Positions 1 through 64,000 of a stretch of DNA of 64,000 bases are shown in pieces. The notes beneath the pieces were generated by a model that saw only the letters and a list, made by a program, of their open reading frames with translations, did not search any database and had not been told where the DNA came from. Source of the DNA: Marsupella aquatica (Eukaryota > Plantae > Marchantiophyta); assembly GCA_973895155.1 (NCBI GenBank), contig OZ316894.1:5934368-5998367 (forward strand), in the 5' to 3' direction. How positions within the stretch are numbered: the first letter of the stretch is position 1; the number at the start of each line of letters is the position of its first letter. The translations under genes were made by a program, and so were the position numbers.

Positions 1-288
1 TGATCCCTCCAGGCAAAACCACCCAATCAAAGGAGAACAAGGAAAAACTGGAGACACACCTAGACCCTACACATTCGATACATTTGATCATGAGCAAGAT
101 CTCAAGCAAGAGAGAAGACTAGTAGACGAGATCACTCCCCATAACAATCCATAGTAGACTTGACAAATGGGAATCAGTCTTTGTCATAGAATTACAACCC
201 AAAATAGGGTCAACCACAAAACCCACAGTGATTGACTAATTGGTGTTTTTTCCTTTTGAAGGACAAATGCTAACTCCAAGATAACCAG

Positions 289-303
289 TTATGGTGAACA
301 GTG
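289..303. mobile_element. Isolated terminal inverted repeat end (TTATGGTGAACAGTG), same TIR family as the MITE at 51219-51537
   Basis: 15/15 identity to the right TIR end at 51523-51537; no partner TIR found within 1-288, so the element probably extends left of the window. Confidence 0.4.
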
Positions 304-315
304 AGTATTGTCGAC

Positions 316-672
316 TAAATCCCAAACAAAGCTCGCCTCTACTCTCCTCTCCTCTCCTCTCCTCTCCTCTCCTCTCCTCTCCTCGCACCTGAGAAACGTC
401 GAGGTTGATTTCCTACTGTACATTGATTTGTCTGGTTCAGTTGTCGACAATCTTCAGCCCGAATTGGGAGCAGAAAGATCGCCTGTTTAATTGATGGCTC
501 ATGGCTCTTCGACCACAGCCCCAATCTGCTGGAGGATTAAATCCCAAACAAAGCTCTCCTCTCCTCTCACTTAGAAACTTCGAGGTTAATTTCCTACTTA
601 CTGTGCATTGATGCTTCTGCTTCAGTTTTCGACTCTCTTCAACGCGAATTGGGAGCAGAAAAATCGCCTTTT
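316..672. repeat. Imperfect direct duplication (about 316-490 and 538-672) containing a (CTCTC)n microsatellite
   Basis: Both copies run TAAATCCCAAACAAAGCTC...CGAGGTT...CGAATTGGGAGCAGAAA.ATCGCCT; the CT-rich tract is expanded in copy 1 (about 341-383). Confidence 0.85.
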
Positions 673-882
673 GGACCTTCGATTTGCTGCACTAACTGGA
701 GAGCCAGCTACATGCGCCGCGGCAGCAGCAGCCACGAACCGCAGCTCCCCCCCCCCACCGCAAATTGCCACTGCCATTGTCGACAACTAAAAGCCTTCGA
801 ATCAACCTTTTGCCTTGCAGCATGCTTGGATACAGTATTGTCCCGTAGTGGAAGGTGGAGCAAATCACGGCGCGTACTAAAA

Positions 883-2541
883 ATGGGGCGAAAGGAGTTG
901 AAAATTATACCTTCTACAGATGGAAATCGTACAGGTCAATTTGTGCCCCTTGCAACTGTTGTAGCTCTTGCAGATGCTGTCCTCTGTTGGACCGTTCAAA
1001 GTTGTCCATATTCTCCCAGACTCGCAGCATTTCCTTCTACAAGTCACGAAAAAGGCAATTAATACTGTCGTTTGTGCATGAGACTATCGCCGGTAGCAAT
1101 CGGTAGCTGCCGGTAGTGTTTTGAGTTTTGAACAGTCTCCAACCATACCCTGGGAGTGAACAGTGTCTCACCGGATTCTGGGGAGACGCAGCGGGTCTGA
1201 AAGGTAGTTCGGGCAGATATCGGGTGCGGATGGCGTAGTTTGTTGTTTACCATCTGATGATGAGAACTGTTAGAGTGGACGGCCCTGATATGATTGGGAG
1301 ATATCAACAGCCGAGATTGCAATACAAGACACTAAAGCAATCGACGGCCCACATTGTATTTCGTGACACAATCAACGTGCCACATACGCCACTCGTATTC
1401 CCGGGAGGCTTGTTGAAGAAGCCATCTCATATACGGTCTGGATATTGCCCACATTGTGTATCAACGGCCCACATCTGCCAATGGGTTGGCGAATGACGGA
1501 TGGTACGTAGCAATCACACATTTGAAATGTTTACTGTTGCTAACGAGTTTAGGGCCGGAGAACAGAGTTTTGGTTCGCACATTTTTGAATTTTTGGAACA
1601 CATTGCGAAGCGACATTGTGCATGTAGTGTGCTGCCAATTTGCACAATGTCCTATTCGATGGAGACGGGCGGAGGTTCTACGATCAGAGAAATTCACCGA
1701 GCTATGAGGGGTGGGCAGACAGTCACGTTTGGTCCATTGTTGGGGTACATTGTCAACTTCGATGCGCCGAATCCTTATCCCAGGAAGTTCAATTACCTAG
1801 CCTGTACCAGCATGAATGAGAAGAAGAATACTACATGTATGAAAACAATCGAAGGGCCTTACAAATGTGGGCATAACTCCATGGAGACAGGATGTTGGAT
1901 GGATCAGTTTAGGTTCGAACCGGTTTCAGCCTCTGCATTTTGACATTTTTTGTGACAAGTTTTGTAGCGACCTTTATTCTGTCGGTTGTCTGGTGTTTGG
2001 TAGCATTGCAAGTCATCTTCACGAATAAGGTAGTTGCACATTGCATTCCCTCATTTGGATTCCTTTTTTACAATTCAGGTTCGATCTGTTTTTCGTCGAT
2101 TGTGGAGTTGCAGAAGATTGCCCCCCGTTGCGCGCCACTGTGTTTGAGGCAGGACGGGCCCTGTTGAGGAATATAAGTGCAGGGGATTTCAGCTTGTTGG
2201 AGGAGGAAGCTCAAGTCGCGATGGTCCGAGGCATTACTGAGAAGATGCCATTCGTTGAGATTGTAGTTCGTGTGCAGGATCATGGTGCTGAGATCCAGCG
2301 TTTGTCATTTTTAAGGGAAGGAGTTGTGGCTCGCCGTACGCCTCGATCACGTCAAAAATATGTCATTTCAAGGCTCCCTCGAGATGATGTCGAGCCTAAA
2401 GAGGACAGCGCTGCAGTGTCACCAAATCCTGGGCGAGCGTCTAGCAGCTCCTTCGACCCCTCTGATTTTGAGGCCTTGAAACCAAGGGTTAAGGATATGG
2501 AATCTCTTTTGCAGTCCATAGATATTGGTGAAATTGAGTAG
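883..2541 (+). pseudogene. Degraded Cys-rich ORF of unknown function, probable cargo of the Mutator-like element
   Basis: ATG at 883 (MGRKELKII...), broken by several stops and frameshifts; Cys clusters CPHC, CACSVLPIC, C...YKCGH; probable intron ending at about 2078 before the last exon (RFDLFFVDC...). Confidence 0.4.
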
Positions 2542-3044
2542 GAGCTTCATTGAATACAGCAAAGTTTGCATTCAATCGTCTTCATGGCATACAGTTCTCG
2601 ACGCAAAACTATGTTGAAGTTACTGACATTTGAATTACCGCAATTAAATTTTTGGATTCCATGTTTATGTATTCTATGATACGTTGAAATCGAAAAACGT
2701 GCATCAAAAGGTTCCAGTGAGTGTTCTCGTTGCTGTATTTCATACGTTGTTTGGGCCACGTCTATCTACTCTAGCCATTAGGTCTTTCCTCCATGAAGAC
2801 CGAGACTTTCGGCAACGGCCGCCATAGCTCGAGTTGACTGTCCGAAAATGTAGCTGACGACCGAATTTTCAGGAGAAGATAGCGTTTGATTATCAGCCAT
2901 GCACCGCTTGTGTGTGCGTTGTGTTGCCAGGTCAGTCCTTTGGTAGTATATGGTATGTATGGCAACATCCATAGCTTAACCAGTTCATTTGAGGCTATCG
3001 CTCTGCATCGAAGGTTGTGTTGAACTCTGCCATTGTCTATTACA

Positions 3045-4321
3045 ATGTCACATGAAGGGAGTCCCGACTTGGAACAGCGGATTGCCATTAAGGGCTTCCA
3101 TTACACAAAGGTTAAGGATAGAGTGGGATATCACAGGTTCTTCGTATGTGCAATGGGCTCCTGTCGTCGAAAATACAAGTACGTAGGCAAGATGGAACAG
3201 CATGTTCGTTTGCACTTTTTTGAGAAGCAGAATAAGGAGTTGTGGCGTGATCCTGTGTGGACACTCACCACAAGAGTGAAAGACATGTGGAATCTAAGGA
3301 AAATCTATGTTCGGTCCTGCATTACTGCCAAGGCAAACCTGGCGTTCCCAGTGAGGCCATCGCCTCCCAATGTTGGGGTTATGCCTCCATTGATAGAGTG
3401 TATGAAGCATGTAGTCCTTCCTGACCTGCAGATGCATGCCTGGGATTCCTTGTTGGATAACAAGGCATTTCGTCAATTGAGAGCTCTAATTTGTAAGGCT
3501 GGGACCAGTAACTTGCTTTCTCAATGGCTTCCTCGTGTGTGCGAGTCGGTCAATGCCACTGAGAATCCAATTGGTAGTGAAGGTTACTTCTCACAGTTGC
3601 ACCTGAACGTGGTTGCTCATGCTCTGGGCCCCATGACAGCACAAAGTTTTGAGAATATGGATGAATCTTCTAAGGTCATCCTTAAGAAACATTCTGACCT
3701 TGTCTTGTTGTGGATCGAAGCCAAGAAGAAGGTGCTACAGTGGGAGTCCAGCACTGAATTGAAAGAGCAGAAGATCGCTGCCCAAACAACTTATGAAATT
3801 TGGAAACGAGATCACAAAGTTAGTACATTGCAGAGGATTCTGGACAACTTTTACCAGGCTCATCGTAAAGCCTTTCTAGATTATTCGCATGACACCACAG
3901 TGTTACATGTACTCCCTAACTCCTCTTGCATTGTGTATGTTTTGGCTTCTGCACCTACGTTGAAAGATGTTCTATGTGAACGCTGCAACTTGTGTCGGTT
4001 TTGATTGTTATTACATTTTTACAGGGAGAACTTGAGGTGGATATACATGATGATTTGGATGGTCCCAATGAAGTTGAATACGATCGTGCTCCTCGCCCGT
4101 ATCGACCGCCAAACGACCCTGACCGCATTCAGGAAAACAGGACACTTGGAGGGGAGCGGACATCATTTGCGTTGCAGTCCAGAGTGGAGTCCTCCCATGG
4201 CACAATGGAGCAGCCAATCGACCTCAGTGATTGTGATACACCTGACGCCTTGCCAGAACCGACGTTAGGGAAAAGACGTCTTCCTCCTCGTAGCTGCAAG
4301 GGTCGGACTACACAGATTTAA
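3045..4321 (+). CDS. C2H2 zinc-finger-like protein, probable second (MudrB-position) gene of the Mutator-like element
   Basis: 323-aa ORF with CAMGSC-x12-HVRLH C2H2 pattern; probable intron ending at AG 4024 into an acidic/NLS-like last exon (KRRLPPRSCK); convergent with the MULE transposase. Confidence 0.5.
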
Positions 4322-4583
4322 TGAGAAGTCGGTCTTAAAGGTCCATAAGTAGACGTCGGGGCGCGAAGTGTCTGCCTGCATATTTGCTTCCTAACGATGT
4401 ACACATTACACTGGAAAGCTTCAATTATAGTTCGTTTCCAGAGTAGTTTCATACAGCCAAACACTCATATGTAAGCTCTATTTCAGAAGATGTACGTTGA
4501 CTCAACATTCAAAATTGACCATTTTACTACATGATTGAAAGTCTCGGCTTCTGCTAGTTCTCTTTGTCATCGGCCACTTCCTT

Positions 4584-7500
4584 CTAGTAGGGGAATGCTG
4601 ATGCATTCCAGTACTGAAGGCCGTACACATTCGTGGAGGGTGCGCCAATCTTTAAGGGGACATTGTGAGGCCCCTGCGACATCCCATCCAAATATTTCGC
4701 AGGCACATTCAAATCTAAAACGGCGAATGGGCTAACATTGTCATTTGGAGTTGGACTTTGCATCATTGTTGTCTTTACAGCCATCGATTGCTTCTGCTTT
4801 CTGGAAACCCCTTTTCCCTTCTTTACCTTTTCTGGGATTGATGTGCCGTCTTGCATGACAATGACCTTCTGTTTACTTCTGCGACTTTGTTTACCTCCTG
4901 CGTTGTGCTCATTCGCTACTCTGTCCAGAAACTCTTGAGTGCTTTCCTTCACCACCTTCACCTTCGTGAATGGCAAGCAGTGCGCAAGGCGTTTTCTTTC
5001 TCGATCACTTCCTTCTGTTCTTTGGTCTGCCTCTTTGCCAATGGACGCTTTCGTCCTCTGTAAATATTGTCAACAATGCTCTGGTGCCTTTTCTGGCTGT
5101 TCTCTGGGTCTATTCGCTTTAAGGTCCTTGCCGTTGCACTTTGGAGCTCACGATCTCGCTTCCTTGCATTCCGTGCGACGATGTTCTTTATGTCATGCCT
5201 CCAATTCTTTAGTTTTGTCATTGCAATGCTTCTCATATTCAAGTCCCCATCACAATTCAGAAGTGTGTCACAGACAACTTCCTTGAAATCATCGTCCATG
5301 AATGCTTCAACAACATCTGATCTGCCATCCTGTTTCTCTGTTGAGTGCTCATCGAATCCATCACTATTGTCCATGGGGAGAGTGATGTTGAAACATGGAG
5401 GCAGTTCCACGTCCTCAAACAATTCTCCAAACTTTGGACTCTCAAATGTGCAAGTAGGTGCTACCATGCTGCCAAATCGTGTGCCAAATCTTTGCAGAAT
5501 CTCAATTTCTGTCATCCCCTTCATACTCAGAATCTTCACCTGGTGTTTACAAGTGTTCCCCTGGATGGAGCTTTCACAAGTGCAAATACACTCTTCACTG
5601 TCGTAGTTCTCGAGTATGTGACTGTCGGTCTTTGGTGGTTTCTGGGACTTCACCATTGCTGTTCCACTCTCAGTGAAGAAAGTCACATCACCATCCGGGA
5701 TTGTCCTGGCTCTAAGAATAGCCGACCACACATAGTTCTCAATGTTCTTGTTTCTCACCCTGCCTTGCCACTTCATACACGACAAGCACCAGAAGAAATG
5801 TTCAAGCTCATTCACTAGCTGTGTCACTAGCCACACTACCTTCCGTCCTAGCTTGAAAGGCTTCTCCGTCCTCAAGTGCAACTTAAGAGTAGCATGCCAC
5901 CGCTCCACTGCTCCATTGGTGTCCTGGTTGGCATGTTTGAACTTCCGGAAATTTCTGACCCACCTCTCCACTCTATGGTGCCACTCTTTCTCATAGTATG
6001 CAACAAAGTCCTTATGCTTGCCAATCCACCTTGTCATGAAGTTATGGGACATGTCCACAGCATCTGGAAAAATCCCAAGTGTGAAAACCCAAGTGTGAAC
6101 AAAACCCTAGTGTGAAAATAAACCTGGGACCAAACATGACCCCAAAAAATACATCCTTAAGAAACATCCCAGCAAATCGCACTGCCAAGTGTACCTGTTG
6201 CAAGTGCGCCCATGATGTGGCCCAACTCCTTATTCACCTCGGCCCTTGAAATTGGGTCCGGTATTTTCTTCAAGATGTTTTTGTATTGGGCATGTCGAAC
6301 ATGCCACAAACACAATACAATAGGGACTCCAGGCCATAGTGATCTGTCAAAGAATGAAACCCATATACTCATGAGGGGGGTATGTATGGGGCAGTTAAGG
6401 TCTAAGTACTGGAAAGATGAAAGGAAAACTTGGCAATGAAAGAGTAAGGGGTGTAAAATTACTGTACCAAGATAGGGAGGGACAACACATTGGAAATCCG
6501 ACTTCACATTTGGAATAAGGGGGTGCACTTAATGTACTGGTCGCATCTTGGGAAGTTTAGAGGGGTTTGGAAAAACAGCGTTTTTCCAAGAGGAGCTACA
6601 AAGTGGGGGGTTTTGGGACATAAATGGCAAAAAATACAAAGGCACTAAAGTTCCGGGAAAACAGGTGTATCTTAGGAAGGAAGAGTCATCTTCAAAAAAT
6701 AACTTCAGATTTGGAATCAGGAGGTGCTGCTTACTCTACTGGGTGAATTGGGGAAGTTTTGGAGGGGTTTGGAAAAACGGCATTTTTCCAAGAGGATATA
6801 GTAGGCCAAAAATGTTTAGCCACAAACATGGGGAAAAATACATAGGGAGTAAGCAAAATGTACAAAGGGAGGACAATTAAACCAATGAGGGTGAGGAGCA
6901 TGTCTTACATCAAGGCGTTGTGCTCCTCATCAGCACAATCAACAAGAAATGCCGAGGGCATCCACGGGTCTTGTAATTTGAGAACTTCAGTCCTGGTTCG
7001 TTCAACAGCTCCTTTCACAGCCTGAAGAACAATCCGCAAATCGGTTTCTGCCTTGGATTCCGTCCGCCCAACAAGTTGGGATGCCATTTTGCCATTCGTC
7101 AAAACACAACAAGGTGTGCAATTCATACTGCAAAAATTTCATGAAATATAGTTAAGGTTAGTGAATTGAATAGAAAAGATGGAAGTCATCTAAAATTCCA
7201 TCAGTCATACAAAACCCCAACTTGAAGAACTCGCCATGGAGTAAGAGAACTGACCCCATACTCATTTGTGCCAAAGGTTCCATCTAGTGCAAGAGCATTG
7301 TTGTGCCCAAGAGTTGCCATTTTGGTCATCATCCACTCAGTGGCAAACACAAAAATGAAGGGGGTTTTGGAGGAGTCATCAGGTTCTTGGTAAAAAAGTA
7401 CATTGCCACCATTTGCCTCAACCCACAACTTCAATCCAATCCTCTGAACTCCAATGTTCGTATTGCCTGTTCACCTCCCTTTGCACATTGTGTATATCTT

Positions 7501-8094
7501 TGAGGGACAAACACATATCTCTCGACCAAATCACCTGCCCATCATCTGTTGGATGGTCAGTCCGATATTGAACTCTGAGTTCCTCTCTGTGCATTTTCAT
7601 GATTCCTCTCGGAGACACCCCAGTCCTGAGCAGCCTCTGAATACTCCATTGAGATACGTGGAGCAATATGAGCACAATGTTGTAATGCTGTTGGGTCATG
7701 CAAACCATGGCAAATTTGGTGTGCATTGTCTGTGTGTTCCTTGCAATGCATCCGTAGCAGCACATCATAAGGTCGCTCCTTATACTTGAAGATGGCTGTG
7801 AAGTGCCATCTACACCCCCTTCTGAAGCTTCCTCCTATTTCTGTCGTTCTTCTCATAGGGACCTGTCCTGTGCTTTCATCTTTCCTTCGGATAGCAATGC
7901 TTGGCTTCACATTGTTCCTGTCATCTCTCGGACCGTGACTGACGTCCGTGCAGACCTCGCTCTGCACACAGTGTACGTGCCTGCCTCCACTTCGTAAGAA
8001 ATTCATAACATTTGTCAATGTCGAATCTTAGATTGGGTTCGACCTCTGGCTCGAGCAGTAGTTCATCTGAAATTTTGCTTTTCTTTCCCGCCAT
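4584..8094 (-). pseudogene. Mutator-like (MULE) DDE transposase with SWIM zinc finger; spliced and frameshifted
   Basis: Fragments in MULE order: LALDGTFGTNEYG (D1), AFLVDCADEEHNAL (D2), LCLWHVRHA (CxxH), DTNGAVERWHATLK (E), SWIM CICTC-x7-CKHQ. Frameshifts near 7990 and 4975; introns at about 6060-6160, 6345-6905 and 7130-7250. Confidence 0.85.
6490..6880. repeat. Two-copy ~200-bp direct repeat inside a MULE intron
   Basis: TTCA.ATTTGGAAT.AGG.GGTGC...GGGAAGTTT.GAGGGGTTTGGAAAAAC.GC.TTTTTCCAAGAGGA occurs at about 6503-6595 and 6703-6797. Confidence 0.75.
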
Positions 8095-8748
8095 TTGGAA
8101 TTGCCGCTGATAATGGGTGATTTCGGGTGGATTAGTGGTAATCGGAATCACTGTTCATGAGCCCGGCATTTCTTGAAACCTGGTTCGAACCATGCATCTT
8201 TGGCGACTGTTCACAGTCTAGGTGCGCAACACATACCAGGCGAATATGCACTGGCTGCAGCCCGTTGCCGGTACGTGTTCGAAAAAAACAGAAGAGGGTA
8301 AACGACGAGTATTCATGGTGGTTCTCGTGACTCGTCGAAGTGAATCTCGCAGCACTGCATGCGTAGGGGTGATGACAAGATGCACAGTGCGCTCTGCTAA
8401 CTTTGTCCGGTCTTGGGCTTAGGACCTTGCCTACGTACAGTAGTAATGCCATTGCGTGGGCAGATCATTTTGCAAACAAGAGTTGGATATAATCATACCG
8501 TTTTCCAACAATAGAATATTGAGACCTCGCTGAGCTTCGCACCCAGCTTCTCAACTCTCACAAGCATGTCTACACTTATGTTGTCAGGACTTGTCTCACA
8601 GTGAAGTGCTGCAAGGAGTCGATTACACACAGTCGATCAGTCTCGATTGTCGGAATTGCGATGCCAGCTTTGCTCATCTGATTATGATATATGTTCAATA
8701 TTGAAGAATGTCAGCACGCTAAAAGTTTGAGGACATCGTTTTCACGTC

Positions 8749-11700
8749 ATGGCAACGATTATTTCGGTCCCTGACGTCGCTGAGGGTGGCGAGGAAGCCT
8801 TGCAATGGTCTGCGGTCGAGAAGCTCCCAACTTTCGACCGGCTCCGAACCACGGTGCTGACGTTAGACATCAAGGATCATGGGAGGGAGAGACCGGTCCA
8901 GATGCGCGATGTCACGAAGATTACTGCAGAAGATCGACAACAAGTTGTCGACAGGATACTGCGCGTCACAGATGAAGACAATGAGCGCTTCTTGAGAAAG
9001 CTCCGTGGAAGACTGGATAGGTCCGTACACTCCTGTGTATATATATAGATACTGTCGCCTTCAAATCGTGAAGCACTGCTGCAATATAATTTTAACCTAT
9101 GATCCAAATGTGTGATTCTCATCGATCTGTACCTCGAAACCTGTGCATTTACATACTTTTCTGATGCTTTGGGAACATCAACAAGTCTTGGATATTGTAA
9201 GACGGTGTCAAGGTGAGCAGAGCAGTCAATCTCTCATGCCTTAAATTTGTCTTTCTCCATCACGAGGGTATTCGTAATGAACCGTATATCAACATACTGT
9301 AAGCGCAAGCGCAGAAGTCAGGTATGTAATTAGTGTACAACACTGGTCATGCACCTTAGTTGTGACATACTCTAATCTATCTTTACACACTTTGAGGTGA
9401 TCGAAGTCTACAAACCGTTCATGACCTATTCAGGATTCAGTAGAGTGAAGAAGTCTACAAACTGTTCATGAACACTTCAGTAGAGTGAAGCCATGATAGG
9501 CTATGATGTAAATTTTCTCTGGTACATAACATACTTAAATTTATGTTTAGAGTATCCTTGTGAGGAGGCATGAACGTGGGAGTCCAAGTAAAGGGAGCCC
9601 TTCGTAAGCACTCGTATTCGGGCTAGTTGTAGGAATTCTTGATCTTCCAAATTCTACACTCGTGAACTGTAGGTACGTGTGTCCGGCCCCGAGCCAAAGA
9701 TCTAAATTATTCTCAAGATTCTTAAGATTCTCGAGGCATCTCGTTGAAGCAATGCAAATTACGTTCCATCTAGTTGATCTGTTATTTGTGTTGTTGTATA
9801 AGTAATACGTTACTCAACATTATAATTGATGTCTTCGAGGATGTGAATGTATCCATCCAAATCTCAGCACGCATTTGTTTATCTCTTGCGTGACATTAAT
9901 TTGAGCCCATAGTTTGACGATAATGTGACAATCTGATTTCAGGGTGGGCTTGGATCTCCCGACGATCGAGGTTCGGTATGACCATCTGAAAGTTGAGGCA
10001 GAAGTGTACCAGGAAAGCAGAGCTACTCCGAGTCTCCCTAACTTCTTCAAATCTGTTCTGGAGGTCCGGCTCTCACTGTAGAGTTCAGAAACAGCTCTTA
10101 ACCTGTTATTAAGATTAGAGAATCGATTGCCAGATTTCCCGCTCAGATCTCTTTCGCTTCGATGCCAACAGCCTAAGTTCGTGAGTCGAGTCATTATTGA
10201 GCACAGTAAGTTGTGTAAACGTCAAACCTTGTTACTTGTCTGCGCGCAGTGGCCATTGCAAAAGCTTGGAATTTCTAAAAAACTGAAGGTGGACATACTC
10301 TCAGACATCAGCGGAATTTTGAAACCATCAAGGTTCACAATTGATTTCCCTTCTCTGGACTTCACTAAAATCTTCCCATCTTGTTCCATTTCCTTAGTTA
10401 ATCAACCTCCTAGTCGATTCTTTCAAAAATGTTCAGTTACTCGTACCAAGCTTTTCGTTCTAGGGCGTTGACATATCCTATTACTTTTCGTCCGTCCGAG
10501 AAACATGAATCTCACTGTTCTCCAGACTAGAGCAGCCAAGTTCTGGATTCACAGCAGATCTGAAGATGTACACAGGACTGGAGGGTTCACTTGTGGGTTT
10601 CCAAGAAATTGACTAATGAGCGACTTAATTTATATCTGCAGACTGACTTTACTCCTGGGGCCACCAGGATCAGGCAGGACTACTTTACTGCGGGCTCTGG
10701 CAGGACGGCTTAGTAGGGATCTTCAAGTAGGTTCTCTTTCCATAAATCCCTCAGAGGTTGCGATATGAGATCGAGCAGGAATCCAAGTCGAGTATATATC
10801 GTGCGAAAAGTTTATGAGTAATCTACACACAGTACCGCGAATCTGTCACTTGGACCGTGCTGACTGAGTAACTAATTAAGCTCCGTGGCCGTTGGAAGTC
10901 CAGGTCTCTGGAGAGATCACCTACAATGGACATCATATGAATGAATTCGTTCCACTAAGAACAGCAGCCTACATCAGTGAATATGATCTTCAGCTATCGG
11001 AATTGACGGTCAGAGAAAATCTTGACTTTTACTGTCGTGTCCAAGGTGTTGGTGATAAATACGGTGAGTACTATTTCTTATGATCGATATGACACCGTTG
11101 AACGGGGACGAATTTAGAAACGCCTCTATAGGGACGCAACTTGAACTAATTTCTTCTTTCCGATAGAATGGAAAGCAGCATGGAAAAAGGACTCTGATTC
11201 GATCCCTCCATCGTGACGCAGATATGTTAGAGGAGCTAACAAGACGAGAAAAAGAAGCAAAAGTCACTCCCGAATCAGATGTAGATTTCTATATGAAGGT
11301 GGGATCGACTAGAATCTGTTGCTAATTAAGGCATGAATTGTAAATCTGGAGATAGATATATGTTGGCACCGATGTGCGCGCTTTCTTGAGCGCTCATGTT
11401 CTTGAATTTCTGCACGTCTGTAAGATTTAATTAGATTACAAGTTGCAGTGATCTATGAAAAGGTAATTCTACTATCAATGACTGACTGCAAAACTTTCTT
11501 CCAATCTATATAACAGGCAACTGCCGTATCGGGTCAATCAACCAATTTCATAACAGCATACGTGATGAAGGTACGCAGTCCCAGATTTTCCTCTTTCCAA
11601 ATTAGTAAATTGAAATTTCTCGTACCAAGGAATATTCAATTCATACCTTTAGGAAGAAGAACATCTCATTCCATTTCTAAACTATGGGCGAATTTTGGGT

Positions 11701-14700
11701 TTTAATCGTCATCCGTTTAACTTTTGTACTCGATAAATTGGAGGGAAGAGCAAAGTTTTCATATTCAGATTTTCCTTACGGCTTTTAAAATGATGAAATC
11801 TGCAGTTAATGGGCCTTAATATTTGTGCGGACACAAGGGTCGGAAATGCGATGCGGAGGGGGATTTCTGGTGGACAGAAGAAAAGAGTCACTACAGGTAG
11901 GTTTTCCAGAGCACAGTTCTAGAAAATTAAGTGTGCCCTGGTCTACAAGCTTACACTTATTAAATGGTGAAAATTGTCTTAATGACGAACAAGGTGGGAT
12001 TCAATGACTTTCATAATGCAATCTAGCAAAATAATGAGCAGACTTCAAACAGGAAGAGTATCTAGATATGTGTTTGGATAATTTCAATATTCTCTGCATA
12101 AAATTCTGTTAGTTCCATATGTGCAGAGCCTTGAGGTTATGAAGAGCCTTGAGGTTATGAATTAAATTGGATGTAATACCAATCATTCTTGGGGCATCTC
12201 AAACAGTTAAAAGAGGGGACTGTACAGTGAACATTGAGCGTCTGCTAATCTGATCAGGAATTATACTAAAAGTGCACTAAAAAATCTGCAGGTCCCAGCA
12301 TAATAAAAATTTATGAATTATATCTAAAGAACATTTTGTTTTCTCATTTATCAGAAAATCAATACAAATTCTGTTTTTTTTAATTAAAAATGAAGGTCTG
12401 TTGTTGCCTTGTTTTTCCCTTTTGGGATCATGTCTTCGGTTTGGCGTTCCAGTGTTATATAAATAAAAGGTAGGTTTAGTTTGTGAAGATTAAAATTGGC
12501 TTTCTTGTCTCAGGTAGAGTGTGTCCCACTTGAGAAAGGACAGCTTATTTTTATTAGTCTTGTTAATTAAAGTGAATTATTGATGATCTCGAGTCCTTGG
12601 AATAAATCACTTTAATTAACTAGTGCCTGACTGTCTGCAGCCGAGATGCTGGTTGGACCAGCGAAGGCTTTCTTCATGGATGAGATCTCCACGGGCCTGG
12701 ACAGCTCGACGACATTCGAGATAACACAAATGCTTCAACAGATTGTGCATGTGATGGATAACACCATCGTCATTTCACTACTACAGCCTCCTCCTGAAAC
12801 TTATGCGCTTTTTGACGACTTGATTCTTCTCGCAGAGGGGCAAATTGTCTATCAGGGTCCTTGCAGTGGTGTTCTAGATTTCATGGCCTTCATGGGGTTC
12901 AAATGTCCGCACCGTAAGGCAACTGCAGATTTCCTCCAGGAGGTGAGTCCCGATTATTACCTGACCGATGTTTCTTGTGACGTACATCCCACTTTAGTAC
13001 GCATGAATTTCCAAGGGATTCATAACAACTTCCCTAGCTTGACAGGCCCTCGCTTTCTCCAAGAATATTGAAACGCTTCAAAGTTTTGAGCTAGAATCTG
13101 GGAAACATGAGGGCTCGAAATGAGGCCCTGGAACATTTGGAATCCAGTTCTTATAAAGATTTTCTATGATTGAAATGTAGATATTAGCACCTCATTGGAA
13201 GTGCATGGTCTAGCTTGCTGCCTGTTGACTCTATGGCGAGCTCTATATATGATCCACCTGAGTCGTACATGTTACCTGACGTTTGGATTCTTGTTCGGAT
13301 AATCTATATATATAGATAACATCTTTCAAAGATCAAGGACAATTCTGGGCGGACAAGTCAGTTCCTTACGAGTATGTTCCGGTCTCACACTTTGTTGAAG
13401 GCTTCAAGAAGTTTCATGTCACTGGACAAACCATAGCGGCGGAACTTGCGACTCCTTACGAAAAATCGCAGAGTCATCGCGCGGCCTTAGTACACAAAAA
13501 GTATGGTCTGCGTAGACGCGATCTCCTGAAGGCCTGTTTTGAGAGAGAGGCTATCCTCATGAAACGAAACATAGGGACGTACGTCTCCAAACTATTACAG
13601 GTGAGCACTTGTTCAAAGACTTTGCTCCATATATAACTGTACTGGATGGCATACGTGAATCAAATTCAAAACTCGACAGGACCTCAGAACTTCAGGTATG
13701 AGATACACGTTGAATTATCTTATCAGGTCTGACTGTTCCAACTGCCGAAATGCCAGACAAACGGAGGCTTTTTCCAAGTTCCAGAATTGTCGCTTTTCAC
13801 CTTGTCCTTTGTTGGTCACTGCCATCGGATAATTTTCAATCTTGGAGGGTCAGTAGGTTGAATCGTGAGTGGGCTCTGAAGGTATGTGCATCTTTGTTTC
13901 GCAGGTTGCAATCATTGCCTTTTTGGTAGGAACGTTGTTTCTTCGCACCCGAATGTACCACGATACCGTAGACCATGCTAATATGTACATGGGCGCGATC
14001 TTTTATGGTCTGATATTCATCATGACCGCCGGCATTGCCGAACTAAACTTCACTGTTATTCGTCTCCCTACTTACCACAAGGAAAAGGAGTTGTGTCTGT
14101 ATCCAGCTTGGGCGCTATCGTTGCCCATGGTTCTCCTGAGGATCCCGTGGACGCTCCTGGAGTCGGGGCTCTACTTAATCATCGTCTATTTCGTGATAGG
14201 TTTTGCTCCTGAACCTGGCAGGTAAGCACTTACCCCTCTCGATCACACAGTCATTTCCTTTGTTAGTAAATAATGCTTTCAGGGGTTCGACCATTTTGAA
14301 ATTTGTCACACTTTTAATGTCTCCCTTGTAATTAATTCGCAATACATTTTGAAATTTCTATTCATAGAGTTGTTCACTCCTTCCTCTTCAGAATCTTGAG
14401 GTCAAACAGTGACATACACCAGTTCTCTTCTCACTTACGTCCGGACCAATTTATGCCTGTATCTTAATTAAGTCTCCATCCCACTTTGCTTACTGGGAAC
14501 GAAGGGAAGTTAACGCTCGGGGCCATTATAGACAATTTACCGAGCCAGGGAATCCAGGAGGAAAGCCCCAGGACTGAAAATGCGCGGAAAAAACAGTTCC
14601 GAAATCATCTGAATTGAATACTTACACTACAAAAAGTTCCTCACTGCTTCATTGCAAAAATGACCAGTGAAGCCTTCATCAGCTTAATTAACGCGCGTCA

Positions 14701-17700
14701 GTGAAAGAGTTTCCCTGCTAATACCGTGTCATTAATTTTGAGTATGTGCAGATTCTTCGTGCTGTACTTGGTACTGATCCTGATCAATCAGGCCACTATT
14801 GCAATGTTCCGCTTTGCTGCTATTTTCGCTGGTACCCCAGTAGGTGCCGAGAATCTCGGCATAGTTTTCTACACCACTACGGTTCTATTAGGAGGATTTG
14901 TGATATCGATAGGTGAGGAAAGCTTACAACTTCGTAACTTACGCACTTTGTACTCCTGCTAAGAAATCGTATTTGCTTGTTATTTATTTCCTATTCCAGG
15001 GTGTTTCGATCGTTCGAGCTGTGTGTTAATTGAATGTCACACAAGTAACATTTCAATCGTGATCGAATTGATTCCAACAGCTCCTTTCACTCTCTACAGC
15101 AATTTATTCCAATTCAATGAACGGAGATAACATGTCAACATCGGAGTGTGGGGCTGACTCATGTTCGTGATTTGACATCCCTGCAGAAAGTTTGCCCAAA
15201 TGGTGGAAATGGGCATCTTGGTACTCAATTCTTCGATACGGACAAGATGCTATCAGTCTAAATGAATTTCTATCGGCGGAGTGGGACAAGGTATGCGTGT
15301 AGCATTATTTAGGTCTGGAGGCGACCATGACTAGACTACGTAGCTGGCTGGACAGGTAAATTTGGGCTGGACACCCAAATTTTGTGTCCAAGCTGGCATC
15401 TAGTGGCTGGTACTAGATTCGCTCATCAATAAAAAATAGCGTTTGGATACATGGTTTGAGAGTAGATCGCGGAAATATCGAACTTTTCGCCTCAAGCAGT
15501 TTCACATAATATTACATAAATTCAAGAACCACTCCAAACTGATCTCTCTCCTACTTGCCGCAGCCATTCGGGAACACAACCCTTGGAGTAGCCGCTCTAC
15601 AAAACAGGGGCCTTAGAAACAGTGGATACTGGGTGTGGATCAGCGTTGCAGCTCTGTTTGGATTCATCATTTTGTTCAACATACTTTTGACTCTCGCCTT
15701 ACAATACAAGGACCGTAAGTAGTGCTACCTTTACCGATCATTCGATTGAATTGGCCCTCACTTTGAGCATATTAATGAGTCAAGAGTCTATCAATTAAAC
15801 ACGGGCGATAATTCCACCCGTCCGGAGTTAATGAGTCTATGCTCAGCTCCGGGACCGGGATCCACCTTCAGATGTAAACGAGAGCAATAGAAACAAGGTA
15901 TAGAGGTGCAGTTTTCATAATTGATGGTGGTTGTTCTATATTTCAAAGCAGTTGGAATGGCCCGGTCCAAGATATTTGCTTTACGCTCAGATAACAATTG
16001 TGGTCCGTCTATGCAGCTCCTCTTCTCTTGCGTTCCGGTGCCGTGGAAAAGCACAAAAAAGTATCTGAAAAAGGAATCGCCAAAACGGTTCTGCACCTGG
16101 AATCGCCAAAACAGCTGGAGAGAGCTTCACCAGCTCGTGTGAGCTGTTCCTCAATTTTGGATAGTAAGATTCTTGCTGCTCTTGTGATTCCGATCCCCGG
16201 AATACTCTCAGAAATTCGTTGTCAAATACTTAGACTTACGAAGTATTTCCAGAAGTATTCACCTCTCATAATTGAAAATTTCAGTGCCTACAGCGCGCGC
16301 CGAGACCTTTTGGCCCACATCCTATTTGAGCATTATCATGACACTTTCGTGAAAGTAATCGAAACACATTCGAACGCAGTGCCATAATGTGATTCAAGTG
16401 GTTCGAATTCTCGGAAGGAGAGGACTTCTCATAATTAGATGTATATCATGTTAAAGCATTGAATATCGGTGCTCATGTTGGTTGTGGGTGCACCACAGAT
16501 GAGATGTGCCCCGACGAAGCCAGACTTTCGACGCAACACGATGGAGCTAGACTGTCGCTGGGGCTGTCGATACAAGATGGAGCTAGATTGTCAATAAACT
16601 ACGATGGGGTAGCAATGCCGACTGGATCTCCCGCAGATAGAGTCGCAGATCCGGTCGCAGACGGGCCCAAAGGAATGGTCCTACCTTTCCGACCTCTCTC
16701 CATCAGTTTCCGAAAGATCAATTACTTCGTCGATATGCCGGAAGTAAGGACAATGCAGTTCTGTACATGCGTGCACACTGGTTTTTTTATTATATTCAAC
16801 TAGCCACCACTGAAATCAACTCAGTGTTCAATCAGTTCCCATGTGCTAACAAGCGGAGGGCTAAATTCGGGTAGTTTCCGTATTATTTTAATTTGCTTCT
16901 CTCAAATCAATCACATTTCATGACAGGATTATGAGGGAATCACTTTCTTGTTTCGCTTCTAAGTTCCTGATAAATAAATACCCCTTCTCGTTGACATTAT
17001 GCATATCTGGTTTCCAGAGTTATACGCAAAAGGTTTGCATTTCGTCTTCTTCTTTGGAAAATGATTCTTACTAGAGCAGTTCTACAATGTGTACTGCAAT
17101 ACCTGTGCTGAAGACAATGAAAGAGCAAGGAGGTAATGGTGAGAAACTACAACTACTAAACAATGTGAGCGGTGCATTTCGGCCGGGAGTGCTTACAGCG
17201 TTGGTTGGCGTCAGTGGAGCCGGTAAACATGAAATCCTAATTAGGAGTACATATACACGTAAATATGTAGACAGAGAGTGAGAAGCCACCAAAATTGGGT
17301 GCTGGTTCCAATTATGCAATATCTGCAGTACTTTTGAATTATAGAATGATAAGTAGCCTACGAGCTTTGTGACTTTCATATAATTAATTTGTAAACTAAG
17401 CTCGCGAGGTAATTCAGTACATTTGTTGGTTTCTATACAATGTTAAGTATTCTCATCAATGCTAAATTGACCTAGCTCAAGTCCGTGAGAGTCATAATAG
17501 GATGTTGATCTGGACTGCTCAGGCAAAACAACTCTCATGGATGTGTTGGCTGGACGCAAAACTAGAGGGTACATCGACGGGGACATTTTCATCTCTGGAT
17601 ATCCAAAGGAGCAGTCAACTTTCACACGAATGGCTGGATACTGCGAACAGACTGACATTCATTCTCCAAATGTAACAGTTTTTGAGTCCCTCATATTTTC

Positions 17701-20700
17701 AGCCTGGATGCGCTTGTCTCCGGAAGTTGACAAACAAACTCGCATGGTAAGGGTTCTTGCATAAGATTATTTCTTGAGTGTTGCAATGGAGATATTTCTC
17801 TGCACTGCCTGATTCACGTTGAAATGTGGATCGCTCACAAAGATTTGAAGCATGTTCATTCTATTCTACAATTTTCTCAAGGACATGACTTGAATATAGA
17901 GCGAGAGCTGCCAATCATTCAAAGGAGGTCGGACTGCACGAGTCCACTTATCTTTCCACATAAAAGAGGAGGGTGACATTTCAGAAACTGCCTAACGATA
18001 GTGCGATTCAACCCTAAATAGCGAACTACTGAAAAACTCTGTAGAAACAAAAGAATCCTTTAGGGCTACTGTACTACTCCTACTCTACTTGAACACACTA
18101 CTTGGACTTGCCTGTATGTATGCAGATGTTTGTGGAGGAGGTGATGAGCCTCGTAGAGCTTGATGTTATCCGAGATAGCATTGTAGGGCAACCAGGCAAC
18201 TCGGGCCTGTCAACAGAGCAGAGAAAGAGACTTACAATAGCAGTGGAGCTGGTGGCGAATCCGTCTATAATCTTCATGGACGAGCCCACTTCTGGATTGG
18301 ACGCCCGAGCCGCTGCCATTGTGATGAGAGCAGTGAGGAACATTGGAGATACTGGTCGCACTATTGTTTGCACGATCCATCAACCTACCATTGAAATCTT
18401 TGAAGCTTTCGATGAGGTAATTGTGAGGTTTGAGTTGAACACGTTGATCTTGGACCTTTGTCGGTATATATAGTCAGCTGGAAATTATTTCCGTCCCTTA
18501 ATGTGATTCCACGATTCAACTCGTTTTTACCTCTAAACTACACAGACTTCAAAGTTATGCAAAAGGCATCCAAGTTTAAAGCCTTGATTTTTGTTTTGAA
18601 TATTGCAGCTCCTACTCTTGAAAGGTGGAGGGGAAACTATTTACGGAGGATCCCTTGGTCGTCACTCTCAGGATCTCATTCAATATTTTGAGGTGCAGAT
18701 TCTTGCAACTGCCAGCTTCATTCATCCACTCAATAATTTTCTTCAGGGTTCTTCTCGCAATTTTCATGCCAGCTAGGAGTGCATAGTAATCATTATTACT
18801 TTTTGGTACAGCTTTTGATATCAAAACATGTTCTGGGCTTGGGTCTCAGGCTATTCCCGGGGTACCGAACATAAAAGAGGGATATAATCCCGCAACGTGG
18901 ATGCTCGAAGTCAGCTCCGCCTCCATGGAAACTAAACTTGGAGTCAGCTTCGCAAAGATTTACCGCGAATCCACTGCTTATCAGTAAGTGCAACATTGGA
19001 CCATCAAATTCTGTTTTGATGCATTTTTCTCGGTTTTCCGTCTGGTTTATTGTTTCCCCAATTTGCGAGTGCAATAGCTTCCCGCTGTTGATTACCTTAG
19101 CGTTATTTTCTTAGTTTCCTCCTACCTTGAATTCGTCCGGTTTGTCTCCTCTTTTGAAATGGGAGATATTTATGACTATTCCAGTAGCTATCCAGTAACA
19201 ACGTTAATTGATACAGCTATGTCTGTCATGATACGTTCCGGAAATCATACAGCTATGTCTGTCATGCGCTTGGAATTGCTCCTGTCATCTTGTGGTTCGT
19301 TTCACAATGATCAGGACTTAACTTGTCATAATTGTGGATGAATGCAGGAACAATACTGCACTAGTCGAAGAGTTAAGCAGACCAACCCCGAGGTCCAAAG
19401 ACTTAGCGTTCCCAACAGCATATGCACAGTCTTTCTGGGTGCAGTTACAAGCAGGCCTATGGAAGATGAATATGTGTTACTGGCGAAACACGGAACACAC
19501 TGGAGTGAAGTTCTTGTTCGTTATCTTCCTCGGCCTGCTCCTCGGATCGATTTTCTGGGGCCTTGGAAAAAAGAGGTATTGAAATGAACCCTGACATCAC
19601 AGATATTCAACAATTTCTCATTCTATCCAGTTTTGGGGTGTGCCCATGCCGTCCTTTGTCTTTTCGCTCAATTTTAAAGTTCATTCCATTGAATAGTTGA
19701 TCTGTTTCTTGAAATTTCCTCGGAAATCTTCATATCTTTAGCTTTTGTTTGCACTAAATTGATACTGTTTCCTTTCCTGCAAACGAAAGGTGTTTAGTTA
19801 TCAGCCTTACTTCTTAGATTGTAAACTAGATTCTTACCAAATTCGATACTGCTTGAAAACTGTGTCTCAGAGGTACACAGCAAGACGTGTTCAACTTGAT
19901 GGGTGCAACATATTGTACCCTTATGTTTCTTGGATTCGAATACACAATAACAATACAACGTGTCATAGCGATTGAACGAACAGTGTATTACCGTGAGCGA
20001 GCAGCTGGGATGTATTCCCCTTGGGCTTACGCGATATCACAGGTAGTCACATCGATGTCAATTTTCTAAAACCATACGAGAACAATATCTCTACATATTC
20101 CTTGAATCCATAAGTCCGCTATCTACGTCTTGCTGTGTATGGGAATTTTTAATCTATGAATTTTTACGGAAAAACTGGGAAATGGGATTTCCTTGAATCC
20201 ATACGTACGCTTGAAATCAATGCAACGCACACAACTTTGACACTACTTTCGGTTGACCATAAGTGTTGGGGTATCTGTTACACGCAACATTTGGGTGTAT
20301 TCTCATGAACAACCTCTTCCTTTTAGTGGAAGGGAAGGACTATTGTATAACGCGAGACTGAGATTATTTTGAACTTTGCATTTGCATGAACGCAGTTTCT
20401 AATCGAGTGGCCGTATACTTTCGTCCAAGGCCTTCTCTTCACGACCATTGCGTACTCTATGATTCAGTACGAGTGGCGATACGATAAATTCCTCTATTTC
20501 TTTTTCGTTGTATACTGCACGTTGCTTCTGTTTTGTTATCTCGGTATGGTAACTGTCGTCGCTACTTCCAACCCTGTCTTGGCCATCATCCTTGCAACCT
20601 CGATCTTCAGCGTCTGCAATCTCGTCTCCGGATTTATAATCACAAAGAAGGTGAGCTCTCAGTTATCCCGTCCGTTAGTTATTTCATCTCTGAATCTTCC

Positions 20701-21065
20701 AAACTACTTTCCGATCAATTCGGAGATCGACAACATTCTTGGGGAGCGTGCTGACAATTCAGAAAACTTTGTTCCTGGACTTTTTGCAGCAAATACCGGT
20801 GTGGTGGAGGTGGTTGTACTGGTGTACGCCCCATGCATGGAGCTTTTACGGCCTCATAGGATCTCAGCTTGGTGACGTCGAGACCCTCATCACTAAGCCA
20901 GATAACATGGGCCAGCAGATCACATTGAAAGAATACCTCGGTAGTTATTTCGGTTTCGAGCATAGCTTTCTGAAATTTGTGGCAATCGAGCAAGTCTTGG
21001 TTGTTGCTTCCTTTGCCATCACCTTTTCTCTTTGCATCAAATATCTAAACTTCCAACGGCGCTGA
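8749..21065 (+). CDS. Full-size ABC transporter G family (pleiotropic drug resistance, PDR) protein, multi-exon
   Basis: [15 protein letters not shown]-terminus; NBD1 [31 protein letters not shown]; [16 protein letters not shown]; TMD1; NBD2 [53 protein letters not shown]; [14 protein letters not shown]; ends LNFQRR-stop; GT-AG introns throughout. Confidence 0.97.
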
Positions 21066-21789
21066 GCATGATCACGAGATTCTCACACTCTGTACAGCAG
21101 GATGAAAGTTTTACTTGTAAATAGTAGTTGAGCATCTGATCTGAGTCCCAGATGACTACGTTGTTACAACTCTCGATCTTGTAGAAATTGAAGAAATTTC
21201 ATTATTTTGAGCATGGATTTCTGGCCGAGAGAACGCTAGAAGATGCTTGACTATGGAGAATCCTTGAAGGACTTAGATTCTTATGTTCAAGGAGCCACAC
21301 ATGTTCGAGCGATTTTATTGATGAACAAGCATATATTGCACCTAAGGGTAATTCTTGTACAATATGAAGGGGTCTACATATTTTTATATGTACTAAGAAG
21401 TTGGCTCTAATACATTAAAAAAAAACAGGGATTTTCACTGTTTAAGATTTTGTGATGTGTATGAAATTTTATTTTCTTATTTTTCCACATAAGATTTTAA
21501 AAAATTCTTAATACTGCTGTAAGTTTGTGAAAAGATTTTAAATATCCAAAACTTTATAGATGCTGGCTCGTTAATTTGACTGTAGACGGTCCCTATATTA
21601 AACAAATAGCCATATAATTTGGTATTGTCAAGTGTTTACACCTCGGTTTATGCATCAAAACATGTTTCTACTAATAGTTACATCTTTGGATTCCTTGAAT
21701 GAGTTGAGAGTTACAAGAATTTAGTAGACTAAAATGAAATTTGACTTATTAAATTGGATATATAACAAGTAAAAAAGGGGTCCAGGTCA

Positions 21790-22873
21790 ATGGTGGACCT
21801 TGCCACCCAGCGCCCTCACCAATCCCAGCACTTGCGCCTAAGTGCCCTTGGTGCCCGAACGTCTCCACGGAATACCTCGAGCAAGCATCCAAGTGCCTCT
21901 AGCACCATCAACGGCCACTCCCATACGAAGTCGCACTTGCTCACCTACACGACCGCTACTCAATGGTACTCACTGTCTGCACAAACAACCAAGCATCTCG
22001 GTAAGTAACCCCTCCGGATCTAGAACTCGCCAAGTCTAGCATCCTAACTCAAGCTCAAGAGACGTTGGTAAATAGGTCAGCGATAGGTCCTCTCGATACC
22101 ATAAGCCGGAACCAAAACCCACGCCCACTGTCCGTCCAGGACAGCTCCTTCCTTGGGCGCGGCCCGGGTTCCCCCTCGTACCTATCCATCACCAACTGAC
22201 CGCCCTGACCTCAGGACATGCTCATGGCCCAAATAGCATAGCTTGTCCCAAGCTTGTCCCAAGCTTGTTTCAACACGTCGGGACCAAAACGGCCCCGACT
22301 CTAACACCGACTCCCGGTTTGCCCCACTGATGGTCTAGGGACCGAGCGCCCTTGGGACTCTGCCTCCATACCTACTTGGCCTTGTCTCCCCAATGCAAGC
22401 TCCCTTGGGAGGCTGAACGCGGCTTGGCTGCTGCTCGGCAGGATTTGGCAAACGGGCGAACTAACACCCGCAAACCACGAGAACCCATGGCACCCCCAGA
22501 CCCAGCTGAGCTCAAGAGGGCGTAGCCCTCTTCAAGAGCTTTCCAACGAACCCAAGAAGTCCTCCAACGGACTTCCCGTTGGAAAGATATCGTCATTTCC
22601 GTTTGGCGGTTTCTCTTAGTGTCGCGACCGCCGCGGCTCACGACTTCGGCTCGCCCTTAGTCCCCAGGGAGACACCACTCCCCTCATATATGTTTCTGGA
22701 GACCTACCACCCCTGGACCAGCTTTGGTCCCTAACATTTGGCCCCCAACCCGGATCCCATCGCGCATAATGGGCGCGCCACCAACTGGCAACGCCCATAA
22801 CTTTCTTGATAGGCATCCGCAAGCGGAATGCTTTAGCCCGTTGTGACCGGGCCGACCCGGTGCTCATGCCTAG
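21790..22873. other. GC-rich degenerate sequence (old repeat or TE remnant), left half of the site interrupted by the 13-kb transposon
   Basis: Abrupt GC-rich block with no coherent ORF; similar GC-rich sequence resumes at 35966-36350, right after the transposon's right TIR. Confidence 0.45.
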
Positions 22874-22890
22874 ATCAGCCTATTCATTAA

Positions 22891-23240
22891 AAGTGTATTA
22901 TTATTTGATTTATGTACATTTGGGCAGTGAAAAGTGTACTTTTGGGCTTGGAAAAGTGTACATTTGGCCAATGAAAAGTGTACATTTGGGGATAGAAAAG
23001 TTTACAATTGGCCTAAAGAGTGTACATTTGGGCAATGAAAAGTGTAAATTTGAACATCAAAATAGATACATTTGGCTTTAAAAGTGTACATTTGAGTACA
23101 TTTGGCCTAGAAAGTGTACATTTGAGTGCAAAATGCATACATTTGGCTTAACAAGTGTACATTTAAGTGCATTTGGTCTAGAAAGTGTAACTTTTAGTGC
23201 AATAAAGTGTACATTTGGCCTAAAAAGTGTACATTTGCCT
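22891..23240. repeat. Left subterminal array of (A)AAGTGTACATTTG(G), about 15 copies at ~21-bp spacing
   Basis: Directly visible; begins inside the TIR; a typical transposase-binding-site arrangement. Confidence 0.9.
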
Positions 23241-23488
23241 ACCAACTCTTATTATAATCATTTAAAAGAAAGGAATGAATAGAAAAACATTTTTAATTAT
23301 GTAGAAAAAGCAAACATTCATATTTATAATGATCAAAAGTTTAGAAAATGAGGAGATAGTATCACATTAAAACTATTAGAATAGTAAATAACTAGTACAT
23401 AAATTACTATGTTTGAATGAGTGACTATCTTAGTTACATAAAAACTAGTAACTATCTATTTAATTATTATAGCTTCTAACAACTAAGT

Positions 23489-26400
23489 CTACTTGTCCAT
23501 CCTTTGAAGATAATTTTGGACAGTTTGTAGAACATTTCGAGGGATCTTCAAACCCCTGCCTGCCATGTTTTCTTCTTTCATTCCAGATTTAAAACCATAC
23601 ATTGCAGAATTTGCATACTGCCAATGTTGAGTATTCTCACCAAACCCTGGATCTCGTTCCCATGTCTTAGTGGACATGAAACAATTTAGATACCGCGCAC
23701 TCTCAGTCACATCAAGTTTACTAGAGTGTTTAGGCCTCCACCATTCAACTGGGAACATTGGAGCGTACTGTCGAGGCAGAGAAGGGTTTGTTGAAGATGT
23801 AGTTGGGACTTCATGCTTTGGGTCCACCAAACCCAAAGCTCTCACCAACCAGAAATGACCTCCACCATTTTTATTCTCCCAGTCATCCTCGGGTCGAAGA
23901 AATACAAAGTTTCCTTCACAAATATCTTGTAAAGGAATCCATCGTCCTTGTTCTCTCTCAGCTCGAGATCCAACAAATGGTGCTGCCTGATCTTCCATCT
24001 CTTCCAAGACCTCATTTTGAAGAGCCGTCATCTCTGCATTCTCCTCATCTTCACTTGGAGGACCACTTTGTTCCGGTTGGTTGACCTTGTAACCAGTGCC
24101 GTGGTTAGTCTTAGGCCAAAATCTGTTTTCCAAGGGAAATTGAGTACTTCCCTCCCCTTCTAGTGCGAGCCCATTTGTCAACAACTCCACAATTCTCTCC
24201 CAATATTTCACAAGAGGAAATCTTTCCTTATATGCTATAGATGTCTCATCAGTGCAACTCCTTCTCAAAAAATCAAGGTACTTGTTAAGAAATGGGATAA
24301 TCTCTTCAGATTTTTTGTGTATCTCTCCAATGGATTTAGCTAAGGGCTCTCCACTTGGTAAAAGAAGAGAATTTGTTGTCAGATCTGTTGCCCAAATGCA
24401 CCTTCCACCAAGTGGAGCCCAAGCTTGCTTTACATGGGACTTATACTGAAATATTGGTACATTATCTCTCATAGAGAAAAGAAATGATACAGGTTTTGAG
24501 TGACCTTGAATATCTTTCACCTTGAAAGTTTGAAGATATTCTTTGTAAGATGCAACTTCTTGTATCAATCTGGGAACTGGATGAATGCTCTCGCATTCCC
24601 ATACCTCTGCCATAAGAGCAAGGAGGGTTGCAACTTCTTTGTGCTGAACTTGATATGATACCTTTGAAAAGAGTGCATCAACATCTTCATGCGTATGACC
24701 AACCATTAGAAAAGACATTTGAACAGTTTCAAATACTCCTCTACTCACAAGCTCGCTACAAAATGCCATGACAGTCTGGTTTTTGTTGTCCTTTGCTGAA
24801 TTATCCATCTGCAATGTTAGGTGCCTTGGCAAGGGCTTGAACGATGGACTGCCTTGCTCTCCTTGCATGTCTTCTCCATCATCCTCATCTTGCTGGTTTG
24901 GGACGGTCTCAGTCCGACTCTCAGCTCCATCTTCAGAACCAATATACCTATTCACCGGTATATTCTTTGGTTCCAAATAACCCGTCAAAAATGCTTCAAA
25001 GTCAAGTAGGGCTTGAAAGAAAGGTCTGTGAGGTTCCCAATGAAGGCCATCCAACATGTCACCTGTCTTGTCTCCATTGTACTCTTCAAGGTCTCGAAGA
25101 CACTTAGCCAAGGATGTCACCGTGAAATCGGCATCTCCTGGCCAAAGGCCAGTGACACTAAAGTGTGCATAAACTCCTGGATCCCTCCCGTGGGTCAACA
25201 TCCCTGTGAGAGCAATAGGTAGCGGCATTCCATGACCCGAAAGAGATTTAGGAGTACTAACCATTTTTGGAATCCATGTCTTTGCTTGATCCATCTTGTC
25301 GTGAATAATGCAAAGATATTCTCCTGGGTGTTGTTTGGCCATCACTCGATGAGCGTAGTAAACATATCTACATGACATTTGCTCACGAAGATGTTGCGCT
25401 CGTTTTTCTTCAATTTCAGCACGTTCTTTTTTCCTTCTTTCTCGCATCAAACTGTCTTTGTATTCACAACAAAGAGTACACTTGGCAAATGCACCATCTT
25501 TATGAAAACTGAAGTTTGCAAATGAGTTACTCCAGATCTTGTAGAGAGTATTCTCTGTGACAGGAGGAAGCCCTTCTTCCTTCATCTTTGTTCTCACATC
25601 TTCCAGAATCTCTAGCTTTTTGTAACACGCCGGAAGACGGTACTCAATAGAGTCTGTCCCATGTGCCCCTCCATAAGGCATATGAGGCATGGGCTCTGCA
25701 TTTCGAGTCAAAAAAGCCTCCAACAGAGCTCGTGCATGCAAGGTATTTGCCCTTGTTTTCATCAAGCCCGTATTGCCATGGAACCCAATTTTGCAACCCT
25801 CCACATATCTCCTTTTGTAATCATAATATTTGGTGTGGCTAAAACCGTGGATAATTGCAAATGCATGTCTGCATACGACCATACCCTTAAGAACATGGTG
25901 TCCCTTATCACGAACATCATCCTCTCTATAGTGAAAGAGGTTGAAAATGTGTGACGTTTTTGACTCGCTTGACATCCCATGAAATTCCATCCTAATATCT
26001 TCGATGTTTTCCCTTGGCATAATGAGACAACATTTTTGCTTGCAACAATTTTCTCTTTTCACGTCATCAATTGACGCCTCTGTTGTTTTTGAAATTGCCT
26101 TGGTTTCCAACAACCTCCTCTTCTTTTCATTTGGATCTACTTGATTCCTCTTGTTAAAATTGTAGGGCCTTGAACGCAGTACTCCTCTATCACTTACATC
26201 CGCATTGAGTTCATCCCTATCCATTGAGTCCATCCTTTCAGAACCTTCCACCAAAATATCTGACAAAAATTTTCCATTTGCAACTAGTTTTGTTGAATCA
26301 ATCCGCCATCGAATCAAACTCACTACTCCCTTGTGGATGTTGGGAAAGTATTGTGCTGCCACGACATCTTTCACAGCAATCCCAACATGGTCATCACCAA

Positions 26401-27265
26401 GAATTTCATCATCAACTGCCGCCATCACTTGAGGGACAGTGATCGTTCCCGTGGCAACCATTTTGGTTCGATCCAAACCAGTGTAGAGTTCAACCAACTC
26501 TGACATCCAGTTTGCCCGATGAAAATAGTCACACTTAGTGTCTGTGGTGTTTGCCGAACAAGACTGTGAAACAAAATCCGCCTTGTCCTTCTGCTTCTTA
26601 GAGGAAGATTTGTTGCTCCCATCGATATCAACATTCCATACTTTATTGTGGACGTCAGCCACATCCCATAGAACCCAGGAGCCCTTTGCCTCTTCAATTG
26701 TTGCAGCTCCACCATGTGCGTAAGGTAAAGTCTTACTACCATGAATCACATCTGTGATTTTTACACTAACCCGAGACTCACCGAGTAATATGTTATGACA
26801 TCTCTCCATTGGATCAGTGTTGAAAACAACTCCAAAGGCCACACAATGGCCAGAGATAAACATTTCAACCTCATCACCTGGCCTTAGGGTGGTCGAAGCA
26901 TCCTCCTGTACATTTGCAGAATTATGGATGTTGTTATCTTTTCGAGTCGAACAACTACCAATACTGATGCGTTTTTGAGTAATCTTATCCGCAGATCGAT
27001 ATGCACATGACATATCCCAAATGACACATGAGTCAATGGCATCATGAAGATTTTCCGCCCTAGGCATTGGAAAAGGGAGCTTCCTGGTCTCACCAAAGGC
27101 CTTCTCAATGAGAACCCCAATTCGATTCTCTCCCAGCACAATATTTTGAACACTCTCTTGCGGATCTGTCTTTTGAATTGTCCCATTTCCAACGTCGTAA
27201 CCATCCATTGTCAAGGTCACATCATCGCCCCTAGAAAACCTTTGAGACATCCTTTTCCTATTATC
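23489..27265 (-). CDS. DUF7869/Sola-like DDD transposase with three N-terminal TnpA(En/Spm)-like repeats
   Basis: Uninterrupted ~1258-codon exon: FAKCTLC, CIIHDKMDQ (D1), LQMDNSAKDNKN (D2), SFLMVGHTHEDVDALFS (D3). N-terminus has three VxxGxI...LG...V...W repeats (LP core in the first two); C-terminal GNFVFLRP...FWLVRA...VEWW barrel-like domain. Acceptor at 27266; possible in-frame upstream exon 28283-28370; first in-exon ATG at 27250. Confidence 0.88.
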   Translation of the reverse strand, partial: DNRKRMSQRFSRGDDVTLTMDGYDVGNGTIQKTDPQESVQNIVLGENRIGVLIEKAFGETRKLPFPMPRAENLHDAIDSCVIWDMSCAYRSADKITQKRISIGSCSTRKDNNIHNSANVQEDASTTLRPGDEVEMFISGHCVAFGVVFNTDPMERCHNILLGESRVSVKITDVIHGSKTLPYAHGGAATIEEAKGSWVLWDVADVHNKVWNVDIDGSNKSSSKKQKDKADFVSQSCSANTTDTKCDYFHRANWMSELVELYTGLDRTKMVATGTITVPQVMAAVDDEILGDDHVGIAVKDVVAAQYFPNIHKGVVSLIRWRIDSTKLVANGKFLSDILVEGSERMDSMDRDELNADVSDRGVLRSRPYNFNKRNQVDPNEKKRRLLETKAISKTTEASIDDVKRENCCKQKCCLIMPRENIEDIRMEFHGMSSESKTSHIFNLFHYREDDVRDKGHHVLKGMVVCRHAFAIIHGFSHTKYYDYKRRYVEGCKIGFHGNTGLMKTRANTLHARALLEAFLTRNAEPMPHMPYGGAHGTDSIEYRLPACYKKLEILEDVRTKMKEEGLPPVTENTLYKIWSNSFANFSFHKDGAFAKCTLCCEYKDSLMRERRKKERAEIEEKRAQHLREQMSCRYVYYAHRVMAKQHPGEYLCIIHDKMDQAKTWIPKMVSTPKSLSGHGMPLPIALTGMLTHGRDPGVYAHFSVTGLWPGDADFTVTSLAKCLRDLEEYNGDKTGDMLDGLHWEPHRPFFQALLDFEAFLTGYLEPKNIPVNRYIGSEDGAESRTETVPNQQDEDDGEDMQGEQGSPSFKPLPRHLTLQMDNSAKDNKNQTVMAFCSELVSRGVFETVQMSFLMVGHTHEDVDALFSKVSYQVQHKEVATLLALMAEVWECESIHPVPRLIQEVASYKEYLQTFKVKDIQGHSKPVSFLFSMRDNVPIFQYKSHVKQAWAPLGGRCIWATDLTTNSLLLPSGEPLAKSIGEIHKKSEEIIPFLNKYLDFLRRSCTDETSIAYKERFPLVKYWERIVELLTNGLALEGEGSTQFPLENRFWPKTNHGTGYKVNQPEQSGPPSEDEENAEMTALQNEVLEEMEDQAAPFVGSRAEREQGRWIPLQDICEGNFVFLRPEDDWENKNGGGHFWLVRALGLVDPKHEVPTTSSTNPSLPRQYAPMFPVEWWRPKHSSKLDVTESARYLNCFMSTKTWERDPGFGENTQHWQYANSAMYGFKSGMKEENMAGRGLKIPRNVLQTVQNYLQRMDK

Positions 27266-27334
27266 CTGCACACTGAAAAAAATGGATTACAACCAAAGTC
27301 ATGCAAATTTTGATTCAGACTGCGATCCTCAAAG

Positions 27335-28080
27335 TCTGGATTTGGACTACGATCCTTCAATTCCGGATTTGGACCGGGACCATCCAAGTCCGGATTTGGA
27401 CTACGATCCTCTGATTCTGGATTTGGACTAGGACCATCCGAGTCCGGATTTTGACCGGGACCATCCAAGTCCGGATTTGGACTGCAATCCTCTGAGTCTA
27501 GATTTGGACTACGATCCTCCGATTATGGATTTGGATTGGGACCATCCGAGTCCGGATTTGGACTGGAATCCTCCGAGTCTAGATTTGGAGTACGATCCTC
27601 CGATTCTGGATTTGGACTGGGACCATCCCAATCCAAACTTGGACTCGGACCATCCCAATCCAAACTAGGACTTGGACCATCCAAGTCCAAACTTGGACTC
27701 GGACCATCCCAATCCAAAGTTGGACTCGGACCATCCTAATCCAAACTTGGACTCGGACCATCCCAATCCAAACTAGGACTTGGACCATCCAAGTCCAAAC
27801 TTGGACTCGGACCATCCCAATCCAAAGTTGGACTTGAACCATCCTAATCCAAACTTGGACTCGGACCATCCCAATCCAAACTAGGACTTGGACCATCCAA
27901 GTCCAAACTTGGACTCGGACCATCCCAATCCAAACTAGGACTTGGACCATCCAAGTTTAAACTTGGACTCGGACCATCCCAATCCAAAGTTGGACTCGGA
28001 TGATCCCAATGCAAAGTTGGACTCGGATGATCCTAGTCCACATCTGAATCCAAACTTGGACTAGGACCATCCTAGACCAA
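27335..28080. repeat. 27-bp palindromic minisatellite array A (TTGGACTCGGACCATCCCAATCCAAAC-like, about 27 units) in the predicted transposase intron 27266-28282
   Basis: 9-aa periodicity in the overlapping spurious ORFs; each unit is an imperfect hairpin TTGGA...TCCAA. Confidence 0.95.
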
Positions 28081-28639
28081 CCCATAATGTAACGGGAGAT
28101 AAACTTCAAACATTTTAAGCTAAGAAAATTCCAAATTTAGGAAGACTCCGTATTTTACGGATCTCCCTATATGGTGTAGCCTAAAGTTTGCGTGGTCTTA
28201 AGGTAGACCCTAATGTCTACATACAGTTTCATGAAATAATGAAACCTAGCCTTATATTTGAATGCGTTAACCTTATACTCACCTTAGTATTAAGATCTGG
28301 TAGAATATGAATATCACATCCAAGGGGGATACATTGTTGTCTGTAGATTGGTAAAAACTTTCCCAGAACCCTGAAATACAAGCTATATGCCACTAAATCT
28401 TGGGAGTAAAAAACAAACTGAACCCTAAACCACACATGTCTGTAAAAGATAAACTGAGAGGACCCCAAAAGTCAAGAAGCTGGCTAAGCTGACCCATTGA
28501 AGGTAAGTGGCTCAATACATAACACTTTAAGAGAAACTCCGGATTACATGGAGCTTAGATTTGGGAAACTAGAACAAGAATGAGCTCCGAAGTGGGCGTC
28601 TCCCGAAATATACCCTTTGCTCGAGTCGGCTCAAACGGA

Positions 28640-29142
28640 AATCGCGTGAAGATAAGGGTTGAGTACCCCTTCACCTTAGCTTGCGGCACACCTTATCTTC
28701 ACGAGCCTAATTGCGCGGGGACTACCGTGCAAGGCTGTTAGGTAGGCAGGACATCAAGGAAGGAGGCCCGTATGCAGGGTGCGGGCAACGGGCCGTACGC
28801 AGGAGCAAGCCGTACGCACTATCAGGCCGTACGTAGGAGAAGGAGGCAACCGGCCGTACGCAGGCCGGGGTGAGGCAGGAGGGGGTAAAGGGACGGAGAG
28901 GTCCAGCCAGGACCTCATTCTCATTCTCACTCTTTCGCTCCTCACTCTGCTCACGCTCTCCACTCTCCGCCTCCGCTCTCTGCTCTTTGCCTTCACTCGC
29001 TCGCTCTCCTCGCTCTTTGCTCTCCGCTCTCTCTCCGCCTCCCCGCCTCTGCCTGCTTCCGCCTCCACCTCCATTCTTTTTCATTGCCCTAAATCGGACG
29101 CCTGCTAAGAAGCCACGTGTCACTCTGCCACGTGTCAGAAAG
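28640..29142. promoter_or_regulatory. Putative bidirectional promoter between transposase and cargo gene
   Basis: GC-rich block between divergent genes; 13-bp inverted repeat (28645-28657/28691-28703); four CCGTACG plus one CCGTATG (28765-28865); CT-rich tract 28915-29080; two GCCACGTGTC G-boxes (29112-29136). Confidence 0.55.
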
Positions 29143-29303
29143 ATGGAAGCGAATCGCGTCCTTGTGAAGTCCTCCGTGGAAGCAACAGAGGAGTTTGACC
29201 TCTCCTCTATGAGCGACAGTGTAGAACTGGCACTTGAAGACTCCAAACAATTTCAATCAAGAATCCCTAGTAAGTATCCATCACCTATCCTCCCTAAGTC
29301 TTA

Positions 29304-29672
29304 GAGGACTGGGACCATCCGAGTCCAAAGTTGGACTCGGATGATCCCAATCCAAACTTGGACTCGGACCATCCCAATCCGAACTTGGACTCAGATGATC
29401 CTAATCCAAACATGGACTCGGATGATCCCAATCCAAAGTTGGACTCGGATGATCCCAGTCCAAAGTTGGACTCGGATGATCCCAATCCAAAGTTGGACTC
29501 GGACCATCCCAATCCAAACTTGGACTCAGATGATCCTAATTCAAACGTGGACTCGGATGATCCCAATCCAAACTTGGACTCGGATGATCCTAATCCATCC
29601 AGGAGATTGAATCTCGATTGTAGGAGCAAGACTAAAACCATCTCAAGTTGGACTAGGACCATCCTAATCCAA
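29304..29672. repeat. 27-bp palindromic minisatellite array B (about 11-12 units) in intron 1 of the cargo gene
   Basis: TTGGACTCGGATGATCCCAATCCAAAC units, same family as array A, lying within GT 29270...AG 29735. Confidence 0.95.
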
Positions 29673-31529
29673 CAAGAGTTATTCAAATGTTTTAAACTTA
29701 ATAAGTCTAACATGGATGATGTTTTTATGATGCAGGGAGCGATCTTGTTGGTTTCAAACCCGCGATTGCACCGACCGACTGCCGGGACGGATTCTTACTA
29801 GATGAGAGATCCCCAGGCTTCCGATGGGGGCTTGAGTTCTCAAGAACCCCGCTTAATAATGAAGTGCCATCAAGCACGATTGAACCTGTTTTGACCTTAA
29901 AGTGCAGAGCAAATGATAGCCTGACTTTGGTTTGCGGACCTGTGGTCTCTGTTGGCATTGGAGGGAGAGGGATGAATTCGGTCATTCTGGAGATGCACGA
30001 TAGGTCATGCTGGGTTAAAGTTAACCTTATGTCAAAGGCATACTCCTCAGAATTCAATGTCGAATGGCACGCAAGTGGTGAATTGAGCGTTTTATCAATG
30101 GGATTTTTTCCAAAGACATATGACACAAAGAAGTTGGTCATCGGGGTAACTGGTATGCTTCCAGTCGACATTATGTATGGGTTTCAATATTTGAAACTCA
30201 ACATGATGAAGCACCAAGGCAATTTCTCTTTTGCAACTACTTGGACGTTAAGCAATTTACTTGAGAAAGTTGGATTGTTATCGTTGGAGTCAGAGGAGCC
30301 TGGTGTTTTAATTGATAAGGATGTTGCATTTGATCCCAACTTTGATTTAGTCAAAGCAAAGCAATGGATAGAATCTTTGTCAAAGACGAGAAACCTTCCA
30401 ACGGTGAATACAAACCCTGTGCCCGAGAAGGCGCCAGAGAAAGCTCCAGAACCTACAACAGAGACCGCGGGAACTACAGCAGCAACCTCTCAAAGAGCAG
30501 TGGGAAACAAAAACAAAGCCAAAGGAAACCTCCGGTTGAAAAGAAACTTCCAGTTGAGAAGCTGGTTGAGAAGCCGAGTACGAGAAGCCGAGTTCAGAAG
30601 CCAGTTGAGAAGCCGAGTACGAGAAGCCAAGTTGAGAAGCCAGTTGAGAAGAAACGTCCGGTTGAGAAGCCAAGTGCAAGTGAAAAGAGGCCACGACAAA
30701 AGAAGAAACAGAAAATTGACAGTGTCATCATGGATGACACTACAGAAAACCTGACAGTGCATTCACAAGATATGGACGAGCAGTTGGACGCTCCTGAGGA
30801 GAAGAAGGTCTTAGAAGGTAATGAGGTACTACAACAAATGGAGCAATATTATACGTTTGGGATCAATTCGATATTTTCTATTCCCGTAGAGAGTATTTTC
30901 CCTGCGTCGGCAAGACTCTGTTACAGAATGTTGAATGCAGACCATGTAAAGGAGGTGGCCAATTCCATGATAAGAAATCCGGGGCATGAACCACACATAG
31001 CAGACTTGATTCCTTACACTACAAAACATAGAAACCTAATGCAATATGACAACACGGAATCAGATAGGAGGGACTTTGTAGCAGCCGTGAAAAAGGGGGA
31101 GGTTCAATTCCTTGCCATTAGCGGTCAACATTCAGCCAGAGCAGCCAGATGGATTCGAGAATGGGCAAACAAGGATGCCAAGCTAACAGCATTGGCAAAA
31201 AAGCTGGAATTTCGAAAGTCAAGAATATTATCTCATTGAACACCATCATCAATATTAGTTGAGCATTCAATGCGATCTAATGCTATCAATAGCACGATGG
31301 TGTTTCAGTCATGCTTCAAAGATACAGTCGTTCATGCTAGGCGGCAATTTGTGGAATGTGGAAAACCTAGCCGGCCAAAACATGGGGACAACAAAACAAA
31401 CGCTCAACTGAAGACAATCAAAAATTTCAGGTATGAAGTGTTACTGCTTGATTGGTACAATACCGTAGACTCTCCATGTGTGATTACAATTGAGATGGTA
31501 GTCTTTGACCACAAAGCTTCAAGTTTGCT

Positions 31530-31872
31530 TTGGATTGAGATGGTCCGAGTCCAAATGGATACATTCACATTCAGTAGAATATTTCCACTGATATCGTCTA
31601 GTTTTGTGTTGGACTGGGATGGTCCCAGTCCAAATGGATTCATGCACATTCAATAGACTATTTCCACTGATATTGTCTAGTTTTGTGTTGGACTGGGATG
31701 GTCCCAGTCCAAATGGATTCATGCACATTCAGTAGAATATTTCTCCACTGATACCGTCTAGTTTTGTTTTGGATTGGGATGGTCCTAGTCCAAACTAAAT
31801 CATGCACATTCAATATAATATTTCCACTGATACTGTCTACTTCTGTGTTGGACTGGGATGGTCTCAGTCCGC
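31530..31872. repeat. Array C: four ~80-bp units each carrying the palindrome TTGGACTGGGA-TGG-TCCCAGTCCAA, in intron 2 of the cargo gene
   Basis: Perfect 11-bp-arm hairpin in two of the units; core inverted relative to arrays A and B; one further copy at 31530. Confidence 0.9.
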
Positions 31873-34524
31873 ACCTGAGTGCTTTCAAACAATTGAGTTA
31901 TGGAGAACTAACAGACGTTCCTTTGCAATTGTAGGATTGGTTGGCTCTTGCAAGAATGACCATGGGAAGGAAAGATTGTCGTAATGTCTACTGGTTACTG
32001 TTTGCCGACAATGCTCTTTTTGATTTATGGAGTTTGGTATGCCAATTGTGGTTGGATGGGAAACTTCCCGATGGAGCTGGTGTAGAAGGAAATGAGAAGT
32101 CTGAAAAAGCAATTACTGTTGCCATGTTTCGTTGTTTTGATGGTGAGTTGATCTCACAACGAGACATCACAAGAATACTGACGCGGGTGAAGTCAGGAAA
32201 GGTATTGCTAAAGAAAGATGCCTCTAATAAATCAGACATGCCATCTATAGAGGAGTTGGCCAAAGATGTGAAGATCGTGCGGAAACTCAAGTCCCTTATT
32301 GAAGACTACTATTGCACCAAGGATGCGGTGAATTTCCCGACAAATACTAATTGGGGGAAAGTAGTTGAGGTTCTTCCTACGCTAGCAATTGATTCAGAGT
32401 TCAGCAGGTGTCGAAGAGCCGCTGGCGAGGTCTATCTTGCCAACCTTTTAAAGCCAAATCATACGCGGGAGAGCGCAATCTTGCCGACGGCATTGGTATT
32501 CCGCCTAGATGATATATACTGCCAGAGATTTGGCGGAGGATCACGTTCTCGGACCCTACCATGGGTTACATTTTTTAGCGACAATCTCATGAAGACCATT
32601 GATCCAGAGTCATTGCAAGAAGCTCCTCCGACCTGCCCTCTTGCCATTGTTGATTTTAGCCGGCTTCCACAAAAACAGTGGACTGAAGCAGAGATTCTTG
32701 TTCTCTTTGAATACATTGTGGAGCTTCCACAAAATCCCACGATTGTGGTGACGATAACAGTTCATCCTGGACAACTTGCACTGAATGTCCATGGTGCCCT
32801 TCGTAAATTGGGACAAGAGAAAGCTTTGACCATTCACATTGAGTATGGGAGTTATTCACGAGATGATCAACCGCACCCTCATGACTCATGTTGGGGTGGA
32901 GGGATTGAAGAAGTTATCTTTGCAGGGATTTCTCGAGATGAAGACGTCAATTGGAATGAAGTTTTCAAGCCCAACTATCCAAAGCCAAAATTCTTGTATA
33001 CTTCAAAGGATGTTGATTATGAAGTATGCAAGATCGACAAGGGAAAGGGGAAAGCTAAGGAATCAGATGAGGGGACACAAAACGACGACCTAAAAGTGGT
33101 TTTGGACCCGGAAGAGGCCGTCAAGATTATGAATATGGCCCCTCGATTTGAGACAGTTGGTAGTCGCGGAGGATGGGTTAATCCTCATGCCAAACCCACG
33201 CGGATGATCCGAAGGATTATTGAATCCTTATCAGAACCGGGAGATTTGGTTCTAGATTTTTTCTCCGGTGGCCAAGTCATGAAGACATCATTTTTTTGCG
33301 ATAGGGAATGCTTTGTTTATTGTGACTCTCAGTCCGAGAGGCATTTTGTGGAAGCTTTTGCTTCCTACCTTTGCGAGAGAGTTCCCTCACTTAAAGCCCA
33401 TTGTGAATCACTTGCTGAAAATTCTCGACAATGGGCTACCACTATTGCGGCTGTAGCTGTCGCTGTTGAATCCGACGGTTCTGAGTCTGAAGATGTTGCT
33501 GACAAAGTGGCTAAAGGCGTAGAGGCATCAGACGAGGCATATGTCAAAAATTTGGATGACCGTGTTGGTCAAGGTGAGCCTTACGATGTAGATGATGATA
33601 TTGGACTTGCACCAAACCGTTCATCTGGTTTAGATGACATCCCTCCGGGGCCCCATGAAGTTCAAGTTGATGATAACTTGGACAAGGATGATCCCAATCC
33701 AACAACGCCGGGAGGACAGATGGAGCAACTGGAAGGAGCAAGGGTTGATATGTTTGATCATCTTTCTTCAACCAATCTGATCAACGAAGGCGCAACGAGG
33801 CTTGGAGATTCAAATGAAGCTGAAACTAACGAATTGACTCGTGGGGAAGCCGGCGGATTGCCTGACATTCCCATCAATCCAGGAGGAAATGCATCAACGG
33901 CTGCTGACAACCAGGCAGGTGCTTCAACTTGTCCTGACACACTCTTTTCAGCTTCTGATGACAAATTGGTGTTCGTTCGTTCACACTCGAGGAGTCCTGT
34001 TGTCCTTCCGTTCTCAAAAAAGAAAGGGAATAGAGTTGGATCAACTGGATGGAGGTCATTGGAACGCGACGCACGATGTTACGTGTGGAAAAGTGGGCCA
34101 AATCGAGGCCAAGAAATATCATTGGAAGCTGCTCCTTCAATTCTCAATAAGGAGGAGTATAAGAGGGGAGAATTGGGGTTCATAACTCCTGTTTGGACTT
34201 CTCCTTATTGGGTAGAACAAAGTACTTCAGATGTCAATTTTGAAATCCAACAGGAGCTTGGTGCTGACATGATTATTGATGAATACGGATCTCTTATTTC
34301 GGAATGAAATTCAGCCTTTGACTTTCTATTTATTCATATCAATCTAAAATACTTCTCGGTCTCACAGAATGGGCTCACCAATTAAAGTCTCCATATCCGT
34401 CTACACATTGTGAGGCTTCTAAAAACGGTATGTAGGTTAATTTTCGTTTTTGTCAGCCATTGTGTTGTATTTTTGGACTGAGACAATCCTAATCCAAAGT
34501 TCACTTTTGGTCTTTTCTCTGAGA

Positions 34525-35583
34525 ATGGTGTTTGGTGCACTTGCAGAATCGAGACCTGGTCCCGTCAAGCGGAAGTTGCTGATTTTGGACCTTAATAAAA
34601 TACTTTGGGATTCTATTGAATTCCAAAACAAGGGCACATCCAGGAATATTGTCACCTCAAGTGGAGTGCATTGGGATAGAAAAAATGGTATTAGTCGCAT
34701 GTATACAGAACGACCAGGGCTCCATGAGTTTCTAAAGTTGGTTTTTGACAGATTTGACGTTGCAATTTGGACTTGTGCTGGGGTAGAACGAACAGTGAAA
34801 ATGCTGAACATGATGTTCACTGTTGAGGAGCGGTTGAAACTTAAGTTTGTATTCACACAGGTGGAAGCCTTTGACACAGGCATTCAAAGGCGTGACATTA
34901 CAAACGGAAAGGCAAATGTGCTACTGAAGGATTTTCAGGTGGTATGGAATGCATTTGGAAATCTATATGATGAAACCAACACCCTCCTTGTGGATGACTC
35001 CCCCCTTAAGGCATTTGCCAACCCAGACATGACCGGATTATTTCCAGTGCCCTACACGCATGCCAATCGTGGAGATAATTTTCTTCTAGCAATTCTTTGG
35101 CCATGTCTTGAGAAACTATCACATGCAAGTGACATTCGATGCTATCTTCTTCTCAACTCTCCAAAGTGGTCTCTTTTGCACATGAAGAGAGACAAGGCAA
35201 AAAATGAGATTACTTATGATCAACTTAGCAAGAGATTTGCAGCAAAAATTTGGAAGTCACAGTTTACACATAGTGTGTTGGACCTCAACAGTAATGAGAT
35301 CCCTTGGAATGTAAAGCACCGTATATGTAGTTTACGTCCTGAGGTGGAACTTGACAATGCACTTGTCAACTCACTTGCTAAATCATTTTTAGGAAAGGAC
35401 TATTCAGGTCCATATAGAGAAAATCCCAGACACTTTTTGCGGGAGATTATAGCCATTAGGAACAACACCACCAGATTTCAACTCCCTGAAAATAAAGTGA
35501 GTTGCAACCGTGACAATAGGGTAGATAGGAAAGGAGACAGGGGCACATGCTCAAATACACATTGTAGGGAGCACTTGGTTTAG
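34525..35583 (+). CDS. FCP1/SCP (NIF)-like HAD-superfamily phosphatase domain protein, transposon cargo
   Basis: KRKLLILDLNKILW (DLN variant of DxD), ERPGLHEFL, FDVAIWTCA, LLKDF, NTLLVDDSPLKAFANP; open frame to 35583; may be spliced to an upstream 60-nt exon 34368-34427. Confidence 0.85.
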   Translation: MVFGALAESRPGPVKRKLLILDLNKILWDSIEFQNKGTSRNIVTSSGVHWDRKNGISRMYTERPGLHEFLKLVFDRFDVAIWTCAGVERTVKMLNMMFTVEERLKLKFVFTQVEAFDTGIQRRDITNGKANVLLKDFQVVWNAFGNLYDETNTLLVDDSPLKAFANPDMTGLFPVPYTHANRGDNFLLAILWPCLEKLSHASDIRCYLLLNSPKWSLLHMKRDKAKNEITYDQLSKRFAAKIWKSQFTHSVLDLNSNEIPWNVKHRICSLRPEVELDNALVNSLAKSFLGKDYSGPYRENPRHFLREIIAIRNNTTRFQLPENKVSCNRDNRVDRKGDRGTCSNTHCREHLV

Positions 35584-35835
35584 ATATTTAATTGACTTGT
35601 GTTAAGCCCCTTGGATAGTACTAGAAACATGTTCGTATTCAATGTAAATTTGCAGATAATTGTATAAAGATATTTTATAATCTATTTGGAATGATGTTAT
35701 TTTGTTCACAGAATATCTGGTCCTTAAATGGGGATGAAATAACTTTATAAATTTTTATCCTCCATTTCTATGTGAGTTATTAAATAATATAATATGTATT
35801 ATTTATTAATATAATATTAATGTGATTTGGCCTAT

Positions 35836-35915
35836 AAAGTGTACATTTAGAGACACAAAAGTGTACATTTGGGTGTCTTGAAGTGTACATTTGGGGACAT
35901 GAAAGTGTACATTTC
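35836..35915. repeat. Right subterminal AAGTGTACATTT repeats (4 copies)
   Basis: Same motif and same strand orientation as the left array, adjacent to the right TIR. Confidence 0.88.
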
Positions 35916-37770
35916 AAGACTCATTTGTGAACAAAAGAAAATACACTTTTAATGAATAGGTTGATCTAGGCCCTCAGGTCTGATTGCCACTCGGGCCACA
36001 ACTTGTGCGCCAAGCGTCCGTTGCCAATGGCATCAACTCCATTGGCCTTGGGCCCAAGAGGAGCTCATTCCCAAGCCCTCAGAACTCAAAGCCCATCCGA
36101 TGGTCCGAACGGCCACCCTTGAGCCCGGCCCATTTCCCCTTGACCCAACCAGCCATAGGCTAGTCCAAGTCCTTAGTGTGTGTCCCCAGCTTGGCCCCTT
36201 GCCTCGCTAGTGCCACGTCTCATTGCCCACCAGTCTCCCCATGCTAAGTCCTCCCCCGGATGGCCTATCCGAGCCTGGACCATAAGGGAGCTCGGTGTCG
36301 GAGCCAGCGACGCCGGAGCTAAGTGTTAAGGTAGTCGAGTTCTGCAACTAGGTCTAAATTAAGGTTTGAAAGAGACCTCTAGCCAGTCAGGGTAAAGCCT
36401 GTCATGTATTTGTTCCTTCAGTAGCCTAGTTTTGCTAATTAGGGGACTTGGAAAGAAAAACTTAGTTGAAGCAATAAATTTGGATGTTTAAGAATAAAAT
36501 GGTGAGAGTGATTAGCCAGCAGAACTGAGAGACTTGATGTTGTATGATGAAAATTATGGGATTGAAGTCACATATCACGGGGTCTCATATCACGTGCAAA
36601 GTTTTAATCAAAATGCCCCGTGGAGAATTTTCCAACAAAATTTCAGCTTCACCAAGGGTTTAATTTTTTTTAATTCTTACATTGCAAGTGATGAGGAGAC
36701 CTCCATATAGTGCAACCCCAATAAGAAAGATAAGACTTTTTGAATTCAAATAGGAGAAGAAAAATACTGAAATATGTCTTTTCTTATTTTTAGGGTGTAC
36801 CTCCCCTTGTGGCAGCAAAGAAGTCAGTGGACAGCGGGCTTCTTTGCTAGCCATTGCTTGATCCCATGGGTTGATACTTTGGATCCAATGGTCTACTAAA
36901 GCTCTTTGTACATTTTCAGGTGTCTCCGGATCTTGTTTAACTGCCCTTTGGAAAGATCCAATGGTCTAGAGAAAAGACAGCTTTCATCCAACTGTTAGTA
37001 AGAGCAGATTATGGCCTCAATGTCATTTAGCGAACAGATGATGAGATGGCATATTATAGGTTTAGACTAGGTGAGTGACACTAGTTACCTCGAGAACTCC
37101 ATGATGGAACGTGTGATTTAATACATTCTATAATAACACGTGCCATAAGCACCTAAGATTGTATTTCATCAAACTTGAGGAACACCTGAAATTTGTGATG
37201 ACCAACAAAATTGTTGGTCTGTCTTGCAGAAGAAGCCACACTGTAAGCACAAACTGCGATCCGGTAATGATCCCTTAGCAAGTCCTTCCGTTTCACTTGT
37301 TTACAAACGAATGATGACTTTTCCAGTCAAAACCCAAAATGCGATGTGTACTGTAGATATATTGCATTGCTCTATATATTGACGCCGGTTTCTTTCCCTA
37401 CTGGACTACTCAATAATATGGCACCAAGGTTTTGGCTCATGGTCGAGGCATTTAATCGAAGAGTGTTTCGTGTTCTGGTCCCACACAATTCTCCTCAAGA
37501 ATCATAATTCAAAATTGGGGACCGATCTGTTTCTACAGCTATCGTTCTGCTCAACATCTATCTAAAATTGAAGATCCTTGCGGTGCTGCTGTGCAATGTT
37601 GACTGATTGCCTGGTCCAAAATGAACAATCGATGTGGCGCGTGTGTCTAAAGAATTTTACAGCGGACTGTCACCATAAGTAGAGTTCCTAAATCGAGGTT
37701 GCTTTGCCCGCGTAGTGATGGACGTAACTGTTACGTGAGTTGAATGATTAATGTAATAGACATGTACATA

Positions 37771-39477
37771 CTACGAGTCCCAAACGGGACCGAAAGCTGG
37801 TATGCCAACAGCTTTGCATCCATTCACAATTTCGTTTGTGCCGAACGGATTGCTTGTGACAGTGACCACTTGAGCCTTCCATTCAATCGCCTTCTTCACA
37901 ACCAATTCTACGGTATTGGGCCTCCCAGACACGGCCGTGTCAATCACGGTGATTCTTTCAGGCGGCGCGTCATAGACAGCCTTCCAGATATCGTCGCCAA
38001 AGCTCTCTCTGATGCTCTTTGCGATCCAGATGAGGTGCGCATCTGTTCTCGTTGGTTGTAGTAGGAAAGACATGAACACACCTATTCCCGCGCCGGTGGA
38101 TACCTGAAGGACCCTCTGGTACAGGTGCGTGAGGTAGGGGAGACCCGCGAAATGGAAGGTCCGAACCCAGAGGTGGGTGGGAGGCTTCTCCACGAGAGAC
38201 TTGGTGAAGTCCCCGACTGCGCTAGCCAAAAGGGTGTGTCTCTGCTGTCCATCCGAAATGATCCCGAACGCATGCCACTCTGAGAATGGAGAGGGACTGA
38301 CTCTGGCCAGCAGCCCGGGCTTCACACCGCCTTTGAAATGGAGCAGGGTGTTGCGCTTGGAGGTTGTCACTACAGCGTCCACTGCCACTCTCCTCACGCT
38401 GAGCCACGGGAGAATGAGCATGATCGTCGTCGCCACGGTCAACCACAGGGCCTCCTTCTTCACCAGCTCGTGACGCGAGAGGTTCGTGATCTTGTACGAT
38501 CTTGTGGAAGGGACCCAGAAGCTCTCAAGCATGACATATGCCCATACCAGACCCACCGCGCTCCATCCTGCAAACCTGTGCACCCTCTCAAAGATGTTGT
38601 GGTGGATGTGCCTGACGATTGGGAAGGCCGCCAAGGAGCTCAAGAGGAGTAGAAAAAAAATGCCGAACGCAACTCCAACCATGGCATCGCTAGCGTCCTG
38701 CAGGTTTCGGAATGTCTCCACAAGTCCGTAGGCTAGCCACATGATTGCTCCCAGTCCACAACCTGAGTGAATCCCTCCCAGGCTTTGGAGCAGTGCGGTC
38801 GTCATGGTTTTAAAGATCAACGGAACCCACGAGTGAGCGAGAAGACGGACAGCAAGCCAGAACTGGAAGCGAAGGAACACTTCATTTCTCACCAACACAG
38901 ACATCACGATGTTTCCTAGTGAGAACAGGACAGCTTTAGATCTCGCGTATGGGAAGTGCCGAGAGTCGGCCAATAGGAGGCCAAGGATGTTCAGTAAGAG
39001 TGTGATGAGGTAGAGGCGTTTGTAGACTGAGATCCAGCTTTGATCCAAGATGAGTGTTCCCAAGCGTGACTTGGCTCCCGTGCTTGAACCCTTCGTCTTT
39101 GTGCCCGGTTGTTTCTGAAGCCCATCAGTGGTGCGAGTCTGAATAGCTTGGACAGATTGGCCGGGAGTCGGTTGGAGAAACGGGCCGCAAGCGAATTTCT
39201 GTCCAGCTTCCTCGAGATCCACCTTCTGCGACCACTCTGATGCTTGACTCTCAAATGATCGGTCCAGAGCATCCTCAAATGCATCCTCGTCATGCACAGG
39301 CATTGCTTGAGCAAAGTCGCGTGAGTTACTCTTGCTGGACCTTCTCTCCAGCTCATCTAAGCTGAAATTCGGTGAACTTGCCGCTCTCACCAAATCAAGC
39401 TTGTGGCTGTCAAACTGGGCAGCTTCAGTAACCTGGGCACCCGCCTCCGGGGCATCCACATCCATGCTCTTGGGCAT
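37771..39477 (-). CDS. Intronless membrane oxidoreductase: ferric-reductase-like TM domain plus FNR-like FAD/NAD(P)H domain (plant 'adenylate-forming reductase-like' family)
   Basis: 568 aa from ATG 39477; several TM helices with GGIHSGCG and RHIHHNIFERVHRFAGW; SEWHAFGIIS (FAD), STGAGIGVF (NAD(P)H), TSNP...PAFGPVWDS C-terminus. Confidence 0.85.
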   Translation of the reverse strand: MPKSMDVDAPEAGAQVTEAAQFDSHKLDLVRAASSPNFSLDELERRSSKSNSRDFAQAMPVHDEDAFEDALDRSFESQASEWSQKVDLEEAGQKFACGPFLQPTPGQSVQAIQTRTTDGLQKQPGTKTKGSSTGAKSRLGTLILDQSWISVYKRLYLITLLLNILGLLLADSRHFPYARSKAVLFSLGNIVMSVLVRNEVFLRFQFWLAVRLLAHSWVPLIFKTMTTALLQSLGGIHSGCGLGAIMWLAYGLVETFRNLQDASDAMVGVAFGIFFLLLLSSLAAFPIVRHIHHNIFERVHRFAGWSAVGLVWAYVMLESFWVPSTRSYKITNLSRHELVKKEALWLTVATTIMLILPWLSVRRVAVDAVVTTSKRNTLLHFKGGVKPGLLARVSPSPFSEWHAFGIISDGQQRHTLLASAVGDFTKSLVEKPPTHLWVRTFHFAGLPYLTHLYQRVLQVSTGAGIGVFMSFLLQPTRTDAHLIWIAKSIRESFGDDIWKAVYDAPPERITVIDTAVSGRPNTVELVVKKAIEWKAQVVTVTSNPFGTNEIVNGCKAVGIPAFGPVWDS

Positions 39478-41795
39478 CCCTCCAGACAATCACTAAGTTG
39501 AGCTTTATCTACAGACTGCGACAGTCCTTATTGAACGCACTTGTGTGCATCAAAGCGATCAGGATAGAAAGAACTCGGGCTAGCTGAGCTCCAGTCTGCA
39601 AAATTTAGTAAACTTACGATCAGTTCAGTCTCAGTCTCGACAATTGAAACTTTTAGCCAGGTTCTACATCAACCTCCTTGACAGACTTCCATGCAAAAGT
39701 CTACATGGACTGAAGAAGTTAAGGTTCAAAAACTCAGTGACATATCCAGCGCATTGGCTCTAATTCGCCTGCAGGTATACCCTGCGCACTCAATTCCGTC
39801 GTAGCATTCCGCGCAAACTACAGGGACACAAGTCATTTCTAACTCTGACGAAGCCAATGCATTGACGTACTGGATAGCCTACTATAATATATAATATATA
39901 ATTATGCACTTCCTTTGTCAAGCATCTCATGCAAAACACGGTGATCGGATAACGACGGTGAGGAAGAGAGATGGGTGCTCATTAATCTCTCATTTTGCAA
40001 AAATGACCAAGTGTCGCTCTTGTTATTTATAGAAAGACGGCCTTCGTGTCCCCATCAGAGCGACCTCCAAATGAACGTAATTTAGTATCACGTCACTCCC
40101 CTGTATGTTACTTAAATATATAGACAATTCACTCACAAAGAAAATAAGCAAAGGTTACACAGTCATAGGAAATGGAACCTCAACAAATGAATGAGGCCAG
40201 ATGCCAATAATTGTCCAAGCTCACATTCTCAATTCGTAGATCAGCTATATAATAACATTGCAGTGACAATTTTCACACTGTAATCTATTCACAGTTTGCT
40301 CCATCATAACCTTGCTAGCTGGTTCAATTTTGTAGCCTATTTTGTCAGTGGTTGTTGCAAAGGATTGCATGCTCATTAGTCAAAAACAGATTATGAGGAT
40401 ATACCCCTTCCATTCTTCAACAACTTTTGTCTTTCCTTGAAATCTTCTACTAACTAAGTATCAACCATAGCATATACCGTTGGGTTGACTAAGGAAGGAC
40501 GGTTTCTGACGTTGCAGGCATACTCCAAGGTTTTGAAAACCCCAATGAGGATATGCCTATGCCTTGTCCACTGTTGACAACGAAGGGTTTTTACCTCGTA
40601 GAATTGTACTGTAGCCCAACATCGATTTGGAAATTGTGTACCCCTTCATGGCCACTTCTGGCAGTGGGTTACAAAGTGAGAAGAGCTCAGTACTTTTGCA
40701 ACGTGGATGGATTGTTGGCAAACATTGAACCCACAATAGGGCTTACAATATTTCTTTTGTACATCACACAGGTAACTTGCCTGGGTCATTCCAACTGGGT
40801 TGTGCTAGAGAACCTCCCTGAGACCCTAGTGTTTGACAAGATGGTCAGATGGACTGCTTCAACCCACATTGACCCCTTTGGAAGGTTACTTGTTACTCAG
40901 ATAGTATCTTTCTTTTACAGAAATTTCAACCTTTTTGGGTGTCAAATAGTCCAACAGAGCCCCGCAACTGAGTCCTGAGGTCAAACGTGCAGTGCATCCA
41001 AACATCCTCTTCAGATTTTTATATTCTAAGATTTAATATATTGTCACTCTTCTTTGGCAATTCAATACTTACTTTGCTACTAGTTTCAGTTTAAACCCCA
41101 ACTACTGGTATTTAACCGACCTTATTGCAATGGTAACCCATCATTCCACGCCCTGGTCCCAGGCACCCCATTTTGCAAAATACTGTTTACTGTGTATAAG
41201 TGCATGGTGTATAAGTGCATTGCTTTGATAGCTGCAAGTTGGTCATGTAGTCCCTTAATATTACAACATTGTTTTTCAAAAATGCACCGTTAGTAAGTAC
41301 AGGTCAATGTCACTTAAAGACAAGTACATAAGTGTATTGCGGTCCATAAGATTTTATATGAGAGTGCATATGCATTTATTAATTACTGCAATGCATACAT
41401 AAAAAGCATTTATTAATACTTGCAGTGGACAATTACACACAGTAGTTTCATGCACATATCCAGTTGAATCATGCACTATGAGGGTTCAGGATATGAGCAG
41501 TCCAATGTGTATGACGTGAAAGACTCCATCCATCTAAAACCCAGGCATGGCACCCTGCACGTAATAAGCTAAGAGCAGCAATTGAACTAGCATCTGCACT
41601 GCTTGAAACTGACATGATAAATAATAGCCATGATTTCCCACATGGCAGTGTAGTCTATGGACAAAGGGATACTTATCCATAACTAGAATTGCAGGAAAAT
41701 CAACACAAAGCAATGAAGGTGATTTGGCTGCCAAAGGGCCAATTAAGCTCCAGTGGTTCACAATTTGAATATAATATATATATATATATATATAT

Positions 41796-42097
41796 TGTTA
41801 GGAATTGACTCGAGTTCCCGACTTAGTTTACTTAGTTTGGCCTTACTAGGGTTAGTTAACCCTGGATTACATTAGGATAAGATCCGCTTTGTTTAGGCCC
41901 ACTCATCTTGGCCCCCTTGGGGGGTATAGGCTGGAGGGAGAGAACTCTCTCCCTCATTCTTCACATGTACTCTCATTTGTTATGGAGCCTTTAGGAGTTT
42001 CTCCACTCGGGGTGTCTTGTTGGTGTAGCGTCTGATTGAGTGAGTCTCTCTCACGTTTCCGCATTGCTGTCTAGTCCGGAGCCGACGGTTTCTTACA
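41796..42097 (+). repeat. 5' LTR of the copia element
   Basis: TGTTAGGAATTG...GTTTCTTACA; nearly identical to 47884-48185. Confidence 0.97.
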
Positions 42098-42099
42098 AT

Positions 42100-42111
42100 T
42101 GGTATCAGAGC
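42100..42111 (+). promoter_or_regulatory. Primer-binding site complementary to the tRNA-iMet 3' end
   Basis: TGGTATCAGAGC 2 nt after the 5' LTR, the canonical plant copia PBS. Confidence 0.93.
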
Positions 42112-43803
42112 TTCATGTTCGTGGTTTGGTGGCTTGGGCAGTGGTGAGAGCGTTCGTTGTGTTGGATCGTGGTGGAAGATTGAATCATCGTCGATGATTG
42201 TGTGATTGTTTCACTGGTCGTTTTGCGTTGAAGGTTTCATGAATACAGTGACGGTTTCCCGATTGAAACTTCAGCCTGGAGTGTCGGATGTGTCTCTGTT
42301 CTTTGAAGTACTGTCAAGAGGACAGTCTAGCGATCTCTTATGCGCGTCGGTGGGCACTACGTTTTGGTGAAGGTTTCACTGCTTTTCATCATTGGTGTGC
42401 CGAGTAATCTTGTAGATTGAGGTTGCTGTTTAGAGCTTGATGCTCTAGGTTATGGCTTGTATATGGTTCGACTTAATCTTGTGTGGGGCCGAAAAAAGTT
42501 GTTTTCTTTGTAAAAAGGTCGTGCGTTGAGGGACCGGTGTTGCAATTTTTTTTCTTTTCGTATACTTTTGTTTGTGCCGCCTCGCAACAGAATACGGCGG
42601 TGCGGACGGGTTTCTTTGCGTATGTGCGGAGAGAGGGCAAAAGGGAGATTTTATTGCCCGGGCACGTTGCCCTATGCGCACGAGTGAGCCAGGAGGGCTC
42701 GGAATACAAAGGATTGAAGGAGGAGCATAGGAGAAAGTCGAGCCCCTGGCCCGAGGCCCTATGAGGTACTAGAGCAGGGCCTTACGTCTGTGCAGGTACA
42801 ATCGTACCTGTAAGTACAGTTTTAAAGTGAGGGGAGGGGGAGTTCAAAGCTCCCTTCTCTTGGGAGCTTTAAGGGGGCCATTGCCCTATGCAGAAGCAAT
42901 AGGAGGGGAAAGGGGAAGCGAGCATACACCTTTCCTTAGGGAGCACTTATTAACATGGGCACGAGGCCCTATGCTTGTACTTTAAGTGAGGAGGGGAGCA
43001 TACGAGGCTCCTTTCACTTTGGAGCCTTTAATTAAGGCTTGCGTCAGGTGGGTGGCCAAGGACACAAAAGGTACTACTGTACCTACACAGTACAGATTTG
43101 GGAGGGGGTACGAGGGGGTATTATATATCCCTGTACTCTGCCAGGTACAGCGTACATAAATCGGTGAACAAGGAGATGGGCAGGCGCGCGACCCTATGTG
43201 CGAGAGTAATTTTTTTTTGAAAATAAATTGAAGGCCGGGAGGACGATTGTAGTCTTTTCGTTCTTAATTTTTTTTGTAAAAGCCAAAGGGTTTTTACTTG
43301 TTTTCTTTTCTTTTCCTTCCGTGTTTGGATATTTTCTTTTCCAATCGAACAGGTGTCAGCTCCACATTCTTTCTGCTGTACATTTCGACTGTACTTTGAT
43401 TCCCTGGAAAAGATACTTTTCCAGAGAGCTGATTTTTGACTGAAAATTTCAATTTTGGCGGTCGTCGAGGCAGAATTTTTTTGCGACACTTTGCAAGTGG
43501 ATACTCAAGGGAGTTGAGCACGGGCTAGTGAAATTGATTCGTGCGTTGCTGTTGCGAAATTTTTTCGGGACCTAAGATACCTGACGGGGGTCAAAACAAC
43601 CATTTTGACCCCCCTCTGGTCCGGGTTGAATAAGTTTTTGCTGAAGAAGTTTTTCGCCGAATTATTTTCAGATCTTGGCAGTGTACCTTGCAGGCTATGC
43701 GGCGGTGCATTCCATTTCCACTTTCGCCAACTTTCAATTTTTGGTGAATTTTTGGGTGGAGGTATTTCGGTTGTGTATTTCCTGTGTGTTTGTGGCATCA
43801 TCA

Positions 43804-46800
43804 ATGACTTCAAGAAAGCTTGCAGCGCCAAAGTTTGAGGTGGAGAAGTTTGACGGGAAGGTCAGCTTCAGCCTCTGGACTCGAAAGGTGACCAATGTCT
43901 TGATCCAGCAAGGTCTTGAGAAGACCCTCACTGGAGTGAAACCCTCGAATCTAACAGATGAGGAGTGGGAGGACATGTCGGTGCAGGCATGTAGCACAAT
44001 TGAGTTGTTCTTGGCAAACAACATTCTCAAGAACGTGTTGGGGATGGATCGGAATGCCAAGAAGATCTGGGATATGCTTACTCAGCTATACCAGAGTACT
44101 TCGTTGACTACTCGCATTTATCACTTGGAGCGGCTGTTCAGGTTGAAGTTGAAGGATGGTGGCAACATGCGTGATCACCTCAGTCTCTTCGATGAGATTG
44201 TGCACGAGGTGACCACGGCAGGAGACAAGTTGACCGATGAGTATCTTGCGATGCATTTGTTGATGTCGCTTCCTCAGACCTATTCAACATTGGTGACGGT
44301 CATCACACATGACAAGTCTACGTTGAAATTGGATGAGGTGAAGGCTATCGTTCTTGCAGAATGGGGCAAGCGACAACTTTCTGCCCATGAAAATGAGTCT
44401 GCTGCCTTAGTGGTTAGAGGCAGATCGACGGAGCGTACTACGGATCAATCTAGATCTAAATCACATAGTAGATCTAAATCTAAGTCCCGTAGTAAGAAAG
44501 TTCAGTGTTGGCATTGCCATGAGAAGGGCCACACCAAGTGGAATTGTCCTTCTCTATCGAAGCAGAAGCGTCCTGCTTCCAATGGTGCGTCCTCATCGTT
44601 GGCTGGTATTGTGATTGCTGATAATGAGGATGCTGCTGAAGTGCTATGTATTGGTGCAGTGAATTCTGTGTATGACAATAAATGGATGTTGGATTCGGGT
44701 TCCTCTTATCATGTGTGTCCAACGCAATCGTATTTCTCCACTTACCAACCTTGTACCGGTACTGTGGAAATCGGAAATGGAGTCCGATGTGCGATTGTTG
44801 GCATGGGGACTATCAAATTCCGGATGTTTGATGGTGTTGTGCGAGCACTGACGCAAGTCAGACACATACCAGACATCTCTAAGAATTTGAGTTCTCTTGG
44901 TGCTTTGGAAGCCGGTGGATCTCATTTCACTGCACGTGATGGTGCGCTCTTTGTCGTCAAAGATGATGTATCTTTGATTAAGGCGCTACGGCAGAATAAT
45001 TTGTACCTCTTGGAAGGAGATGTCATTGCTCCTAGAGTGGAGCATGTGGATTCTGTGGTGGAACGTTCGGATGTAGCGGCAACATCTGCTATAGAGTCAT
45101 CTACGGCTGCTTCAATTGAAGCACCCTCAACATCTGGTCGCACACAATCCATAGATTTGTGGCATGCACGGTTGGGGCACTTGAGTGGTAAAGGATTGGC
45201 AGCCTTGGCAAACAGAGATTTGCTGCAAGGTGCTCAATCTGGTAAACTCTCTTTCTGTGAAGATTGCATCTTTGGCAAGCAGAGGAGAGTGAGTTTCAGT
45301 TCTAGTTCATACCATTCTCATGAAATTCTTGAGTATGTACATTCGGATGTTTGGGGTCCAGCGCCGGAGCCGTCGTTGGGTGGAGCCAAATATTTTGTGA
45401 CGTTTGTAGATGATTACTCTCGAATGTGTTGGTTGTACTACATGAAGGAGAAGTCTCAAGTCTTTGAGATTTTCAAGGAGTGGAAAGCAATGGTAGAGCT
45501 ACAAACTGGGAAGGAGTTGAAGTGTGTTCGGTCCGATAACGGTGGCGAGTATAAGTCCAATGAGTTTGATCAATTTGGTCGGGACCTTGGCCTCAAGCGT
45601 CATTACACTGTACCGGAGACCCCGCAGCAGAATGGAGTTGCAGAATGGTTGAATCGGACATTATTGGAGAAAGCACGCAGCATGCTATGTAAGTCCAAGT
45701 TGCCCAACAACTTTTGGGCTGAAGTTGTCAACCAAGCTGCATACGTCTACAATCTATCACCGCATAGTAGTAAGTTGATGCAGACTCCATTTGAGTTGTG
45801 GTATAAGAGACCTGCTGATTACTCTAGACTCCGAGTTTTTGGTTGTGCTGCCTATGTTCACATTGAGCAGACACACAGGTCTAAGTTGGATCCCAAGTCT
45901 AAGAAATGTATTTTTCTAGGCTTTAGTCCTGGGCAGAAGGGCTATAAATTGTGGGATCCTGTCGATTGCAAGGCAGTTGTGAGCAGAAATGTTGTTTTTG
46001 ACGAAGAATGGTTGTCAAGACCCCGGGATATTCAGGAGGAACAGGTGGAGGAACCCACTACGGTGGAGCTTGGTGGTGATGAGGAAGCTGCTGGTCCCTC
46101 TGGTAGAGGAGCAATTCCTCAACCAAGGCGCTCCACTAGGGCCAATTTTGGCCAACCCCCTGATAGATTTGGTTTTGCAGATCCTCGTGTTCATGTTGTT
46201 GAACATGACGATGATCCCGGTGTTGTTTTGCTTACTGAAGATGGAGACCCCTCTAGCTATGAAGAAGCTATGGCCTCTCCAGAGAAGGATAAGTGGTTGG
46301 AGGCGATGTTGAAGGAGATGAATTCTTTGAAGAAGAATTCAACTTGGCGCTTAACTGACATGCCTCGCGGGAAAACACTGGTTCCGTGTAGATGGTTGTA
46401 CAAGAAGAAGCAGGATGGCACTTACAAGGCTCGCCTTGTGGCCAAAGGGTACACCCAGAAGGAGGGCTTGGACTACACAGAGATTTTCTCACCAGTTGTC
46501 AAACTCGCTACTATCCGTGTTTTACTTGCGATTGTGGCATTCTATGATCTTGAGTTAGATCAGATGGATGTAATTACTGCTTTCCTGCATGGATTGCTTG
46601 ATGTGGAGATTTATATGACTCAGCCTCCAGGTTTTATTGATGAGAAGACCAGACACTTGGTGTGTAAGCTCTTGCACTCGTTATACGGATTGAAGCAGAG
46701 TCCCAGACAGTGGAATAAGAGTTTTGATTCCTTCATGTTATCTCAGGGGTTCACACGAAGTGAACATGATTGTTGTATTTACATGGAGGTGGAGAATTAC

Positions 46801-47816
46801 TCACGCTTTGGTTACATTGTGCTGGCATTGTACGTGGATGACATGCTGATCCTGGCTGAGAATAAGTCTGATGTTGCCCATCTGAAAGCAACGCTGAGTA
46901 AGGAGTTTTCAATGAAGGACTTGGTCAGGCCAAGAAGATACTAGGGATGGAGATTCATCGTGACAAGGAGCAAAGGCAATTATGGTTGTCTCAGAGGCAG
47001 TATTTGGAGAAGGTACTTGCCAAGTATGGAATGGAGAATGCAAAACCAGTTGGTACTCCATTGGCCTCCCACTTTAAACTCTCAAAGGATGATTGCCCTT
47101 CTAGTGAGAGTGATAGACTGGCGATGAAACATGTTCCCTATGATAGTGTTGTGGGTAGTTTGATGTATGCAATGACATGCACTAGACCTGACATTGCCCA
47201 TGCTGTTAGCATTGTGAGCAGATTTATGGCAAATCCTGGTAAGCTTCACTGGGAAGCAGTGAAGTGGGTTTTGCGGTATCTGAAAGGTACCTTAGATTGT
47301 GGGATCTTATTTGACGGTAAAGCAGACTCTACATTAGAGTTGGAAGGTTTTGTAGATTCAGATTATGCTGGTAACTTGGATAACAGAAAGTCTACTACAG
47401 GCTATGTGTTTATGCTGGGTGGAGGTTGTATCAGCTGGAAGTCGGCAACTCAATCTTGTGTTGCGTTGTCTACTACTGAGGCTGAGTACATGGCTGCATG
47501 TGAGGCAACCAAGGAGCTGATCTGGCTACGGAGATTGGTGAGTGATCTGGGTCTTTCACCTGAAAGACCGGTGCTGCTGTGCGACAGTCAAAGTGCTTTG
47601 CATCTGGCTAAGAACCCTGTGTTCCATGCCAGGACAAAGCACATTGATATTCGTTATCACTTCATCCGTGAGGTGATTGAGATGAAGCAGATGTTTCTGG
47701 AGAAGGTGGCTTCAGAGGAGAATGCGGCAGACATGCTTACCAAAGTTTTACCTACCAGTAGCTTTAGTCATTGTGTGGATATTATTAATGTTAGGGCCAA
47801 ACCAGAGACTATGTAG
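43804..47816 (+). CDS. Copia gag-pol polyprotein (GAG, zf-CCHC, PR, INT, RT, RNase H) with one frameshift at about 46923
   Basis: KFEVEKFDG, CWHCHEKGHTKWNC, WMLDSGSSYH, LWHARLGH...CEDC, HSDVWGP, RSDNGGEY, PQQNGVAE, YKARLVAKG, LYVDDML, FVDSDYAG, TKHIDIRYHF; KDLG/QAKKILGM is split by a 1-bp deletion. Confidence 0.95.
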
Positions 47817-47883
47817 ATATGTTACTTAGTTACGTATTGTATTTCACCTGACTCATTGTGTGAACTGGAGTCAAGGTGGAGAT

Positions 47884-48185
47884 TGTTAGGAATTGACTCG
47901 AGTTCCCGACTTAGTTTACTTAGTTTGGCCTTACTAGGGTTAGTTAACCCTGGATTACATTAGGATAAGATCCGCTTTGTTTAGGCCCACTCATCTTGGC
48001 CCCCTTGGGGGGTATAGGCTGGAGGGAGAGAACTCTCTCCCTCATTCTTCACATGTACTCTCATTTGCTATGGAGCCTTTAGGAGTTTCTCCACTCGGGG
48101 TGTCTTGTTGGTGTAGCGTCTGATTGAGTGAGTCTATCTCATGTTTCCGCATTGCTGTCTAGTCCGGAGCCGACGGTTTCTTACA
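47884..48185 (+). repeat. 3' LTR of the copia element
   Basis: Follows the PPT at 47873-47883; ends CA followed by TATAT. Confidence 0.97.
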
Positions 48186-48202
48186 TATATATATATATAT
48201 AT

Positions 48203-48740
48203 CTTGGTGTCAGCCATTGAATTCGTTTGGTACGTGTCATCACACTAGGAATCTCAGCATTTGCCCAGGGCTTCAGCACAAAGTCAAGTTTGTTACTGAT
48301 CAGTTGCAATTTTTGTAATTTCTGGTTGGATTTGCTGTGAACCAGCATTGCTTTTATGGGTGTGCTTGCGTTCTCCAGGATGACCCAGCTAGCTGGGAAG
48401 TTGGCCAAGGATTGTTAGTACACATAAGTTTTTCTCTTTTAATTTCCAGACAGATTTCCAGACAGTGTTGCATATATCCGTAAGGATCACAATGGGGCTG
48501 GGGTTTTGTTTGTGAATAGAGCTCTTGAACATGTGAAATTCCTGGAGTGTTGGAGGAGCATTTGAATCTCCTGCCATCTGATTCTCACTTTAATGCAGCT
48601 ATGGACAAAATGCTCTTTGTGTTCAAAGGTGAGGTGGCATCTGCTACAAATGCCAGAACACACCCCCACTTGCTGGCCCTGCCAAACAGTTTTTGCTCCA
48701 ACATCAAATATTGGTGGACACATCAACCCAGGCCAGGTTC
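48203..48740 (-). mobile_element. Degraded LINE (L1-like) ORF2 3' remnant
   Basis: zf-RVT-like CSRC-x4-EHKEHFVHSC...W followed by a VWKSVWK-like motif in adjacent frames. Confidence 0.55.
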
Positions 48741-48831
48741 ATTGAATGTGTTATGCACCACAAGTGTTTTAGTATTATTTTTCATGGCTTTTAAAAAAAT
48801 ATATTAACTCCTATAATAAAGGGTTGCGCCA

Positions 48832-51202
48832 TCTTACTATTAAAGCGCCAACTCAAGTCTACTTTTAAGAGCCTAGGTCTAGAGTGAAGCCTCTAGACCG
48901 TAACTCTATGGCCATCATGTGCAATGGAGAAACTCATGACATGATGTATGTACATACCAATTTTCCTTGATAATTTCTATATGCACTATGGCCCCACCAC
49001 AACATATGTGCATTAAAAAATACTCATGTGCACATAAAGGAGAAGAGTATATTATACTTGACTTCTAAAATGATGAATTTTTTTTATCATTTCATTAACC
49101 TTCAAAGAATATGGATAGAAAATATATTTTGATAATTTTTTATTGTACTCTCTGCTATTACGTTCAAAGAACGGGTAGTCGGGGCTAGTTTTTTGAAATA
49201 CTAGTCATTCAAAATTTACCACTTTTGGTGCCAAGTGAAATAACTCAGATATGCAAAGCAAAGCTAAGAGGACAAATAAAAAATAAAGCAACGGAAATAC
49301 ATGGAAGGAGAAGAAACCTTCTTGATATTCCTCATCATTTTAGCAAGTACAATACTTCCTTTTGATGTCCTCCTTGTACTATTAACAAATACACTCTTTG
49401 TCCAATCCCTCTTGGCCATTGTCTCATTTGTATTGACCCCTGTCCCAATGTACTCCTCATGTGCATGTAATGCAAGGAGAGTGTACACACCCTTGGTACT
49501 CATATGAAATCATTTTATGAAACCAAATATATTTGGCAAAATTCAACATATATTTGGATGAGATATATAACAAGGGGTTGGGGCCAAACTAGTCTTGGCT
49601 GGGGTGACAGGGTTTGGGGATACTTATATAAAGGGCAACCACATTTGACAACATCAAAAACTATAATAACATACCCCACCTTCTTTTTGTGCAGTGGTCG
49701 TCTTTTGAATTTGCAGGCCCAACAAATAAAGAAACTGACACATTAAGAGAAGGAATAAAACAATTACATGTAGTGTGAAGAAAGGAGTGACACCCAAGCA
49801 AGAAAAGGGAGCTGCCAAATGATGCACAAGAATCAAGTCACCATCCATCCATATCAACTGTTCCTCCCTCTACCTCCCTCTATTATTCTTTATAATTCTT
49901 TACCACTATAATAACTATCCCAGATTGTCACTTTACAAACTAATAAAAAGCAAGAATCAATCCTGACGCCTTCTTGCCTTGCCATCTTTTTCTCATCATG
50001 CCATCTTTTCTAACATTGACGTCTTTATCTCAGTGTGACTTTTTTTCTCACCCTCAACACCTTTTCTCTCCTTGATATATTTTCCTCACCTTGACATCTT
50101 ATCTTCAAGATTCTCACCTTAGTTAGTTGACATCTTTATCTCACCATGACATCTTTCCCAAGATCTTTCAATTCCCTCACTCTCGACATCTTTTTTCTCC
50201 TCAACATCTTTTCCTCATCCTGACATCTTTTTCTCACCTTGCCATCTTTTCTCTCCTTGACCGTATATTCGCTCACCTCCACTTCATTTCCTCACTTCAA
50301 CATTTTTTCTCTCATCAACATCTTTTTCAACTCAATATCTTTTCCTCACGTTGCCATCTTTTGTGCAAAGCATATTAAGTATCGGGCCCAAGATGTACTT
50401 AACGATATCTTTGACTAACTACATACTTTACTTATTGATCATTTTCTACTTAACAACATCTTTATATTTAATGGCATCTTTGGCATAACGGCATCATTTG
50501 CGCCACGACATCTATTTATTTGACAAAAGAAATTACTTGACAACATTTTGGGTGATACGACATCTTTAGCAAAATAACTTCTTTTTCCTTAACAACATAT
50601 TTTTACTTCATGACATCTTTCATATAACAACATCTTGGGCAACACAACATCTTTGCTCTTAATGACATCTTGGCTCGGGGGTCTCACTATGTGGATGCCT
50701 CCCCATCACCTACAACATTTTTAGGCCTCAGACCCCCTAATATGTAAGAAAAAATATTATTATTCAACCCCTATAAAGTTGGAATATTCTTGTAATATTC
50801 TGAAAGTTTAGTTATAAGGACCCTAATGTTCTTATAAGTCTCAAAATTTGATTTAAAAGACCCAATTGTTCTTCTCAAAAAATTCTTAAGTCTTCCCTTT
50901 GCATGAACCAATAAAATGACCCTATACTTCATCGCACGTGATGTGCCATTTTTGTGGAAGTGAACCCCCAAGTATCTTGGGCGTCACGACACCTTTTTTC
51001 TTAACAACATCTTCTTTCTTAACAAAATCTTGGGCAACACGACATCTTTTTTCTTAACGACATCTTGGGCAACACAATGTATGTTTTCTTGACAACATAT
51101 ATCTTGGGCGAAACGACATATTTTTTTCTTAATGACATCTTGTGCAACACGACATCTTTTTTTTCACGAGTTCTTTTGTGCAACGCACGGGTATTGAGCT
51201 AG
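48832..51202 (+). mobile_element. Probable non-autonomous Helitron
   Basis: 3' end GTGCAACGCAC hairpin (51178-51188) then CTAG|T at 51199-51203; candidate 5' end A|TCTTACTATTAAAG at 48832 (alternative about 49879); internal GACATCTTT array. The 5' boundary is uncertain. Confidence 0.55.
49960..51165. repeat. Degenerate (G/A)ACATCTTT low-complexity repeat array
   Basis: Dozens of GACATCTT/AACATCTT/GCCATCTT motifs at ~20-bp spacing, interrupted at about 50680-50970. Confidence 0.8.
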
Positions 51203-51218
51203 TTGAAATATAAACCTA

Positions 51219-51537
51219 CACAGTTCATCGTAATGAGTGTTATGCAAGAATTAGTGTTAGTAAAAAATGAGTGTTACTAACACTGATTTTGAGTCCAAGT
51301 AACACTAGTTTTTGTCGGTTTTCAAAACAAAGTTTTTTCACTTTAGTTTAAATTGCTTGTAAAAAATGGAAGTCTGATCTTAGTCCAAAGTAACACTAAT
51401 TGTTGTGGATTTTTCAAAATAGTTGTTTTCTCTCTATTTTGCCACTCTTAAGACCACAGTAACACTTATTCATGTGTGCAAAAATAGTGTTAGCACACAT
51501 GAATTAGTGTTAGTCACACTAATTATGGTGAACAGTG
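51219..51537. mobile_element. 319-bp MITE with 22-bp imperfect TIRs and TA target duplication
   Basis: CACAGTTCATCGTAATGAGTGT vs reverse complement of right end CACTGTTCACCATAATTAGTGT (18/22); TA on both sides; internal AGTGTTA/TAACACT repeats. Confidence 0.75.
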
Positions 51538-53051
51538 TAGGGTTTTCCCCGCCTCCAAACCAGTTACCCAAGCTTACTCAAAAGGTGGTTCCCTCTTTTG
51601 AAGGAAAACAAATTATGTGCCTTGGCCGCCCAAGGCTTTCTTTGGTTGGAGTGAGGCACTTTTGTTTGTCTTTCTTGTGGTCCACTGTCGGTTGTTTTTG
51701 TTTATCTTTCCTCTGGTCCCTCAGCTTTTGTATTTCTTTGGAGCTTGTCATTCTTGCCACCGTGCGTTGCTGGTTTTTGTCACGGATACACTCAGCGCTC
51801 ATTCACCTTTCATTACACACAGACAAAAATAAATAATAAATAAACAAATAAACAAACAAACAAACAAACAAAGAGATGGGTAAGGGAGAATTTAGAAGTA
51901 GTGGGATTTGCTACATTGAGAATGTGTTTTTGTTATTTAGTAGTTGCCACCTTTTTCCACGTCCGTCAAACAAAGTACCTTTAGTTTGGAATGATTCAAT
52001 GGTCATATACTTTCCAATATTCATCATTGGATGGTTGTCCTCATCCTCAACTGAACTGCAACACCCTGGCCCACCCTCAACCTGGGAGGTGGGAGTGGGG
52101 CAGCTAACCAGGAGGGAGCAAAACAAGTAAGGGAGGGAACAAAGTAAGATACCCAACTCAATGTTGAGGTTTGGAAAATGTGTTGTGGTTAGAGTAGAAG
52201 ACATAGATGATCATCTAATGGTGAAACCTAACCTAACGTTGACCACAAAATTGTTTTAGATAAACCAGCGTTACTTTAGTTAACAATAGCTGGGAAAAAA
52301 TTGGAAAAGTAATACTTAGGCAACATCATAGTAACATGTCCCACCAACAAAATCCTTTCTTCCTTTTAGAAAATGAGAAAAGGCAGGAAGTAATCCTGGC
52401 CCTTTGTAATCTGATTTTTCTGGCACCATCAGATCCCCCAGGCACTCTTCTTGTCCCAAATGTCTGTCTTAGCTGCCCTTAGCCTGCCCAAAAAACATTT
52501 TGAAAATTAAATTAACAGAAACATTGAGAATTTTCATTAAGAAATTTGAAAACTCAGAATGGATATAAAACTAAAAATTTTGATTGATGAATTGATTAGT
52601 TTTTTTTAAGTACTCCCTCTTACTGCACGACCATGCTTAGACTTCATAATGTGGCGGCCACTGTCACCCATCTTGCGTCCACATGCTCTAACCTTTGTCC
52701 TTCCAACAACAACACTATAACAATAACAATACTGACCAATATGACAATATTTTTGCAACAACAACAACCCATCCAAAATTATGAGACTTCCACATCCACG
52801 TACTATGATAGACAGTCCCATGGTTTTTACCATGGTTGTTTAAAAAAATTGATGTTTTCAGTGCCAAGGAAAGAGTGAGATTAAATTACAATGTATTTTA
52901 TTCAACCCCCTTGTACTACGACATCTTTTATGTAACAATGTATTTTAAGCAATCAAACCCTAAATGCAACACCTCTTTTGTGGAATGGCCTCCTTTACCC
53001 AATTACATCTTCAAGGTAATCATTTTTAGAAATATTAACAAAATCTCTTAG

Positions 53052-54115
53052 GCAAAGGATGTATCTAAACAAGTAAATCTCAGTTGGGTTCTCTACAAGC
53101 TATTGAGCTAGTTCAACTGAAAAATGGACAAAGGATGCATCCAAACAAGTAAATCTCAGTTCGGGTTCTCTAGAAGGCATTGACCTAGTTCATTGGAAAA
53201 TGGACAAAGGATGCATCTAAAAAAGTAAATCTCAGTGAGGGTTCTCTGCAAGGCATTGAGCTAGTTCAACTGAAAAATGGACAACGTATGCATCTAAACA
53301 AGTAAATCACAGTTTGGATTCTCTACAAGCTATTGAGCGAGTTCAACCGAAAAATTGGACAAAGGATGCATCTAAACAAGTAAATCTCAGTTTGGATTCT
53401 CTACAAGCTATTGAGCGAGTTCAACGGAAAAGATTGGACAAAGGATGCATCTAAACAAGTAACTCTCATTTTGGGTTATCTACAAGGTATTGAACGAGTT
53501 CAACCGAAAAATGGACAAAGGATGCATCTAAACAAGTAAATCTCAGTTTGGATTCTCTACAAGCTATTGAACGAGGTCAACTGAAAAAATGGACAAAGGA
53601 TGAATGTAAAACAAGTAAATCTCAGTTTGGGTTCTCTCCAAGGTATTGAACGAGTTCAACTGAAAAAATGGACAAAGGATGAATGTAAAACAAGTAAATC
53701 TCAGTTTGGGTTCTCTACAAGCTATTGAGCAATCGAGTTCAACTGAAAAAATGGACAAAGGATGCATCTAATCAAGTAAATCTCAGTTTGGGTTCTCTAC
53801 AAGGCATTCAACGAGTTCAACTGAAAAAATGGACAAAGGATGAATGTAAAACAAGTTAATCTCAGTTTGGGTTCTCTACAAGCTATTGAGCAATCGAGTT
53901 CAACTGAAAAAATGGACAAAGGATGCATGTAAACAAGTAAATCTCAGTTTGGATTCTCTACAAGGCATTGAGCGAGTTCAACTGAAAAAAATGGACAAAG
54001 GATGCATCTAAACAAGTAAATCTCGGCTTGGGTTCTCGACAAGGTATTGAGCGATCGAGTTCAACTGACAAAATGGACAAAGGATGCATTTAAACAAGTA
54101 AACCTCAGTTGGTGA
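53052..54115. repeat. Tandem satellite, ~77-82-bp unit, about 14 copies
   Basis: Unit GGACAAAGGATGCATCTAAACAAGTAAATCTCAGTTTGGGTTCTCTACAAGCTATTGAGCGAGTTCAACTGAAAAAT repeated head-to-tail with no unique spacers. Confidence 0.97.
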
Positions 54116-54726
54116 TACTACAAGTGGTATACTCGAGAGAAATTGTGTTTTCGAAAAAGTGCACTCTTCATCAAACGGCTGAAACGGTGGTGAATCAATG
54201 GAGACTAAAATAATAATACCAGCCTTAGCCAAAGGCTCTAAGTTTCAGATTCTCCAATGACGACGATCGGCATCCTCCCGAGAAGCTGATGCACTGAGAG
54301 AGTCTCGCATTTTGATTACTTGTCTCGGCGCAGGATTTTTCATCGAGCCACCATTCTCTCAGACGGGAAGGAGCATTTCATGATCCTGCCTGCGAGGAAG
54401 GAATCGTGCTCCCAAATTTGTCGACGACCTAGTGTTTGATTTACGAACTGGTCTGAATTCGGAGCACGTCGATCGAGATATCTGGAACAAGCTGTGCGGA
54501 AATTCACGTCCTGCTGACGTAATTGGACTTTGCAAAAGTGGTGTAGTAATTGATGCTAAGGAGAGATTGAGTTTGAGGTTGCAGATTGTGAAATGTATTT
54601 GGTGACGAGGAGAAACGGGAAGGAGTGGAGTTGTGTTTGAGGAAGGGGAAGGGGAAGAGGAAGAGGAAGAGGAGGGGATTGGGGCATACAGAGTTTTCTA
54701 GGTTGTCCATTCTCCACTCGCTTTTA

Positions 54727-57700
54727 ATGCAGACAGCATGTTTGCTCCGAAGATCATGGTCACAGTTGCAAACGGTGTGTCGAGAAATTGTCATTGTCCG
54801 ATCGAGCTGCGCGGCACCCTCGTCCCGGGGGCGGACGGACTCCCAGAGTTTTATCTGCATCGTGCGGGAGAGGTTTTTCTCAGTGTCAATCGATGAGGCT
54901 AGGACCTCGTCGCCAATCCGGGGCTCCGGAAAGATTGGTCGCCATCTTGCTACATTTGGACATGAGTACTGGTGTACCAATCGTTCTAATGGTGTTCAAG
55001 TGGGCTTCAAGAAACTTCCCTCAGGACTTTCCAGGGCCACAGGAGTGTCTGGAGCACTCAGTAGTTCGGAGGACACTAATGCTCGACGTGAGGACATTCT
55101 CGTCAGCTGTGAATCGAGATGCTGGAATGAACTTGCTTCTTACACCAAGAACCAGGAGGAGGAGGAGAAGGCAGGGGAGGTGCTCGGAATGGAGGATAAC
55201 GCTGGGTTTAAAGGGGTTCAATGGACGGGCACAAGAAAGAAGAATGGTTGTGAATCCGCGCAGCCGCTGGATGAGGAGAGAAGGCTCTTGACAATGCGCG
55301 ACGAGAGCAGAGGAACCGAGCCGAATGTCGCTGCCAGGGAGCATTTTGTGTATCCGTCATCGGCAGAAATTGCCCAACGTGTAGACCCCAGGAGCAAGCT
55401 TGGCAATGCCATTTTCACCCCACCTTTTCACAGATGTACGTTCTCAACCCGGGATGAATGACTGAAATAAATGAAGAATTTGTTCACTTTGGTTTAAAAG
55501 TTTTCCTATAAATGATAATGTGCAGAGTAGTCGATAGTTTTCACATTGAATAGTCCACGGGGGAAGCCCAATTGGTTCATGTGAACATGTCTGCCAAGAT
55601 CCAAAGTCTCTCAACACAAGACACAATTACACTAAACAAGGGAAACGTTTTGTTTAATTCGCTAATCTCCTCTTGATGCCTAAGGAAGAGACAGAGCGAT
55701 ATTATTTCAATGCCCGACATGAAAAGCTTGGAGCGTCCATTCGATGTTCTTTGACACTTCATTGTACAATTCAAATAGATGGCTTTGGGACTGGGAAGGT
55801 GTTTTCAATTGTTTGTATTCTGTTTCATGACGTTCGTTTTTGGATATGAGGCTATGCATCCTCCTTCAAACTTCAATGACCATTGTCAGTATATAGCGAT
55901 TCTCACTTCAATGGTTGCAAGAGTTCGTATGAAGATATATGCGAAATCCAACTTCTGCAATGGTTGTGTGACGTAAACATTGCACTGACCTTAGGCTTCT
56001 CGCAGAAGGGGTTGTTACACTGCTCGCAGCCGGTTTCTGATTCTATGTTGTTTCTGTTCCGTCCTGTGCGAAGCTCGCAGGACCTTTAGAAAATTTGACC
56101 GGAAGCTTGGACAGGATGTACTGTCCTGCTTTTGATTGAGATAGAAGCAAAACACAAAACCTAGGTGTTCAGATTTTTGGGAGTAACTTGGGCTTAGTTC
56201 CAGTCGGGTCACATAAGGGACCAATGAATTTTCGCTAACTCTTGGCAGTATGACTATTTGTAGCGTACAGCTCAGTAGGCTCCCCTCCTGCCAACTCAGA
56301 GGGAACCGTAGACGCAGATAAACGGGACACAACGGCCTTCCATTACAGGTGCATAACTCATGACCTTCCTCGGATTGTCAGGCGTGCAGAGTTTCCTTGA
56401 AGTCCTGGCAAGCTGCTGGATGAATCTATTTTCAGTAGATACGTGACTTAACCTATACGTGGACTTTTTTGCCCTTCTGCTCGGTGTAGAAAAGTTCTCT
56501 ATCGCTCTGAATGTCGGCTGCTCTTTGTTACAGTCAACGAGCGGTGGTCACTGCCCTCGGGACCAATTTTCTTGTATTTTCTCTGAAGCTAGGGGTCTGG
56601 ATAATGACCTCAAGCCATGTCATGTTGGCTGAAGCCATCCATTCGTTGGCAGATTTGGCAAATCAGGTATCGTGCTGGTCGTAGCATTGTCTGATTTAAA
56701 CGTTGAATCCTCTGTCTGGTGTTCTGGGTTGACGGGAAGTTTTGGCTCAGCCGATAATCCATACTTTTTCCGCTCTTTTTTGTCTGACCTGCCATATCAT
56801 CCGTCTTTTCCACAGGGTTTAATTGCATACGGCTTGTATAGTTCCAGAAGAGCACCAGATGCTATCCACCCGTAAGATACAGGCTGAGTCATCTCATCAT
56901 AATTTTCAGTTTGCTAAAGAAGTACTCCGTCATGAAGGATTCTGGTTTACAATCTTTCACAAAGCCAGATCTGTAGTAGGAATCTCATCTTTACGGGCAC
57001 TTCAGTGAGAAAGTTTTTGAAGTGATGTTGGTTCTTGCTGGTCAGGTATGGTTACACCAAAGAACGCTTTGTGTGGTCGTTGATCTCAGCTGTTGGCATC
57101 TTCTGTCTTGGGGCGGGGGCAACCATAATTCATGGGGTGCAAAACTTGTGGAATGCTGAGGTAGGCATCCAGACATCCTTCCCAGATGTTTGTCCGCAAG
57201 ACTTCATAGCTGCAGTTCAGCGGTATCTTGCCAGTCGGAAAAGAGTGGTATACCAGCCTATTTTCAATAATGTGAGATATTGTAAAGCAAGAAGTTTTAT
57301 CTATGTCTCTGCGTTCTACTTTTGTGAATCCAACGCCTTTTACGAAATATGAGTAACTGCACGATCTCTTTGCAGCCATTAGAAAACGTGTATCTGGCCG
57401 CGTTCGTGATAATTGGATCAGTGGTCATGGAAGGTATTTTCGAGGATATTTCTCGTACTTTGGGTGTCTTTGTCTATTACCAGTCGGTTTTTTGTAAATT
57501 TGAATTTTATCATACGCAAGTTTAATGGGAACCAGCTGAGAGGGCTGAAATTTGTACCATCTTGGACTGTTTAACGATGACAACTTCATGCAGGGGCGTC
57601 ACTTCTTGTTGCCATCAGTTGTGTGAGGAATGGGGCAAAAGCCGAAGGCATGACCGTGAAGGATTATCTTTGGCGTGGCCACGATCCAACATCTGTGGCT

Positions 57701-59482
57701 GTGATGATGGAGGTTCTACCTGACCTGACTCTCCTCGATTGACACATTCACTTCTTTGAATGATTGGTTGGTTAATCTAGAATGCTCTGGAGGTTTGCTT
57801 GCTCTTTTCGGGATTTAAATTTCGGGAGTTGTTTTGCCTGAGGAAGAAATTGAAAATTTCCTGTCAAGTGAAAATATTGACCATATCTGCCCTTTTTATG
57901 CGACAAATTGAGTCCAGTGCTATGACTTACGTGGATTCTTCGTTAGGATCTCTTTGCTGTGCATGTTGAACTGTATGTGTAAGTGATCTCGTCAATCTCT
58001 GTCTATACAGGATGGTGCTGCTGTTACAGGTCTGGCCATTGCAGGTTTGGCTTTGACTGCGGCACACTACACTGGAAATCCAATGTGGGACCCAATTGGT
58101 TCCATTGTAGTTGGTAATTTGCTTGGGGCAGTGAGTATGGTTCTTTGTGTTCACTTCTAATTTTGGCCCTCGCTGTATTTCTATTTATGTGCTATGATAA
58201 TGTGGTGTTTAAAGAATTATAAGACTAGGCAAGTTGTCCATTTTTTAGAACTTCGCAATGTCTAGTTGTTTTCAAAGCATCTTGCAGCTCAGATACATGG
58301 TGTGCGCAGGTTGCAATATTTCTCATCCAGCGAAATCGTCATGCTCTTCTTGGCCGATCCATGGACCAAGAAGACATGATGCGTGTCTTGAATCTGCTAT
58401 CTAAAGACCCTGTAAGTCATTCCTCTGTCGGAGTTGCCTTACTTTATACAACAATTTTCTAAGAATGAAAGACACGAAACCAGTTTCTACTAGTAGAAGG
58501 TTATTTGAGCATACAGTTGCTGCAGGTTGTGGATGCCATTTATGACTGCAAGAGTGAAGTGATTGGTCCTGGAGCATACAGGTTCAAGGCAGAAATAGGT
58601 AAGCCCGTGCCACTTTACATCCAACATTTGCGTCCTGTCACAACTATTTAAGTTAAGATGGCCCGTCTAGAGCAGCCATTTCTTAGATACGCTTCAAAAG
58701 GAATAAATAAGATGATTTTGGGTTTTAAATTGAAACCTAAATCATTAACATCATGTAAGTTGTCTGCTCATATGTGCTAGTTTTTCCGTGACTGCATTCT
58801 GACCAAGTATTCTGGTCCTTCATACCTGCCAGATTTCAATGGTGTAAATATTGTTCAAAACTATATTCGAAGAGCCGGGCGTGGAAACTGGCACAAAGAG
58901 GTAATTGAAGCCTTTGGAGTGAATGCACATTCTCAGCTCTGGTAAACTTTCTCATAAAATTAAATTCTTGGTATTCTTATTTCAGTGTTATTTGATGTAC
59001 ATTGATATTGGCACTGTTTGTACAGTTTCAAGATGCTGTGAGCAATCCAGAACCAGGTCATCTTGACCGAGTCATGGCAGCATATGGTATTGCCTTTCCA
59101 CCTTGACAAATTGTTGTCAAACTGAATCTAGTCTTGATGAAGGATGTTGTGTGTAAGGGAAATTAGTTCCGACCACGCGGTTGGAAATTTATACAACTCC
59201 TCACACGCAAGTTGCTATTGGCTAGAAGCATCTCTGACTGTCTTCGTAGTCTTCCTATTGTTCTCCTGGCATCCATATATACCGATAGATTCAATGTTGC
59301 TTGCAGGAGAAGAGATTGTGTCAGCTCTCGGAGGTGAGGTGGACAGACTGGAGAGAGAAATTCAAAAAGTTGTCCCTGGTATCCGTCACGTGGACATTGA
59401 GGCCCATAATCCAAACGGTCCTCTACCTCGAGAGAAGCTCTACCTTCCTTACAGATCACAAGATAATTTATTATCCAAATAG
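54727..59482 (+). CDS. MTPC4: Metal tolerance protein C4 / ZnT9-type cation diffusion facilitator, multi-exon, with a transit-peptide-like N-terminus
   Basis: QRAVVTALGTNFLVFSLKLGVW...MLAEAIHSLADLANQ, APDAIHPYGYTKERFVWSLISAVGIFCLG, GHDPTSVAVMMEDGAAVTGL, WDPIGSIVVGNLLG, DCKSEVIGPG...FKAEIDFNG, EVDRLEREIQKVVPGIRHVDIE; GT-AG introns. The 5' exon (ATG 54727) is less certain. Confidence 0.93.
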
Positions 59483-60565
59483 CTGTCCTGTTTGTCCCCA
59501 ATGCAATAGGAATCTACAAGGTGACCATGGAGGGGGCACAGTGAACCTTAGTTTTGTCTGCAAGCCTATCAGGGACCTGAGAGATTAGGTCATGCAATCA
59601 CTACTTAACGGGGTTAACCTGGTTTTTCGGCAAGTGGTGAAGCTCAGGTCTTGTGTGGTAATTGGTAGGTGCCGGAACTGCATCGATTTCTCGGCCATGT
59701 GACGTTAACATAACACATTCAAGGACCGTTTCTAGTAACACGTCCTGGAAGTCCCAATAATTGTCCATTAGCAGATACTGATTTGACCCTGCGTGGTAAC
59801 AGAGACAGCAGTATGAAAGATTTGTGGACAGGAGCAAACGGATGGGGGAGAGCTACGACAGGCAGAAGGCGAATAGCTAAAGCCAGGTCTTCAACAATTT
59901 AATTCTTGTACATGTGTACTGTAATGATATAATTTGGACCACAATGGTCTGCTTGGTAATTTTGTTCTGTGGATCTAGTTCTGGTACTCCATCACCAGGC
60001 GGATAACATTTTGTCTTTATCGAGTTGAGCTACAGTTTTGTACCTGACCCTGGTGCCACGCTATAGAGTTGGAAGTTACCATCACAAATGCAGTCATGAC
60101 GGTCAATATTATAATTATAATGCGTCCTTGCATCCAACTCAAATGACTGGAATGACCCATCTGCCGTCTGACACAAAGGTTGGACATGATTGGTAGGTGT
60201 GCCGGATTCAAACCCAAAACCAATTTTACCTCAAGAAGCAGAACTTAAAAGCTGGTGAAGCTCAAGAGGCTGTACACTGAAGAAGATTGCAAGAAGTTTT
60301 CATTGCTGTATGACATCTTTGTAACCTTGGAGCTCTTCGTGCGGTCAAGTCTTACCCTGTATGGAAGCTTTAACAAAAGCACCACTTGTGCATTGGCCGT
60401 TTCTGGAATGATCTACTGTAATGAGTACAAAATTTTGTGTTTAAATAAAGTTTGAAGGTGAAAGGACCTCCCTTTCAGATTGGGCAACAAGGGCCTGCAC
60501 TGAAACCACACCTGCCTATATAAACGCCCCATTCCCTCCTCCCTACTCCTCATTCCTGTTCTGTA

Positions 60566-60862
60566 GAAGGGTGAAGCACTCATCACCTTTTGTGGAGCTC
60601 AAGCCCATTTCTGAGTGTGTGCACTTTATAATGAGAGCACTTGCCAATGAAAGGTGAAGCACTAGTCATTTTTTGTGGAGCTCAAGCCCATTTCTGAGTG
60701 TGTGCACTTTATAATGAGAGCTTTGGGTAACCCGTAGCTCTGTATAGGGGCCAGTGTGGTTTAAGATTCAGCTCTGTATAGGGGTCATTATGGTCCTTTG
60801 TAGAGGAGCCAGTGTGGTTTAAGATTCAGCTCTGTATAGGGGCCATTGTGGTATAAGATTTA
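60566..60862. repeat. Short local direct repeats (a ~70-bp pair, then a ~35-55-bp triple)
   Basis: GGTGAAGCACT...GTGGAGCTCAAGCCCATTTCTGAGTGTGTGCACTTTATAATGAGAGC twice; GCCAGTGTGGTTTAAGATTCAGCTCTGTATAGGGG repeated. Confidence 0.85.
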
Positions 60863-61846
60863 ATCACACTCTGAGTTTATTGATACAGTTAACTGCCATG
60901 TAGTATGAATGCTGGTGTGTTGCCAGTATGTTGTTGTGACGGTGCTATTGTTATAGAAGTCAATTGTCATTTAGGCTGGGCTGTGGCCATGTTGTTGTTG
61001 TTGTGGTTGTTGCTTCTTGTTGTTTTGGGTATGGCATGGGTGCAACTGTGTTGTGGTTGTTGAAGTGTCACCATTGTGATCAGGCAGGGTTGATCCAAAA
61101 GCAATGTCATTCCTTTGTATGTTCATTTGTTATGGAAATTAGGTATCGTTGCTAGGTGAACATGGGAGCAGATCTGAAGAGGATTCTGGGCACACAAATG
61201 TGGCCCCCTATTTTCCCCTCCCCTCTTCGATGTTCCATTTTCCCCCTCTTACCCCTCATTTTCTCCCTCCCTTTCCAGTCCTCTCCCTTCCCACCTCCCC
61301 TTGCCCTACTGTCAAGGGCCTCTACCCTCTCCCCCTGCCTTGTCCTGCCCCTTGCCTCCATCCCATGACTCCTCCCGATCCTCTCCTGCTGCCCTTGCTC
61401 TCCTCAGGCTCCCCTCTCACTTCTGTCTTCCCTCCCTACCCTCTCCTCTGCTCAATCCTCCCGTGCCCCTGGCTCAGCACACCCATGTTTTGGCCCCTCT
61501 CACACAGTAGGTCCTAATGACGTTAGCATGGTACGGGAGGGGGAGACAAAGTGATAAGCGTATAGGATAATGACGGTCTGGGCACAGGGTAACTAGGTTG
61601 TAACCCTGTGACCAAACAGTGAAGAAAAGCTTATGGGTGGAAGCTGGGAGTCCCTAGCTAGGCTTCTAGTCTGAACCCTGTTCTGGGAAATAGTAGAGAC
61701 CTCCAAAAATGATTACACACAAGTGTCCTTTTTACGGAGGAGATCCACCCATGGGCAGTGCTGCAACCTCCTGCCTCTGAGCGGGGGAGAGACCGGCCAA
61801 CACGGATCTGGGTGTCCTCAAAGACTGTAGGAGGTGAGGGTCAGGC

Positions 61847-61917
61847 AGGACAGAGAGGGAGGGTTTAAGTTTAGGGTTTAGGACAGAGAGGGAGGGTTTA
61901 AGTTTAGGGTTTAGGAC
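61847..61917. repeat. 33-bp tandem duplication with TTTAGGG-like motif
   Basis: AGGACAGAGAGGGAGGGTTTAAGTTTAGGGTTT twice. Confidence 0.8.
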
Positions 61918-64000
61918 TGAGTGGAGGCAGGGGCAAATCTAGCATGGGCAGGCTTGCAAGTGGGAGTCAGGGCAATTTTGGTGGATCCAAAGGTGGGGGA
62001 GAGAGCTTATAAAGCTAACATGCACAGTTTCTTTCAGCCCAATTTGCATAATTTGTGTATATAGAGCACAGGACAAGGGAGTCCAGATTGCTCCAGGTTC
62101 GCCATGATAACACCACAAATTCTCCACTTTGTCAGTGGAGGGTGCTCATAGCAAGATCCAATTAGTAGTAGCTTGCTTAGATAGGGAACCATTGAAGCTA
62201 AAATGAATATTTCTCTCACAGTATTGAATTTGTTTTTACTATTTGGTTCCATGTCAAACCACTCTTTGTGCCTTTTCTGTTTCTAACCAAGCTCACTCTC
62301 ATGACTGTAAAGATTTGAAAATTTGTGTCATTGCAATAGTAGAGAAGCTTGCCGAAGCGGCTTGCAAAAATACGAGTTTGAAGCACAAACTTGAACCAGC
62401 TGCCTTCCACCCGCAAAGCGGAATTGCTCATTCGAATCCTCCCCACACTGTGACCATGCTTGCAAGGATGGCCCGGTCCCCGTCCAAACGCATTCTGACT
62501 GTGACTATGGAGGCAGAGTGCAAAGTGGGATGAACCAAACTGCAGGGATTGGGATCCCCAGGTAGTCTTTCAAAAGTTGAGGACCTGGCAGAAGGTTTCT
62601 TACAACCTGGGGACCTCATAGAGTCTTTAATTTTTTTGGAAAAAATTTAGTGTTGTTCAAGTAGGATTCATTGGTTTGATGAACATTTACTTCACTTGTG
62701 TTCACCTTTCTTCAACGCAAACTTATATCAAAAATTAGTTAGTGGACCCCCTACTTATGTATGCTATAATCTTGTCATAAAGCTCATAATGTTCTCCTGC
62801 TTTTGTTACTTGTTAACTTTAAAATAATGCCTAAGTTGCAAGGTTAGTGTTTGCAGCAAAATGCAGTCTGGAATTTGCATATACACATTTATTTTGATGT
62901 TTCAGAAGCACTCTGAAATATCTTGTTAGACATGTATAAAATTTTAATAATTATCTATCTAGGTTTTGCGTAAATCCATGATGACACTGCACTAATAACT
63001 TTGTTGCCAGTGATTTTTCAATTGGCTAGATACTGCCAAAATCTTCCCTTCTCCAGCTCCTAGTAAAACAATACAAGAAAGATAAGCAAAAATTATTCAA
63101 ACCTTATACTTATAAGTAAATATTAAGTAGGTCCCCCATATGAGCTCGCATATGAGTGGACCTTTGAGGCATTAGCCAATTTGAACAACTCTCTCACAAA
63201 ATATATAAAACAGGTCACTACTGTTGGGATTTGGGGGATGCCCAATGTTGTGTTTTGAGGTTGGGAGGGTGGGATGATGCTTTGGCAATACCAACTAGGT
63301 GTCCAAAGGAGTAGAATAAACATCCCTTCCAAATCATATAATATTGTGACACACAAAGAGTGAATGAATAGTTTCTGCCTTTGTATTTCTATTACCTGTC
63401 CTCCTTGCTAATTATTTGATCTCATTTGTTGTTCTAAGAAATCCTGGTCACTGTCGTGCACAGTCCTCTTTGTTAGCCAATGGTTGATTGAATGCGTCAA
63501 TCAATTATATCTAAAGGCTGTCGTATATGTTTTCATGTATATGAATTAAATATGAGTTTTATTTATTGTAATTCCAAAAGTATTTACAAAAGGTTTAGTT
63601 TGGCCCCACTCATTATTCTGCGTGCTAATAAATTTAAAAACTTTTCAAGGTTTTACCATTCCTGGGTCTAACTGTTTTTGTTGGCATCGTGACAAACACA
63701 AAGGGTCATTTTATTTGTCACAGGCTCCAAACATTTTTGTTCGTGTTTTTCATGCAAATTGCTGACATGGTGCAACCACAGGCCATTGTATTTGCAATGG
63801 ATATGTCATGGGTTTCCTTAACATTGTTGTGGTCAGTCTTCCTGGATTTTTCCCTTTTCTTCCCTCTTTAGGTTCTCCTCCTTGGGGATCTTGCCTCCCA
63901 ATTTGGCATTTAATGTCCTTTGGCAGTGAATACAAACAATGTAGGCGCATTGTTAGAGGATACCTGATATAGCATGTTCATCCTGGAACATGCCTCATTT

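Follow-up and report, generated by a model that had tools for sequence, protein, structure and literature searches.

The locus at positions 22874-35965 of the window (the whole 64,000-nucleotide stretch analysed) raises the question of what a plant transposon does with a cargo gene assembled from ParB-like, amino-methylase-like and phosphatase-like parts. The element, 13.1 kb long, is a genuine cut-and-paste transposon of the Sola type, and its transposase is intact. The terminal inverted repeats (TIRs), the CTAG/TA duplication, the subterminal repeats, the intact transposase and the divergent cargo named in the preliminary description were all found again:

22870..22873, no strand: left target-site duplication CTAG (4-bp reading; TA is the alternative from a single copy)
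22874..22899, plus strand: left TIR, 26 bp, matched to the right end
22931..23236, plus strand: left subterminal repeats AAAGTGTACATTT, 12 copies with at most 2 mismatches
23489..27250, minus strand: intact Sola-type DDE transposase of 1253 aa, open frame from the ATG at 27250 to the stop at 23489
28650..29142, no strand: GC-rich (59%) region and CT-rich tract between the divergent genes, by composition; likely the promoter common to both genes and 5' UTR
35836..35914, plus strand: right subterminal repeats AAAGTGTACATTT, 4 copies with at most 2 mismatches
35940..35965, minus strand: right TIR, matched to the left end
35966..35969, no strand: right target-site duplication CTAG, matching the left one

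The two TIRs (22874-22899 and 35940-35965) differ by 1 mismatch over 26 bp. The reconstructed empty site is the palindrome GCCTAGGC; a duplication of 4 bp, CTAG, would give the termini ATCAG/TTGAT and one of 2 bp, TA, the termini GATCA/TGATC, and since both yield this same site, the two readings are equally possible from it. The 4-bp reading is favoured by the related metagenome locus L008 (ATAT, termini AACAC/GTGTT) and by Sola1-1_Ec32, with 4 bp in the available part of its description (PMC12477816). The AAAGTGTACATTT repeats have identical orientation at both ends, have AAAGTGTA in common with the TIR, and are likely candidates for transposase sites. The element was inserted within a very high-copy repeat of ~1.45 kb (about 21791-22873 and 35966-36349), no further copy of which was found elsewhere in the 64-kb window. 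The CpG o/e ratio (0.66-0.70 in the cargo, 0.47 in the transposase, 0.46-0.71 in the neighbours) does not decide.

The transposase matches Pfam DUF7869 (E 2.9e-43), which we take to be the Sola superfamily transposase. It contains three N-terminal repeats, a CxxC...H motif, HDKMD (D651), QMDN (D816) and GHTHED (E855); the acidic triad is kept in aligned transposases (HDKMD in 19/21, Q(M/L)DN in 21/21 and GHTHED in 19/21 rows). Physcomitrium DUF7869 proteins also match it (E 7e-70 and 7.5e-61), without a Sola1 label. The transposase is probably a member of Sola, subgroup Sola1. A Sola2 assignment was considered and rejected by eye: the DFAENY, SDG and HGKS..DG motifs of the available portion of the Sola2 alignment (PMC3627910) are absent.

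The cargo gene has the following predicted structure:

29143..29269, plus strand: predicted exon 1, with an ATG and a GTAAGT donor, in frame with exon 2
29736..31430, plus strand: predicted exon 2, with a conserved N-terminal domain without assignment, a charged linker and the ParB/Srx-fold domain
about 30835-31400, plus strand: ParB/Srx-fold domain within predicted exon 2, motif ISGQHS
31935..34307, plus strand: predicted exon 3, with a ~200-aa helical domain, the methylase fold and an acidic linker
about 32550-33401, plus strand: beta-class amino-methylase fold, motif IV reading DFSR and motif I DFFSGG
34368..34427, plus strand: possible mini-exon, predicted, that would connect the methylase-like and FCP1-like exons in frame
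34547..35583, plus strand: FCP1/HAD-IIID-like domain (NIF), with DLN in place of DxD

The junction at predicted intron 2 agrees with KFQ-D(W/Y) in spliced Calypogeia proteins. The CTD-phosphatase-like gene proposed earlier holds as a domain (PF03031, E 1.8e-15; TIGR02245, E 3.9e-15 but under the TIGR02245 cut-off) and is less secure as a gene, for the FCP1-like part may form the final exon of the ParB/methylase-like gene. The cargo gene of this copy is not intact. Relative to most contigs compared, it lacks a base near 30504, carries 5 additional bases near 31406 and, between these points, has a stop at 31237-31239; all three lesions lie in predicted exon 2. Such damage beside an intact transposase favours the view that the cargo, gained by chance capture or nested insertion, is decaying and has no role. 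That view is very improbable in the light of the other copies: most contigs lack the three lesions and occur at the transposase's depth, homologues are conserved across liverwort genera, and cargo is linked to related transposases in three metagenome loci (L008, L025 and L077).

The depth values come from sequencing run X1, possibly from the window's own source. Near-identical contigs reach depths of 431-455 over the transposase and 364-431 over the cargo, about 26-33x the depth of the unique flanks (13.7-14.7). The family likely comprises a few dozen copies and, because transposase and cargo contigs are of equal depth, the cargo is likely family-wide; its linkage to the transposase in other copies is inferred from this equal depth, no contig spanning the element. 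The equal raised depth also supports the view of the element as a plant cut-and-paste transposon that has many copies and keeps its cargo. A second organism (run X5) yielded near-identical pieces at a depth of about 15 with the unique flanks missing; this pattern fits low-level admixture or a relative, and the run was thus not counted as cross-species evidence. Relatives, as identified by similarity, occur in Calypogeia and Riccia. The ParB-like part has 46-65% identity in 14 matches, Calypogeia fissa among them, and the methylase exon has 108 matches at E<=0.001. Riccia gene models include a ParB-like and methylase-like fusion (KAL3695087.1) and a methylase-like and NIF fusion (KAL3690045.1). 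In Riccia, 0/10 named cargo locus tags adjoin any of 10 named transposase tags, which counts against the regulator reading preferred below.

The next question is whether the cargo domains are likely to act as enzymes. The ParB-like part was detected by fold only. All of the best 8 structure-search rows have the ParB/Srx fold, the best with Z 7.3 (rmsd 3.4, 99 aligned), a range where common arrangements can score; the top Foldseek rows are Noc/ParB, with a modest E of 2e-3 to Noc, and a phage protein named ParB/Sulfiredoxin is among the top fold matches (BFVD). By sequence, no match was found in PDB (alignment query), Pfam, NCBIfam or PHROGs. ParB CTPase clamps require the arginine of the GxxR motif. 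At this position the family has SGQHS in 14/17 sequences and GGQHS, SRQHS and SGAHS in 1 each, the arginine being found in 0/17. In the ~200-aa helical domain, which was not folded alone, no HTH was identified (best structural match Z 5.0). A homodimer prediction for the Calypogeia ParB and helical homologue P0114 gave a score of 0.00, which weighs neither way.

FCP1/SCP-like HAD phosphatases need a DxDx(T/V) catalytic motif. The corresponding stretch in the window is DLNKIL, and the second Asp is also gone in Riccia, in L008 and in DLNG plant relatives; DLN, DVE, DSK and NVN replace DxD in the NIF domains of the window, Riccia and L008. A search for long NIF-domain proteins, weak in that it missed the known Riccia fusion, returned 2 DLNG proteins, grass-like/unassigned. 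With GxxR and DxD altered, the "DNA clamp" and "phosphatase" of the preliminary description are not supported as enzymes.

The methylase part is recognized by Pfam N6_N4_Mtase (E 2.4e-6) and by profile comparison with M.RsrI (E 2.4e-8), and its model superimposes on CcrM (Z 18.2, rmsd 3.4, 215 aligned), PvuII (Z 15.8) and N4CMT (Z 15.2), with Z 14.3-18.2 and a permuted Rossmann fold across 11 beta-class enzymes. Both folds suspected earlier were therefore recovered, the ParB/Srx one by fold only. Motif IV, whose strand position was taken from the predicted structure, is of the DFSR type in 30/30 aligned rows and PPY in 0/30, versus the usual (D/S)PPY, and [DNS]PP[YFW] occurs nowhere in the sequence of any of 107 homologues searched. 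An HHalign alignment to one bacterial protein pairs its DPP with EAPP just upstream of DFSR; this EAPP stretch is variable and has no aromatic residue. Motif I is a conserved DFFSGG, where the usual form is FxGxG.

It is thus quite unlikely that the cargo is catalytically active through an unusual active site and places self-protective 4mC/6mA on the element's own DNA, as proposed for algal elements (PMC12477816, available sections). In favour of this, the beta-class fold is complete, a conserved Asp closes the motif IV strand in 29/30 rows, and NPxxKP and the DFFSGG-type motif I show a strong conservation that a dead enzyme would not require. Against it, PPY is in none of the homologues, motif I has one residue fewer than in M.RsrI, and N4CMT loses its activity when SPPY is changed to APPA (PMC8885841, as far as available). 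The suggestion that the element could be a vehicle spreading active 4mC/6mA methylases is likewise unsupported: according to the available parts of the sources, N4CMT needs (D/S)PPY (PMC8885841) and MpDN4MT1 carries it (bioRxiv 2021.02.12.428880), and it is missing here and in 107/107 homologues. As judged from the alignments, all three cargo domains are without their usual catalytic motif, and this loss is family-wide. Binding rather than catalysis is probably what selection keeps in the cargo gene, since the methylase, ParB and phosphatase motifs appear to be lost throughout the clade.

A possible target of such binding is a 25-bp palindrome, located by a scan allowing at most 5 mismatches to a degenerate consensus derived from the element's own arrays:

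27369..28080, no strand: 22 palindromes with a 27-bp period, 5' of the transposase ATG, in a likely 5' intron
29304..29672, no strand: 12 palindromes in predicted cargo intron 1 (29270-29735), by consensus scan
31530..31872, no strand: 5 palindromes with a 79-bp period in predicted cargo intron 2 (31431-31934), by consensus scan
33678: 1 palindrome in the acidic linker of predicted cargo exon 3
34473: 1 palindrome in the intron after the possible mini-exon

The palindromes are specific to the element, as the preliminary description had held: 42/42 matches lie within it, with 0 in the 50,908 bases outside and 0 in 5/5 letter shuffles. The element thus carries two distinct repeat systems, the TIR-related AAAGTGTACATTT at its ends and the 25-bp palindrome inside.

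Related metagenome transposases bear palindromes that differ from those of the window. Upstream of the transposase, L001 has 8 copies and L008 has 24 copies, versus at most 2 in 8/8 window controls. Among 40 loci tested, upstream palindrome families have at least 4 copies in 7; 1/19 distal controls (L071) has 8 copies. L008 retains TIRs and contains 31 palindromes as well as three stretches resembling NIF on the opposite strand, and in L025 ParB-like and helical remnants are interspersed with palindromes. Cargo remnants were seen at only 3/63 non-redundant loci (the L008 group, L025 and L077), which counts against the regulator reading preferred below, though many loci are short or decayed. 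Pattern matches from peptide scans were not confirmed as relatives, either in viral contigs (transposase, 0/40; methylase part, 0/33) or in metagenome contigs (ParB-like part, 0/346).

These loci bear on a further explanation, in which the transposase binds the palindromes, for synapsis or autoregulation, and the cargo assists transposition at the protein level like MURB, or acts elsewhere. In the metagenome family palindromes also occur near both ends, as in L008, which counts against binding by the cargo. The 4.6-kb element L056 keeps 8 palindromes with no cargo detected, and L003 has 6 palindromes with 0 cargo matches in the 10 kb upstream; both fit transposase binding, as do the L001 and L003 arrays directly upstream of the transposase, the three N-terminal transposase repeats without assigned role, and the MURA-MURB precedent in the available part of PMC12973397. 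However, the ends of the window's element carry a different, TIR-related motif, 41/42 palindromes lie from 27369 onward, mostly inside predicted introns of both genes, and copies without cargo could be served in trans. This explanation is possible, if on the unlikely side.

The reading we prefer, tentatively and at somewhat under an even chance, is that the cargo protein acts as a sequence-specific regulator without enzymatic activity, which would bind the 25-bp palindromes of its own element and keep that element transcribable. The anatomy, the folds, the motif loss and the restriction of the palindromes to the element form its observed part. The transposase would act on the TIR and the AAAGTGTACATTT subterminal repeats, and the cargo protein would recognize the separate internal palindromes in predicted introns near the common promoter. 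The methylase fold may serve as a DNA-contact or cofactor-binding module, the FCP1-like domain may dock a phospho-protein, possibly the RNA polymerase II tail, and each family may evolve its own palindrome, like VANC targets. Such a non-catalytic regulator is more likely than an active methylase because the catalytic motif of each domain is absent. In a bolder form, which we consider doubtful, bryophyte Sola elements would carry a dead-enzyme anti-silencing factor, built from ParB, amino-methylase and FCP1 parts of bacterial/phage and host origin. This factor would recognize the palindrome particular to each family, keep host 5mC off it and serve as a dock for RNA polymerase II. It would amount to a second VANC-like system that is independent of the first, can be programmed through its palindrome and is still young in the liverwort. 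If anti-silencing were true, the cargo would be a new source of sequence-specific epigenome tools. The idea of self-binding can be tested directly in the liverwort, since this young, multi-copy land-plant family offers an intact transposase, a defined 25-bp sequence as candidate target, and close relatives whose palindromes differ.

Parts of this design are known from other systems, compared here on the available sections of the reports. The cargo combination had been thought to lie outside described superfamilies; Sola1-1_Ec32 of Ectocarpus, a Sola1 element reported in 2025, already has an opposite-strand ParB and N4/N6-methylase gene (PMC12477816). It is likewise a giant Sola element with a 4-bp duplication and termini starting with A, and its best blastp match is Sola1-1_PPa of Physcomitrella (PMC12477816). 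By description only, it is set apart by its 21.5-kb length, 282-bp TIR and brown-algal host, and the sections available mention neither an FCP1-like domain nor palindrome arrays; its methylase is regarded as possibly active (PMC12477816), whereas the window's cargo lacks the catalytic motif. Plavaka (EnSpm) elements of Bostrychia with PAG2 and PAG3 have a ParB-like accessory protein, its gene beside tandem inverted-repeat arrays with proposed self-binding, and a PF01555 methylase in an accessory gene; they differ in superfamily and in that the red-algal ParB is fused to a 2OG-oxygenase and the methylase to SET, in separate genes, with no mention of an FCP1-like domain in the part available (bioRxiv 2025.02.11.637652). 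In the sections available, both algal papers propose, without experiments, that ParB-methylase accessory genes give transposons the means of self-binding and self-modification (PMC12477816; bioRxiv 2025.02.11.637652). VANDAL/VANC of Arabidopsis similarly combines an accessory protein with tandem targets varying between related elements, but belongs to the Mutator superfamily, has experimentally proven activity, and has domains that suggest no homology to the cargo (PMC5735166). N4CMT of bdelloids and MpDN4MT1 of Marchantia have the beta-class amino-methylase fold in eukaryotes, but as active host genes that keep SPPY (PMC8885841; bioRxiv 2021.02.12.428880), whereas the cargo is transposon-borne and without the motif; its identity to N4CMT is 12% in structural alignment. 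Phage ParB-methylase fusions also place ParB N-terminal to the amino-methylase (PMC4738411), while the window's cargo is eukaryotic, predicted to be spliced, and motif-degenerate. In sum, on these sources, the ParB and methylase Sola1 design and the placement of ParB beside inverted-repeat arrays are already known; the young land-plant family, the FCP1-like third domain and the family-wide loss of catalytic motifs are new.

The element is real and well defined. It spans 22874-35965, and the window sequence bore out the terminal inverted repeats (TIRs) with one mismatch and the CTAG flanks noted in the preliminary description: the terminal match is 26 bp long and CTAG stands on either side. The empty site would be the palindrome GCCTAGGC, so that at this copy a duplication of CTAG (4 bp) is indistinguishable from one of TA (2 bp). 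A length of 4 bp is favoured by two relatives: the metagenome element L008 has ATAT outside its AACAC/GTGTT termini, and Sola1-1_Ec32 of Ectocarpus has a 4-bp target-site duplication and AACCG/CGGTT termini. The subterminal motif AAAGTGTACATTT is present in 12 copies at the left end and 4 at the right. The flanks of L008 (1214-12494) and another metagenome element, L056 (8188-12837), are alike, TAT(C/T)-ATAT-ACTT, possibly a family-specific target preference. In one diverged contig of the public run X2, the right TIR also runs into CTAGG (compare window 35966-35970).

The transposase, described earlier as intact, is indeed a single uninterrupted minus-strand reading frame (1253 aa) with a DUF7869 match; its CxxC...H, HDKMD, QMDN, and GHTHED motifs are conserved across 21 aligned proteins. 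The N-terminus contains three ~80-aa repeats, 24-35% alike (26280-27240, minus strand). The best named of 69 matches was from Riccia sorocarpa (45% over residues 400-1000), followed by Physcomitrium, Ceratodon, and Mytilus. From such protein matches, a liverwort is the likely host. Sola1 is the likely subgroup, judged via the Physcomitrium matches and the Ectocarpus annotation rather than a reference Sola1 sequence. PF26133 is present in transposase homologs in precomputed domain tables. Sola2 membership was rejected, the motifs being unlike the Sola2 alignment in the accessible part of supplement S10 of PMC3627910.

Contigs of four public runs were aligned to window positions 21000-27290 and 29680-37500. 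In run X1, contigs near-identical to the window had depths of 454.8 and 431.3 on the transposase part and 363.8, 383.1, 430.8, 402.7, and 401.7 on the cargo part, against 14.1, 14.7, and 13.7 on the unique flanks. This ratio gives ~26-33 element copies, an estimate only, from a run that is possibly the window's own source and in which no contig spans the element. The element is likely young and multi-copy. Its cargo in the window has three lesions (a missing base near 30504, a stop at 31237-31239, and 5 extra bases near 31406); the majority of aligned contigs lack them, suggesting that the cargo, though broken in this copy, is likely intact in the family.

The element interrupts a GC-rich ~1.45-kb repeat (21791-22873 and 35966-36349), on which X1 depth was 28,000-50,000 versus ~14 on unique DNA, so thousands of copies are likely; numerous X1 contigs depart from it at 21791 and 36349. 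The window also contains a Copia retrotransposon (41794-48185; 304-bp LTRs 99% identical, gag-pol frame in two pieces) and a tandem array with a ~77-bp period (53053-54124). ORFs within 3024-8027, with a SWIM-like CxC...C.H at 4958-6106, presumably resemble a Mutator-like transposase, and we take the divergent ORF at 3024-4004 to be zinc-finger-like.

The cargo gene was predicted from sequence as follows:

29143-29269, plus strand: predicted exon 1
29736-31430, plus strand: predicted exon 2
31935-34307, plus strand: predicted exon 3
34222, plus strand: possible donor
34368-34427, plus strand: possible mini-exon through which, with this donor, the methylase-like and NIF exons would be linked in frame

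The exon 2-3 junction is also seen in spliced Calypogeia proteins, and a Riccia gene model holds methylase-like and NIF domains within one protein. A conserved EYGS-like tail closes exon 3 in several homologs, which argues against a fixed methylase-NIF fusion. Structure models support the ParB-like and amino-methylase-like folds first proposed. The exon 3 model (pLDDT 88.3) resembles beta-class amino-methylases (CcrM: Z 18.2, rmsd 3.4, 215 aligned); for exon 2 (pLDDT 84.6), the top 8 rows were ParB/Srx-fold proteins (best Z 7.3), and Foldseek placed Noc/ParB topmost (E 2e-3). Domain search identified the final domain as NIF/HAD-IIID. An N-terminal domain of ~250 aa (29738-30480), conserved and common to liverwort homologs, had no match in Pfam or PHROG.

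Alignments indicate that the catalytic motifs of all three cargo domains are altered. The GxxR residues are needed in ParB, and those of the catalytic HAD motif in HAD enzymes; here all 17 rows have GQHS or a near variant at the GxxR position, and the HAD motif of the NIF domain is DLN. In the methylase-like part, the motif IV strand ends in DFSR or similar, PPY occurs in 0 of 30 rows, and [DNS]PP[YFW] is absent anywhere in all 107 homologs. HHalign with one bacterial methylase (probability 95%) paired DPP with an unconserved EAPP just upstream of the motif IV position, likewise without an aromatic residue. These counts leave unsupported the suggestion that such elements spread active 4mC/6mA methylases. 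According to the accessible parts of the respective papers, N4CMT needs SPPY (PMC8885841), MpDN4MT1 contains SPPY (bioRxiv 2021.02.12.428880), and DIRS1 offers a precedent for an inactive, transposon-borne methylase domain (PMC4738411). Since conservation is good at motif I (DFFSGG) and NPxxKP, cofactor binding may be retained; that the cargo is an unorthodox active methylase seems improbable.

The element-specific palindromes of the preliminary description were also recovered: a 25-bp palindrome has 42 copies, all inside the element, with none in the other 50,908 bases of the window and no match in 5 of 5 shuffles. Since the consensus was derived from the element's own arrays, the weight of this result lies in the lack of copies outside the element and in the scattered single copies. 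The consensus scan, combined for the introns with the predicted exons, gave:

24893, 33678, and 34473: lone palindromes
ahead of the transposase ATG: 22 palindromes
predicted cargo intron 1: 12 palindromes
predicted cargo intron 2: 5 palindromes

Our preferred reading, held tentatively, is that the transposase would act on the TIR and subterminal motif, and that a non-catalytic cargo protein would bind the internal palindromes and maintain the divergent promoter in a usable state.

A transposase-alignment scan of metagenomes listed 80 of 477 confirmed stretches, which gave 63 loci after near-identical loci were merged; the majority were short or decayed. L008 (with L010 and L011) is a decayed 11.3-kb element with TIRs, 31 copies of a different palindrome, TTTGGTGGCCACCAAA, and, opposite to the transposase strand, three tandem NIF-like stretches (2473-5085) that lack the second catalytic Asp wherever readable. 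L025 contains ParB-like and helical remnants between palindromes of the L008 type, L077 contains NIF-like remnants, and L001 and L003 bear further palindromes distinct from both kinds. None of the metagenome loci listed yielded a methylase core. Several results count against a simple cargo-target link: L056, a 4.6-kb element, has 8 palindromes and no cargo match; no cargo was found within the 10 kb searched at L003; cargo matches occur at 3 of the 63 merged loci among the matches listed; and 0 of 10 Riccia cargo locus tags adjoin any of the 10 transposase tags examined. A rival reading, in which the transposase binds the palindromes and the cargo is a helper, we consider less likely; a neutral capture of the cargo appears very improbable.

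The preliminary description did not recognize the cargo combination among described TE superfamilies; a similar one is nonetheless on record. In the accessible part of PMC12477816, Sola1-1_Ec32 has a ParB+N4/N6-methylase gene on its opposite strand, which in the authors' proposal would let the element bind and modify itself. In Plavaka elements of Bostrychia, a ParB gene adjoins inverted-repeat arrays (bioRxiv 2025.02.11.637652, accessible part). Likened by description and not by sequence, the window element shares with the former a gene with ParB-like and methylase-like parts opposite the transposase strand, and with the latter a ParB-like gene and inverted-repeat arrays. Literature searches found no land-plant report of such cargo and none of it with an FCP1-like domain, in a collection that leaves out Repbase Reports, Iyer 2011, and the greater part of the subscription journals. 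VANC targets differ between related elements (PMC5735166, accessible part). In sum, the element is a new form of a kind described from algae in 2025; what is new and testable is that three catalytic motifs are lost across the family and that the palindromes are family-specific.
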